Below are positions 1 through 45,269 of a DNA stretch of 45,269 bases, piece by piece. Position 1 is the stretch's first letter; each line of letters starts with the position of its first letter. The translations under genes and the position numbers were made by a program. The notes below the pieces were generated by a model. The model was not told the DNA's origin. It saw only the letters and a list, made by a program, of their open reading frames with translations, and did not search any database. The stretch spans positions 1 to 45,269 of the forward strand of contig JAIYEG010000010.1 of NCBI GenBank assembly GCA_027487075.1, in the 5' to 3' direction. This DNA comes from a bacterium (GTDB lineage Bacteria; Patescibacteriota; Minisyncoccia; Phycocordibacterales; CALRBL01).

Positions 1-93
1 CGTGCGCTCAAGAAATATCTGAAGTACTACAACACCGAACGACTTCACATGGGAATTTCGCTCAAAACCCCAACAGAATTATTAGTGAAGTGA
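1..93 (+). mobile_element. C-terminal end of an IS transposase (DDE integrase-core family, IS481/IS3-like), truncated by the window edge
   Basis: Frame 1 reads RALKKYLKYYNTERLHMGISLKTPTELLVK*, which carries the YNxxRxHxxxxxxTP signature of integrase-core transposases. The stop is followed directly by a candidate terminal inverted repeat. Confidence 0.8.
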
Positions 94-95
94 TG

Positions 96-117
96 CGAAG
101 GTATTGATTAGATTACG
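96..117. repeat. Putative IS terminal inverted repeat (right end)
   Basis: CGAAGGTATTGATTAGATTACG lies just after the transposase stop and is the exact reverse complement of 13608-13629. Confidence 0.75.
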
Positions 118-1561
118 TTCGCTCACATTCCTCACGCTTCTCCTTTGAAAGCCTATCAAACATGCGCACTGCAAACGATGCACGTTGCTGCTTCATAAGC
201 AGATCGCGATGCGTGTCAACAAACTTCCAATACAAGGCATCCCAGACCTTTTGCCATTCACCCTTCGGATAATCTGACATTTTTTTTAGATAATTCGATG
301 AAGAAAGGTAGGGCTTCGTCGTCATTGTTCCCCCATCTGCAAAAAGTGCCATACCATACACATTCGGTACCATCACCCAATCATACGCGTCGATATACCA
401 CTCCATGAACCATCGGTAACCGTCATGAGGATTGATACCAAGAAGTGTCATCATATTGCCTACCACCATCAAGCGGATAATGTGATGTGTGTATGCAGAG
501 CGATCAAGTGTGGTAATCGCTTCGTCGATAGGAAGGAGATTCGTCGTTCCCTGCCACCACGATTCGGGAAGAGGGCGATGCGCGTTCAACACATTCTGAT
601 TACGCATACGCGCACCGTCACACACATAGACCATACGTATATATTCACGCCATCCAATAAGCTGACGCACAAACCCTTCGAGTGAAGAGAGTGGGGTATC
701 ATGATGCTCTGCATAGTGAAGCACCGCATCGAGCACCTCGTGAGGGGTAAGCAGACCGTTATTAAGATACGGCGAGAGCACACTATGGAACAGCACAGGG
801 TGCTGCACTGACATCGCATCTTCATAGACCCCAAACTTTGCAAAGCGTTCTTTTAAAAACATGGTGAGTGCATGTTTTGCTTCTTCGTGGGTTACCGCAT
901 AATTAAACTCATCAAGCGCACCGTAGTGATCGGCAAAATGCTGTGCAACATAGCCCAGTGCCTCCTCGACATACGACGATCGCTCATATCTATGGACGGG
1001 TGGCACTACTTCATGTGGAGGTAATCGCTTTCTGTTTTCCTTATCAAAACTCCACGCTCCCCCAACTGGTTTTCCCTCATGCACGAGTACGTTCATGCGC
1101 TTACGTTGCCAAATATAAAAGTGATGGTGCAGATGCTTTGAGTCAATACCCCAGTACGTTTTCACTTCTGCGTCAGTGAGGAAAAAGAGGGGTGAATCAT
1201 GAATGATAAGCTCTGCCGCGTTTCCTACTTCTTTCACTATTTTTTTATGAAGCCAGTCATCTACCACATCCATAACGTGCACACGTTCACATGTTTCTTG
1301 TGCGAGCATGTGCGTGATCCATCCATCATATGCTTCGTGGTACTCAACATAGCACACGTCATACCCTTCGCTTCTTAGGCACTGTTCATACGCCTTCATA
1401 CTTGCACGATGGAGCACGAGCTTCTGTTTGTGAAAGCGATATTGAGAAAAAAGGAGCGGGTCCTCAATAAGATACACTCGCACGTTTTTCGTTACCCTTG
1501 ATACAAATGCGGGATGATGCTCACATAATTGATGTGGGTAGATAAGAACAATATCTTTCAT
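113..1561 (-). CDS. Cryptochrome/photolyase family protein (PhrB-like (6-4) photolyase, lacking the Fe-S cysteines)
   Basis: DPRP-type N-terminus (FHKQKLVLHRASM), WSFDKENR, HSVLSPYLNNGLL, EGFVRQLIGWREY, HHIIRLM, YIDAYDWVMVPNV and KPY motifs. The stop codon lies inside the IS end. Confidence 0.92.
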   Translation of the reverse strand: MKDIVLIYPHQLCEHHPAFVSRVTKNVRVYLIEDPLLFSQYRFHKQKLVLHRASMKAYEQCLRSEGYDVCYVEYHEAYDGWITHMLAQETCERVHVMDVVDDWLHKKIVKEVGNAAELIIHDSPLFFLTDAEVKTYWGIDSKHLHHHFYIWQRKRMNVLVHEGKPVGGAWSFDKENRKRLPPHEVVPPVHRYERSSYVEEALGYVAQHFADHYGALDEFNYAVTHEEAKHALTMFLKERFAKFGVYEDAMSVQHPVLFHSVLSPYLNNGLLTPHEVLDAVLHYAEHHDTPLSSLEGFVRQLIGWREYIRMVYVCDGARMRNQNVLNAHRPLPESWWQGTTNLLPIDEAITTLDRSAYTHHIIRLMVVGNMMTLLGINPHDGYRWFMEWYIDAYDWVMVPNVYGMALFADGGTMTTKPYLSSSNYLKKMSDYPKGEWQKVWDALYWKFVDTHRDLLMKQQRASFAVRMFDRLSKEKREECERT

Positions 1562-1704
1562 TGAATTTTTTGTTTGACTGCACGCCTACACCGATCAGAG
1601 CAATACTTCACCTGATCCCACTGACCACGTGATTTCCAGCGCTTGCGGTTAGTAAATGGACGTCCACAATATGCACACATCTTGCTCTCTTTCTCTTTTT
1701 TCAT
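1558..1704 (-). CDS. DUF2256-family small Cys4 protein (not in the ORF track)
   Basis: MKKEKESKMCAYCGRPFTNRKRWKSRGQWDQVKYCSDRCRRAVKQKIQ* (48 aa) shows CxxCGRPF...W..VKYCS.RC. It has an ATGA overlap with the photolyase start. Confidence 0.85.
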   Translation of the reverse strand: MKKEKESKMCAYCGRPFTNRKRWKSRGQWDQVKYCSDRCRRAVKQKIQ

Positions 1705-3933
1705 TTAGCGACTATTGAGATATGCACGTGTTTTTGGACCTACATATCCAATAGCAGGAGCAATGCCAGCTGATTTCTGAAGTTCGATGACCGCCGCTTG
1801 AGTTGCAGCTCCGAAGTATCCTGTAGCACCGAATGTTGCGAGTGTGCGAGCTGCTGGCCCGAGATTGAGTTGTATAAGCATTTGTTGCAACAACTGCACA
1901 TTTGCTCCCGTCATACCCTTTTGAAGGTTTTGCACAAATGGTACACGTGGTGTTGTAGTGGCACTAGGTACTGATGTTTCTACTGAAGATGTCTGCACTG
2001 CGGATGAGCTGCGCGCAACGGAAGAACGCCCTCCACTCGAGCTATCAGAAATAACGGTAAACGGACCAACCGTGAGCGTGTTTGAGGTGAGCTCATCACT
2101 ATTCACACAAAGAAAACTGTATGAATAGGTACCTCCAACTTGAATCCCTCTCAGCGTAGCGGTGAGTGTTTCCCCAGGCGTAATGTCACTAATAATAGAC
2201 TCAACATCGCCTTTTGTTGAAAGAGGGCTTTCAGCTAAAGCTTCACATGATTGATTTGAAGTGAAGCGAAGTACGGCTTTTGACTTTGTCACCCGTTCTG
2301 GTATCGCTCTTACAAGAGTAAGCACTGGTGCTTCACCCACCATCTCTTCTCCATCATTTCCCCCATCTTGCCATCGCAATATCGGATATCCATCATTGTT
2401 CTCATTAATATTCCAAATTGTTGTAAAATCCCATCCTGCAGTCGTGAAGGTCGAGCGAGTTTTCATCGCACTTGTTGTTGTCGCGGTCACAAAGGTTGTA
2501 TCACCTGGACCTGTTGTACTTGCACTCTGGAGATCAGCAAAGTTGAGGAAAGGACCACTATCATTTGCCGCACTTTGTCCGACAAACACATTCCCTATGT
2601 TGTTACCTGTCACCATACCTGTTCCATATGAACGATACACCAAAGACATCTGACTCATGGTTCCCACAAAATTTCCAACATATTCAACCCCATCAACATT
2701 ACCTCGGGCATAGGAATCAGTAATCACGGACTGTAACGCGTGAGTACCCACGAAACCTCCAGCATCTTCTGCATTACCTAATATAAACCCCGTCGCGAAT
2801 GATTGCGAGATAACGTTTGAATTAACTGAATTTCCTTCATTGTATCCAACAAAACCTCCGACACTGTAATTACCGAGCACGCTTCCATATGCGGATGATC
2901 TGGTAATGTGAGAATCAACTGAAGCGCCAATAAATCCTCCTAAGTGATAGCCCCCGGCAACAAACCCACTCGCTGTTGTCGATGCAATGGTTGAGCTCTC
3001 CGCATATCCTATCGCACCTCCAAGAGCATACGCACCTGTCACATCTGAACTTGAGCTTGCATACGCAAGATCGACATGAAAAAGATTTCCCGCGATACCT
3101 CCTCCACGATATCCTGTCTTTCCATCATCATCTTGTACGACAACCGATCCAGAAGAACGTACATGACTAATATCAGAATACTGAGCATTTCCTACAATAC
3201 CTCCAACATCATTTCCTCCATCGATATGCGCTGTGGTTGTTGCATAGTGCAACTCTGAATCATCGAGATATCCCACCACTCCTCCGATCACCACTCCACT
3301 TCCTTTTACCGAACCTCCCACTTCTGCGTTTTGAATAGTGACCCCCGTTGCGTACCCCACGATACCTCCTCCATATTCTCCGTAGCGAGCCCATACACAA
3401 TATCCGGGATTACATTCGTCTTCTGGAAGATCTTTATTGAAACTCACATTCGTAAACGTGGTGCTTGATGCATATCCGACAATACCTCCCACATATCGGT
3501 ATCCTCTAATACGCGCATTGGTGAGAGCAAGGTTTTGTATCGTCGCGTCTGCAGCATTTCCGATGAGTCCTACGTACCATTCATCTCCAGGATCTTCTCC
3601 AAAGGAATCATCCGCTCGATCAATATATAGACCGGTAATCGTGCGTCCATCTCCATCGAGTGAACCGGTAAACGGTGTTGAAGTTGCTACCGGCTCGAAC
3701 CCCTTTCCTCCATTCCAATTTTCGGTATCGCCACAATCGATGTCATCTGCGACGACATAATGTGCAGTAATATCATCCTTCATTTCTTGAAGTTGTACAC
3801 AGTTTGCAATGAGATATGGATCTTCCAGTGTTCCGGCTCCTTGTCCGGAATACGCCTGTGCTTGCTTGATACCACCGACACTCACAAAAACTAGTAATAA
3901 AAGTAAAAGTACGATGTAGCGCGCATTGTTCAT
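1705..3933 (-). CDS. Secreted GLUG-motif repeat surface protein with C-terminal peptidoglycan-binding domain
   Basis: Signal peptide; GxGTxxDPYxI start; many GGxxG / SxATGxV repeats; Ser/Thr linker; C-terminal LQKGMTGANVQLLQ...GYFGAATQAAV...GYVGPKTRAYLN. Confidence 0.8.
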   Translation of the reverse strand: MNNARYIVLLLLLLVFVSVGGIKQAQAYSGQGAGTLEDPYLIANCVQLQEMKDDITAHYVVADDIDCGDTENWNGGKGFEPVATSTPFTGSLDGDGRTITGLYIDRADDSFGEDPGDEWYVGLIGNAADATIQNLALTNARIRGYRYVGGIVGYASSTTFTNVSFNKDLPEDECNPGYCVWARYGEYGGGIVGYATGVTIQNAEVGGSVKGSGVVIGGVVGYLDDSELHYATTTAHIDGGNDVGGIVGNAQYSDISHVRSSGSVVVQDDDGKTGYRGGGIAGNLFHVDLAYASSSSDVTGAYALGGAIGYAESSTIASTTASGFVAGGYHLGGFIGASVDSHITRSSAYGSVLGNYSVGGFVGYNEGNSVNSNVISQSFATGFILGNAEDAGGFVGTHALQSVITDSYARGNVDGVEYVGNFVGTMSQMSLVYRSYGTGMVTGNNIGNVFVGQSAANDSGPFLNFADLQSASTTGPGDTTFVTATTTSAMKTRSTFTTAGWDFTTIWNINENNDGYPILRWQDGGNDGEEMVGEAPVLTLVRAIPERVTKSKAVLRFTSNQSCEALAESPLSTKGDVESIISDITPGETLTATLRGIQVGGTYSYSFLCVNSDELTSNTLTVGPFTVISDSSSGGRSSVARSSSAVQTSSVETSVPSATTTPRVPFVQNLQKGMTGANVQLLQQMLIQLNLGPAARTLATFGATGYFGAATQAAVIELQKSAGIAPAIGYVGPKTRAYLNSR

Positions 3934-3972
3934 TCCTTTATTTTATCAGATAGATTCTATTTTAACGAGGTT

Positions 3973-4416
3973 TCATCTCACCACCCACCACACCACCATC
4001 AGTAGACTTCCCCACCACCCGATATCTGAAACAACAAAACTCACCACGATCTTTCGTTGCCACGATGCAGGCAGAAGTTCGGCTGACTTACCTTCTTTTT
4101 CACGCTGTAATAAAAAAGGACTCACACGATATGACAAAAATAATCCGTTCAGCATAAGTACCGCCGACACAAGCAGATGATACAAAGGCACACCCGCAAA
4201 CCACTCATTGCGAAATACTAATGCACCACCAATAATCACCAAAATAATTCCCACCCAAATGAGAGGCTTCGTTACTTTGTGTGTACGCGTTGTCGCCTCC
4301 GTCCAATACGAAGATTTCCTTCCGAGAAACCCGTGGATATCAATCACCGTCACCGCACCAAGACCGATGACGTAACCAGCGATGAGTACAAAGAGTCCAA
4401 TGAAATCTAAGATCAT
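3973..4416 (-). CDS. Hypothetical 4-TM membrane protein
   Basis: 147 aa with four hydrophobic segments; TATACT lies 7 nt upstream of the ATG. Confidence 0.7.
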   Translation of the reverse strand: MILDFIGLFVLIAGYVIGLGAVTVIDIHGFLGRKSSYWTEATTRTHKVTKPLIWVGIILVIIGGALVFRNEWFAGVPLYHLLVSAVLMLNGLFLSYRVSPFLLQREKEGKSAELLPASWQRKIVVSFVVSDIGWWGSLLMVVWWVVR

Positions 4417-4440
4417 ATGTGTAAGTATAACCTGTTAGGG

Positions 4441-4770
4441 TTAGATAAGTTTGAACAACACGAGATTCACTATCATGAGTACCAAGCTGAAGAGCAAAGC
4501 ACTGAGAAAGCCTTTCACCGCAAAACCTGGTACGAGTGCGGCCGCAAGCATGATGATGAGCGCATTGATGACAAAGGTGAAAAGGCCGAGGGTAAGAATA
4601 TTCACCGGAAGCGTGAGGAGGAGAAGGAGAGGTTTGATGAAGGCATTAAGCAACCCGAGTACAATCGCCGCGAACAATGCCGAGAAGAATCCCACCGTCA
4701 CACCAGGAATAATAAAAGACGAAATAATGATAGCGAGTGCTGACACTAACCATGTGGTAAGAATAGTCAT
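4441..4770 (-). CDS. YvlD/DUF360 ('phage holin family') membrane protein
   Basis: LGLLNAFIKPLLLLLTLPVNILTLGLFTFVINA signature. Confidence 0.88.
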   Translation of the reverse strand: MTILTTWLVSALAIIISSFIIPGVTVGFFSALFAAIVLGLLNAFIKPLLLLLTLPVNILTLGLFTFVINALIIMLAAALVPGFAVKGFLSALLFSLVLMIVNLVLFKLI

Positions 4771-4774
4771 GAGT

Positions 4775-5143
4775 TTATGATTGCTTTCGCTGATGAATCA
4801 TCAATCCATTTCCATCATAATCCTGCACCACTGCCATGTGACATACCGGCGTATCCATGGGATCAATAACAAATACAATGTTGTTGTCTTTGAGTTTCTT
4901 GATCACGTCATCAAAATCATCCACTTCAAACGCTGCACTTGGTCCATCACTTGATGGTTTCCAATTATCCATCTTGCCGATCGAAAGAGTGCCCGAGCCG
5001 ACCGCATACTCGATGAATTCAGACTCATCAGTGACAGGTCCGAATTCATTCGTAGGCACCAATCCAAGAAGGCCTTCATAAAATGCGCGCGCTTTCTTCA
5101 TATCTGTTGTGGGATATCCCACGAATGCAATGTCTTTGATCAT
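4775..5143 (-). CDS. VOC/glyoxalase family protein
   Basis: DMKKARAFYEGLLG, AFEVDDFD and DYDGNGLMIHQ motifs. Confidence 0.88.
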   Translation of the reverse strand: MIKDIAFVGYPTTDMKKARAFYEGLLGLVPTNEFGPVTDESEFIEYAVGSGTLSIGKMDNWKPSSDGPSAAFEVDDFDDVIKKLKDNNIVFVIDPMDTPVCHMAVVQDYDGNGLMIHQRKQS

Positions 5144-5170
5144 GTCAGAAGTATACTACGAACGTACTTC

Positions 5171-8110
5171 TTACCACCAGATACCTGCGATGGCTGCCGA
5201 TTTCATCTGAGCGCGAGTAATCTTGCCGAAGTATCCAATAGCAGGGACGATACCATTCTTAGCTTGGTATTCCGCAAGTGCATCACGTGTAAATGTTCCG
5301 AAATAACCTGTAGCGCCAATGCGTGCAAGTGCAAGAGCCTTTGGACCACTATTCACCGCGATAAGGAGTGCTTGCAATTTCTTTACATCATCTCCGGTAT
5401 TGGTCAGTGTAAGATCACGAACAAGAGCGGTGGTAGGTGCTGTTACGGTGGTAGGTACAACAGAAGCTGGTGCGGTCACCGATCGTCGACGATTTCCACT
5501 ACTACCACTTTGTCGAGAAGATCCGGCAGAAGGGTTCGCTACGGTAGTAAAAAACCATTCATAGCTACCAAGCAATGGAATATTTCCTCGGCTACGAGCG
5601 CTTGCTATCGTGATGGTGTACTCGGTGTTGTAGGCAAACGGTCCATCACTTTTGGTGAGAGTAAGGATCGTATCAGCATTATTCCATGACTCGCTAAACG
5701 AAGGACATCCATCTTCAACACATGGACCTGCTGAGATCATCACCGAATCAGTGTTCATCGCTTGTGAAAACTCTATAACAATCTGACGGTCTATCGCGAC
5801 ATCACGATCATCGTACTCTGGAGACACCGTCTCGATGACAGGCGCATCTGAAAAGAGGAAATACGGATATCTATCGTTGTGCTCATTCATTACCCATACA
5901 TCAGAGAAATCGTATCCTGCATCTTCGAACGTTGCCTGCGTTGTCATGAGCTCAGTGCTTTTTCCCTCTACCCCATCACAATCTACTCCCACCCCATTTC
6001 CACATCCAAGAAAACTTGCAGCGACGGTATTATCCCAAAATCCTTCTATTGCTTCACCGTCATTAAAATTCAACCCAACAAATGAGCCAATCAACTCATC
6101 GCCGTCGGTAAAGACCTGACCGCGAGAATATGCATTATCGAGGTCAGTATAGTAGAGCTCTCCGGCAAAACCTCCGACAATTGAGTTACCCGTCACATTA
6201 CCTGAGGCATAGCCATCAGTAAGTGTGCTGATATTTAGTCTTCCAGCAAAACCTCCGACGTGTTGAGTACCTGTTGCATTACCGGTGGCAAATACTTTAG
6301 TAAACGTAGTTCCAGGACCCTCACACCCATCATCTCCCGTAAATCCGCCGGTAAACTCACCTCCCGTCACATCTCCTGTTGCATAGCTGAACGATATTTG
6401 TGAGCCACATCCTGATAAACCACTGAATCCACCGTTCGATGATCCGCCATTAACGACATCTCCTGTTGCATATGCATACTCAACAAATGAACCGAATATT
6501 TGCCCTACAAACCCTCCCACAGATTGAGGATAATTGTACGTAACCCCGTTTTTAGTTTCTTGGAGACCTGTTACGTTTCCTGTTGCATACACATGATTAA
6601 GTTCTGATGAGGAATTGATACTACCCGAAAAGCCTCCGGCATAATTACCCGTTGACTCAACATTTCCTGTTGCATACGAATCGCTAATCGTTCCACTATT
6701 GATATACCCCGCGAATCCTCCAGAATAGTTACCAGACTTTATAAATGGATATTCGAGCCGATCTGAGCGGACATTTCCTGTTGCGTATGAGTCGGTAATT
6801 GTTCCTCCGGACACAGAACCAACGAATCCACCAATATAATCTCCTCCATCAACTGCTGCTGATGAGTGTGAGTCCGTTATCGTGGCATCTTCCAAATACC
6901 CCACAATACCTCCGATGACACTTCCACTTCCATGCACAGTTCCACCGGTATTAGTAACGTTATCTACGGTAGCACCGTCAGTTATTTCTCCTGCAAAGCC
7001 TCCTCCTTGGTAAGAAAGATATGCGCGCACCATATTATTTGAAAGGGTGATATCACTTGCTTCTCCCCCATCCATCGATCCGACGATTCCTCCTGTTGAA
7101 TATTGCCCAACAATATTTGAATTAGTAAGACTTAGATTCGAAATCTCTGCACTGAGTGTTTTACCAAAAAGACCAATATTCGACTCGGTCTTTCGAAAGA
7201 TCCAGATGTTACTAATAGTGTGTCCAGCACCATCAAGACTTCCGGTAAAAGGAATGTCGGCATCACCAATAGGTAGAAAACCAAAATATCCATTGTTAAT
7301 AACATTCGTATCACTTCCTGTTGTACTTGCATACGAATCAGGAATCAAAGGATTATCACTATCTCCGTCTTCAAACTCTTCGAGATTGATATTCCATGTT
7401 GCACTTTCGGTACAGTCAATATCTTGTGATAACACATAGTGCGCATGCGGATTGTTATCCATCTCTTGCAACTGTCCACAACTCGTAATCTCGTACGGTG
7501 ATACCCGTGTTCCTTCGCCATCTCCAGAAAACGGCTCACCTGTCTCGCCGATGATCGTGATACTACTCATACTTGTCGGTGTATCAAGCTCAGTGCCTGA
7601 AGACTCTGCGGTTCTGATAAAATCGAAGTTATACTCATCAGGAACAAGAGGATTAATAACACCATTGATCGTCACCACCACATCTGCTCCCGACGCAACC
7701 GTAGCAGGAGTGAGCCTCACATATACCAAATTGCTCACCGAAGAAAATTCACCGACCGTCGCAGGCACGCCATCGATAGTAACATCGGCACTCGCACCGC
7801 TGACATCAAAACCAAAAGGAAACGAAGCATAGAACACCATGTTCGGATCAGCAGTCTCGATGGTGTATGAAAAGATATAATTTGTCGTTGTCGCACGAAC
7901 CGCTGATTCCGATGTGTATGAAAAATTAGTAAGAGTACCCGCATATGCTGATTCCATAGAAAACAAAAACACCACAGCACACACAACACAGAGAACAACA
8001 TGATATATCTTTTTATATATGTTCACGATGAATATATTGTATCTCACTTCAGTTTTCTCATCAATATCAAACAATGAAGTGATGTCATCGTAGTCTCTTA
8101 TCGTATACAT
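5171..8110 (-). CDS. Large GLUG-repeat surface protein with Ig-like (Big_5/SbsA-like) and peptidoglycan-binding domains; true start may be downstream
   Basis: TM/signal segment, SYATGNV...GGFxG repeats, PVIETVSP...IVIEFSQAMN...YEWFFTT Ig-like domain, and a C-terminal PG-binding repeat. Paralogous to 1705-3933. Confidence 0.8.
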   Translation of the reverse strand: MYTIRDYDDITSLFDIDEKTEVRYNIFIVNIYKKIYHVVLCVVCAVVFLFSMESAYAGTLTNFSYTSESAVRATTTNYIFSYTIETADPNMVFYASFPFGFDVSGASADVTIDGVPATVGEFSSVSNLVYVRLTPATVASGADVVVTINGVINPLVPDEYNFDFIRTAESSGTELDTPTSMSSITIIGETGEPFSGDGEGTRVSPYEITSCGQLQEMDNNPHAHYVLSQDIDCTESATWNINLEEFEDGDSDNPLIPDSYASTTGSDTNVINNGYFGFLPIGDADIPFTGSLDGAGHTISNIWIFRKTESNIGLFGKTLSAEISNLSLTNSNIVGQYSTGGIVGSMDGGEASDITLSNNMVRAYLSYQGGGFAGEITDGATVDNVTNTGGTVHGSGSVIGGIVGYLEDATITDSHSSAAVDGGDYIGGFVGSVSGGTITDSYATGNVRSDRLEYPFIKSGNYSGGFAGYINSGTISDSYATGNVESTGNYAGGFSGSINSSSELNHVYATGNVTGLQETKNGVTYNYPQSVGGFVGQIFGSFVEYAYATGDVVNGGSSNGGFSGLSGCGSQISFSYATGDVTGGEFTGGFTGDDGCEGPGTTFTKVFATGNATGTQHVGGFAGRLNISTLTDGYASGNVTGNSIVGGFAGELYYTDLDNAYSRGQVFTDGDELIGSFVGLNFNDGEAIEGFWDNTVAASFLGCGNGVGVDCDGVEGKSTELMTTQATFEDAGYDFSDVWVMNEHNDRYPYFLFSDAPVIETVSPEYDDRDVAIDRQIVIEFSQAMNTDSVMISAGPCVEDGCPSFSESWNNADTILTLTKSDGPFAYNTEYTITIASARSRGNIPLLGSYEWFFTTVANPSAGSSRQSGSSGNRRRSVTAPASVVPTTVTAPTTALVRDLTLTNTGDDVKKLQALLIAVNSGPKALALARIGATGYFGTFTRDALAEYQAKNGIVPAIGYFGKITRAQMKSAAIAGIWW

Positions 8111-8792
8111 TAAGTGCTATCACCGAAACAACTGTCGTGATGATGAGCCACATCGTCCCCGGTTTGCCGATGATACCCACGAGAATACCGACAAACGCCC
8201 ACCAGAATGTCCCGAAGAGGACGCGATTGCGGTGGAAGGTCTTGAGTATAAACATTGCAAGACCGGTGGCAAGGAGAATCACGAGCACCTGCTCTACCTG
8301 TCCGAAGAGCGAGTAGTTATCCACACCAAGGTAGGCGAACATTGCTGCAATATTTGCAGGTACCGCAATCGTCGACCACCCAAGATACATACCGATGCCA
8401 CCTTGCAAGAATATCTTGTTCTTTGTTTCTTTGAGATCAGCATGTGCGAGCACTTCCTTAAAAACATGGAACAGTGAGACGAGCATCACCACAAACACCA
8501 CCACCGTTGCAGGAAGTAGGTTGCGCTCAGCTAGCAAGAGCCACACCATGAAGAGGATGTACGTGAGCGACAACAGACTATAAAACTTCTTTGAATATGC
8601 TTTCTTCTCGTAGAGGTGATAGATGCCGTGAATCAGACAAAAGAGCGTGATGACACTCCAAATCGAAAATGTGTACCCTGCCGGCGTGAGGAGTGGCTGG
8701 CTAAAATTACTCCCTCCACTAAACCCTGTCGCATACGTCGATATAAACTGCGAGACACTAAGAAGCGCAAGGACGATTTTGTATGGTTTCAT
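8085..8792 (-). CDS. Multi-pass membrane protein, TspO/MBR-related
   Basis: LLTPAGYTFSIWSVI and GMYLGWSTIA..N motifs; about 7 TM segments. Confidence 0.65.
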   Translation of the reverse strand: MKPYKIVLALLSVSQFISTYATGFSGGSNFSQPLLTPAGYTFSIWSVITLFCLIHGIYHLYEKKAYSKKFYSLLSLTYILFMVWLLLAERNLLPATVVVFVVMLVSLFHVFKEVLAHADLKETKNKIFLQGGIGMYLGWSTIAVPANIAAMFAYLGVDNYSLFGQVEQVLVILLATGLAMFILKTFHRNRVLFGTFWWAFVGILVGIIGKPGTMWLIITTVVSVIALNVYDKRLR

Positions 8793-8846
8793 ACGTGCAG
8801 TGTAGCACTTATGGCGTTTTTTTCACTAGGTTGGTTTGGTGACCGC

Positions 8847-10421
8847 TTAAGTAAAGTTGGTGTCAGAAACCGCAGCTTTAATATAATTTCTTAGATTTTC
8901 ATTTACTACATACACATAAGTTCCATGGATACCTCTCGTCAAAAGAGTTTTGTAGATATTTAAAATATACAATTTTAACTCTTCTGGATCGGTTATCGAT
9001 CTTTTTCCATTAAAGTCTTTGTACTCTTCTTTGTTGATGATAATTTTATGTGTCTTAGGGTCATAATCAATTTCCGTTCCAATAATTACACCTACATAAT
9101 TAAGATCATATCCTTGGACAGTATGGATGCATCCAACTTCGTTGATTGAATTTTTGGAATTTACCCAGTCAATCGTTGTTGAATTCCATTTTAATTTAAC
9201 ATCACCAATTTCAATATCATATTCTCCTCCTTTTTTTGTTTTCCATGTCCATGCATATCCAGAAACAACTCGAGACAATCCATATTCTAAATTTTTCTTT
9301 TTAATTTCACTAACCATTTCTCCTACGTCGCTGAATATTTTAAATTCATATTCTTCAAAATTGCTTTCGGAAGGTTCTAAATCGAATAGGTTTGCAATAA
9401 AATCTATATATTTCTCACCCCCTTTAACTCGTATCTGTTTTTTGAGTTCAAATGTAACTTCATCAATATTAGAAAAATCTTCTGGTCGAATATCAGACGG
9501 TCTAACACTTTGGTTCTTATCGTAGAAAAAAATTTGATACCTAGACGACTTAATGATCCAGTCAAGCTGTGTTGCCTCCTTATCTAACTCAAGTTTTTTG
9601 TTTGCTTGATCATACGAAGCAAAGTTTGTAATATTCACACGCCTAGATAATCGATGTGCTTCATCTACCACTAGTAAATCATATTGACCATTCACTACTT
9701 CCGCTGGTGAAATAACCATTCTCGCTCTCAAACCTTTAATTTTTGAAAATACCTTTTTAAGCGATCCTCTAATAGGAGTCATAGGCACAACAAAACCAAT
9801 TTTGAGATGTTTAAAGTTATCATCCTCAAGTAAGTTTTTAATCATGTACGAAGCTAGTATCGTTTTTCCTGTTCCTGGACCTCCATTTACAACAATGCTT
9901 GCCTCGTTTTTGGTGGTAAAAATTTTTTTAATTTGCTCAAAAATTTCCAACTGATCCTCGGTGAGGTTTTTGTAGGGAGATAATTTAAAAATCTGGCTGT
10001 TTCTAATTTGAATAAGTTCTTTGTTAACCAAAGACATCGATCGAAGCTTTTCCCATAACATCTTAAACTTTGCTTGATACTTTTCCTTTTCAAAATAATT
10101 ATGACCACTTAGTCCTTTGTTACCGTTTTGTACGATAAATTTTTCATCCGCAACTATATGCTGGATAAGCATAGACTCAATATCAAGTGAACCTGATTTA
10201 TTAAACTCAGCATCTGATACCACCAACATATTTTTTAGTTTGCGTCTTTCTGGATTATCTAGATGTTGTTTTGTTCTGCTATGTAAGTTGATTGATTCTC
10301 CGACATAAATTTCTTCACTATTATGAAGTAAGTACACAACAGGCCAATTATTGCCAAAATGAAAAGCTTTGATACTAGGTAGATTGCTTTTATTAAATTG
10401 AAAAGCCTTGATTTCAGACAT
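8847..10421 (-). CDS. GIY-YIG nuclease fused to DUF2075 (Schlafen group-3-like SF1) helicase
   Basis: VVYLLH...IYVGES (GIY-YIG); Walker A GGPGTGKT; VVDEAHRL; GCIHTVQGYDLNYVGVIIG; LLTRG. AT-rich DNA. Confidence 0.9.
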   Translation of the reverse strand: MSEIKAFQFNKSNLPSIKAFHFGNNWPVVYLLHNSEEIYVGESINLHSRTKQHLDNPERRKLKNMLVVSDAEFNKSGSLDIESMLIQHIVADEKFIVQNGNKGLSGHNYFEKEKYQAKFKMLWEKLRSMSLVNKELIQIRNSQIFKLSPYKNLTEDQLEIFEQIKKIFTTKNEASIVVNGGPGTGKTILASYMIKNLLEDDNFKHLKIGFVVPMTPIRGSLKKVFSKIKGLRARMVISPAEVVNGQYDLLVVDEAHRLSRRVNITNFASYDQANKKLELDKEATQLDWIIKSSRYQIFFYDKNQSVRPSDIRPEDFSNIDEVTFELKKQIRVKGGEKYIDFIANLFDLEPSESNFEEYEFKIFSDVGEMVSEIKKKNLEYGLSRVVSGYAWTWKTKKGGEYDIEIGDVKLKWNSTTIDWVNSKNSINEVGCIHTVQGYDLNYVGVIIGTEIDYDPKTHKIIINKEEYKDFNGKRSITDPEELKLYILNIYKTLLTRGIHGTYVYVVNENLRNYIKAAVSDTNFT

Positions 10422-10428
10422 ATAGATA

Positions 10429-10809
10429 TTATAACTCAGTATATTTAGTGTATTTCCCTTTTGCCTTATCCTTTGGATATTTTACATTATTGACTTTCAT
10501 CTTTTGTTCAAGTGCATTCTGAATATCAATATCAAGATCATGAGATATGAGAAGAATCCAATAAAATACATCGGCAAGCTCTTCTGAAATTTCTTTTTTA
10601 TTTTTCTTCAAATGAACCTTAATTGCCTCATCATTTTTCCACTGAAAATGCTCCATGAATTCAGTTGCTTCAAGCACAAGAGAAAGTGCCATATCTTTAG
10701 GATTGTGAAATTGTTTCCAATCCCTCTGATCTCTGAATTTGACAATATCTTTAGTTAATTTCTTTATTGGGTTCATTATACGAGATTTTGCCATTTTTCT
10801 ATTATCCAA
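10429..10809 (-). CDS. MazG-like nucleotide pyrophosphohydrolase (start probably MNPIKK)
   Basis: RDWKQFHNPKDMALSLVLEATEFMEHFQW...EELADV...KYP. Confidence 0.9.
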   Translation of the reverse strand: MDNRKMAKSRIMNPIKKLTKDIVKFRDQRDWKQFHNPKDMALSLVLEATEFMEHFQWKNDEAIKVHLKKNKKEISEELADVFYWILLISHDLDIDIQNALEQKMKVNNVKYPKDKAKGKYTKYTEL

Positions 10810-10837
10810 ACAAGTAAATTAAAACTTAATCCGTTTA

Positions 10838-10866
10838 CTTTTAATTTGTCCCTTTCAAATTAAAAG
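10838..10866. repeat. Perfect 11-bp inverted repeat at the edge of the AT-rich MazG/DUF2075 cassette
   Basis: CTTTTAATTTG-tcccttt-CAAATTAAAAG. Confidence 0.6.
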
Positions 10867-11098
10867 CTACACCCTCCCCCCCAACACACCTGCACCTCCT
10901 CTTCGAGGGTGAAATACCACTTCCGTCGAGCTTTGCCTCAAGTAAAGCAAACACCCCCTCGAGAAACTACACCTTATCCTCAGCACTTAACATCTCATAT
11001 ACCCCAGACGTAGTGAGCGGTCCCACCCGTTCTTCTGTGGTCGCACTCACCGTGATGGGAATACGTTCATATTCCAGCGTATATAAACACAAATAGTT

Positions 11099-11260
11099 TC
11101 AACCATCACCCCCCCTCACCTCATCAATCTTCGCCACATCGATATTCTGCATCGTCATCATGGCTTCGGTGAGGGTGCGAGGCGTGATCTGCTATGACAC
11201 CCCCCCCTACTTATCTTTGCACCAGCCACACTCGCTCTCTTGTCCACCATTACCAACGAG
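11099..11260 (-). pseudogene. Degraded C-terminal fragment of a PhnB/3-demethylubiquinone-9 3-methyltransferase-like VOC gene
   Basis: Reads LVGNGGQESECGWCKDK*G(poly-G)VS*QITPRTLTEAMMTMQNIDVAKIDE against the family pattern GGxESxCGWxKDKWGxSWQI. Two W codons have become TAG and the 5' part is missing. Confidence 0.8.
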
Positions 11261-11341
11261 GGTATATCCATTCTCCATAATAACAACCGAATTGACACAC
11301 CCTCTTATCATCCGTATTGTACTACAAACCTTGTACACCCA

Positions 11342-11755
11342 ATGAATACATGTATACCGTCAGTTTTCTCTAAAGCTCTTCGCCTACAAAGGGTCGAGCA
11401 CGTGAATGACGAGCAGGTACGCCGCGTTGCTCGCCGTCTTACCGATATCACTTCACTTAACTATCGTCTCACCCTTAAGACACTGTGCGAGCTTGTAGGT
11501 CGACCCACTCCTGAAGTCATCTTTGCCTCTGACTTTGCTCGACAGATTCAGGATGCGTGCCGAAAGAAAGGCTGGCGTGTGCCTCGTGCGCGCTACAGTC
11601 CGACTCGTGCTGGATGCTACCTCATGAAGATCGATGGCGATCTCGCGGTCATCTTCAACGATCGATGCGACTGGCGTGACCGCACATTCTCGACGCCTCA
11701 AAGCCTCATCGCCTATGTGGCGCGGAAGCGGAAGCAATCGAAAAAGAAACGGTGA
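11342..11755 (+). CDS. Hypothetical basic protein
   Basis: ORF from the ATG at 11342, followed by a strong terminator; no family recognised. Confidence 0.6.
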   Translation: MNTCIPSVFSKALRLQRVEHVNDEQVRRVARRLTDITSLNYRLTLKTLCELVGRPTPEVIFASDFARQIQDACRKKGWRVPRARYSPTRAGCYLMKIDGDLAVIFNDRCDWRDRTFSTPQSLIAYVARKRKQSKKKR

Positions 11756-11773
11756 GCAACCCTCGCCACACCG

Positions 11774-11808
11774 ACACCTCCGCGCACCACATGCGCGGAG
11801 GTGTTTTT
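11774..11808 (+). terminator. Intrinsic terminator
   Basis: ACACCTCCGCGCA-ccaca-TGCGCGGAGGTGT followed by a T-tract. Confidence 0.8.
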
Positions 11809-11844
11809 ATTTTGATTCTATGGTGATCATAGTGATATGGTAGT

Positions 11845-13548
11845 CTAATAAAACTTATTCTTTTCCAATCCCAAAAACTTTCTCATATCCTGAACTGAGG
11901 GATGATCTGCATTCGTATCCCATAGACTTTGTTCATATGACCCTTCTTCAACTTCGTAGGTCTCATTAAAAATTACATCACCCTTGCTGACAAATTCATC
12001 ATACTTCACAGCAGGAAAATACGTAGCAAAAAGTCCTTTAAAGTCAGTGTCACTTTGGGCGACATATACCGCAATTAATTCATCTTCGGGTATTTTCTCA
12101 AGTAACGCCTGCACAATCTGTACTTCTTTAAAATACCCTGAAGTATGTGCTATCTGATAGTCACTTAATCCAAAACTCTTGAGTGCGAGGTAATCAGTGA
12201 TACCTTCATCAACAAATTCGGGTATATCTGCCATGTTTCGAGAATAATGGTGGAAGAGCTCATGGAGAAGCGTACTAAGGTATACATAGGAATCCTGACC
12301 CTCCACAACTCTCATATAAATATTTTTTGTTTTAGGAAAATACATTCCATTACTTAACTCGTATTTTTGTTGTTCCAGAAGATCAATCGTACCATCATTA
12401 ATTTTTTTCTTATCCTGCTCTAATTCAGCTAATTGACCTGCGAGTATTTTTCTATTTTCTTCACAAATTACACGCCCTTCCTGAGTAATAACTTTGTTTT
12501 CATTGATGCCGCGTTTTAACTGCTCGCAGTCAGAATAACGTGTATTCACCTCACAATTCTCACGATATTCTTTTTCTTGCTCCGCAATCAGCGATGCATT
12601 TTCTCTTTCTGTATCAGTACATTCTTTAACGATATGAGTATTTTCTTGGATGATACTCTCAAACTCTTTCAACTCCAGCTCGTGTATCTCATTTACTTTT
12701 TCAGATACACGTTGTACATATTGTTCATCATCAAGGTAGGTAACCTGTGGCACTTCATAGGAAGTAACCACACGTGAAATAAAAGGATACTGACTATGCC
12801 GAAGCTGGTTGTATGCGAGCTGAATAATAATGTCATCAGTGTTACCTTTAACAAAATGTGTGTACACCACACTCTCAGTTTGAGGAACATAATAATTTTT
12901 TGACTCTGTTGTCCCACCACTTATTTTTGCTAATAGAGGAAGAATCACCCCGCTATACAAGGTATGTGTTTCTTGTTTTTTAAGATCACGTTGCGCAAGT
13001 ACCACTCCCGAAGCTCCTTTCGCATCATACACCTCAACTCTTGTTTGACTTGCCATAATGCGCTTAATAATTTCGACATCATCAGTAACTACGCCTTCAA
13101 GAGCAGTCTTTGTATGTTTCGTAAGATCTATGTAGCCATAGACAGCAGCCACTCCTGTTGCTATTGCGGTAATACCCAACATGCTAGCAATAAACACCAC
13201 CACACTGATCACCTGAGCATACACAAGACGAATGAATGCTTTGCCGAATCCACTTTGCTCTTGTTGTTTCAACCTGAATACACGTCGCACTAATATATAT
13301 TCGGTAAGAAATATATACACCACTGAACACAAGAAAACTATAACCACAAAATTTTCAGACGCCTCAAGTGCGTAGAACAGCACTTGATAGGTATCAAAAA
13401 AGGGATCATTCATTGTTACCGAAAACGTAGAGCTCAGATATGCAACATCCTTAATAGTAAACACTCCGACCACAGCTACAAGACAAGAAACCACGGTAAG
13501 CAGCACGTACCACAACGTTATATTATTTTTAAAGTTAACGTGATTCAT
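11845..13548 (-). CDS. Membrane-anchored coiled-coil protein with a gluzincin-like HExxH...E metallopeptidase domain
   Basis: Three N-terminal TM segments, a Cys-containing coiled coil, and LLHELFHH...FVDEGITDYL. Confidence 0.65.
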   Translation of the reverse strand: MNHVNFKNNITLWYVLLTVVSCLVAVVGVFTIKDVAYLSSTFSVTMNDPFFDTYQVLFYALEASENFVVIVFLCSVVYIFLTEYILVRRVFRLKQQEQSGFGKAFIRLVYAQVISVVVFIASMLGITAIATGVAAVYGYIDLTKHTKTALEGVVTDDVEIIKRIMASQTRVEVYDAKGASGVVLAQRDLKKQETHTLYSGVILPLLAKISGGTTESKNYYVPQTESVVYTHFVKGNTDDIIIQLAYNQLRHSQYPFISRVVTSYEVPQVTYLDDEQYVQRVSEKVNEIHELELKEFESIIQENTHIVKECTDTERENASLIAEQEKEYRENCEVNTRYSDCEQLKRGINENKVITQEGRVICEENRKILAGQLAELEQDKKKINDGTIDLLEQQKYELSNGMYFPKTKNIYMRVVEGQDSYVYLSTLLHELFHHYSRNMADIPEFVDEGITDYLALKSFGLSDYQIAHTSGYFKEVQIVQALLEKIPEDELIAVYVAQSDTDFKGLFATYFPAVKYDEFVSKGDVIFNETYEVEEGSYEQSLWDTNADHPSVQDMRKFLGLEKNKFY

Positions 13549-13607
13549 CTTGATGAATGTATGAAGTATACTCTACGATGCACCTATGCACATAGCAATC
13601 ATCACCG

Positions 13608-13629
13608 CGTAATCTAATCAATACCTTCG
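13608..13629. repeat. Orphan copy of the IS terminal inverted repeat
   Basis: CGTAATCTAATCAATACCTTCG is the 22/22 reverse complement of 96-117; no transposase follows. Confidence 0.75.
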
Positions 13630-13638
13630 ACGCATTCT

Positions 13639-13667
13639 TTGACATTACTACCATTTTATTCTACTTT
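13639..13667 (+). promoter_or_regulatory. Sigma70-type promoter for the SAM synthetase
   Basis: TTGACA-17 nt-TACTTT. Confidence 0.6.
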
Positions 13668-13706
13668 GCATGGAGACTGAACTATCCGTACCTTTTAACA
13701 ATCAAT

Positions 13707-14966
13707 ATGAACAGAGACAACCTCCACATATTCACGTCCAGCATACCGCGCATCGACGACACTACGTTTGAAATCGTCGAACGCAAGGGAGCGGGACACC
13801 CCGACACCCTTTGCGATGTTATTGCAGAAAAAGTGTCTAACGCGTACTCACAATTCTGCATCACGAAGTACGGCACTGTCCTCAGGCACATGGTCGACAA
13901 GATCGCATTGTCTGGAGGCGCTGCCGAGGTCAGATTCGGTGGTGGTGAAATGAAAAAGCCAATCAGGCTCTATCTCAATTGCCGCTTCACCCGGACCTGG
14001 CAAAAAGAAACTATTCCCTACCTCGACATCGTGAGAGATGTCGTGCACAGCCATTTCGCAGAAGTCATGCCTCTTCTGGATATCGAGAAGTGGCTCACCA
14101 TCGTCGATAATACCCACTTCACGCCTGGCCCTGGCGTCGTATATGAGGCAGATGGCTCAACATTGAACGAACGTCAATTCTTCTTTGAGGTTCCTGAAAA
14201 GAAGCTGGCTGTCTTCCATGACAATTACCTTCGCTCGAATGACACATCGACAGCGGTTGCCTACAGCCCGCTCAGCACCACCGAGAATATCGTCCTACTC
14301 ATCGAAACCACGCTCAATGGGGAACCGTTCAAAAAACACCATCCATATGTAGGCTCTGATATCAAAGTGATGGCTAAGCGCACTAACAAGCGGCTGGACA
14401 TCACCGTCTGCATTCCGTTCGTAGCGTCCCACACCCCGAGCAAGGAATTCTACCTCGAACGACTAGAGGCCCTTGAGGACATCATCAATAAATTGGTGGC
14501 GTCCCACTTCAGACAGTTCGCTATCAGCGTCTCGCTGAATACGAGGGATAACCCAGCAAAGTCCGATTACTACCTCACGTTGACGGGAAGCGCGATTGAA
14601 AGCGGCGACGAAGGTGTCGTGGGTCGTGGCAACCGTTATAACGGAGTCATCCCATTCACACGACATATGAGCATGGAGGCTTGCTGTGGCAAGAACCCTG
14701 TCTACCACGTTGGCAAGCTCTACACAGCCATCGGGTCACTCATATCCGAAGAGATCCATCAACTGCTCGGACTTCAAACGTATGTATACCTGACATCACA
14801 GATGGGCAGAGGCCTGTCGGATCCATGGTCTGCATGCGTCGAAGTGTGTGGCGAAGAAGCATCACCTTCGCAACGCCAAATGATTGAGGCGATTGTAGAA
14901 CGTCACCTCGCGAATGCTAGCGACACCACCCAGAAAATCATAAAGGGTGAACTGAAGCTGTACTGA
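13707..14966 (+). CDS. mat: S-adenosylmethionine synthetase, archaeal-type (MAT)
   Basis: EIVERKGAGHPDTLCD, SNDTS, GSDIKVM, YLTLTGSAIESGDEGVVGRGNR, SMEACCGKNPVYHVGKLY: the archaeal-type MAT family rather than MetK. Confidence 0.92.
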   Translation: MNRDNLHIFTSSIPRIDDTTFEIVERKGAGHPDTLCDVIAEKVSNAYSQFCITKYGTVLRHMVDKIALSGGAAEVRFGGGEMKKPIRLYLNCRFTRTWQKETIPYLDIVRDVVHSHFAEVMPLLDIEKWLTIVDNTHFTPGPGVVYEADGSTLNERQFFFEVPEKKLAVFHDNYLRSNDTSTAVAYSPLSTTENIVLLIETTLNGEPFKKHHPYVGSDIKVMAKRTNKRLDITVCIPFVASHTPSKEFYLERLEALEDIINKLVASHFRQFAISVSLNTRDNPAKSDYYLTLTGSAIESGDEGVVGRGNRYNGVIPFTRHMSMEACCGKNPVYHVGKLYTAIGSLISEEIHQLLGLQTYVYLTSQMGRGLSDPWSACVEVCGEEASPSQRQMIEAIVERHLANASDTTQKIIKGELKLY

Positions 14967-14977
14967 AATGGCTTCCC

Positions 14978-15008
14978 GTACCCACGTCGAGAGACGTGGG
15001 TACTTTTT
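14978..15008. terminator. Terminator between convergent genes
   Basis: GTACCCACGTC-gaga-GACGTGGGTAC followed by a T-tract. Confidence 0.8.
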
Positions 15009-15010
15009 AT

Positions 15011-15706
15011 TTACAATTCAAACGATTCACCCGGATTGACCTCGTTTTGAGTACCATCAGCAAAATAAAGAATGCAGTGCAAAGCGCCGACACATCGAGC
15101 ACTACCCTGTTCAATGATCAGCCCTGTCTCTTCTGGCAAACAGATGATCGGCTTACCGGCATCAATTGCCCACTTCTTAAACCTATCACTCTGCTTATCA
15201 TGGAAATGACAAGCCACCGAATATCCCTTGAGCTGATCAAATCCCGACACATCCGCTAAGCTAACTTTATTTTCGTCGTCATGAGTATCGACTCTACTTC
15301 CTAAAATGATGGCGCCTGCGCTTCCTCCATACACATCACCGCCACTCTTAATGAATTCAATCAGGATATGAGCGAATCCTGAATCACGAAATTCTTTGAT
15401 AAGGCTCCACGTATTACCTCCGCCAATATAGATTCCATCAAATTTCTTTAGGGAGGCGAGATCATACACAGACAGATCATCCGCGGTCTCCCATTGCACA
15501 TCCATCCTCCCATGCAGCCCAACAAGGCTTTTCATCCACTCACTTGCTGTTGGGTACAGCTTGTGTCCACGAAGCGCTATGGGAATATATAAGAATCTGC
15601 CATTTTCAGGCAATGTATCAAAAAAAAATTTGTCGAGGGGGAATGATTGCTTCTCATTACCACCCCCCGACAAATATATACGGCTGATTTCCTTTAGGTT
15701 TTGCAT
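15011..15706 (-). CDS. Peptidase S51 (peptidase E/cyanophycinase-like, class I GATase fold)
   Basis: YIPIA, IYIGGGNT, YGGSAGA (catalytic Ser) and ACHF. Confidence 0.85.
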   Translation of the reverse strand: MQNLKEISRIYLSGGGNEKQSFPLDKFFFDTLPENGRFLYIPIALRGHKLYPTASEWMKSLVGLHGRMDVQWETADDLSVYDLASLKKFDGIYIGGGNTWSLIKEFRDSGFAHILIEFIKSGGDVYGGSAGAIILGSRVDTHDDENKVSLADVSGFDQLKGYSVACHFHDKQSDRFKKWAIDAGKPIICLPEETGLIIEQGSARCVGALHCILYFADGTQNEVNPGESFEL

Positions 15707-16878
15707 GTTTTTATCGCTTGGCGCAAATCGTAAATACTCGCATTACAAGTATACACCATGCGCTCAAGATATGCTTCCGTTGTCTCTTCGCGAGGCGGCG
15801 GGAGCTTGAGCATCTCGCACACCTTCAAGTTGACGTACCTCTCAACCTCCAGGCGCACTCGAACAAGAGCATCTTCTCTTCCGATGGCTGGAACCACGAA
15901 TTGTGCCCAGTATCCGAAATAATGTGAAAGATAGCCGTACAGATCTTCACAAGAATACTTTTCGCTTAGCATCTTCGCGAATCTCCTGAACTGGAGTCCT
16001 GCGCCTTTGTTGGCAGGCCTAACGCCGCAAAGCGCTAGAAGCGCTAAGGTCCGGCAGGCATCGAACATCTCTGTCGTGCCAGCACCTGTCATCGGCATCA
16101 GGGTATCAAAATACGAATCCGTCTTGTTGACAGCCCACGTCATTCTTTCAAGGCCGAAACCAATGTCACTGATTTTTAGGTGCGGCCGATGCTGCTGCGG
16201 AATCTGAAGATACGCAGCATCACCGAGCTCGAGCCCTTCATAGATGAAGAAGAGCTCGAAGGCTTCGAATTCGCCAGTGCCCCAATCCTTTTTTGACAGC
16301 CTTGCAACGATAGTGAAATCGTTCATATGGAGACCCACTCTTGAAAGAGCCCCGCACCACTGATCTACAGCCAGCAAGTGGCTACCAAAGTCTGCACCCA
16401 TACTTTCAGTACAGACATTCACGAACGAAGTCGACGTTCCGTCCTGAGTTGCGACGGATGTTTGGAACTGCATGCGTACGCATGGCTGCGCAATGTAAAA
16501 AGCACCTTCTCGGATCGGCTGAGCGCGATGTATGATGTCATCAAATGACTGTACACCTGCGATAACCAAATCCGTCAGGCCTTGAGTGTTCACGATATTC
16601 AGCGGCTGGCGAATCTTCAGATTTTGAGACGAGAAGTGCACCTCTATCTTTTGAGCTACCTGCGATGGCTTCAGCAAGCTCTTGCGCTTGCCAAGTCCCT
16701 TAAAAGACTTGGCATTCTTGCAGCATGATCTCCAATTACAAACCACATTCAATCCATGAAGCTGCTTTTTGGAAAAGAAGTTTCTTCCGCACGCATTGCA
16801 GACATAGCAATTCCAGCCACAACCTTTCATGAAATTAATCGTTTCTGCGATGAAATCTAGCACGTTACTGTTTGACAT
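15694..16878 (-). CDS. Alanyl-tRNA synthetase catalytic-domain paralog (N-terminal Zn-ribbon, no editing/C-Ala domains)
   Basis: CNACGRNFFS...C...C Zn-ribbon, AQPCVRM (motif 2), STSFVN, GLELGD and SDIGFGLER (motif 3); only about 395 aa. Confidence 0.75.
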   Translation of the reverse strand: MSNSNVLDFIAETINFMKGCGWNCYVCNACGRNFFSKKQLHGLNVVCNWRSCCKNAKSFKGLGKRKSLLKPSQVAQKIEVHFSSQNLKIRQPLNIVNTQGLTDLVIAGVQSFDDIIHRAQPIREGAFYIAQPCVRMQFQTSVATQDGTSTSFVNVCTESMGADFGSHLLAVDQWCGALSRVGLHMNDFTIVARLSKKDWGTGEFEAFELFFIYEGLELGDAAYLQIPQQHRPHLKISDIGFGLERMTWAVNKTDSYFDTLMPMTGAGTTEMFDACRTLALLALCGVRPANKGAGLQFRRFAKMLSEKYSCEDLYGYLSHYFGYWAQFVVPAIGREDALVRVRLEVERYVNLKVCEMLKLPPPREETTEAYLERMVYTCNASIYDLRQAIKTCKT

Positions 16879-17038
16879 ATTTTGCTTTCTAAAAGTTCGA
16901 CTATGCACATCAAAGCTGTGCGGTAGCTTGCTGAATACATCAGCTCTGTCGCTACACTATACGAAACAACCCATCAAATCAAACGACCATGTGACACCTC
17001 GCATGCTCGGGGTTTTCTTCTTACTCGCTTGTTTGCAC

Positions 17039-17482
17039 TTATCTCTCTGCCACCTCCTTCAGTTTTGCCAATGCTTTCGGCCACATCTCAGCGAACATAT
17101 CTTTCCATTCTGAGGCGACCATCAATTCGACAAGAACCTCTGTGCCACCATCGACATCCTTGAACATATAGTTTTCATACCCTTCCTGTCCTTCTACGGT
17201 CGGCCATGGGCGCTTCTCGCCATTCTTGATTTCTCCAATATGCCTGATTGAGACGAATTCTTGAGGACGATGTGCAGTGATCTTGGCATACATGCCGGAT
17301 ACGCTCGCGTCATCGCTTGGTCCAGTGAATATGATGTCGCTTCCTTCGTCCCAGCTTCCTTCGAAAGTCGAGCCTTTCTGGAAGATCTCGGCCCACTGTT
17401 CATACGTGTCTTTCTCGAGCATCGTCTTCCATACTTTTTCCCGCGGTGCATTGATAATCGTGGTGAAGGTAAGTTTTTCCAT
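17039..17482 (-). CDS. SRPBCC/AHSA1 (START-like) domain protein
   Basis: INAPREKVWKTML..Y..W, GSW..GS..F and WPKALAKLKE. Confidence 0.88.
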   Translation of the reverse strand: MEKLTFTTIINAPREKVWKTMLEKDTYEQWAEIFQKGSTFEGSWDEGSDIIFTGPSDDASVSGMYAKITAHRPQEFVSIRHIGEIKNGEKRPWPTVEGQEGYENYMFKDVDGGTEVLVELMVASEWKDMFAEMWPKALAKLKEVAER

Positions 17483-17500
17483 ATAAGTAGTATACAGATA

Positions 17501-17860
17501 TTATATGCTTTTTTCCTCCTTCACTCGGAGCTTGATTATTTTGGTGATGAGCGGGACGGGTAACGGCTTATCATAAGGAAATCGGATGCATCCCTTAGAA
17601 AAACTCAATCCCTTCTTGTTGAGCTCATCCTCAAAAGGAGTAATGCCTGATGGTGAAGGATAAAACCCGACATGACCTTTCATTGCGGCAAAGTGTATGA
17701 CATTCTTCCCATTGAGCTGGATTGTGAGCATCCCGTAGTTGATCGCTTCTTCGCCTTTAGGAATAAGCTTTTTCGCTAGAGCTCGAAACTCTTTGATTTT
17801 TGGCACAAACTCTTTTGGAAGATTGTCGAGATAGTGATCGATGGAAGTGAATGTTTTCAT
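17501..17860 (-). CDS. DUF1801/YdhG-like protein
   Basis: IDHYL, EAINYGM, HFAAMKGHVGFYP and SKGCIRFPYDKPLP..LI. Confidence 0.85.
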   Translation of the reverse strand: MKTFTSIDHYLDNLPKEFVPKIKEFRALAKKLIPKGEEAINYGMLTIQLNGKNVIHFAAMKGHVGFYPSPSGITPFEDELNKKGLSFSKGCIRFPYDKPLPVPLITKIIKLRVKEEKSI

Positions 17861-17935
17861 GCTTGAAAGTTTTTTGAAATATTAAATGTTAGGATACTTT
17901 TACTTCTTTGCGGCTTTTGACTTTCACGAATGTAA

Positions 17936-19378
17936 TTACCCAATTATTTTTACTACTCCTTTATCTGCATCAACTTCAACCAAATCTCCGTCTTTGAGAA
18001 CTTTCGTAGCGACCTTGCTTCCTACAATGGCAACTTTCTTTAACTCTCTTGCTACGATTGCCGTGTGAGTCAAAAGACCTCCTTCATCCGTGATGATTGC
18101 AGAAGCCTTACCGATAAGTGGAATAAAAGTGAGGTTTGTCGTTGTTGCAACGAGTATATCTCCGTCCTTAAAATCATCCGCCTGCTTAGTAACATCAAAG
18201 ATAATCTTTACACTACCTCTCACGTTACCCTTGAAAGCAGATATACCCTTAAATTCTTTGACGCTAGTGTCGATGTTTTCTTTAGGCCAAAGTTCCACAA
18301 CTTTATGTTCATCAAATTCATACCAAACCTTATTCTCTCTATAATTAGAGATTATGGCAGAACAAGCTTTTCTTTTTGAAAGTAAGATCTTATCAATCAC
18401 CATCTTGTCGCCATCAAGAACTGAGGCAACTTCTTCTCGTGTAGCACATATAAGTTCTGATATTGATACATCAGCACGCTTTGCAATTTCTAAATACAAG
18501 TGCCTTGCATAGAAGTAACTTTCTTGTCGAAGGTCGTTACGGTATTCTCTATAAAAAGAAACTTTTTTACATGCATCAATCAGTCTCAATATATCAGGAT
18601 AACCAGAAAGCTTTTCCTTTACTTCTTTATAAAGAGCTTCAATATTCTTCTCGTCAATCTCAGACTGATGTAATACTTCTGCAGGATTTCCCCTAATCAG
18701 TTGATCTACTTCTTTTTTGAAATAACTAACAGTAAGAGGCTCTTCATCCATGTTCAAAATAGAAAAATATGAATACGTATCAGCAGCAGCTTTCAGATCT
18801 TCATCCACAGGTAGTCCCTCTTTAGATTTTTTTGCAATTTTCAAAAGCTCGTGCTTCAACGTGTACGCTGCGGTTTTTGCTGTTGGAGCGATCATTGCGG
18901 GTAACAATCGACTGTGATCTTCTTCATTGAGGTTAACTTCTTTCAATCTCTTTTTGAGCTCTGTTGTTAATCCGTCATCAAGAAGGAAAACCATCCATAC
19001 ATAGTTCATCCATTCATCTTCTTTTTTAGTAAATTCTGCCCAAAGATTATGTAATTCTTTTAAAGAAAGATCTGCTAAGTTAGTACTAGCAATCGTCTTT
19101 GAAAATAACAGAAAAGATTCAAATATAGGTACCGCACTCTTTTCAAAATATTCTTCAAAGCCCACTTTATATATTTCAGCGATGACGTGCTTATAACAAG
19201 CTTCAAGCATTTCTTGATCTACATACCCAGACCCAAATCCATCTTTGTATCCAATAAACTGATTAGGAAATTTAACTCCAAATAGCTCCTCAAACTGAAG
19301 TGGTCCAAAAGACCAGTTTTCGCCAAGACGGAGGGAGTGCTTTTTTGACCATACTTTCTTTAAGGTGTGGGTGTTCAT
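17936..19378 (-). CDS. PEP-utilising enzyme mobile (phospho-His swivel) domain protein with a large helical N-terminal domain
   Basis: C-terminal GDILV...AIITDEGGLLTHTAIVARE...GDLVEVDADKG; no ATP-grasp domain. Confidence 0.85.
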   Translation of the reverse strand: MNTHTLKKVWSKKHSLRLGENWSFGPLQFEELFGVKFPNQFIGYKDGFGSGYVDQEMLEACYKHVIAEIYKVGFEEYFEKSAVPIFESFLLFSKTIASTNLADLSLKELHNLWAEFTKKEDEWMNYVWMVFLLDDGLTTELKKRLKEVNLNEEDHSRLLPAMIAPTAKTAAYTLKHELLKIAKKSKEGLPVDEDLKAAADTYSYFSILNMDEEPLTVSYFKKEVDQLIRGNPAEVLHQSEIDEKNIEALYKEVKEKLSGYPDILRLIDACKKVSFYREYRNDLRQESYFYARHLYLEIAKRADVSISELICATREEVASVLDGDKMVIDKILLSKRKACSAIISNYRENKVWYEFDEHKVVELWPKENIDTSVKEFKGISAFKGNVRGSVKIIFDVTKQADDFKDGDILVATTTNLTFIPLIGKASAIITDEGGLLTHTAIVARELKKVAIVGSKVATKVLKDGDLVEVDADKGVVKIIG

Positions 19379-19393
19379 AAGAGTGTTTCTATA

Positions 19394-20269
19394 CTACTTA
19401 TTAGTACCTGACCAAGCAAGTTTCCTTTCTTCTGATTTTTGTTCTAGTTCTTTGATAATTTCACCAAGATCTTTCTCTTGTTCTGTCTCATTTTCACGAT
19501 ATCTAACAATGATTTTCCCATCCTTATTCTCAAATGTTGCAGACTCCAAAAAGTTTCTGGATCTACCATGTAAGTAGGTTTTTAAGTTCTCAGCAGATAT
19601 ATCTTTCCCCATAAGTGCAAGTACTGAAAAATCCGCAGTATTGTGTCCAACTTGAATATTCACGTACTCATGACCTGGGAAGTGACTTTCGGTTATTTCT
19701 CTCATACGCGCACTCAGTCTCAAATATCTTATAGCTTCTTCTTCAGGTGTACGCACAAAATCTGAAGGACGTATGCTGTCAGTATCAGTTTCAGGAAAAG
19801 CTTCATGAAGTTCGCCCTTAACTGATTCAAGCTCTTCTGGTTTTGCAACCCATGCAAGCATAGTGAAATACTCATTACCAGAGAATTTCTTGCCGTATTC
19901 TTTCCATGCAGGGACATAATCAGTGTCAGCCTTAAAACCGATTATAGACTGAGGTTGAACTTCTGTAACGACAAACTTTTTTGTAAAATTACTTTTAATT
20001 TCTGGTCTTTCTTTAAGTGTATTTATAGGAACAAATTCAACACTTGGATCTTCTGCACATAATTCTTGTAGCTCAGTTTCGATTTCGTTTCTAGTTTCAA
20101 CTGCTCTTCCGACATTTGATGGTGTCAGGTAGATAATTGACCCAAGAGGAGCGTTTTGAATTCTTTCATACAATTCAACAGCCTTCTCTCTTGCCTGTTC
20201 TCCACCTCTTTCTGATAGGGTTCCGTCTACATTCTTATCTCCGTGCCTAATTGTTTCAAAATTACCCAT
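19394..20269 (-). CDS. Histidine phosphatase superfamily protein
   Basis: IRHGD, LSERG..QA, S...RAVET and VGH motifs. Confidence 0.75.
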   Translation of the reverse strand: MGNFETIRHGDKNVDGTLSERGGEQAREKAVELYERIQNAPLGSIIYLTPSNVGRAVETRNEIETELQELCAEDPSVEFVPINTLKERPEIKSNFTKKFVVTEVQPQSIIGFKADTDYVPAWKEYGKKFSGNEYFTMLAWVAKPEELESVKGELHEAFPETDTDSIRPSDFVRTPEEEAIRYLRLSARMREITESHFPGHEYVNIQVGHNTADFSVLALMGKDISAENLKTYLHGRSRNFLESATFENKDGKIIVRYRENETEQEKDLGEIIKELEQKSEERKLAWSGTNK

Positions 20270-20270
20270 T

Positions 20271-21239
20271 CTATTTATTAGTTAAGGTTGTTATTGGCCT
20301 ACTTTGTGTAATATAAAATTTTCCTTTTTCAAAAGCCCATTCAATATCACAAGGAAAACCATAATGATTCTCAATCTTCAAGACAAGCTCAGATAATTCC
20401 AATATTTGATCTGTGGCCAAAACTTGTGATGAAGCTCGTGGCTCAGGAATATCTTTCCATTCTGTATTTCCATTTTCGTCTCTATATAAAGCTTTAACTT
20501 GAGTGTTAGTTGTGATATCAATTATATTTCTCGCATTCTTTTCGACGACATATGAATCAGGTGTTATCTCTCCTGATACAATTGCTTCTCCTAGACCAAA
20601 CCCCGCTTCGATAATAAGTTGATTTCTATCTTCAGATACAGGGTGTACTGAAAAAGCAATGCCTGATATTTCTGAATCAACCATCTTTTGCACCACAACA
20701 GCCACTGAGATGTGTGTTTTATGTAATCCTTTTTCAAACCTGTAGAATATTGCACGAGGAGTGAAAAGTGATGCCCAACAGTGTTTTACTTTTTCTAATA
20801 CATCATTTTTTGTAGTATTCAAATAACTATTGAGTTGTCCTGCCCATGCATGATCAACCCCATCTTCAGCGGTGGCAGAAGATCTGACTGCCACATACTC
20901 GGTATCAAGTTCGATAAAGGATGTTTCAATTTCTTTCTTAATATCTTCTAATATTTCGGCATTAAGAATGAGACCTTGAATTTTTTCAGAAGCCGCCTCA
21001 ATTGTATGAATTTCCTGATGATTTACCGAATCTAAAATAGCATCGATTTCATCAATCAGGTGACTTTCTTTTAGGAAGTAATCGAATGATGTAGAGAGGA
21101 TAACAAAACCAGAAGGAACAGGAATTCCAGCATTTGTCATTTCGCCAAGGGAAGCACCTTTGCCTCCAGCGATATCAGCATTATTTTTATTTAATTGTCT
21201 AAAATTACGAGTTAACTCCATATAATACAATTTTATCAT
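20271..21239 (-). CDS. Stand-alone PEP synthase/PPDK N-terminal ATP-binding domain
   Basis: AGGKGASLGEM, VAVRSSATAED, AGQ..SYLN, VVVQKMV, GLGEAIVSG, DIEWA, QSRPITT; the ORF ends at the domain boundary. Confidence 0.92.
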   Translation of the reverse strand: MIKLYYMELTRNFRQLNKNNADIAGGKGASLGEMTNAGIPVPSGFVILSTSFDYFLKESHLIDEIDAILDSVNHQEIHTIEAASEKIQGLILNAEILEDIKKEIETSFIELDTEYVAVRSSATAEDGVDHAWAGQLNSYLNTTKNDVLEKVKHCWASLFTPRAIFYRFEKGLHKTHISVAVVVQKMVDSEISGIAFSVHPVSEDRNQLIIEAGFGLGEAIVSGEITPDSYVVEKNARNIIDITTNTQVKALYRDENGNTEWKDIPEPRASSQVLATDQILELSELVLKIENHYGFPCDIEWAFEKGKFYITQSRPITTLTNK

Positions 21240-21310
21240 AAAACCACTCTCAATAAGTATCCCAAAGTTTCAAAACAGGAAATTTATACTTAGGCAACTA
21301 TTATAGATTT

Positions 21311-21372
21311 TGACAGGTCTCGGTACCACGAACCTGTGACATGACTGCTGGCCTCATCGGGTTCGGAACTTT
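21311..21372. repeat. Degenerate third copy of the island junction motif
   Basis: TGAC-agg-TCTCGG-tacca-CGAACCTG; GAACCT-11 nt-GCTG...AACTTT has the same spacing as at 31388 and 34939. Confidence 0.4.
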
Positions 21373-21440
21373 CTCCATCAAGCCCAGTAAGGGTTTCCAG
21401 AGATACTTGAGTATATCATTTTGACGTTCCTCGGAATGAG

Positions 21441-21785
21441 CTATTTCTTCAAAAAAGACCTTAAGGCTTTCTTCCAACCTAGCTTATGTATCTCCTGAAG
21501 AATCATCCATACTTCCCCTAAAAAATAAGCCCCCACCATTCCAACGAGAGACAATGTGAATCCTGCGTTAAAAGGATTTTCAAATAAGTTACCTGGGAGA
21601 TGAGCAACTTTTACGAGAAGATTCCAAAAACTAATAAGAACAATTCCCCAGAACGCACTAAAACCAATATATTCAAACTCACTGATAGACTTTTCAGATT
21701 TTGTCTTCTTTCTAAAGATCCAGACGCTCATAAAGCCGGCAAGTAGAACGTAGAAGTAAATATAGAAACTTTCAGTAGGTAACAT
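21441..21785 (-). CDS. Small 3-TM membrane protein (possibly DUF6338-like)
   Basis: Hydrophobic segments (YVLLAGF...EFEYIGFSAFWG); own TGgTATACT box 6 nt before the ATG. Confidence 0.6.
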   Translation of the reverse strand: MLPTESFYIYFYVLLAGFMSVWIFRKKTKSEKSISEFEYIGFSAFWGIVLISFWNLLVKVAHLPGNLFENPFNAGFTLSLVGMVGAYFLGEVWMILQEIHKLGWKKALRSFLKK

Positions 21786-21845
21786 TAGTCAAGTATACCA
21801 TTCGAGAAATAAGGGAAAAGCGACAAATGCGACACTGGTCAGTAT

Positions 21846-22334
21846 TTACTCTTTATCGGGATCCTCCTTACGTTCCGCTAACTTTTTTACTGCTTTTCTG
21901 TAAGCCCATTCTTGTGTTGGAGGTGTCAGTAAGACCAATTGATTATAATATTCAGAAATAGCTTTAACTTCTTTTAATAATTCACTTTCACTATAAAATG
22001 AAGCATACGAACAGTGAAGAGACCTAGCTCGATGTTTAATTACCGTAAAACTCTTTGCGGAGTTCAGGTTTTCATAGTACGACTTATGAGGACTAACGAT
22101 ACTACTTGTCGCCGTTATTACAGCAGACACTACAGTTACCCATCCCCACCAAGCAGGTATTACCTCACCAACAACAAGAAGTCCCGAAAGCGATGCTATC
22201 ACCGCTGGTAAAACTTCAAACCAAAATGCCATAGTTTGACTTCGAGACGCAAGAATATGATGAGCTTCGGCCGTGTGTCGCGCGTTATCTTCTATTGTCT
22301 GACATTCTCTTTTAAGATGATCTATATTATTCAT
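21846..22334 (-). CDS. SLATT-domain 2-TM effector (CBASS-type)
   Basis: Helical N-terminus (HTAEAHHILA), two TM helices and a helical C-terminus; overlaps the cyclase stop. Confidence 0.8.
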   Translation of the reverse strand: MNNIDHLKRECQTIEDNARHTAEAHHILASRSQTMAFWFEVLPAVIASLSGLLVVGEVIPAWWGWVTVVSAVITATSSIVSPHKSYYENLNSAKSFTVIKHRARSLHCSYASFYSESELLKEVKAISEYYNQLVLLTPPTQEWAYRKAVKKLAERKEDPDKE

Positions 22335-23682
22335 AATTTGCTCCGATTGGTACCAGTATTCTTCCTACTGCGACACACACACTATCCTTAACAATATAAC
22401 ATTCGACGTAATGCTCCCCATGATACAACGTACTCTCAGTCTTTGCATGCCTACCGTAATCAGGGGTAATTTCACCTCTTAGACCACCTGCCCTTTGAGC
22501 GTCTTCACCAAAATTTCTCACTTTCCAAAAAACGGAGTAAGGAGTAGGCACATTTGTTTCTCTTATTTTAAATTCAAGAGACTTACCCTTAAATAAAATG
22601 AACGAGGAAAGAGGATGTGCCAAAAAATCACCTAACCAGCCAGCACGAAATCCATTCGGAGTAACCAGTGCATCTATGGATAAAGTATGCTGCATATCTC
22701 GCTTAATCTGTATTCCACGATCAGTAATGAACTCCTCATCGCTTGAGGGATATGCTTGCGAGAGCTGCAATATCTTGGTTTCAAGAGTATCAACAAAGAT
22801 CTTGTCTTGAGCGATCAAAAAATCACCACCAAAGATCTTCTGCCATTCCAGTGATGCATCACGCATCTGATCACTTGATTCGTATTCGATTGCCTTTTCT
22901 GCCCTGTTGTATGCACTCTCGGTTTTCGAAAACCATTCTTCACCAAGACTCACAAAAGTATTGTAACCTATAGAAAAGACCGAGGAATTTCTTTTTGTCT
23001 TAAGAAACTCAAAGAATCCCAACATGAGTTCAGGGTAGAGTATATTCACCTGATTATTGAACTTCTGCTTAAGGTATTCAACAACTAGTATTTCAAGAAC
23101 GTAAGATTTGATAGGAACATTGCAATTTCTGATCCAAGACTTGAGCATCCTTATCAATGACTTGGTTCTATCTGTTTCAACACTTGAGTCTTTGACGTGC
23201 TTAATCTCTGCTAGAGGATCCCATATATGCCAAGAACCACCATTTTCAGTATCTGGTATTCGGAAAGTCTTTGCTTCGGTCTGCCAAGCCGGTAGAAGTT
23301 CAACCGTGTGTGATCCCTCGGAAAAACTTATAACTATCACCTTACCCCACGCACTGATCTTTTCGGTGGTAACAAACTTCTCTTTCAAAACTTCGCGTAT
23401 ATCTTGGAGCAGCTGAGACTGCTTATTTCCAGACAAGGAATTGTAACGATCGAACTCTTCATCAGGCATTCTAAAAATCACATCAATGTCCTTTGGCGGT
23501 CTGATATGAGTATGCTTACCATAAGAACCGATAAGTAATTTCGTGCTGCCGTCATACGACTGATTGGGATAATACTTCGAGTGCAATTTTTCGCACACGC
23601 TTTTTATCTTCGTCTTAGCGTCCTCTTTCTGAAGATCTGTAAGCTTAATCTTTTCGAGGAATGTCTTGAAGCTGGAGTCCAT
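22327..23682 (-). CDS. SMODS/CD-NTase cyclic oligonucleotide synthase with a C-terminal AGS-C domain
   Basis: GSYGKHTHIRPPKDIDV and VELLPAW (pol-beta NTase catalytic motifs); LIRMLKSW; WQKIFG; C-terminal FWKVRNFG..A....LRGEI...ESTLYHGEHYVECYIVKD (AGS-C). Confidence 0.9.
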   Translation of the reverse strand: MDSSFKTFLEKIKLTDLQKEDAKTKIKSVCEKLHSKYYPNQSYDGSTKLLIGSYGKHTHIRPPKDIDVIFRMPDEEFDRYNSLSGNKQSQLLQDIREVLKEKFVTTEKISAWGKVIVISFSEGSHTVELLPAWQTEAKTFRIPDTENGGSWHIWDPLAEIKHVKDSSVETDRTKSLIRMLKSWIRNCNVPIKSYVLEILVVEYLKQKFNNQVNILYPELMLGFFEFLKTKRNSSVFSIGYNTFVSLGEEWFSKTESAYNRAEKAIEYESSDQMRDASLEWQKIFGGDFLIAQDKIFVDTLETKILQLSQAYPSSDEEFITDRGIQIKRDMQHTLSIDALVTPNGFRAGWLGDFLAHPLSSFILFKGKSLEFKIRETNVPTPYSVFWKVRNFGEDAQRAGGLRGEITPDYGRHAKTESTLYHGEHYVECYIVKDSVCVAVGRILVPIGANYE

Positions 23683-23700
23683 AAAATCGATAGCTTAGAC

Positions 23701-23982
23701 CTATATGTTAGCGTTCATCCACTTAGTAACATCGGCATTAATACCGTAAGTACCCCAGTCATCTCCCGATACATCCATTACGAGTAGTTCGTCGTTACTG
23801 TCGATAAATTTATTCAAATGATCACGTACTGTAGCAGCACTACCTGTAGTTACGACAAGCCAAGTGGATTCAAGAGGCTTCGCCCAAGTACCAAGTTCTT
23901 TTATTTCTTTAATCAATCGGAGATACTCTGATGATGTTTCTCCTTTGTTCAAGTCATATGCGATTAAAAAAGTTTTGTTCAT
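23701..23982 (-). CDS. Small Cas2/VapD-like ferredoxin-fold protein
   Basis: FLIAYDL N-terminal strand with conserved Asp, ESTWLV and D.LLV; 93 aa. Confidence 0.65.
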   Translation of the reverse strand: MNKTFLIAYDLNKGETSSEYLRLIKEIKELGTWAKPLESTWLVVTTGSAATVRDHLNKFIDSNDELLVMDVSGDDWGTYGINADVTKWMNANI

Positions 23983-23988
23983 AAATAA

Positions 23989-24615
23989 TTAAGTTAAGTC
24001 TGGCAATGTTGCAACAATGACACCCTGTATAGAAAAGTTGTCAGACACGATGATCGGCTTATGTTCCTTATTGCTTGATCGTGGCTTGAGAACGACGAAG
24101 CCGTTCTCCTTAGTAAACTCTTTTACAGTAGCGGCATCATCAATTAAGGCGACAACTTTTTCGCCATTGCTTGCGTGATTCTGCTGTCGAACCAAAAGGA
24201 TGTCTCCGTCTTGGATTCCCGCTTGGTTCATAGAATCACCACTAGCCCTAAGCAAAAAATATCCGTTACCTGAGGAAACGATCGAACGGGAAACAGGAAT
24301 ATACGCCTCGACATTTTCTTCGGCCAGAATCGGCGAACCGCAAGAAACAAGACCCACGAGTGGCACCTCTACTGTGCGGGCATGATCTTCCTGCTCTTCT
24401 AGATCTTTCCTTACCTGAAGATCACCTTGGCTGTTACGCTGAATCCAACCCCTATTAATAAGGCTGTTGAGTAAAAGCAAAGCAGATCTTGGTGATTTAT
24501 ATCCGAGCTCGTCACGCAAATCTCTTACAGAGGGAGAAAATCCCTCGTGAACAATTGCGTTGCGAATGAAGCGAAATGCCTCTAACTCCTTCTCTTTTAG
24601 CTCTTTTTGACTCAT
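23989..24615 (-). CDS. lexA: LexA-family repressor (wHTH + S24 autoprotease)
   Basis: GFSPSVRDL...GYKSPRS, VPLVGLVSCGSP (Cys-Gly cleavage site), GDSM (Ser), TVK (Lys) and IQGVIV. Confidence 0.88.
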   Translation of the reverse strand: MSQKELKEKELEAFRFIRNAIVHEGFSPSVRDLRDELGYKSPRSALLLLNSLINRGWIQRNSQGDLQVRKDLEEQEDHARTVEVPLVGLVSCGSPILAEENVEAYIPVSRSIVSSGNGYFLLRASGDSMNQAGIQDGDILLVRQQNHASNGEKVVALIDDAATVKEFTKENGFVVLKPRSSNKEHKPIIVSDNFSIQGVIVATLPDLT

Positions 24616-24624
24616 TGTATGCTA

Positions 24625-24655
24625 AGTGTATCATACTGTTTACTTTTTTGCAAAC
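24625..24655 (-). promoter_or_regulatory. lexA promoter with an overlapping imperfect palindrome (candidate operator)
   Basis: Minus strand TTGCAA-17-TACACT with extended TG; GTTTAC-N6-GCAAAC (24638-24655) covers the -35 box. Confidence 0.55.
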
Positions 24656-24660
24656 TACTT

Positions 24661-25716
24661 TTATCGTCCAAACATTTCCTTGTAATCTGCATTGGTATGT
24701 TTCTTAAGAAAATCCTTCAAACTGACGAGTTCTTTTTCGGTTAGAGACTCATTTACGTCATCGTCTTTGTTCCAAGGAACCACACCAAGCTCTTTCTTAC
24801 TCTTACTCGGGTCTTTCTTCCATTCCTCTAACACCCTTTTCACCTTTGCGCACTCACCTGAAAGGTAGTCGTCATATTGCTTTCTCAGACTATTTGCTTC
24901 TACTTGCACACGAAGATAATTGGTAGGTATCTCGTTTTTCTCAAGCAAATTTTCGTATGCATATCTCTCTTGGTCTTTTGTGGCAAAAGGTAAACGGCGA
25001 ATGTGATTGGTGTCATACCCCAGAGGATCGAGAAACATGTACTGATGGTATTCAAGTTCGCTCTCGTCAGTAAAGTTATCCATCTTGCGTGCGGTACCCT
25101 GATCTATATGTCGCTCCATCGACATGAGCATAAGTTCTTCAAATGTCTTCCCTTTGGAGTGCTCCCATATCTCCGCCATGAGCTGCACTCGCATCCAAAT
25201 GAAGTCCTTATACTTTTCCCCTGGACCCCATAGCAAATCCCATGCTTGCTTCCGAAGGTTTTCATCGTCGCCGGTGATCGCCTTCTGGATCATTTTGTAA
25301 ATGTCGTTGTATGACATCGCATGGAACTTCTTTATCTGCATCCTTTCTTCTTCGGTAGATTCTCTTATACGCTGAGTCAGAGAAGCGGCGCTTTCAAAGA
25401 TCTTCCTGTTCTTCTCCATTTTTTCCTCGGTCTCTGCTTTGCGAGAAAAGACTGAGTTCACCGATTCAGCTACATAGAGAGCGGTGTCAGGTAAAACATC
25501 TTTTATTCCCCGAGCTTCATATTCATAAGCGCAGATTACAATATCGGGTTTTTCAATGATTCCTCTTTCTTTGCATTCAGCGAGAGTGCAAGAAATCACC
25601 TCACCTAGATCGTAGGTTTTAAGCAGATCATCATAATATTCTTTCCTCTTCAACTGTGATGGCGTTTCTTTCGTGATGCTAGGCATGAAATCCACCAAAA
25701 AAGTTTTTGGGTTCAT
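24661..25716 (-). CDS. Hypothetical charged helical protein
   Basis: 351-aa ORF, 7 nt from the upstream gene; no family recognised. Confidence 0.7.
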   Translation of the reverse strand: MNPKTFLVDFMPSITKETPSQLKRKEYYDDLLKTYDLGEVISCTLAECKERGIIEKPDIVICAYEYEARGIKDVLPDTALYVAESVNSVFSRKAETEEKMEKNRKIFESAASLTQRIRESTEEERMQIKKFHAMSYNDIYKMIQKAITGDDENLRKQAWDLLWGPGEKYKDFIWMRVQLMAEIWEHSKGKTFEELMLMSMERHIDQGTARKMDNFTDESELEYHQYMFLDPLGYDTNHIRRLPFATKDQERYAYENLLEKNEIPTNYLRVQVEANSLRKQYDDYLSGECAKVKRVLEEWKKDPSKSKKELGVVPWNKDDDVNESLTEKELVSLKDFLKKHTNADYKEMFGR

Positions 25717-25723
25717 GGCCTAC

Positions 25724-26209
25724 CTACCGATCACTCTGCTGAACCCCCGTCACCACACCGCCATCAAAGTAGACATAATCATCTCCATAGATCCACTGTT
25801 CGTGGGCAACATTTGCGGTGGTGGTCTTATTTACCCTTTCTGGGTTTCCAATCGACAGCTTCACCTGCTCTTTTGTCATTCCAAGAGCAATTTCCTTATT
25901 TACAACACGATCACACATCGTCTTACTCCAATCCACATGGCTGGCACACAACTTGCCTGCTGGTGAAGCTTTCCATGCAATAGCATCTGCTTCCGCTTGT
26001 TCAGCTTGTGCCTTTTCCGATGCCGCTTGTTTTTCCGCTACTCGCTTTTCAGCATCTATTAAGGCTTGTGACTTAGGAGCTTCAACTGCTTTTTCATCCG
26101 GAACCAAGATATTCAAAATACCACCCAAAAGAAAAAATCCAACTACACCGACCAACACCACTTTACCGAGAGTCCATTTGCGGACTACTTTTTGATTTGA
26201 ATTATTCAT
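25724..26209 (-). CDS. Single-TM exported protein with a BamE/SmpA-like C-terminal domain
   Basis: N-terminal TM segment, Ala/Glu linker, and IALGMTKEQV..SIGNP...EQWIY...YVYFDGGVV. Confidence 0.65.
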   Translation of the reverse strand: MNNSNQKVVRKWTLGKVVLVGVVGFFLLGGILNILVPDEKAVEAPKSQALIDAEKRVAEKQAASEKAQAEQAEADAIAWKASPAGKLCASHVDWSKTMCDRVVNKEIALGMTKEQVKLSIGNPERVNKTTTANVAHEQWIYGDDYVYFDGGVVTGVQQSDR

Positions 26210-26213
26210 TTTT

Positions 26214-26350
26214 TTGTAGCGAGTTTCTAATAATTGGCAGACAAAAAGCCCTCCGCCAAGGCGATGGTCCGAAGACCACCCATAGCCGTTTCCAGCTATG
26301 ACTCGCTACAAGCACACCTGACGAAGGGTTCTTTATCTTGTAGCGAGTTT
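26214..26350 (-). ncRNA. Structured leader/antisense RNA resembling phage C4/CI immunity RNAs
   Basis: 13-nt direct repeats (26214-26226, 26338-26350) with their complement (26301-26312) inside a multibranch structure that has GAAA and UUCG tetraloop hairpins. Confidence 0.6.
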
Positions 26351-26669
26351 TATTGACCATATCCTTCAAGACAAGCTTGAGGGGGTTAGGTCCACATATT
26401 CAGTTGTACGGTACATAATAGCAAAAAACGCTATCATTTGGCACCCTATCGCATTTCAGGGGTTCCGCGAAGCCTTGTTGCCAACAGGGCTTGCATGAAG
26501 CACCCCAGAGGGTATAAAATACAACCAACCTAAATTGTCTACCTATAAGGCTCTGTAACTGTTCGGAAAGAAATTGGTCGATTATCTAAATTTCTTTTCC
26601 TTCAAACAGAGCTTTTCTCTTGTCTACCAAAACAGCACCTAAATGGATTAGTCATTAACTAAATCCACA

Positions 26670-27965
26670 ATGAAAAAACTTTCATGGTGCACCGAACAGC
26701 GAGTAGTGAAAGACCTGCTCCCTTTCAAGCACAACCCTAGAAAGATGTCAGAGAAACAGATCTCTGATCTCAAGAAATCTATTAACAAGTTTGATTTGGT
26801 AGAAATTCCTGCGATTGATCGTGACAACAGGATCATTGCTGGTCATCAGCGTCTGGCGGTCATGCAACTCATCGGACGAGGCGAAGAAACAATTGATGTA
26901 CGTGTGCCGAACCGCAATCTTACCGAAACAGAATACAAACAGTATCTAGTAACCAGCAACAAAGTACATGGCGATTGGGATGAGAATATAATCTACGAAT
27001 ATTTCGAGACTGATCTGCTCCTTGAGTCTGGCTTCGACATAGAAGAAGTCACCAACCTTTTTTCTGAACTTCTCGAAACCGAGGATGATGAGTTCGATAT
27101 AGATACAGAGATTAAGAAGATACAGAAGCCGAAGTCGAAACTTGGTGACTTGTACCAACTCGGTCCACATAGACTTCTTTGTGGAGATTCAACTAATCCT
27201 GAGACAGTAAAAAAGGTTGTCGGAAAAAGTCGGATAGATATGATCTATTGCGACCCTATCTACAATATCAATCTCTCCTACGCGAAAGGTATTGGCGGAA
27301 CAAAGAATTACGGAGGTTCTGCAAATGATACAAAGACTGAAATAGAGTACGAGACATTCCTCACCAAGACGATCGAGAATGCTCTAGCGGTATCGAATAA
27401 GGACACGCATGTTTTCTACTACTGCGACGAAACCTATGTTCCCCTTATCGCAAACATATATGCGAAGTTGGGTATCAAGTTCCGACGTATCTGCATATGG
27501 CTCAAGGGTATCGCAAATCCGACCCCACAAATTGCTTTCTCGAAGGTATATGAGCCGTGTGTATACGGGACCAGAGGAAAACCATACCTTTCACCCAACC
27601 ATCACAACTTCGATGAAGTAATGAATAAGGACATCGGCACAGGCAATCAGATGATTGAAAACTTCATGGACATGTTCGACGTGTGGGCCGTACAAAGACT
27701 TGCTGGAAATAAGTATGAACATCCGACACAAAAGCCTGTAACCCTTCACGACAAGCCTATCCGAAGATGTACCAAGGTTGGTGACAATATCCTGTCTCTG
27801 TTTGGCGGTAGCGGTGGCGAGCTTCTTGCGTCCCATCAGCTCAAACGCAATTGCTTCATGGTCGAGATGGATCCCGTTTTTGTCGATCTTATCATCATGC
27901 GCTATGAGCATTTCACTGGTGGCAAAGCGACGCTAATCAGCAACGGACATGAGAAAGAACGATAG
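26670..27965 (+). CDS. ParB-like N-terminal domain + N4/N6 DNA methyltransferase (phage-type)
   Basis: NPRK, IIAGHQR (ParBc); GPHRLLCGDST, DPIYN, HPTQKP, LFGGSG and EMDPVFVDLII.R. Confidence 0.85.
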   Translation: MKKLSWCTEQRVVKDLLPFKHNPRKMSEKQISDLKKSINKFDLVEIPAIDRDNRIIAGHQRLAVMQLIGRGEETIDVRVPNRNLTETEYKQYLVTSNKVHGDWDENIIYEYFETDLLLESGFDIEEVTNLFSELLETEDDEFDIDTEIKKIQKPKSKLGDLYQLGPHRLLCGDSTNPETVKKVVGKSRIDMIYCDPIYNINLSYAKGIGGTKNYGGSANDTKTEIEYETFLTKTIENALAVSNKDTHVFYYCDETYVPLIANIYAKLGIKFRRICIWLKGIANPTPQIAFSKVYEPCVYGTRGKPYLSPNHHNFDEVMNKDIGTGNQMIENFMDMFDVWAVQRLAGNKYEHPTQKPVTLHDKPIRRCTKVGDNILSLFGGSGGELLASHQLKRNCFMVEMDPVFVDLIIMRYEHFTGGKATLISNGHEKER

Positions 27966-28407
27966 AAAAGCCATATTGGATGCTTTGGAAGAAATTCCCT
28001 TCATAGACAGGGCTTGCAGGAAAATAGGAATACATCGGTCAACATTCTATCGGTGGCAAGAATCAGACCCAGAATTTCGAAAGAAAACAAACAAGGCACT
28101 TGCCCTTGGAAGAGAAAGCCTGTGCGAACTTGCTGAATCAATGCTGGTCAAAAAGATCAAGGATGGAGAAACCAATGCTATTAAATTCTGCTTGCAGAAT
28201 AACAGCCCGATCTACACACCGAAAAGAACGGTCTTTGTGTTGCCAGAAAAGAAGGACACCTACAGTCCCGAAAAAGGATGCGACACGTGTGGCCTCAAAC
28301 CTCTCTCAAAAGAGGTGGGTGACAAGCTTCGAAAGAATATCGAGGTATTCTTCGGCAAGGCAGTTCCCGAAAAGGAATACGACCCGACAGACGAGTTGGG
28401 TGTGTAG
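27949..28407 (+). CDS. HTH protein, terminase-small-subunit-like
   Basis: ACRKIGIHRSTFYRWQESDPEF and AESML...G...AIKF.L. Confidence 0.7.
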   Translation: MRKNDRKAILDALEEIPFIDRACRKIGIHRSTFYRWQESDPEFRKKTNKALALGRESLCELAESMLVKKIKDGETNAIKFCLQNNSPIYTPKRTVFVLPEKKDTYSPEKGCDTCGLKPLSKEVGDKLRKNIEVFFGKAVPEKEYDPTDELGV

Positions 28408-28459
28408 GCATTAATCACCTCCTTGACTTCCCCACCCCATCCGTCATCAATGGGTATAA

Positions 28460-29791
28460 ATGGAAGCACGAACAAATGCTCAAATAGGCAGTCCCAATAT
28501 CGTACCCGCAGAACGGGTGCGATATTGCCTGTATGCGAGAAAGAGTTCCGAGGATAGCAGCGAGAAGCAAGCTTTATCAGTTGATTCTCAGGTAAAGGAA
28601 ATGCTGGCGATAGCGGAACGAGACAATCTTGAGATTGTGGATATTCGACGTGAGTCACATTCTGCAAAAACCTCTGGGCAAAGACCGGTATTCAATGAAT
28701 TAATTCGAGATCTTAACACTGGAAGATATACAGGTATTTTGACGTGGGCGCCAGACAGACTTTCTCGTAATGCGGGAGACTTGGGAGCCTTGGTCGATCT
28801 AATGGATGAGAAGAAATTGCATCAGATCAAAACATATGGACAATCATTTCAAAACTCACCGAACGAAAAGTTTTTATTGATGATTCTCTGTTCTCAGGCA
28901 AAGCTTGAGAACGACAACAAAAGTATCAATGTGAAGCGAGGGCTTCGTACTCGATGCGAGATGGGACTATGGCCTGCCCCTGCTCCAATGGGATATCTAA
29001 ATGAGATGAGAGCTGATCGCAAAGGTTACGTATACATTGATCCTGAGCGTGGTCACATTATTAAGAAAATGTTCGAAAAAGTTGCATATGAGAAATGGAG
29101 CGGAAAGAAGGTATTCCACTGGCTCAAGTTCGAGTTGAACTTCAAGACACCTAACGGAAACAAAGGACTGACCTTGAGCAATATTTATCTTCTTCTCCAA
29201 AACGACTTCTACTACGGATCATTTGAGTATCCAAGAAAAAGCGGACTTTGGTACAAAGGAATTCACGAACCTCTAATTTCCAAAGAATTATTTGATCAGG
29301 TTCAACAGCAAGTTAAAAGTCAGATCATCAGGGTACAGGACAAGGAGTTTGCTTTCACAAAGATTATGAGCTGCGGTCTATGCGATTCAGGAATTACAGC
29401 TGATGAAAAATTCAAGAAGCAGAAGAACGGGAATATCCATCGATATGTCTATTACGGATGTACCAAGAAAAAGGATCACAACTGCAAATGCGGATATATT
29501 CGGGAGGACGAGCTAATCGAACAGCTTGTGGGATTGATGGAAACGATAGATTTGGATGAGATAGGCATCAAGGAGAAGATCAGGGCTGAGGTGGAGCGTG
29601 TAAAGAAGTTCCAGAGGGTTATCTTGGGCACTAGAGAGAAGATCGAAGTGAGAGATATAGATATACGAAACTATGCGAAATACGTCCTGATGGAAGCTCC
29701 TGATTTGGAGAAAAGAGAGTTGTTGGGATGTTTGAAGAGTAAGATAAGACTAAGTAACAAGAAAATATTTTTGAAAATTAATTTGGATTAA
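28460..29791 (+). CDS. Large serine recombinase (resolvase + recombinase + Zn-ribbon)
   Basis: YARKSSED (catalytic Ser), RPVFN, DRLSRN, PAPMGY, HEPLISKELFD and CGLC...YYGC...C. Confidence 0.93.
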   Translation: MEARTNAQIGSPNIVPAERVRYCLYARKSSEDSSEKQALSVDSQVKEMLAIAERDNLEIVDIRRESHSAKTSGQRPVFNELIRDLNTGRYTGILTWAPDRLSRNAGDLGALVDLMDEKKLHQIKTYGQSFQNSPNEKFLLMILCSQAKLENDNKSINVKRGLRTRCEMGLWPAPAPMGYLNEMRADRKGYVYIDPERGHIIKKMFEKVAYEKWSGKKVFHWLKFELNFKTPNGNKGLTLSNIYLLLQNDFYYGSFEYPRKSGLWYKGIHEPLISKELFDQVQQQVKSQIIRVQDKEFAFTKIMSCGLCDSGITADEKFKKQKNGNIHRYVYYGCTKKKDHNCKCGYIREDELIEQLVGLMETIDLDEIGIKEKIRAEVERVKKFQRVILGTREKIEVRDIDIRNYAKYVLMEAPDLEKRELLGCLKSKIRLSNKKIFLKINLD

Positions 29792-30278
29792 ATCTTGAAT
29801 CCCAAAGCATTGAGTTAGTTCTATCTCCGTTATTTTTAAAAAAAGTAAGTTTTACAAAAGAAAGAAATTCTTTTAAATCAATACTTCTAGAAATGTACCT
29901 AACCCCCGAGTGTATTGATGATACATGGGGCTCGTGCTGCTCATCATTTTGATAATGAAAATTAAAATATAAACAATCATCCGACATTTTATTTGAAGGT
30001 TTATGCTCAAGAAGATAATCATACTCATCTGAAGAAAATATATATGTATAACCTTCAACCTTTTTTTCTTTTAGATTATAGATTTCAAAAAAAGAAAGAT
30101 AGCCAACTTTATCTTTAAGCAACATACCTTCCGCACGTTGGTGACTAATTTCGTGAGGAAAATAAATAATATTCCCAACTTTTTTCATAGAATTAATAGC
30201 TCTTTCAGGATCTTGAAAAATATCCTTATACTCATTTAATGCTATTTTAATTTCTGTTACTCTTTTATCTATAGACAT
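29778..30278 (-). CDS. Putative toxin, TumE/DUF6516-like
   Basis: TGATG coupling to the upstream gene; GYTY...H..PH...IDLKEFLSFV pattern; very AT-rich. Confidence 0.4.
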   Translation of the reverse strand: MSIDKRVTEIKIALNEYKDIFQDPERAINSMKKVGNIIYFPHEISHQRAEGMLLKDKVGYLSFFEIYNLKEKKVEGYTYIFSSDEYDYLLEHKPSNKMSDDCLYFNFHYQNDEQHEPHVSSIHSGVRYISRSIDLKEFLSFVKLTFFKNNGDRTNSMLWDSRFNPN

Positions 30279-30661
30279 CACACATGTAAAACTTTGTAGA
30301 TGCTGTTCCACTCATAAAATTCTGGTCTACTTTGTAGGATTCCTTTTTCCCATTCTTCGTGAAATTCCTTAGAATTTTTATTAAATTTATGTTCATAGGT
30401 TTTTAATTTCTCATAAAGACTAGTATGAGTGAGTATATCTTGGTGATTATAAACAATTTTATTAAATCGATTTAGATCATTGATCGTAAATATTGACCCA
30501 GAAGTTTCTCCTGTTCCTAGAGCCACAGTTAGATTACTATTGTCGCTTGGTGGAATAAATGAGGCAGAGATAGAAGAAGCACCAACAGCAAAAAGCTGAT
30601 TTGGGGCATTAAATGTCTCTATGCCAGAAGTTCCGTTCGCAATATAAATAAATTTATCCAT
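30278..30661 (-). CDS. Putative TumA-like antitoxin with an N-terminal low-complexity extension
   Basis: C-terminal LKTYEHKFNKNSKEFHEEWEKG.....EFYEWNSIY resembles TumA-type antitoxins; about 70 aa of S/T/G/A-rich N-terminus. Confidence 0.5.
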   Translation of the reverse strand: MDKFIYIANGTSGIETFNAPNQLFAVGASSISASFIPPSDNSNLTVALGTGETSGSIFTINDLNRFNKIVYNHQDILTHTSLYEKLKTYEHKFNKNSKEFHEEWEKGILQSRPEFYEWNSIYKVLHV

Positions 30662-30665
30662 AAAT

Positions 30666-31325
30666 CTATATTAGCTTACCTAGAACCACTGGTAAATCAT
30701 TATAGAGATTAGTTGTTTTCTCTTTAAAATCAGTTAGTGTTGGGAGTGCTGAATCTATAAAATTTGAGTTTTGAGATACTTGGATATTTCCTTGCGGTAT
30801 AACAGATGCACCATCTGCAAACTTAGGTTCAATTCTAAGATCATTTCTAATTCCATCTTTTGTTTTATAAATAAATCGAACAGCACTTCCAATAAGCTCT
30901 CCGGCATCACCGAACGCTTCTTTTTGTATAAATTTATCTCTCAAAAACTGAGAGGAATCTTCAGCATCAGTTTCGAACGTGGAAATAATATTGAAACCAT
31001 AAGCTTTCAATTTATCAAAACTTAATATTTCATATACTGCTCGTGCTAGTTGAGTAAATTTCGCAAGGTCTCTTGAAGCATATCCAGTGACTTTATTATC
31101 TGAAATAATAATTTTTTCTCTTTCTGCTGTAATATTAATTTGATTTGTTGAATCAAATATCAACATTAGCTCAGGAAATTGAGTGGTGATTGGTTTACTT
31201 GAATCTCCAAATATTTCAATGATTTTTGATTTAATTTTATCAGCATTTAAAGTCCCTGGCTCAACAGGCTTTTCGGGAACAAGAACAAAATTTGTTAACA
31301 GTGTTTCGTGGTTAGTGATTTTCAT
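30666..31325 (-). CDS. Hypothetical protein, TIGR04255-like
   Basis: 219 aa alpha/beta protein with a central KAYGFN strand; first gene of a tight three-gene operon. Confidence 0.45.
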   Translation of the reverse strand: MKITNHETLLTNFVLVPEKPVEPGTLNADKIKSKIIEIFGDSSKPITTQFPELMLIFDSTNQINITAEREKIIISDNKVTGYASRDLAKFTQLARAVYEILSFDKLKAYGFNIISTFETDAEDSSQFLRDKFIQKEAFGDAGELIGSAVRFIYKTKDGIRNDLRIEPKFADGASVIPQGNIQVSQNSNFIDSALPTLTDFKEKTTNLYNDLPVVLGKLI

Positions 31326-31387
31326 TACTAGATAATTATACTTTACTATTTTAACATTCTCTAATTAGAAGATAAACGAAGGATTTC

Positions 31388-31443
31388 GACCCTCATCGGA
31401 CTCCGAACCTATCTCAACTTGGCTGCCGGTCTGCGACTCTAAC
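31388..31443. repeat. Direct repeat of the tRNA-Gln 3' end plus flank (att-like junction)
   Basis: 34/38 identical to 34939-34976 and 46/56 to 34939-34994. Confidence 0.85.
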
Positions 31444-31500
31444 TTTTATCAATTATGTGGCTCTAAATATGCACCTTGATTCAGATTTTTCCTAGGAGCA

Positions 31501-31524
31501 CAGGTTCGATTCCAAAGGGGGTCA
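31501..31524. repeat. Inverted degenerate copy of the junction motif
   Basis: CAGGTTCG-ATTCCAAAGGGGGTCA versus CAGGTTCGGAGTCCGAGAAGGGTCA (reverse complement of 34938-34962). Confidence 0.55.
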
Positions 31525-32268
31525 TTATTTACCATTCCAATGTAAAACTTTTTTCTCAAAAGCTAACAGAAGTAGGTTGAGCAAATATCCAATGATTCCC
31601 GCAAGCAAAATAGCCGCGTACATTGTTTTGATCTCGTAGGTAATTTGAGAATCAATAATTCTACGCCCAATTCCTGTAGGTGTTCCGATAAACATCTCAG
31701 TAACAACGATAACTACCAAAGATAAACTTACAGAACTTCGGAGACCGATGAATGTCTGAGGCAAACTTTCCCAGAAAAGTATCCATCTAAATATTTGAGC
31801 TTTTGTTGCCCCCATAATCTTGGCTGCAAGCACCCTTGATTTCTTAGCATGCATCACGCCATAAGCTGTATTAAAAACGATGATAAGCATCGAGGAAAAA
31901 GCGGCAACAGCAATCTTAGAGGTATCAGTTACTCCAAACACCAGAAGGAATAGTGGAAACATGGCTGTGGCTGGTGTTGATCGGAAGAAGTCGATTATAA
32001 ACTCAAAACTTCTGTATAGCTTTTCAGACCGTCCAAGCCATAAGCCAAGCGGTAAGCCAATAACTAAAGCAATCATAAAAGAGATCATCACACGTCCCAG
32101 TGTTGCCAATAAGTCTGGGATAATTGAACCTTTTATCAATAGCCTGCCAAGCTCACTTATGGTTTCAAAAGGGTCGGGCAAGAAAAAGGAATCTACCAAA
32201 TGAAGCCGAGCGACAATAGCCCAGACTGCAATTAAAACTATTGGTCCTATAAATGAATACTTTCTCAT
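31525..32268 (-). CDS. NitT/TauT (SsuC/TauC-like) ABC permease
   Basis: FFRSTPATAMFPL, the EAA-loop AAKIMGA, and VVTEM. Confidence 0.9.
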   Translation of the reverse strand: MRKYSFIGPIVLIAVWAIVARLHLVDSFFLPDPFETISELGRLLIKGSIIPDLLATLGRVMISFMIALVIGLPLGLWLGRSEKLYRSFEFIIDFFRSTPATAMFPLFLLVFGVTDTSKIAVAAFSSMLIIVFNTAYGVMHAKKSRVLAAKIMGATKAQIFRWILFWESLPQTFIGLRSSVSLSLVVIVVTEMFIGTPTGIGRRIIDSQITYEIKTMYAAILLAGIIGYLLNLLLLAFEKKVLHWNGK

Positions 32269-33014
32269 AGGTTTGCAGCTTTTTGGAAAGCAGTTAGGAC
32301 CTTATCTTTTACTTGGTGAAATTGCTCAGTTTTAAGAGACTGAAGACTCCGAGGATAAGGTAAAGGGTTCTCAATCGTCTCAAGAGTCTGTGTTGGCTTT
32401 TTTGATAAGACAACAATCTTATCAGCCAGATGAACTGCTTCCTCAATATTGTGAGTAATGAGAAGAATTGTAGGCTTAAATGTCAGATAGTATTTCTGCA
32501 AGTGTTCTCGCAAACGGAGATTGTTTTCATAATCCAAAGCAGAAAAAGGCTCATCAATAAAGAGTACATTGGGCTCAGTTATGAGTGCTCTCATGAAAGC
32601 AACAATTTGCTGCTGTCCGCCACTTAATTCGTAAGGATAGTGGTCCCAATTAATCTTAAACTCGAAAAGCTTTTGGAGCTTTTCTACTCTCTCCTTTATT
32701 TCTGATTTGGTCTTGCCTTGAATTTGAAGTGGCAATGCTACATTTTCAAAATTGGTTCGCCAAGGTAATAACGATTCACGATAATTTTGGAAGATATAAC
32801 TAAATTGAAAATGATTGAAGTTTTCAATGTGGTAATTGCCTCCGTCTTTAGGAATAATACCCGACAGGATATTTAGTAAAGTTGATTTGCCTGATCCGTT
32901 AGGTCCGAAGATTGCAGTTATTTTTCCTTCCTCAATATCAAGACTGAAGTCTTGAAAGACTTCAGTCTGATTAAATGACTTTCTTAGGTTATTAACTGCA
33001 ACGGCTTTTGTCAT
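32265..33014 (-). CDS. NitT/TauT ABC ATP-binding protein
   Basis: GPNGSGKST, LSGGQ, DEPFSALD and ITH. Confidence 0.92.
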   Translation of the reverse strand: MTKAVAVNNLRKSFNQTEVFQDFSLDIEEGKITAIFGPNGSGKSTLLNILSGIIPKDGGNYHIENFNHFQFSYIFQNYRESLLPWRTNFENVALPLQIQGKTKSEIKERVEKLQKLFEFKINWDHYPYELSGGQQQIVAFMRALITEPNVLFIDEPFSALDYENNLRLREHLQKYYLTFKPTILLITHNIEEAVHLADKIVVLSKKPTQTLETIENPLPYPRSLQSLKTEQFHQVKDKVLTAFQKAANL

Positions 33015-34021
33015 TAGTTACTTGGAGAATAAATGAGTTGCTTAAAATCCATCTTTCCATTGACTACACCCCATTTCGTGAAGATGTCATAGAATTTTTG
33101 AGTTTCAGTTATGTCTTTCTCATCAAGCTCGTTATACATCTTGAATAAGAGAATTGGTGCTTTGGTGATTGTAGTGTCATCAAGCTGAGTGTAGCCTTTG
33201 AGATACTGCCTATCCGCATCAGGATTCTCTCGAATGTCCTTCATTGCTTTTGCAATAGCGTTCATTACTTTTTTTGTAGTATGTGGGTTCTCTTTAGCAA
33301 AATCTACTCGTATAATTCCTGCTCCTGCATAGAACGGATTAGCAATGTATGTAGCTGCTGCAAATGGCACGAGCTCCTGACCGATACGCTTTGCCTTAAC
33401 AACTGTAGGAACTGGCTCAATTATGAGTGCAGCATCAATGTCACCAGTAGCAAGAGCTTGAGCTTGGAGACCAAGAGCGATTTCAACAATCTTAACATCC
33501 TTGTCATATGTGAGATTGTTTTTATCAAGTATCTCACGAGCGATTGTCTGCCACTGAATAGTGCCAGCCATAATACCGAGCTTCTTTCCCTTCAAATCTT
33601 GAATGGTTTTAATAGGGCTATCTTTCTTTACGACAATGGCATCGTTCTGAACAGTTGAATCGTCCCCACCTGCCACTGCATAAATTTTGAGCTTACCTGG
33701 ATTTTTGAAGTCGGCAATTCCAGCAATACCTGTTGCCCCGCCTGGGTGAGCTAGATCAACTTGACCTTGCAAGAGAGCATCAATGATTTGATTAGGAGCT
33801 TCAAATTTAACAAGCTCAACATCCAGACCTTCATCCTTGAAATAACCTTTTTCAATAGCGACATATACAGGCAATCCTTGCACATTTGGCAGACTCGCAA
33901 TTTTTACCTTGGTCGCTTCTGTTGCCACATACTGCTTCACTTCATTATGGTTGGAATAAAACAGCGCACCCGCAAGGCAGAGTACGAAAATAATGCTATA
34001 GGTGATGGCTTTTTTGTTCAT
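33014..34021 (-). CDS. SsuA/THI5-like ABC substrate-binding protein
   Basis: N-terminal anchor, YVAIEKGYFKDEGLDV, DLKGKKLG and ALATGDIDA. Confidence 0.88.
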   Translation of the reverse strand: MNKKAITYSIIFVLCLAGALFYSNHNEVKQYVATEATKVKIASLPNVQGLPVYVAIEKGYFKDEGLDVELVKFEAPNQIIDALLQGQVDLAHPGGATGIAGIADFKNPGKLKIYAVAGGDDSTVQNDAIVVKKDSPIKTIQDLKGKKLGIMAGTIQWQTIAREILDKNNLTYDKDVKIVEIALGLQAQALATGDIDAALIIEPVPTVVKAKRIGQELVPFAAATYIANPFYAGAGIIRVDFAKENPHTTKKVMNAIAKAMKDIRENPDADRQYLKGYTQLDDTTITKAPILLFKMYNELDEKDITETQKFYDIFTKWGVVNGKMDFKQLIYSPSN

Positions 34022-34060
34022 ATGCTCTAGATTATTTATATCTAGCAATAATGTAAATAG

Positions 34061-34101
34061 TGTTGTACAACATTGACAACAATGGAGAAAAGGAGTACGC
34101 T
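34061..34101 (+). promoter_or_regulatory. trmB promoter with an adjacent palindrome
   Basis: TGTTGTACAACA palindrome (34061-34072), then TTGACA-17-TACGCT-6 nt-ATG. Confidence 0.6.
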
Positions 34102-34107
34102 GGGCCC

Positions 34108-34920
34108 ATGATTACCAAAAAACTCGCTGCGATCGGTCTCACTGAAGCCGAAACCGACACGTTTATTTTCCTGGTAGAAAATCCTGCACAGACGGCAGGA
34201 ACGATTGCCAAGAAAACAGGTATCTCGCGCCCTTCCCTTTATGGATATCTAAAGAATCTCCAAGAAAAAGGCTTGGTCACCCAGTCCCAGAAGGATCGTG
34301 TAAAGATATTCTCTGCGGCTGCAAAGGAGAAAGTTGACTTGATTTTTGATGGGCACATAAAGGAATTCTCGGAAGCAAAGAAAGCTGTCGAACAAGTCTT
34401 CAGTGAAATTCAGATGGGTAAAAAGCCCGTCTCAGGGCCACGGGTGCAGATATTCGAAGGAAGGAAGGAAATGCAGCACCTCACACGGGATCTTCTCCTC
34501 TACAGAAACATTACCTCTCAATCATATTGGCCAATCAAGTCCATGCTTGAAACTCTAGGTGACTCCTTTTTTAAGGAGTTTAACAAAGAAAGAGTTAAGA
34601 GAAATATTTATATAGATGCGATCTGGCCAGAAAAGCAGACCATTGATATGAAAAAGTTTCCATTCATGGGAGCCGGTGGTGATTTCCTAAGAGAAGTAAG
34701 AATTGCCCCAAAGGAAATTGATTTTTCTATGGGCTACTGGATTTACGAAAATAAAGTTTCTTTTGTTTCTTCACAAAAAAGCAATTTCGGCTTTATCATT
34801 GAAAACAAAGAATTTGCTGACATGATGGCCTCACAATTTAAAGTAATGTGGAAACTTTCCAAGAAGAAACCTGTTACTCAAGAGGAATCAGCGAAGTTGT
34901 TTAGAGAGATGCTGAACTAA
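34108..34920 (+). CDS. TrmB-family transcriptional regulator
   Basis: IGLTEAE...IAKKTGISRPSLY..LKNLQEKGLV, VQIFEG, IYENKVSF and II.N.EFA; divergent from the ABC operon. Confidence 0.85.
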   Translation: MITKKLAAIGLTEAETDTFIFLVENPAQTAGTIAKKTGISRPSLYGYLKNLQEKGLVTQSQKDRVKIFSAAAKEKVDLIFDGHIKEFSEAKKAVEQVFSEIQMGKKPVSGPRVQIFEGRKEMQHLTRDLLLYRNITSQSYWPIKSMLETLGDSFFKEFNKERVKRNIYIDAIWPEKQTIDMKKFPFMGAGGDFLREVRIAPKEIDFSMGYWIYENKVSFVSSQKSNFGFIIENKEFADMMASQFKVMWKLSKKKPVTQEESAKLFREMLN

Positions 34921-34938
34921 GCCTTTCTATATTTATAT

Positions 34939-34994
34939 GACCCTTCTCGGACTCCGAACCTGCCTCAACTTGGCTGGGGGACAGGGACTCGAAC
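34939..34994. repeat. att-like site overlapping the tRNA-Gln 3' end
   Basis: Matches 31388-31443 and contains the TCGGA-C-TCCGA palindrome. Confidence 0.85.
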
Positions 34995-35044
34995 CCCGAT
35001 ACTAGCGACCAAAACGCTATGTCCTACCATTAGACGATCCCCCA
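34971..35044 (-). tRNA. tRNA-Gln(TTG), CCA encoded
   Basis: TGGGGGA/TCCCCCA acceptor stem, TAGCG-TT TTG GT-CGCTA anticodon arm, GTTCGAGTC T-arm and GCCA end. Confidence 0.96.
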
Positions 35045-35211
35045 ATTATTGTTTTATTTACATATACCACGTACCCACCCAGCTATCATGCAGAGCTTTG
35101 TAGTGCTCTGCCTCACGAATATGCGGAGATTTCCATTATACATATTTCCGATATTTTTTCTATTTGTCATTTCCCTTCAGTATGCTAGTTTTCTACTGAA
35201 ACATATCACCT

Positions 35212-35547
35212 ATGAAGCTCTACATCGTTACCACGTTCACCACCCACACAACCGCCTCACTCCCCCTCTCGGCGACACGACTCACCACCGAGGATCCAAA
35301 GAAAGCAGCAGCAACGGTTCAGGAACTCGCTTCCTCCCCAGAGGAAATGGAATTCACCTATCTGATCGTCGTGAAATCTGTTCACAAGGGCTTGTCATAC
35401 GGACAGGAAGGTCCTCCGCTTCTTCTTCAGGTGAGCAAAAGTGGAGAAGGTCTCGAAGAACCGGAACTCACATTCAACTTCAAAGACGAAGGGTTCCGCC
35501 AACAGGCTGAGGGCATCATCGACATCCCCACTCCAGCCACCGCCTGA
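35212..35547 (+). CDS. Hypothetical protein
   Basis: 111 aa with coherent codon usage, followed by a terminator. Confidence 0.6.
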   Translation: MKLYIVTTFTTHTTASLPLSATRLTTEDPKKAAATVQELASSPEEMEFTYLIVVKSVHKGLSYGQEGPPLLLQVSKSGEGLEEPELTFNFKDEGFRQQAEGIIDIPTPATA

Positions 35548-35572
35548 CCCACACCACGCACGTTCGTCGTGC

Positions 35573-35600
35573 ACACCGCCCACACAAGGCGGTGTTTTTT
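35573..35600 (+). terminator. Intrinsic terminator
   Basis: ACACCGCC-loop-GGCGGTGT-TTTTT. Confidence 0.75.
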
Positions 35601-35601
35601 G

Positions 35602-36633
35602 TTACTTCCCCGCCACCTCAATCGCCGCCACCTCAAGCAAGACTTCAGGCACCGGTGATGCTTTCATGCGTGCATACGCATCGAGTAGCGTAAGAAGTGT
35701 GGTTGATGACACCGCAGCTGGCTTTGCCGCTACGATACGCGACAACGTCTCGAACGTATGTTCGCCAAGCTCAGACTGAAATCCTGCTACAGATTCTTTT
35801 GAAATCGTGAGGAGAAGCAATGCGCGGAATCGCTCGAGTATGAGCTCACTCGCCTTGATGATATCAACTCCCTTTTCTAAAAGCGCACGCACCGCTCCAA
35901 GTGCTTTCTCCACATCTTTGGTGGCAACACCTTCAACATATGAAAGAATGATTGCTTCATCAGGTGCACCCAAGATTGCTTCGGCTTCCGCACGGGTAAT
36001 GGTCTTGTCAGCGCTTGCTCCGATGATCTTCTCGAGGGTTCCGTATGCATCACGAAACGCTCCGTCACCAAAGAGCGCGATGAGCTCTGACACTCCTTCT
36101 TCCATCTTCACCTTCTCTGCTTTCGCTGCTTTCTCGATGACCGCACGCAAAATAGCGCGCGTCGGCTTCTTAAACAAAAACGTCTGACAACGCGACAGAA
36201 TGGTCTCAGGTACTTTCTCGATTTCGGTCGTAGCAAGAATGAAGATGACATGTGCAGGCGGCTCTTCAAGTGTTTTCAAGAACGCATTCCACGCAGACTT
36301 CGAGAGCATATGCACTTCGTCCAAGATATAGATTTTGTACGGCGAGCGAAATGGGAGAGTGAACACGGCCTCATTGAGTTCTTTAATGTGTTCGACACTG
36401 GTGTGTGAAGCGGCGTCAATTTCGGTGATGTCCTCATCGGCAGTGCCAAGTGCTTTTGCAAAAATACGCGCAAGCGACGTCTTCCCGGTACCACGTGATC
36501 CTGAAAAAAGGTATGCGTGAGAGATAGCATTCGCTTCGATGGCACCCTGCAACGCTTTGACCACATGCTCTTGTCCTACCACATCAGCAAACGTCTGGGG
36601 GCGATACTTTCGGTAGAGGGATTGGTATGACAT
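35602..36633 (-). CDS. dnaX: DNA polymerase III subunit gamma/tau (short form)
   Basis: LYRKYRPQTFADVVGQ, GSRGTGKTS, EIDAAS, ILDEVHML, NAFLKTLEEPP and TILSRC. Confidence 0.96.
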   Translation of the reverse strand: MSYQSLYRKYRPQTFADVVGQEHVVKALQGAIEANAISHAYLFSGSRGTGKTSLARIFAKALGTADEDITEIDAASHTSVEHIKELNEAVFTLPFRSPYKIYILDEVHMLSKSAWNAFLKTLEEPPAHVIFILATTEIEKVPETILSRCQTFLFKKPTRAILRAVIEKAAKAEKVKMEEGVSELIALFGDGAFRDAYGTLEKIIGASADKTITRAEAEAILGAPDEAIILSYVEGVATKDVEKALGAVRALLEKGVDIIKASELILERFRALLLLTISKESVAGFQSELGEHTFETLSRIVAAKPAAVSSTTLLTLLDAYARMKASPVPEVLLEVAAIEVAGK

Positions 36634-36733
36634 ATGCAAGGATTATAACGCAAAAGCGGCACTCAAAAAAGCATACAAAAAAGGACGCCACGCACGAATG
36701 CATGACGTCCTGTGACACGAAGAAACGAAGCTA

Positions 36734-37675
36734 CTACGCAAACATTTCTACATGATATCCCTGAACGTTGCCAGAGACGTTGTCCAGCATCTCTGCCTTC
36801 TTTGGGACAGCCGGCGGCCCTTTGGCAAGAAACCGTGTAAACCAGTCCCGCCCCTTAAAGAGTAGCAGGGGTTGGAATTCCAAGGGAACCCTCCCAGCCA
36901 ACTCAGCGTATCTCTTCTTGGCTTTGGACGTCCAACCATTCTTGTCCGCCATGTAAGCGGCATGAACAGCGCGGAAATCCTTGGCTTTGAGAATACACTT
37001 TCCCTTGAGAGGGAGCCCCGAGCAATAGCGGAAGATAAGGTTGTTGGTCACCTCATCCGCTAGCAGTGGGATCGAGCGACCCCCCTCTGCAGTCTCCATT
37101 TGCTGGCGATTAATTTGCAACCATCCTTCGACGGATTGCACCACCACGAATTGAATGAACCAGCGAGCCAGCTCAGATTCCTGACGATTTTTTTTTCGCA
37201 CATCGAGAGCTGACAGCATCATGTTGTATCCATTCCATTTCAAGGGACGACCCTCATCACGCCCCATGGCATATGTGAGAAGATATTCTCTTGCGGACGC
37301 AAACTTCACCCCTTCTGTAGATTCAATTTGCGCCAGATCAGAAGTATCGGCGATTTCCTTTACCAACTGGATCACCCCGCCAATAGGAGTCTTGAGGCCG
37401 TTACGGACGACAAATTCCGCCCATGCTTCGGGATCCTCCTTGCCTTTAGTCGAATGAACGACTGCGAGTGAGAGGATACCAAGAGTGATGTCGAGTGCCT
37501 TGCGGACAGACTCGATGTTCTTGAAGCCAACGAATTTCTTCGCCGACTCGACAACCAGATCCTGAAGCTCCTCGCACAGACTCATCTCGCGGTCAGGTGC
37601 GACCCTTCCCGTTTTAAAAGCGTGTGCGAGAGCGATGGTGATCGGATGCCTGTTATCAATCGTTGCAATAATCAT
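36734..37675 (-). CDS. AtcC-like protein
   Basis: MIIATIDNR...ALAH N-terminus, about 313 aa, AAGGA RBS; fourth gene of the J-domain operon. Assignment rests on recalled family similarity and synteny. Confidence 0.55.
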   Translation of the reverse strand: MIIATIDNRHPITIALAHAFKTGRVAPDREMSLCEELQDLVVESAKKFVGFKNIESVRKALDITLGILSLAVVHSTKGKEDPEAWAEFVVRNGLKTPIGGVIQLVKEIADTSDLAQIESTEGVKFASAREYLLTYAMGRDEGRPLKWNGYNMMLSALDVRKKNRQESELARWFIQFVVVQSVEGWLQINRQQMETAEGGRSIPLLADEVTNNLIFRYCSGLPLKGKCILKAKDFRAVHAAYMADKNGWTSKAKKRYAELAGRVPLEFQPLLLFKGRDWFTRFLAKGPPAVPKKAEMLDNVSGNVQGYHVEMFA

Positions 37676-37744
37676 CAATAGATTCCTTTCGGATAAAAGT
37701 TGCCCCATCCACGCGGCGTGCGCATGGATGGGGCGGGTTGAGGT

Positions 37745-38464
37745 TTAGACGTCCGAGAAGACTTCCGCCTTCGCTTCTGCCGGTTTCTCTTGGCCGACAT
37801 GCTTCGCCGCCATCCGAGACATGGTTTTCAGAGTGCGGGTGATGAAACGCCGTGACGGGTGGTCCTTGCCGCTCTCGGAGTCGAAGTCCCTCGGGTAGAG
37901 GGCCATGATTTCCTTTTTGAGCGAGAGGAGTCCGTGACGATCGATATGCTCGATCTCGACGTAAAGCTCCTGCCACGTTCCCTTTTCTGCCATACCGATG
38001 TCGAGGACATCATCTTCGAGAAACTCGGGACAGCCGACTTCGTCGACTGCGACCAAGATGAGCACGTCCTTGCCGAGAGGATCAGCAAGGAGAGCGTTCA
38101 TCAAGGAGTGGCGGTGGCCTTCGTCTCCGGTCAAAATGACGGAGAAGACGAAGTCCGCGACTTCTTGGGACATCTGACTCACCATATCGCCGCGAATGTT
38201 TCCTTCGAGACGTCCCCAACGTGCTCCGAAGCGCTCGAGAGCGCCAAGGAACTGTTCAGGGGTGACGAAGTGACCGGCGATCGAAGGCTTGGTGTAATCG
38301 CCTTCGCCTACGATAGCTGCCACTTCACCAGGCAGAAGTGCCTGTACGATGAGCGCCAACTGCTCGTCTCCGGCTTGATGGCCGATTACGGTGAGTTGAT
38401 TCTCTGCGGCCAACGGGCCGGATTGCTGCAGGGTCTGGCGGATCGCCAGTGCGGTGTCGTTCAT
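37745..38464 (-). CDS. AtcB-like protein
   Basis: AAE..L....AGD..L...D..KPS....VTPEQF pattern, 239 aa; third gene of the operon. Confidence 0.55.
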   Translation of the reverse strand: MNDTALAIRQTLQQSGPLAAENQLTVIGHQAGDEQLALIVQALLPGEVAAIVGEGDYTKPSIAGHFVTPEQFLGALERFGARWGRLEGNIRGDMVSQMSQEVADFVFSVILTGDEGHRHSLMNALLADPLGKDVLILVAVDEVGCPEFLEDDVLDIGMAEKGTWQELYVEIEHIDRHGLLSLKKEIMALYPRDFDSESGKDHPSRRFITRTLKTMSRMAAKHVGQEKPAEAKAEVFSDV

Positions 38465-38477
38465 AGTATTTCTTGGG

Positions 38478-38888
38478 TTACAGTCGGTTGATGATCGCTT
38501 TCTTCTTGCTCGCGAGGAAGCAGAGCGCGACGATCGCACACAGAGCTTCCGGATCCTTTTCCAGAAGATGGTCCCACGCGGGGCGAGCGCTGTCGGCGAG
38601 CTTCAATGCTTTCTTCGCCCGAATTGCTTCGAGCGCTTTGGCGGAGCTTGCCTTGGCGAGCGCGTTGACTTCCGGGCAGTCCGTGAATTGGAACTTGCCG
38701 AGGAAACCGATCGCGCCGTACATCGGATATTCCCGCAGTATACCATCCATTTGTGGAATCTGCGCGAGAACCTGGTCGCGATGCTCTTTGAGCGCCGCCT
38801 TACCTTGATCTTCAGTCCTGCGAGTGAAGAAGCTGTCGACCTGTTCGCCGAGTTCGGCAAACTGGCCCTTGAGTTGGATTTCGTCCAC
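38478..38888 (-). CDS. AtcA-like protein
   Basis: 136 aa; second gene after the short J-domain protein. Confidence 0.5.
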   Translation of the reverse strand: MDEIQLKGQFAELGEQVDSFFTRRTEDQGKAALKEHRDQVLAQIPQMDGILREYPMYGAIGFLGKFQFTDCPEVNALAKASSAKALEAIRAKKALKLADSARPAWDHLLEKDPEALCAIVALCFLASKKKAIINRL

Positions 38889-38909
38889 GTTGTCTTTCTT
38901 GTTAGGGTT

Positions 38910-39203
38910 TCAGGATTGTTGGTGGAATTGGGTGAAGTATTCGTCGACGACGCTTTTAGCGTCTGCATCGAGGTTTGTGACAAGCGCTTTACTTTGCGCT
39001 TCGTCATAGGCCTGGCGTTTGGAAGGATTGCCCAATGTTTCGTAGGCTTCGTTGATCTCCTTGAACTTAATCTCGGAAATCGCCTTATCCTTCGCCACGT
39101 CAGGGTGATGTTCGCGGGCGAGCTTTTTGAAGGCCGCCTTTATCTCATCCCCAGATGCGTGTCTTGGAACACCCAAAGTGGTGTAGTAGTCTTTTTTGTT
39201 CAT
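38910..39203 (-). CDS. Short class C J-domain protein (AtcJ-like)
   Basis: [11 protein letters not shown] and EAYETL....R..YD, plus a ~25 aa tail ([17 protein letters not shown]). Confidence 0.85.
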
Positions 39204-39231
39204 GTCAAAAATCTGTACTTATTTCTGCCAA

Positions 39232-39260
39232 TTTATAGCAAATAAAATGAATTTTGTCAA
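39232..39260 (-). promoter_or_regulatory. Sigma70 promoter of the J-domain operon
   Basis: TTGACA-17-TATAAA with extended TG. Confidence 0.7.
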
Positions 39261-39306
39261 GAAGAAAGGCAATGTCTTTCAACATTGCCTTTTATTTTAA
39301 AACAAT

Positions 39307-39741
39307 CTAGTACGACACCCGATCATCCTCATCGAGATAGTCGAAGAGATAGGTCTTCTCAGGATCGAGACCGAGGCGAGTACATTCACCGTCAAACCAT
39401 GCTTTCTTGCCGGCATCTTCGTGGTTGTGGTAGTCAGTCTTCATCACTGATGCTGTCCATGCAGCAATTTCTTCGTTGGTCTTTGGGGTACCCGTCTCAT
39501 TGAGAAATGCAAGCAATTCTTCATCACTTGCCCCCTCTGCTGCTTTTGCTTTGAATGCTTCTGCGTCAGTTCCCTTGAATCCGAAAATCATCTGATCGAG
39601 CGGACAATTAAAATGGTATTCGCCATTGGTACCTGCGATGGTGGCGCGACACTTGTCGATCGTGCGTGCGAGAATCGCATAGCTTCCCATGATGTCTTTT
39701 GGAGATCGAGGAGCTTCTTTTGTGAGGTCTTTTGATTGCAT
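39307..39741 (-). CDS. DUF5069-domain protein
   Basis: DLTKEAPRSP, LARTIDKCRA..AGT.GEYHFNCPLD and FDYLDEDD. Confidence 0.8.
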   Translation of the reverse strand: MQSKDLTKEAPRSPKDIMGSYAILARTIDKCRATIAGTNGEYHFNCPLDQMIFGFKGTDAEAFKAKAAEGASDEELLAFLNETGTPKTNEEIAAWTASVMKTDYHNHEDAGKKAWFDGECTRLGLDPEKTYLFDYLDEDDRVSY

Positions 39742-39830
39742 ATGTGTATATAAATTATGTGCGAATAATAAAACTACCAACACCGAGTGTGGGTAGTATA
39801 CATGACGGATGATGAAGTGGGAATGAACAT

Positions 39831-39867
39831 AAAAAAGCCGGCCGCCCCTCCGAAGAGGGACGACCGG
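39831..39867 (-). terminator. Intrinsic terminator of the small-peptide unit
   Basis: GC-rich stem (CCGGTCGTCCC / GGGGCGGCCGG) around a TTCG loop, followed by T6. Confidence 0.75.
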
Positions 39868-39909
39868 GGTCCGAGCCTGACCGCTGTCGCTGGTCAGGAA
39901 ACTGAGGCG

Positions 39910-40092
39910 CTAGCCCGCCGACGGGATGCTGCCGGGGCGCGACGTGCGGCCGATCACGGTGCACATGGAGGACTGGCTGTCGCCGCCGGAGGCGTTGTGA
40001 TAGCGGCGGGCGTGGCCGGTGCCGAAGGTGATGAACGTGACTTTGGAGCTATTGCTGTTGAATTGCGTGCGGTTGACACACATAGGCTGCAT
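39910..40092 (-). CDS. Small 57-60 aa protein with its own promoter and terminator
   Basis: Strong NNC codon bias and an AAGGAA RBS (favouring the ATG of MCVNR). Confidence 0.55.
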   Translation of the reverse strand: MQPMCVNRTQFNSNSSKVTFITFGTGHARRYHNASGGDSQSSMCTVIGRTSRPGSIPSAG

Positions 40093-40161
40093 TCCTTTCT
40101 TTGGTTTGTTGTTTGATTCAACGGGACTGCAAGCCGTAGCTGCTGTCCTGTCTTGATAAGG

Positions 40162-40189
40162 ATATTAGCACACCCTTATTTTATGTCAA
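40162..40189 (-). promoter_or_regulatory. Sigma70 promoter
   Basis: TTGACA-16-TAATAT with extended TG. Confidence 0.65.
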
Positions 40190-41189
40190 GCCCCTCCCCC
40201 ACAAGCACCTTTTCTACCCCTGCGATGTCCTCCTCTGCCATCAATTTCTCACGAAGCTCCTTTGCTCCGTCCCAGCCGTTCACATATGCCTTGTAATGCT
40301 TCTTCATGATGGCGAAATTCTTAATATCCCCGAGCAATTCTGCAAATAAGCGGGTATGTTCGAGCATCACCTTGAGTCGTTCCTTCGGATCAGTCACTAC
40401 TTCACCACTGAAGAGCCATGGATTACCAAAAATCGCACGTCCAAGCATGGCACCATCTGCTCCGGTCTCTCGTATTTTTTCTGCGGCATCGTGAATATCT
40501 TTCACATCACCATTGCCGATGATGAGCGTTTTCTTCCCCATCGCATTACGGATCGCAACCACCTCTTTGATATGTTCCCATCGTGCAGGAACCTTCGACA
40601 TTTCCTTCATGGTACGACAATGCACGGTGAGCACATCGATATCTTCGGCAAGGAGTTCGGGGATCCAACTATCAATCTCCACTTTGTTGTAGCCGACACG
40701 CGTCTTCACCGAAATACCAATCATCGGCACCCCTCGCTTTTCACTTTCTTCTTGTGCACCACGTTTGAGTGCACGGATGAGTTCGCGGGCTCGCTTGGGA
40801 TCACGCATGAGGGCGGCACCTGCTTTCTGCTTCATGATCGATTTGTCGGGGCATCCCATATTGATATCCGCGCCATCATACCCAAGTCGCACCGCAAGCT
40901 TTCCTGCTTCATACATGATCTCAGGATTTGATCCGAAAAACTGCGCCACGATGGGTCGCTCGCTTTCATGGTATACAAGATCACGCATGAGCTTTGCTTT
41001 GCCTTCAGGTGTTGCTTTTGCAAGACCATCGGCTGATACGAACTCCGTCCATGTCACATAGCTCGTATCAGGAGTGGCGCCTTGTTGCTTACTGTACTTT
41101 GCAATGATACGTCGAAACGCCGCATCGGTGACATCGGCCATCGGTGCGAGTATGAGAACTGGCTTTTTAATATGATCCCAAAACGACAT
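40176..41189 (-). CDS. dus: tRNA-dihydrouridine synthase
   Basis: LAPMADVTD, TEFVS, DINMGCP, SVKTRVG, HCRT, GNGDV and GRAIFGNPW. Confidence 0.95.
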   Translation of the reverse strand: MSFWDHIKKPVLILAPMADVTDAAFRRIIAKYSKQQGATPDTSYVTWTEFVSADGLAKATPEGKAKLMRDLVYHESERPIVAQFFGSNPEIMYEAGKLAVRLGYDGADINMGCPDKSIMKQKAGAALMRDPKRARELIRALKRGAQEESEKRGVPMIGISVKTRVGYNKVEIDSWIPELLAEDIDVLTVHCRTMKEMSKVPARWEHIKEVVAIRNAMGKKTLIIGNGDVKDIHDAAEKIRETGADGAMLGRAIFGNPWLFSGEVVTDPKERLKVMLEHTRLFAELLGDIKNFAIMKKHYKAYVNGWDGAKELREKLMAEEDIAGVEKVLVGEGLDIK

Positions 41190-41194
41190 GGTCG

Positions 41195-42244
41195 CTACTC
41201 TACCATGCTTGGTTGATAATTTGAATTCAGCTGAATGGTGGACGTGCTATACGACACCACCCCTTCTTTGTTCACCAGCGCATCAAGCTTCATACCGCGC
41301 ATCGTCTCTTCGGAAAAGTTTTGATCGAAAATGAAGTTGCCGAGACTGTAAGCAATGAGCTTTCCTTTGTATTCCTCGGTCTCTTGGCGCACGTGTGGAT
41401 GATGCCCTACCACAATATCTGCTCCGTTATCTATCGCAAGATGTGCGAGGCGTTGCTGACGCGCATTCGAGCGCGCCTTGTACTCATCACCGAAGTGAAA
41501 TGACACCACCAAAATATCCACCTGCTCAGATGCATCGCGAATGATTGCCGGAAGCAGCGGATCAGATGCCGACAAAATACCAGGACCAGCGTTTGTCGAA
41601 CCACTCGCAGTGCTTGTCGCACCCGCTGGAGCACGAAGCAGCACACCAGCGGGACCAAAATCAGAAAATCCCAGATAGGCAATCGTGATACCATTCACCA
41701 CATGTACATCAGGAGTGATGGCGTCTTGATAGTCAGTGCCACCCCCGACCATATCAAATCCTGCCGCCCGACCAAGCGTGAGGGTGTCTTCGAGTGCAAG
41801 CTTGGTCCAATCACCGATATGATTGTTTGCCATCGAAAGCACATCAAAGCCAGCGTTGTGCAAAGCGTCGAGCACGACAGGCTCAAACCGGAACGAATAG
41901 ATACTTCCGACATTTTGCCCTCTATCTGATACAGGACCTTCGAGATTGGCAAACATCAGATCGGGTGTTTTGAGAAATTCAGCGTTCTCAAAGAGAAAGT
42001 TGTAGTCGCCCCCTCCCTGTTTTTGTACACGCATCTTTACCCCACGATCAAGCATGATGTCTCCGACAAATGAAAGAGTAGCCGTGGTCGAGGCAACCAT
42101 GCTTTCTTGAGGTGTCGACGTAGCAACCTGCACATCAGAACGTGTGTACGATGACTGTCCGGTGAAATCAAAGGTCGATATAAGTGCAATACAAAAGATA
42201 CTAAGAAATACTAACCCTACCCTATTCTTTGAAGTTTGAGACAT
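41195..42244 (-). CDS. CapA/PGA_cap metallophosphatase-fold protein
   Basis: VGDIMLDR, NLEG, ANNHIGD, HFGDEY, GHHPH and YSLGNFIFDQ. Confidence 0.92.
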   Translation of the reverse strand: MSQTSKNRVGLVFLSIFCIALISTFDFTGQSSYTRSDVQVATSTPQESMVASTTATLSFVGDIMLDRGVKMRVQKQGGGDYNFLFENAEFLKTPDLMFANLEGPVSDRGQNVGSIYSFRFEPVVLDALHNAGFDVLSMANNHIGDWTKLALEDTLTLGRAAGFDMVGGGTDYQDAITPDVHVVNGITIAYLGFSDFGPAGVLLRAPAGATSTASGSTNAGPGILSASDPLLPAIIRDASEQVDILVVSFHFGDEYKARSNARQQRLAHLAIDNGADIVVGHHPHVRQETEEYKGKLIAYSLGNFIFDQNFSEETMRGMKLDALVNKEGVVSYSTSTIQLNSNYQPSMVE

Positions 42245-43382
42245 AGCGAATATTACGCGTTATAAACGACAACAAATTTGACGCATCCTGATTGCGATCG
42301 TTGCTCCTGAGCAAGATGAGTGCGAGATGTCGCTCTTCTGCTTTTGAATTCGGATCAGTACCACGGAAGTTCACCTTGAAATACGAAAGCGTCGTTTTCT
42401 TGGCTTCATCAATAAAGCCATTTTTCCCACCGAGGAAGTTCGGGAAGGTCAGATAGTAGTTTTGGTTTTTCCATGAGTGATCGGCGATACCAAATTCTTT
42501 CACACGCGTAATATCGAGGAGTTCGGGATATGCTTTCTTGATGTAGAGTGCGAGTTTGGTGAGATCATAGGCTGTTGATACGTTGTTCGGCGACAAACCA
42601 CTTGGATCCTCAAAGGTAGTTTGCTCCATGCCAAGTGATGCCGCTTTATCATTCATGAGTGCCATAAAATCTTCTCGCCCATAGTCACGCGCAAGCACTT
42701 CTGCCGCATCGTTTGATGATTCCATAAGAAGCGGATATAGAAGATCCGTCACCAAAATACGTTCACCTCGATACAATCCTCCTTCGGTGCCGTAGGTGTT
42801 GTATGAATCATCGGTCACCGTCGCGATGTGATGCGGATCAGTATGTTCTTTGGTCACAATTGCTGTTATGAGTTTTGACACTGATGCGATGGGGTACGCC
42901 ACACCTGCGTTTTTTTCGAGAATGATTTCGCCTGTGGTGGTGTCGACGACCACATACGCCTCAGCAGTCACCGTGAGCTTGCTTGGCGTATCGATCATTG
43001 CAAAGTGAGTCGAAGAAGCAAAGGTGGGAGGCTCGTCGGTAGCTTGATCATCAGAACCTCGCGGCTCTTGCTCCCCTGTTGAAGATCCATCATAAGACAT
43101 CGCCACCTGCAGCACCTTGCTTACTTCCTCTGGTGCACGGTAGGTAAAGTAACCGAATGCGAAATTGGCACACATCGAGACGAGCGCAAGCATGATGAGC
43201 GCGTTTGGAATTTGATGTGTTCCGATAGCGATACGCTCTGCATCTTTTACTTTTTCTTTCATTTTCTCTGCGAGATGCAAAGAGGAAGCCTCATGATGAT
43301 GAGGACCGAGCGTAAGACCTGATAAGTACGCTTCGGGTACTTTAGGCGTGTGCTTTTTTCGAAATAATGAATGAACGAACAT
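42222..43382 (-). CDS. D-alanyl-D-alanine carboxypeptidase (peptidase S11)
   Basis: PIASVSK (SxxK), SSNDAA (SxN), DPSGL, and GKNG in place of KTG. Confidence 0.88.
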   Translation of the reverse strand: MFVHSLFRKKHTPKVPEAYLSGLTLGPHHHEASSLHLAEKMKEKVKDAERIAIGTHQIPNALIMLALVSMCANFAFGYFTYRAPEEVSKVLQVAMSYDGSSTGEQEPRGSDDQATDEPPTFASSTHFAMIDTPSKLTVTAEAYVVVDTTTGEIILEKNAGVAYPIASVSKLITAIVTKEHTDPHHIATVTDDSYNTYGTEGGLYRGERILVTDLLYPLLMESSNDAAEVLARDYGREDFMALMNDKAASLGMEQTTFEDPSGLSPNNVSTAYDLTKLALYIKKAYPELLDITRVKEFGIADHSWKNQNYYLTFPNFLGGKNGFIDEAKKTTLSYFKVNFRGTDPNSKAEERHLALILLRSNDRNQDASNLLSFITRNIRYVSNFKE

Positions 43383-44265
43383 CTGATGGAAGAATTATGG
43401 AAGCTCCGTGGAAACGCTCCTTATGTGCTGTTAATGAATACTCGATGAGCTCAGTGATGAATTCCGCACGCTCACTACCCGACACGAACCGAATCATATC
43501 TTCTTTGAAATACGCTACCATCTGCTGAAGTCCTTGTTCGGTAATAATAATACGATAAAAGCGCTCGAACTCCTCGACCTCGGTACGTGTCACATGTTCG
43601 AGTGAGAATAATGGCTCTACGCTACGACCTAATGCTGGTGCAAGCAAGGTCTTACCAGCTCGACGACGGCGATGACCATGCTCAACATGTTCTGCTGACA
43701 TCAAAAATTGCTCACGCGCAATCTCCATACGTGAAAGAAAATCTCTAAAGTACGGATCCTCATCGTAGAGGTGTCCTGCGAGATGATGAAAATGTCCTCG
43801 CGAAGGAAGTGCGATATCCGCATGCTGTTTGTTGTTCTCAATATAGTGAATCATTTCTTTTGCTACACCAAGACGCATCATCACTTCTTGCCCGAATCGT
43901 GAATGCAAAAACGCTTTTGCGAGATCTTTTTTCTGAGGATGATGCAGACCGAGCACGACAAGTGTCGCAAAAGACATTTCGTGACTCTTTTCAAGCTGGC
44001 GAGACAGATAGTTGAAATACACTTCGATGAGAATTGTTTTCAGAAGTAGTGCAAACGTCACCAAAAAGAGACCCTCTGCGATAGGCCACAGCATTGATCC
44101 TGCCTCGGTGTAGCGGAGAAGATTAAAAAGCACCGCAAACGAAAGAAAGAATATCGAAAGTCCGAACAATACCTCTTCCGCTTTCTCACGAAGATGTAGC
44201 GGGAAATAGCGCTCAAGTGCCAACATTTCTTTTTGTGCACCACGCAAGGTTATTGAACGTTCCAT
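43342..44265 (-). CDS. Membrane protein with Clp-N-like and AAA-lid-like segments but no ATPase motifs
   Basis: Two TM segments, a helical region, and a C-terminus resembling the ClpA first AAA lid; no Walker A/B. Confidence 0.45.
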   Translation of the reverse strand: MERSITLRGAQKEMLALERYFPLHLREKAEEVLFGLSIFFLSFAVLFNLLRYTEAGSMLWPIAEGLFLVTFALLLKTILIEVYFNYLSRQLEKSHEMSFATLVVLGLHHPQKKDLAKAFLHSRFGQEVMMRLGVAKEMIHYIENNKQHADIALPSRGHFHHLAGHLYDEDPYFRDFLSRMEIAREQFLMSAEHVEHGHRRRRAGKTLLAPALGRSVEPLFSLEHVTRTEVEEFERFYRIIITEQGLQQMVAYFKEDMIRFVSGSERAEFITELIEYSLTAHKERFHGASIILPSDVRSFIISKKAHA

Positions 44266-44450
44266 AGGAAGATAAGATAAAAGCCACTGATAAAGAAGAG
44301 GCCGATGACGATCGGGATAAGTGTCCAAATAATTGCAAGCGGAATACCAATGTATCCAAGAGCGAGACCATGCGGACGAAGATACTTATATCCTTCGATA
44401 TAGGCTCTGCCGTAATGAAATTTGAGATATGAAATAGTAACGCTCAACAT
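44250..44450 (-). CDS. Small membrane protein
   Basis: 66 aa, hydrophobic, between ftsQ and the downstream gene. Confidence 0.55.
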   Translation of the reverse strand: MLSVTISYLKFHYGRAYIEGYKYLRPHGLALGYIGIPLAIIWTLIPIVIGLFFISGFYLIFLWNVQ

Positions 44451-44459
44451 ACCTCTATA

Positions 44460-45266
44460 TTATATAGCAGGTGTTGATGAAGCGGAAGTCTTATAGAAGA
44501 TCTTTTTCCCAAACCGTAGATCGATGTAAGAAAATGTAGGTATCGAAGGGAGTGCTGTCTTCAATAATTCGAATTGTTCAACGAGCGATTCTTTGGTTGA
44601 TATGATGAGTCTTCCCTGTTCTGTCACGACATTTACCCGATCATTGCCATCCATTTCAACAAACTGAAATTTCAAACCAACGGTTTCAAGTTGGCGTGTA
44701 AAATCAACAAGATCATGCATCACTCGAGGTTCGATAAGCGAGGTACCAAGCCCACTCGCATCAGAACTTGTTGCACGCACATTCACAAAGCGTGTAAAGG
44801 AATCTGTGGGCATACCCGTCTCGAATGCGTATCCTTGATCATCAAGGTGGTAGCATTCCATACCGCAATAGAGCGCAGCCGTCGAACGCTCTTTCACCGC
44901 AATCTCTACCGACGTGAGTGAAGTACGGCGCACCTTCACTTGATGCACGGTTTTGAAATCATTGAGAATACGCTCAGCAATTTCATGACGTGGATATCCA
45001 ATCACAAACCGCTTTGGCACAATATATCCGTATGCTCCCGATGACATGTCATCTGCAACACGCTTGAGTGCGTCGGCATCGGTGCGAGATGTGCCTGACA
45101 CAGTCACCGTCTGAATGGTGAGTGCGGGAATGCGCACAATCCACATACACAATCCAATAAGTAGACCACATGCAAGCACGAGAACTATCATTCTTCGGAT
45201 AAGACGGATGCGGCGGCGTCTGCGGCGATTCGGTGTCTCAAGAAGAACTTTCTTTCGTCTTAGCAT
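44460..45266 (-). CDS. ftsQ: Cell division protein FtsQ/DivIB-like
   Basis: Basic N-terminus, TM segment, POTRA (IQTVTVSG...VEIAVKER), D..GY.F and C-terminal YIDLRFG.KI.YK. Confidence 0.8.
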   Translation of the reverse strand: MLRRKKVLLETPNRRRRRRIRLIRRMIVLVLACGLLIGLCMWIVRIPALTIQTVTVSGTSRTDADALKRVADDMSSGAYGYIVPKRFVIGYPRHEIAERILNDFKTVHQVKVRRTSLTSVEIAVKERSTAALYCGMECYHLDDQGYAFETGMPTDSFTRFVNVRATSSDASGLGTSLIEPRVMHDLVDFTRQLETVGLKFQFVEMDGNDRVNVVTEQGRLIISTKESLVEQFELLKTALPSIPTFSYIDLRFGKKIFYKTSASSTPAI

Positions 45267-45269
45267 ATT

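Follow-up and report, generated by a model that had tools for sequence, protein, structure and literature searches.

A probable accretion island behind a tRNA-Gln gene in a small patescibacterial genome, its units joined by copies of a putative serine-recombinase attachment site

The stretch of DNA analysed here (the window, a contig of 45,269 nucleotides from a member of the Patescibacteriota) belongs to a genome of 676 kb and carries, next to a tRNA-Gln gene, a run of gene units whose GC content of 0.28-0.47 compares with about 0.50 (0.50-0.56 in the GC profile) in the core genome to the right of the tRNA. Leading away from the tRNA, the layout comprises site A, a TrmB and ABC transporter module, site B, a 10-kb element encoding a large serine recombinase (LSR) and CBASS, a site relic designated C, and a PEP-utiliser module, past which (beyond 17.6 kb, on the far side of unit 3) GC climbs to 0.47. 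The original prediction had proposed this order of modules and a single recombinase; both are borne out by Pfam annotation and by a recombinase search of the organism's own genome, which holds one intact LSR gene in the whole assembly. The features are as follows, with the basis of assignment in brackets where one applies.

34971-35044, reverse strand: tRNA-Gln (anticodon UUG), the landing gene (ARAGORN; Rfam tRNA, 56.8 bits)
34935-34995, reverse: putative site A, with the true tRNA 3' end, left arm, near-palindrome TCGGA-G-TCCGA and right arm (repeat match, nhmmer)
31525-34920, both strands: unit 1, without recombinase, GC 0.35-0.42 (Pfam)
34060-34920, forward: TrmB-family regulator (Pfam)
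33014-34048, reverse: ABC NMT1-type binding protein (Pfam)
32265-33014, reverse: ABC ATPase (Pfam)
31525-32268, reverse: ABC permease (Pfam)
31500-31526, forward: partial site copy in inverted orientation, close outside the stop codon of the permease gene (nhmmer)
31383-31448, reverse: putative site B, a complete site that follows a pseudo-tRNA-Gln 3' end (repeat match, nhmmer)
21441-31325: unit 2, the LSR element, about 10 kb and about 14 genes (Pfam, PHROG, Rfam)
29778-31325, reverse: three unknown ORFs
28460-29791, forward: predicted LSR, 443 aa (three LSR domains)
27949-28407, forward: TerS-like HTH protein
26670-27965, forward: ParB-DNA methylase
26263-26392, reverse: LOOT RNA
24661-26209, reverse: unknown ORFs
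23989-24615, reverse: LexA/S24 repressor
23701-23982, reverse: phrog_1090
22327-23682, reverse: CD-NTase (CBASS)
21846-22334, reverse: 2TM effector
21441-21785, reverse: 114-aa ORF
21305-21364, reverse: site relic C, overlapping a third repeat copy proposed earlier (gapped and ungapped scans, consensus match)
17936-21239, reverse: unit 3, without recombinase, GC 0.35-0.39 (Pfam, GC)
20271-21239, reverse: PPDK_N-type ATP-binding protein (Pfam)
19394-20269, reverse: unknown ORF
17936-19378, reverse: protein with PEP-utiliser mobile domain (Pfam)

The recombinase of unit 2, whose 3' end is directed at site B and tRNA-Gln, is on its sequence a member of the large serine recombinases. A catalytic domain (PF00239 Resolvase, E 5.5e-19, residues 24-169) is followed by PF07508 Recombinase (2.9e-13) and PF13408 Zn_ribbon_recom (4.6e-08); the protein matches a PHROG integrase (6e-58) and aligns, among solved LSRs, with SprA of SPbeta (8e-15, residues 23-372), as well as with TP901-1 and the A118 integrase (C-terminal part). 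The serine of its N-terminal Y-x-R-x-S stretch, which in serine recombinases is the catalytic nucleophile, aligns with the SprA serine of the same stretch. The backbone of LSR, HTH protein and ParB-methylase is common to four other genomes (G024, G040, G055, G032), two of which (G040 and G032) also carry the LexA-like repressor. A reading in terms of a tyrosine integrase was dropped, as the window encodes no such gene: its ORFs yield no Phage_integrase match even at E 0.5, and the one tyrosine recombinase of the genome lies on another contig (C4).

Sites A and B are copies of one repeat. The match originally noticed between 31388-31443 and 34939-34994 is confirmed at 46/56 positions, the flank contributing 28/32 and the tRNA part 18/24, and the accompanying figure of 34/38 equals the 28/32 of the flank plus six identical bases. 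Among some 1.35 million genome positions on both strands the next-best ungapped match is 34/56, and a gapped scan of 13,506 genome segments agrees. An nhmmer model trained on six copies from four other genomes, with window sequences left out, likewise recovers B (E 5.6e-14) and A (E 7.5e-11) ahead of any other genome match (0.078), with B outscoring A. The left arm and centre of A also follow tRNA-Gln in G022, G045 and G053, and in part in G058. The acceptor strand in B is of a CCGGCAG type, as against CCCCCAG in the host's own tRNA-Gln; this type agrees with the tRNA-Gln of other lineages, and the left part of B is similar to distal copies in G168 and G210. The fossil tRNA end in B is thus foreign to its host, which suggests that the site travelled with mobile DNA. 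At the level of sequence, the view that the repeats are attachment-type sites for the LSR family represented in unit 2 is supported.

Two weaker copies that had been proposed can be upheld only in part. The inverted copy, located 57 nt from site B, is present but weak (E = 6 genome-wide, rank 4; E = 6.7 under the model built without window sequences). The third copy, placed at 21311-21372, is at best a decayed relic, C, oriented like A and B and located where units 2 and 3 meet, but not significant genome-wide; it was missed by a 15-mer search with up to 3 mismatches, by an ungapped scan requiring at least 33/56, and by nhmmer at E up to 50-100 with both models. Gapped pieces of it (21318-21336 and 21352-21375) rank 19-39 of the 13,506 segments. 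Taken in register (21305-21364), C matches one copy from another genome at 32/60, a value that 6 genome positions reach, A and B included, and the other six query copies at 25-31/60, where 18 to 4,273 positions are equal or better; with one gap placed by hand, it agrees with a 12-site consensus at 24/38 conserved columns. Since C lacks genome-wide significance, the far end of unit 2 is insecure. A 9-mer common to the core of B and 21352-21360 is probably part of the fossil tRNA portion of C, and no separate core. Half-site-like stretches also occur at 21423-21437 and, noticed by eye alone, at 17914-17930, at the far end of unit 3.

The association of this recombinase family with tRNA-Gln extends well beyond the present genome. 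Of 301 genomes in the order, 198 have homologues of the LSR at E <= 1e-10 (a count that includes one unpublished genome, G253), and in 12 relatives the gene is convergent with tRNA-Gln, as here. Among nine loci chosen because the LSR mapped near a tRNA-Gln match, eight show the two genes convergent at 0.17-10 kb, the ninth ending at a contig end; the same convergence is seen in four of 19 LSR loci taken blindly, the remaining 15 comprising two beside tRNA-Ser and 13 with no tRNA within about 6.7 kb on the LSR 3' side. In five relatives the element ends carry direct repeats 17-35 nt past the CCA (16/16 in G028, 14/15 in G052, 15/16 in G164, 13/13 in G040 and 12/12 in G136), the core of each being weak taken alone (E 2.6e-4 to 0.27). 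The repeats in these five, where ends could be mapped, span just 12-16 bp with unlike left arms, so that the 56-bp repeat found here is atypical for the family and for serine integrases generally. Past the distal repeat, sequence is common to G040 and G136, and likewise to G028 and G052. Content behind tRNA-Gln, expected to vary under the original prediction, does differ in every relative annotated or compared; between tRNA and LSR are found restriction-modification genes (G045), copper genes (G024), RadC and methylases (G040) or an M23 peptidase (G028). G002, of the same genus, has another flank, and distant families share the one seen here.

Same-site arrays with recombinase-free units are present here and in three other genomes. 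In G168, two sites 887 bp apart flank one nuclease-family gene of 735 bp; in G166, two sites 3.5 kb apart surround Mrr and DUF2726, and searches of this genome, which is 99% complete, turned up no LSR domain; the unit in G210 retains the last 92 codons of an LSR and nothing more of it, which indicates that decay of complete elements also yields such units. These arrays were sought in 401 genomes with a 15-mer allowing up to 2 mismatches, a search too noisy at that setting, given that a reversed control pattern also matched many genomes. Ten loci were then examined, eight of them picked from matches with 0-1 mismatch together with the paired G166 match, and two (G057, G049) otherwise. Full sites were present in four of the eight (G168, G210, G166, G281); the other four (G350, G309, G104, G363) offered weak partial matches only and were set aside. 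No cassette recurred in identical form at a second position or in a second array.

Overall, the stretch is probably an accretion island, in which foreign units have come to lie end to end behind tRNA-Gln, joined by copies of what would be a single recombination site of the LSR family, about 50-60 bp in length. What the sequences show directly are the sites, the pairing of tRNA-Gln with this LSR family, cargo that varies, and comparable arrays elsewhere. The attachment point would fall within the first 17-35 nt past the CCA, which would leave the tRNA itself uncut; we infer the exact crossover, as well as the order in which the units arrived and any present mobility. In this subfamily each copy comprises both arms around the near-palindromic centre, the distal copies adding a fossil tRNA-Gln 3' end, by virtue of which every junction would resemble a fresh landing site and further units could be added at any of them. 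Unit 2 may then be viewed as a complete phage-like element comprising LSR, ParB-methylase, TerS-like protein, LexA-type repressor, LOOT RNA and CBASS cargo. By analogy with CIMEs and ccr-less SCC units, units 1 and 3 are most likely site-bounded remnants, or modules mobilisable in cis or trans. The four genes of unit 1 occupy both strands and include a regulator of the unit's own. The nearest relatives of its three ABC genes lie in other candidate phyla (49-80% identity), and the four nearest loci of the operon have no TrmB, tRNA-Gln or site; movement of the ABC operon as a site-bounded cassette finds no support in these close relatives. At one of the four, a distant LSR (26% identity) lies 3 kb from the operon.

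The circular junctions that the original prediction called for did not appear between 16500 and 36400 in contigs of four runs, and neither did other joints or skipped units; such contigs are prone to drop rare variants, and one run possibly represents the source sample. Contigs from these runs, which belong to four studies, bridge C (3), B (2) and A with the tRNA (2), with the order unchanged and identity >=99%. Their loose ends lie at 22553, 29834, 29949, 30093, 30775, 31092, 33674, 34816 and elsewhere, none of them at A, B or C.

It is possible, though rather unlikely, that units 1 and 3 were recombinase-free from the start and represent one-site cassettes captured sequentially, in the manner of an integron, by an LSR acting in trans. 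A and B match the family consensus on both arms, and the single 735-bp gene between two full sites in G168, the site-bounded Mrr unit of G166, where searches gave no LSR domain, and the foreign tRNA end in B also speak for it. The decayed LSR in G210 shows how the same pattern arises by loss, however, and neither circles or alternative junctions in the contigs nor repeated use of one cassette came to light; moreover, the ABC operon has relatives without the site, and unit 1, with its own regulator and divergent genes, is unlike an integron cassette. A more far-reaching proposal, which we consider doubtful, is that all four site arms are alike in this subfamily, making attB, attP, attL and attR nearly identical; directionality would then not be built into the LSR, each junction would be a full substrate, and the system would serve as a serine-recombinase cassette platform, working through one-site circles, across ultra-small bacteria. 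If so, any unit could be excised and reinserted at whichever copy, within this host or a different one, and the LOOT RNA riding on the elements could be a control RNA.

An improbable alternative to stepwise accretion is a single composite LSR element reaching from A to about 17.9 kb, or to a 13-mer at 11935-11947, with a large cargo bay, B and C being relics of earlier joins inside it. Cargo of 3.4-10 kb does lie between the tRNA-side end and the LSR in G045, G024 and G040, and the 13-mer is an exact copy of part of the core and right arm of A, is preceded by a 7-mer that also follows the CCA in A, and is accompanied by a GC step from 0.37 to 0.47. Against this, the 13-mer, which falls in an ORF, has an E of 0.04 in the window; B is complete and outscores A; the 1.6 kb from B to the LSR 3' end fits the 0.17-1.7 kb found in 5 of the 8 convergent relatives from the nine chosen loci; and AHSA1 genes, which in G022 and G210 follow the site or tRNA-Gln, suggest that 17.0-17.5 kb is perhaps native flank. 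That the repeats are remnants from a duplication of the tRNA-Gln gene, or else a conserved RNA element or a terminator downstream of it, and no recombination sites, is very improbable, and the RNA-element reading is rejected: the left arm is kept behind tRNA-Gln across several families and B retains a T-loop-like stretch, but no Rfam family overlaps the copies, their fold energies are those of shuffled sequence (z-scores -0.39, 0.25, -0.22), the acceptor strand in B is unable to pair with the 5' strand of the host tRNA, flanks differ within the genus and are shared between distant families, and the copies are located at element ends beside LSR genes.

The stretch shares with integrons an array of gene units with sites between them and one adjoining recombinase. 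Integrons, however, rely on a tyrosine integrase, on attC sites that fold as single strands and on cassettes of one promoterless gene each, all in the same orientation, whereas the window has no IntI-type tyrosine recombinase, the site copies fold no better than shuffled sequence (z -0.39 to 0.25), unlike attC hairpins, and each module holds several genes (in unit 1 four, on both strands and with a regulator; in unit 2 about 14). What survives of the original prediction is its LSR attachment-type sites, variable content and recombinase-free units; its analogy to an integron does not hold in the defining features. In streptococcal CIME/ICE accretion, recombinase-less units with both end sites use a neighbour's enzyme, a tyrosine recombinase in a system of conjugative elements; SCC composites also include recombinase-less units.

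Among the closest likenesses are the ssrA islands of Dehalococcoides (DsiB serine recombinase), which are tandem, with direct repeats of the gene's 3' region, and about half of which lack an integration module and are proposed to be cis-mobilisable (PMC3146451). They share a reverse-strand LSR by the gene-side end, parB and strain-variable cargo, and differ in their target (the T-loop of tmRNA, as against the tRNA-Gln flank) and in their 20-bp repeat, as against about 56 bp with both arms (PMC3146451); a second, small serine recombinase was not seen next to the LSR here, and the present host belongs to a lineage of very small genomes, with defence and transport genes as cargo. SCC/SCCmec composites and the Enterococcus cassette chromosome (CcrAB) are similarly LSR-driven units at a conserved gene 3' end, with inverted repeats inside direct repeats of about 50 bp and several distal sites per island; they target rlmH, use two recombinases and move demonstrably in experiments (PMC6222049), whereas the present system is known from sequence. 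Prochlorococcus tycheposons are also stacked at tRNA genes, newcomers pushing older elements inward, in islands with scattered partial tRNA copies, broken integrases and adaptive modular cargo, but 910/937 use a tyrosine recombinase and the repeats are the tRNA part itself (bioRxiv 10.1101/2020.12.28.424599). The arrangement corresponds to the tandem accretion known from ssrA islands of Dehalococcoides and from SCC composites, and not to an integron; its stacking logic has been described (PMC3146451; PMC6222049) and its host group is new. Within the literature searched, work on serine-recombinase integration in the Candidate Phyla Radiation dealt only with inoviruses, and neither there nor for the LOOT motif did anything about this system turn up.

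With the principle known from Dehalococcoides and staphylococci, the gain lies in scope and detail. The site consensus and the LSR form a pair that can be tested at the bench, and a search key for mapping accessory genes. Few routes of gene exchange are known in ultra-small uncultured bacteria, and our findings suggest that one LSR family, with one landing site at tRNA-Gln, may be a main entry point for incoming genes, among them CBASS, restriction systems, Mrr, metal resistance and transport.

Core genes with a GC content of 0.50-0.56 (clamp-loader subunit, Dus, PGA_cap protein, D-Ala-D-Ala carboxypeptidase and FtsQ-type protein) lie to the right of tRNA-Gln(UUG), the sole tRNA of the window, which itself opens a 187.6-kb contig of a 676-kb assembly (12 contigs, 92% complete). 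To the left, GC drops blockwise to 0.28-0.47, and this region is probably best accounted for by tandem accretion at a site of a large serine recombinase (LSR) behind the tRNA gene. The principal features are as follows.

34971-35044, minus strand: tRNA-Gln(UUG)
34935-34995, minus strand: site A, at tRNA-Gln
31525-34920: unit 1, TrmB-family regulator and three-gene ABC transporter
31383-31448, minus strand: site B
21441-31325: unit 2, three unknown ORFs, 443-aa LSR, TerS-like HTH protein, ParB-DNA methylase, two unknown ORFs, LexA/S24 repressor, phrog_1090 protein, CD-NTase with 2TM effector, 114-aa ORF
26263-26392, minus strand, within unit 2: LOOT RNA (Rfam RF03000; 77 bits, gathering threshold 46.4)
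21305-21364, minus strand: site C, a probable relic
17936-21239: unit 3, PPDK_N protein, unknown ORF, protein with PEP-utiliser mobile domain

The original prediction of a repeat of the tRNA-Gln 3' end and flank was borne out: 31388-31443 matches 34939-34994 at 46/56 positions (28/32 in the flank, 18/24 in the tRNA part), and the next-best ungapped match of either copy in the whole genome reaches 34/56. The inverted partial copy it reported is present at 31500-31526, at the weak level of E 6 and 6.7 genome-wide (nhmmer). The third copy, placed at 21311-21372, has the expected orientation and lies at a module joint, but it was recovered neither by a 15-mer search with up to 3 mismatches, nor by ungapped scan, nor by nhmmer; its gapped pieces (21318-21336 and 21352-21375) rank 19-39 among 13,506 segments. 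Read in register, 21305-21364 matches one foreign-genome copy at 32/60, a score attained at 6 genome positions, and the remaining six query copies at 25-31/60, equalled by 18 to 4,273 positions; against a 12-site consensus, 24 of 38 conserved columns agree after one hand-placed gap. Site C is thus probably a decayed relic, not secure standing alone. Separately, an exact 13-mer of the site A core and right arm occurs at 11935-11947 (E 0.04 within the window); the 7-mer ahead of it is one that site A also has after CCA. The 13-mer falls inside the 3' end of a 567-aa ORF (11845-13548), where GC steps from 0.37 to 0.47, and may mark the outer end of an island or be a chance match.

The site comprises a left arm, a near-palindromic centre and a right arm behind the tRNA CCA. 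In relatives of other families, tRNA-Gln is likewise followed at once by the site A left arm and centre (genomes G022, G045 and G053, partly in G058 and weakly in G027), the sequences parting ways just past the centre. Site B retains a fossil tRNA end with a CCGGCAG-type acceptor strand, as in tRNA-Gln of other lineages, which is unable to pair with the 5' strand of the host tRNA-Gln, and its left part resembles distal copies in G168 and G210, from two other families; this foreign acceptor type and likeness argue that the 60-bp module travels with mobile DNA. Both arms are conserved over twelve site copies, and therefore every junction would be a complete site, in contrast to the hybrid sites usual for serine integrases. 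No Rfam family matched the site copies, which fold no better than shuffled sequence.

Element ends in five relatives carry short direct repeats starting 17-22 nt after CCA: G028 (16/16, ends 9.4 kb apart), G052 (14/15, 5.2 kb), G164 (15/16, 6.4 kb), G040 (13/13, 18.8 kb) and G136 (12/12, 13.3 kb). These are individually weak (E 2.6e-4 to 0.27) but concordant in position, and the sequence past the distal repeat is common to G040 and G136, and to G028 and G052, which together argue for a crossover in the flank and not in the tRNA. The window counterpart, as placed by alignment, would be the near-palindrome TCGGA-G-TCCGA with the right arm.

Other arrangements were seen at this tRNA gene. In G164, 14 nt of the site core recur exactly but inverted upstream of tRNA-Gln (locus L077, 4410-4423; E 0.004), recalling the inverted partial copy next to site B. 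In G168 (L205, 4056-4207), G166 (L207, 1932-2113) and G049 (L214, 1656-1780), tRNA-Gln is followed by a 130-180 nt stretch in which the tRNA T-arm recurs inverted, and beyond this stretch come a direct copy of the last 15-17 nt of the tRNA with CCA and then the site; the stretch resembles what another type of element, one cutting within the tRNA, would leave behind. The tRNA-Gln flank of the same-genus G002 differs from that of the window. Its clamp-loader gene, usually just upstream, is inverted 6.6 kb downstream of tRNA-Gln, and a 13-nt T-arm copy lies 60 nt past the tRNA (L074), which suggests an inversion at the locus.

The window LSR has Resolvase, Recombinase and zinc-ribbon domains, and its sequence can be aligned to those of SPbeta SprA (E 8e-15), TP901-1 and the A118 integrase. 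As anticipated, a single unit encodes a recombinase: this is the sole intact LSR of the assembly, which otherwise holds one tyrosine recombinase (contig C4) and one LSR fragment (contig C5, 98399-98959; 60% identity to residues 250-437 of the window LSR, one in-frame TGA). The fragment sits between tRNA-Phe and tRNA-Arg genes. The eleven window ORFs lacking a Pfam match at E 0.001 were negative for tyrosine recombinases also when the threshold was relaxed to E 0.5. LSR homologues occur in 198 of 301 genomes of the order (E <= 1e-10, counting the unpublished G253). Among nine loci picked for a homologue near a tRNA-Gln match, eight have the LSR convergent with tRNA-Gln (UUG or CUG) at 0.17-10 kb (G045, at 87% identity, G040, G024, G055, G003, G052, G028 and G032), the ninth (G060) breaking off at a contig boundary. 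Another 19 loci were taken blind to that feature: four show the same convergence (G164, G171, G294, G136), two lie by tRNA-Ser, and 13 have no tRNA on the LSR 3' side within ~6.7 kb. These convergent loci indicate that part of the LSR family, including the nearest relative of the window LSR, targets tRNA-Gln.

The LOOT RNA of unit 2 is divergent from the ParB-methylase/HTH/LSR gene row, and was found in five of six related LSR elements scanned (L067 13758-13885; L090 8207-8322; L062 12921-13047; L065 10072-10200; L068 4926-5057), G055 being the one without. In three of these the RNA, on the opposite strand, precedes the LSR gene by 87-170 nt, and the 78-88-aa ORFs there in G028 and G032 are probably spurious, since they overlap it; a homologous 88-aa ORF occurs in G052. 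The CD-NTase and 2TM effector constitute a two-gene CBASS. The unit 1 ABC operon has its nearest relatives in other candidate phyla (49-80% identity), at loci with no TrmB, tRNA-Gln or site. Another islet of foreign, defence-like character lies farther from the tRNA, at 8847-10809 (Schlafen-type helicase with a weak Nhi-like PADLOC match, MazG-like pyrophosphatase; GC 0.30-0.33). The region at 13707-14966, which encodes an archaeal-type S-adenosylmethionine synthetase (PF01941), may be native flank, because tRNA-Gln of G022 is followed within a few kb by both an AHSA1 gene and a homologue with 35% identity to the synthetase.

The stretch is present in four runs of four studies, one perhaps the source sample. 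Run contigs span site C (n=3), site B (n=2) and site A with the tRNA (n=2) in unchanged order at >=99% identity. Loose contig ends do not fall at sites, and no joints were found in the contigs, from which rare excised forms would escape.

Variable content behind tRNA-Gln, also foreseen, is evident from the genes carried between the LSR and the end facing the tRNA: a restriction-modification system and 488-aa protein (G045), copper genes (G024), RadC and methylases (G040) and an M23 peptidase (G028). Units that lack a recombinase and are enclosed by full sites recur in other genomes. In G168 the two sites are separated by 887 bp and enclose one endonuclease/exonuclease/phosphatase-family gene. 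In G166 the separation is 3.5 kb, with Mrr, DUF2726 and small ORFs inside, and no LSR Recombinase domain was found in this 99%-complete genome. In G210 a 2.2-kb unit contains NUDIX and 2OG oxygenase genes and, of an LSR, just the final 92 codons (75% identity). A strict model of units 1 and 3 as cassettes moved in trans fits such units yet seems doubtful; at least one such unit arose by decay, and the expected computational mark of cassette mobility, one cassette (>90% identity) with flanking site at differing positions or in differing hosts, was not found among the arrays compared. A single composite element, extending to ~17.9 kb or to the 13-mer at 11935-11947 and thus enclosing site B, is unlikely. 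The proposed likeness to integrons did not hold, as the window array lacks their defining features.

The closest precedent is the Dehalococcoides ssrA islands (PMC3146451), which are tandem and flanked by repeated copies of the 3' end of the gene, with a CcrB-like LSR adjoining the gene-side end and parB within the integration module; that module is present in 16 of 31 islands, the others being proposed by the authors as cis-mobilisable. In SCC/ECC elements the repeats measure ~50 bp, and an island has several distal sites (PMC6222049). Tycheposons likewise stack at tRNA genes, but mostly with tyrosine recombinases (10.1101/2020.12.28.424599). Under tandem accretion, unit 2 would be a complete element, and units 1 and 3 would be site-bounded modules without a recombinase, derived either from elements by decay or by movement in trans.

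Follow-up and report, generated by a model that had tools for sequence, protein, structure and literature searches.

In this member of the Patescibacteriota, a type I CBASS is, judging from the gene content of its surroundings and of related loci, swappable cargo behind an extra lexA gene on a small mobile element. The window (the whole stretch of 45,269 nucleotides analyzed here, contig JAIYEG010000010.1) comes from a genome of 676 kb that is 92% complete and contains one SMODS gene, the window's cyclase. The organism is uncultivated and occurs in freshwater samples. The explanation that we favor, with moderate confidence, is that the CBASS was inserted in a LexA-headed, probably damage-derepressed defense slot of a serine-recombinase integrative element. 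The features on which this reading draws are as follows.

21846 to 22334, minus strand: SLATT-type 2TM CBASS effector, 162 aa (PADLOC 2TM PDLC00712, 1.7e-15; RTasSLATT, 2.3e-21)
22327 to 23682, minus strand: CD-NTase with a SMODS domain and a C-terminal AGS-C sensor domain, 451 aa (Pfam SMODS, 3.5e-26; AGS_C, 3.5e-34)
23701 to 23982, minus strand: solo Cas2-fold protein of the phrog_1090 family, 93 aa (phrog_1090, 7.2e-21 over residues 3-93)
23989 to 24615, minus strand: LexA paralogue, 208 aa, with a Cys92-Gly93 site and Ser128/Lys165 (PF00717 [S24], 2.6e-30; PF01726 [LexA_DNA_bind], 1e-9)
24616 to 24660, minus strand: gap before lexA, 45 nt (TGTAT-N6-TGTAT at 24616-24631; 10-mer AGTGTATCAT at 24625-24634; imperfect palindrome at 24638-24655)
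24661 to 25716, minus strand: co-oriented ORF of 351 aa, ending 45 nt before lexA (no Pfam or PADLOC match)
25724 to 26209, minus strand: ORF of 161 aa with an N-terminal hydrophobic stretch, the first gene behind LOOT (Pfam match sub-threshold only)
26263 to 26392, minus strand: LOOT RNA (RF03000) with a terminator-like hairpin after it (full-length over model positions 1-121 at E = 7e-13, scoring 77 bits where the gathering threshold is 46.4)
26670 to 27965, plus strand: divergent N6/N4 DNA methylase, backbone (PF01555, 5.3e-25)
27949 to 28407, plus strand: HTH protein, backbone (PF13022, 4e-7; relatives in loci L009, L019, and L024)
28460 to 29791, plus strand: large serine recombinase, backbone (Resolvase, Recombinase, and Zn_ribbon_recom domains)

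The four genes from lexA to the effector are co-oriented, as the initial annotation had reported: the first two gaps measure 6 and 18 nt, and the cyclase and effector genes share 8 nt. The cyclase matches PADLOC cyclase model PDLC00796 at 3.1e-112, and the motifs previously read from its translation bear up against the solved CD-NTase 6p8u, to which GS and DID align and whose third Asp lies opposite the Glu. The SLATT effector has no Pfam match at 0.01. PADLOC matched no Cap2/Cap3 or HORMA/TRIP13 protein among the six genes at 21441-25716 (genes farther out were scanned with Pfam only). Type I CBASS, reportedly set out by Millman et al. in 2020, consists of a CD-NTase and a transmembrane effector; the likeness here lies in a SMODS cyclase with the GS/DxD/acidic motif, an overlapping 2TM SLATT gene, and the lack of Cap2, Cap3, HORMA, or TRIP13 matches, whereas the cyclase's AGS-C sensor domain and the placement of the pair inside a lexA-headed mobile-element string, rather than in a free-standing operon, set it apart. 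We concur with the type I call based on this layout of cyclase plus 2TM effector: the pair is a complete type I CBASS, for which signal production and phage protection are predicted.

The genes around this pair form a backbone set (LexA, the Cas2-like gene, the methylase, the HTH protein, the serine recombinase, and LOOT) that recurs with other passengers. Methylase homologues with 44 to 61% identity stand beside LexA in L009, L019, L024, L065, L066, L197, L198, and L203, and serine recombinase homologues in L019 and L024 are 56 to 66% identical. In L009, the LexA, Cas2-like protein, and methylase are 51%, 72%, and 53% identical to those of the window, and the cargo consists of a 163-aa ORF, Exo_endo_phos, HNH, and AbiH; in L019, the Cas2-like gene is 73% identical and the cargo is a convergent Shedu SduA; and L024 carries another cyclase (PDLC00814) with a 2TM effector (PDLC00706). 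A copy of the LexA-Cas2-like-cyclase arrangement occurs in L018 at 90% identity. Overall, relatives hold at the same place Shedu, AbiH/HNH, a Thoeris-like (ThsB-type) TIR, a ubiquitin-like system, restriction-modification (RM), or other CBASS. Since non-CBASS cargo also lies behind LexA, the link is to defense cargo generally and not to CBASS. The finding named beforehand as counting against a LexA-wired CBASS, that LexA and the Cas2-like gene are backbone accompanied by unrelated cargo, is what L009, L019, and L203 present. As a separate observation, relatives of the HTH protein give weak small-terminase-like matches. Contigs from four DNA sequencing runs contributed short fragments of this organism with no joints, and neither borders of the element nor an empty site emerged from them; among the sequencing runs listed as containing the stretch, none was of RNA.

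The LexA paralogue aligns over its full length with E. coli LexA structures (E = 1.6e-29). The Ser/Lys dyad noted earlier holds, with Ser128 and Lys165 aligning with E. coli LexA, and this Ser and Lys are conserved in all 20 aligned LexA-type proteins. Cys92-Gly93 occupies the Ala-Gly position of E. coli LexA; Cys-Gly is the cleavage site of UmuD. The same Cys-Gly is present in relatives adjoining recA, and Cys-Gly was rejected as a mark of defense-linked LexAs because the lexA-recA members carry it as well. LexA_DNA_bind and S24 are the only domains found in the paralogue, in which neither a WYL domain nor an XRE-HTH/M78 metallopeptidase was detected.

A role for this protein as the cell's master repressor of SOS, with the CBASS as an ordinary member of the chromosomal regulon, is highly improbable. 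Such a role would accord with window-type LexAs, 48% identical, that reside in chromosomal lexA-recA operons of two other genomes (L201 and L202). The window's genome, however, contains a second LexA on contig C7, 28% identical to that of the window, and its perfect host-type SOS boxes, GTGAAC-N4-GTTCAC, occur at C1:8362 (a site), C7:14752 (the LexA operon), and C12:9953 (a umuD-like operon); the element has none, as no such box was found in C5:17000-31000 with up to two mismatches allowed. Moreover, the window's lexA sits between the recombinase/methylase backbone and the cargo.

Across the sample of the window's phylum, pairing of LexA with CBASS is recurrent. Using an S24-LexA HMM, we found a LexA-type S24 gene within 1.5 kb of 7 of the 21 SMODS loci in 20 other genomes, and the same adjacency test yielded 0/30 and 0/30 in two other phyla. 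With 378 matches in 371 genomes, there is roughly one LexA-type gene per genome, and by a rough estimate chance alone would place some 0.07 of them in the 69 kb that the 21 loci span. When the SMODS loci were extended, LexA was present in 8 of 20, and in 7 of these 8, it directly flanks a PADLOC-confirmed cyclase-effector pair, either co-oriented and upstream (L065, L067, L070, and L071) or divergent (L078, L080, and L081). These LexA-flanked systems involve cyclase models 00793, 00796, 00785, and 00803, with patatin, 2TM, and 1TM effectors; the LexA-CBASS pairings of the phylum span five cyclase types and three effector types. The CBASS-adjacent LexAs do not form one clade (on a tree of 20 rows, the label requires 7 changes, a number not exceeded in 347 of 500 shuffles), and no cyclase occurs among the best 29 LexA loci of other genomes. 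What stands of the proposal that CBASS is wired to LexA is this recurrent adjacency within the phylum, set against the assignment of LexA and the Cas2-like gene to the element backbone; the pairing suggests damage-gated immunity.

There is a smaller but appreciable chance that the LexA paralogue is instead the maintenance repressor of the element, silencing the divergent methylase-HTH-recombinase operon until SOS, that the CBASS is a constitutively expressed moron, and that cleavage brings about excision and not the arming of CBASS. The main task of a repressor carried by a mobile element may be to control excision, a serine recombinase and terminase-like genes adjoin it, the same backbone bears unrelated cargo, and the closest LexA pairs on the tree (window/L009 and L024/L019) have exchanged their cargo. 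This account fits less well with L078, L080, and L081, where LexA is divergent from the effector-cyclase genes and no backbone is recognizable by BLAST, the layout of a local regulator; nor does it suit the window-type LexAs that head the chromosomal lexA-recA operons of L201 and L202. Furthermore, an autorepressed lexA promoter would still render the genes downstream of it damage-inducible.

Under the favored reading, that of a damage-derepressed defense slot, a type I CBASS composed of the SMODS and AGS-C cyclase and a SLATT pore-type effector would have been inserted as cargo downstream of the element-borne lexA and the solo Cas2-fold gene. Its genes are probably co-transcribed with lexA because the gaps of 6 and 18 nt leave no room for a promoter, and transcription would start in the 45-nt gap, at a promoter repressed by the lexA product itself, or arrive by read-through from the upstream genes led by LOOT, or both. 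The genome encodes recA; DNA damage or phage replication would generate RecA filaments, upon which the LexA paralogue would cleave itself at Cys92-Gly93 and the operon would be derepressed. With a larger pool of cyclase and effector, infection would trigger the nucleotide signal, SLATT would permeabilize the membrane, and the infected cell would die. The Cas2-fold protein would be a separate passenger or backbone gene.

As to that protein, its Cas2-like reading is upheld by structure prediction: the model has a pLDDT of 95.5, and the top Foldseek matches in the PDB are Cas2 chains (TM 0.57 to 0.68; the best-scoring chain has an E value of 6.5e-4 and a TM of 0.67). Sequence profiles do not place it in the Cas2 family; the window's protein has no Pfam match at 0.01 and reaches only 0.006 with PADLOC Cas2, while Pfam Cas2 (PF09827) is matched by 32 of 130 relatives, and a PDB profile search with the family returned Cas2 as its sole match at an E value of 0.15. 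A fold search of BFVD gave no match at E ≤ 0.001. All 130 family representatives match the phrog_1090 profile. With the small ferredoxin-fold nucleases of the Cas2/GhoS/VapD type, the window protein shares a beta-alpha-beta-beta-alpha-beta fold and a conserved Tyr-Asp where strand 1 ends. From Cas2 of CRISPR adaptation, it differs in that Cas1 (PF01867) is absent from the 92%-complete genome, the Pfam Cas2 model does not match the protein, and its family is the phage family phrog_1090.

The initial annotation saw in this gene a possible CBASS ancillary, and a dedicated RNase or regulator whose target is the signal, effector mRNA (in the manner of GhoS), or phage RNA might be envisaged, although we regard this as improbable. 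The gene lies directly upstream of the cyclase in 4 of 22 distinct family-holding loci (the window, L018, L024, and L021), which involve three cyclase models (00796, 00814, and 00800) and in which the two genes overlap or are at most 18 nt apart; Asp10 (at the end of strand 1), Tyr9, Ser39, and Asp64 are near-invariant in the 130 representatives; and GhoS appears at rank 8 of the Foldseek matches. Against this, all 21 of the phylum's other SMODS loci lack the gene, as do the 60 loci from two further phyla, and it is therefore not a general CBASS component. Close relatives are confined to 3 of 401 sampled genomes, two of which, those other than the window's, lack SMODS, and in L019, L009, L016, and L017, the gene stands beside Shedu or other genes. 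Its family is large (2,863 representatives) and common in prophages, and it stands alone in temperate phages: in phiFL1A within the lysogeny module, and in a P2-like phage in a gap among the tail genes. At the five distant loci that a scan of viral contigs with the family alignment recovered, neither LexA nor a cyclase occurs.

To our knowledge, the only CBASS regulators described are of the WYL type (CapW) and the HTH/metallopeptidase type (CapH/CapP). No description of a LexA-type CBASS regulator was found among the literature matches listed, judged by title or the opening of the abstract, and searches for an S24-repressor regulator of CBASS, for SMODS with LexA, and for Cas2-like proteins with SMODS found no relevant literature. 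CapW is described as a WYL transcription factor of CBASS that is encoded beside it (PMC9122588). The element-borne LexA resembles CapW and CapH/CapP as a transcription factor adjoining CBASS, upstream or divergent, that could tie expression to a stress signal; it differs as a full LexA (winged helix plus S24 self-cleaving peptidase), with no WYL domain and not of the XRE-HTH plus M78 type, and its regulatory role is putative. Phage lambda offers another parallel, as its rexAB genes are expressed constitutively with the cI repressor. Both cases feature defense genes downstream of, and probably co-transcribed with, a self-cleaving S24 repressor, along with cargo that varies between related elements; here, by contrast, the DNA-binding domain is of the LexA type, the lineage includes chromosomal lexA-recA genes, and the setting is a small island with a serine recombinase, terminase-like genes being confined to some of the relatives.

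Because CBASS kills the cell that carries it, the means by which it is silenced matter. If the damage-derepressed reading is right, a self-cleaving LexA beside diverse CBASS operons would couple immunity by abortive infection directly to the RecA/LexA damage signal. This coupling would extend to other defense systems in the LexA slot and would be relevant in bacteria whose genomes are very small and whose regulators are few. More speculatively, and on balance doubtfully, lexA, whether chromosomal beside recA or on recombinase elements, may head a portable immune slot throughout the phylum, with the defense cargo behind or opposite it gated by RecA-triggered LexA self-cleavage; LexA would then join CapW and CapH/CapP as a third class of damage-sensing regulator, one that spans the lineage, and toxic cargo would come under additional, post-transcriptional control by the Cas2-fold protein and the LOOT leader. 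The cargo counted for this immune slot comprises CBASS with at least five cyclase types, the ubiquitin-like system, the Thoeris-like TIR, RM, and Shedu.

The 45-nt gap before lexA (24616-24660) provides a concrete, short DNA target for candidate LexA binding. Within it, the TGTAT repeats and AGTGTATCAT at 24616-24634 are a candidate LexA operator. In L070 and L197, too, related LexA genes are preceded by an exact AGTGTATCAT, at a distance of 25 to 44 nt, and the 676-kb genome contains just two copies of it (the 10-mer was spotted by eye and is common to only three loci). TGTAT-N6-TGTAT likewise precedes the lexA-recA operons of L201 and L202. No operator common to all LexA lineages was found; repeats of the TTATCCAC type occur only in L065 and L081. 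The initial annotation had instead proposed a single promoter with its -35 box covered by GTTTAC-N6-GCAAAC. That string is present at 24638-24655, yet it is only a 5-of-6 inverted repeat, and repeats of this quality are commonplace, occurring in 62% of the window's 1,005 45-nt tiles; promoter-like sites in 21000-27000 number 12, compared to 12.9 ± 3.5 in shuffles, and the string does not match the host SOS box. An operator at GTTTAC-N6-GCAAAC with a single promoter is not supported.

Nor is lexA the first gene behind a promoter, as had been supposed. Behind the LOOT RNA begins a run of co-oriented genes with lexA in third place; in this run, the 161-aa and 351-aa ORFs are separated by 7 nt and the latter lies 45 nt from lexA. 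Because these two genes precede lexA, the operon may start at LOOT. LOOT is described in the supplement of PMC5737381, and a literature search for the motif by name returned no match. The fold of the window's LOOT has a z-score of -4.45, and a copy of the 5' arm of its hairpin 2 recurs at 26214-26224, directly before the start codon of the 161-aa ORF. A perfect 12-nt inverted repeat (26301-26312/26337-26348), considered together with a third copy as three repressor operators, proved to be LOOT hairpin 2, and that interpretation was discarded. As a by-product, the locus supplies a testable cis-regulatory model for this orphan RNA.

Four minus-strand genes form a tightly packed string in the window, as the initial annotation had proposed, and their order is borne out by ORF, domain and fold evidence (SMODS, AGS-C and SLATT are named here after their Pfam matches), as follows.

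23989-24615, minus strand: LexA, 208 aa (LexA_DNA_bind, 1e-9; Peptidase_S24, 2.6e-30)
23701-23982, minus strand: Cas2-like protein, 93 aa, with no Pfam match, assigned by predicted fold
22327-23682, minus strand: SMODS cyclase with a C-terminal AGS-C domain, 451 aa (SMODS, 3.5e-26; AGS-C, 3.5e-34)
21846-22334, minus strand: SLATT/2TM effector, 162 aa (PADLOC 2TM effector, 1.7e-15; SLATT, 2.3e-21)

Successive genes are separated by gaps of 6 and 18 nt and then overlap by 8 nt. The LexA can be aligned over its whole length with E. coli LexA structures (E value of 1.6e-29), with Cys92-Gly93 placed on the Ala-Gly of the E. coli protein and with Ser128 and Lys165 on their counterparts, and the cyclase matches the PADLOC model PDLC00796 (3e-112) and retains the GS, DID and acidic residue of a solved CD-NTase.

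The single promoter proposed for this string, with GTTTAC-N6-GCAAAC as its operator, did not hold up as written. The motif is present at 24638-24655, but only five of the six positions in its arms match as an inverted repeat, and 62% of the window's 1005 45-nt tiles contain one or more repeats this good; the 45-nt gap before lexA contains six such pairs where shuffles give 1.9, and 5.6% of 5000 shuffles reach six. Sigma-70-like sites between 21000 and 27000 number 12, against 12.9 +/- 3.5 in shuffles. Nor is lexA the first gene of its run but the third, since a 351-aa ORF ends 45 nt upstream and is itself preceded, at 7 nt, by a 161-aa ORF.

The window's genome (676 kb in 12 contigs, 92% complete) contains a recA gene and, besides the window LexA, a 191-aa LexA on contig C7, a 102-aa UmuD-like protein on contig C12 whose gene precedes a 439-aa ORF, and a fourth, weak S24 match at C5:76757. 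Promoters of the C7 lexA operon and the C12 umuD-like operon carry GGTGAAC-N4-GTTCACC between TTGAC and TATACT, and the perfect core GTGAAC-N4-GTTCAC occurs three times genome-wide (C1:8362, C7:14752 and C12:9953). This core appears to be the host SOS box, which we take to be akin to the Cheo box; at up to two mismatches, there is none in the region of the element, C5:17000-31000. At only 28% identity to the C7 protein, the window LexA is, by sequence comparison, an extra copy with a predicted specificity of its own. A candidate for its own operator lies just before the lexA start codon, in the plus-strand sequence TGTATGCTAAGTGTATCATACTG (24616-24638). The 10-mer AGTGTATCAT (24625-24634), spotted by eye like the TGTAT repeats, recurs without mismatch 25 to 44 nt before related LexA genes in two loci from elsewhere, L070 (41% identical) and L197 (49%); its only other copy in the window's genome, at C1:13292, overlaps the beginning of a 99-aa ORF. 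In two further loci (L201 and L202), window-type LexA genes directly precede recA, and TGTAT-N6-TGTAT stands upstream of the operon, just after a TTGAC(A) box. In another lineage of CBASS-linked LexA genes, TTATCCAC / GTGGATAA repeats precede the gene (L065:5650-5740 and L081:8490-8517), and the divergent gap of L078 holds GATAACCT-N10-AGGTTATC.

Tracing of the surroundings began with the 93-aa family (12 close relatives by word-index search and 2863 representatives at an E value of ≤1e-3), through which nine genome, eight metagenome and five viral loci were fetched. The window's neighbors recur in four of these. One (L018) is a LexA-Cas2-like-cyclase copy 90% identical to the window. A second (L024) has the recombinase (66%), HTH gene, methylase (52%), LexA-type gene (33%) and Cas2-like gene (68%), followed by a different cyclase (PDLC00814, without AGS-C) and a 2TM effector (PDLC00706); the third (L019) has the same backbone as L024, with a convergent Shedu SduA after the Cas2-like gene. 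The fourth (L009), where no cyclase was found, runs LexA (51%), DUF2188 (the PADLOC candidate PDC-S16), Cas2-like gene (72%), a 163-aa ORF, Exo_endo_phos, HNH and AbiH. Further backbone copies (L197, L198 and L203) combine a window-type LexA (47 to 56% identical) with the methylase; the cargo is of no recognized kind in the first two and in L203 (8265-10130) consists of DUF2188, a 130-aa ORF and a ThsB-type TIR protein, in that order after LexA. Elsewhere, a window-type LexA precedes a Multi_ubiq/DUF6791-ThiF/DUF6527 set (L200:7656-10220), and one of the same lineage precedes DUF3892 beside a type ISP enzyme (L199). Varied cargo behind shared neighbors shows that LexA and the Cas2-like gene belong to the backbone of an element, an arrangement that the initial annotation had named as contrary to its own reading and that the cargo of L009, L019 and L203 bears out.

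A model of the 93-aa protein built from 130 relatives (pLDDT of 95.5) has the beta-alpha-beta-beta-alpha-beta Cas2 fold, and Foldseek ranks Cas2 chains best, with GhoS in eighth place. All 130 representatives match phrog_1090 (7.2e-21 for the window protein), 32 touch Pfam Cas2 and 6 of the 130 match NCBIfam cas2; Tyr9, Asp10, Leu11, Tyr20, Ser39, Asp64 and Trp88 are nearly invariant. No Cas1 was found in the window's genome. By tblastn, the protein occurs in 43 phage records. Enterococcus phage phiFL1A carries its gene within the lysogeny module, oriented against the early genes; a Staphylococcus phage and a Pasteurella phage likewise have it as a single gene read in the opposite direction to its neighbors, and the P2-like phage R18C has it flanked by tail-fibre-assembly and sheath genes. 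A cyclase is directly downstream in 4 of 22 distinct family loci, a sample biased by fetching with close-relative patterns (the window, L018, L024 and L021, the last with a third cyclase type and overlapping genes). We read the Cas2-like gene as a mobile-element gene that would be transcribed with whatever follows it, and a specific role in CBASS is unlikely. In a Fibrobacter MAG (L016:104-10833), a family member is flanked by a Tc-toxin-like ORF on one side and a TIR/STAND NTPase gene on the other.

A survey of both genes against CD-NTases, as the initial annotation had suggested, separated the two. SMODS genes occur in 21 of 401 sampled genomes of the phylum, the window's included; across 21 SMODS loci (+/-1.5 kb) from the 20 other genomes, an HMM built from five LexA-type proteins matches 7, whereas the Cas2-like family HMM matches none. 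With longer flanks, LexA is present in 8 of 20 loci (at least two of the 20, L082 and L083, are probably false SMODS matches), and seven of the eight LexAs directly flank complete CBASS pairs, as judged by Pfam and PADLOC.

L065: LexA, patatin, AGS-C cyclase, with methylase and LOOT RNA upstream as in the window
L067: LexA, cyclase, SLATT_4
L070 and L071: LexA, 1TM effector, cyclase
L078, L080 and L081: TM effector and cyclase as a pair, with LexA in divergent orientation
L073 (the eighth LexA locus): LexA, RM system, SMODS fragment

LexA is found in five of six other loci with both SMODS and AGS-C, the exception (L066) being a backbone with an RM system. The same procedure in two control phyla, those of the Pseudomonas genome with L011 and the Veillonella genome with L017 (401 genomes each), placed LexA at none of the 30 loci of either phylum. 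The window's phylum has close to one LexA-type gene per genome (371 genomes, the unpublished G154 among them, gave 378 matches, and 293 had at least one), and therefore roughly 0.07 would be expected by chance in the 69 kb examined. The adjacency of LexA and CBASS in this phylum is not due to chance.

A full-length S24 protein is also encoded away from the CBASS locus in six of nine genomes checked; in two (G115 and G357), no copy was found besides the one adjacent to CBASS, and in another (G063), both full-length copies are at the CBASS locus. Neither cyclase nor Cas2-like gene occurs in the 29 best LexA loci of other genomes. The LexAs adjacent to CBASS are dispersed over a tree of 20 proteins (seven changes are needed to explain the label, a number not exceeded in 347 of 500 shuffles), and the closest LexA pairs, window/L009 and L024/L019, carry different cargo. 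The association is therefore one of LexA with a defence-gene slot, of which CBASS is the commonest occupant among the loci seen here, and not a co-evolving LexA-CBASS module. The main rival explanation is that LexA guards only excision of the element, with CBASS made constitutively alongside it. Gene content, packing, swapped cargo and recurrence were observed directly; that the locus most likely works as a damage-gated scheme running from LexA to CBASS is our inference. The cyclase and SLATT genes, having no room for promoters of their own, would ride on the lexA transcript, which the LexA paralogue would repress at the TGTAT-rich site. Self-cleavage of LexA would be triggered by RecA filaments that form on damaged or replicating phage DNA, and the larger CBASS pool would then act as usual, through a nucleotide signal, pore formation by SLATT and the death of infected cells. 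CapH/CapP are described regulators of CBASS. Our literature search found no paper tying LexA/S24 repressors or Cas2-like proteins to CBASS or SMODS; CapW is described as a CBASS regulator (PMC9122588). The CBASS itself is ordinary; its regulatory and genomic setting is undescribed.

In the 460-nt gap between the 161-aa ORF and its divergent neighbor lies a LOOT RNA, matched over its full length (RF03000; 77 bits against a gathering score of 46.4) and followed by a terminator-like hairpin. A G-rich hairpin with a T-run lies behind LOOT in all six loci compared. In five of them (not in L023), the 5' arm of hairpin 2 is copied exactly over 10 to 16 nt, 37 to 53 nt behind the RNA and abutting the start codon of the next ORF, as follows.

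Window 26214-26392, minus strand: LOOT and arm copy; ORF behind at 25724-26209
L009:326-520: LOOT and arm copy; ORF at 518-880
L019:2965-3156: LOOT and arm copy; ORF at 3154-3645
L024:3673-3870: LOOT and arm copy; ORF at about 3860-4415
L065:4893-5084: LOOT and arm copy; ORF at 5082-5636

The copies vary by locus (CTCGCTACAA, TCCGCTAAAG, CCTACGCAAA and CTCACGACAA), yet each equals the arm of its own locus, so that either could pair with the 3' arm of hairpin 2; LOOT could thus be a cis-acting translation switch rather than a free sRNA. The ORFs behind it are mutually unrelated; in four of the five, a hydrophobic stretch at the N terminus leads into a soluble domain. The position looks like a second variable slot, perhaps one for surface proteins.

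Elsewhere in the window, a 33% GC patch at 8847-10809, with a Schlafen-group-3 helicase (PADLOC Nhi, 2e-15) and a MazG-like gene, probably represents a further defence islet. The CBASS genes are immediately followed, at 17936-21239, by three genes of 36 to 38% GC, encoding a PPDK_N protein (322 aa), a 291-aa ORF without matches and a protein with a PEP-utilizers mobile domain (480 aa); they look like a split PEP-utilizing enzyme and may be further cargo. Contigs from two other sequencing runs of one study (X3 and X5) diverge from the window at 17221 and 27152, both runs continuing with identical foreign sequence, and several runs have breaks close to the recombinase gene's 3' end (29834-30093); these breakpoints may be strain mosaics or borders of the element.
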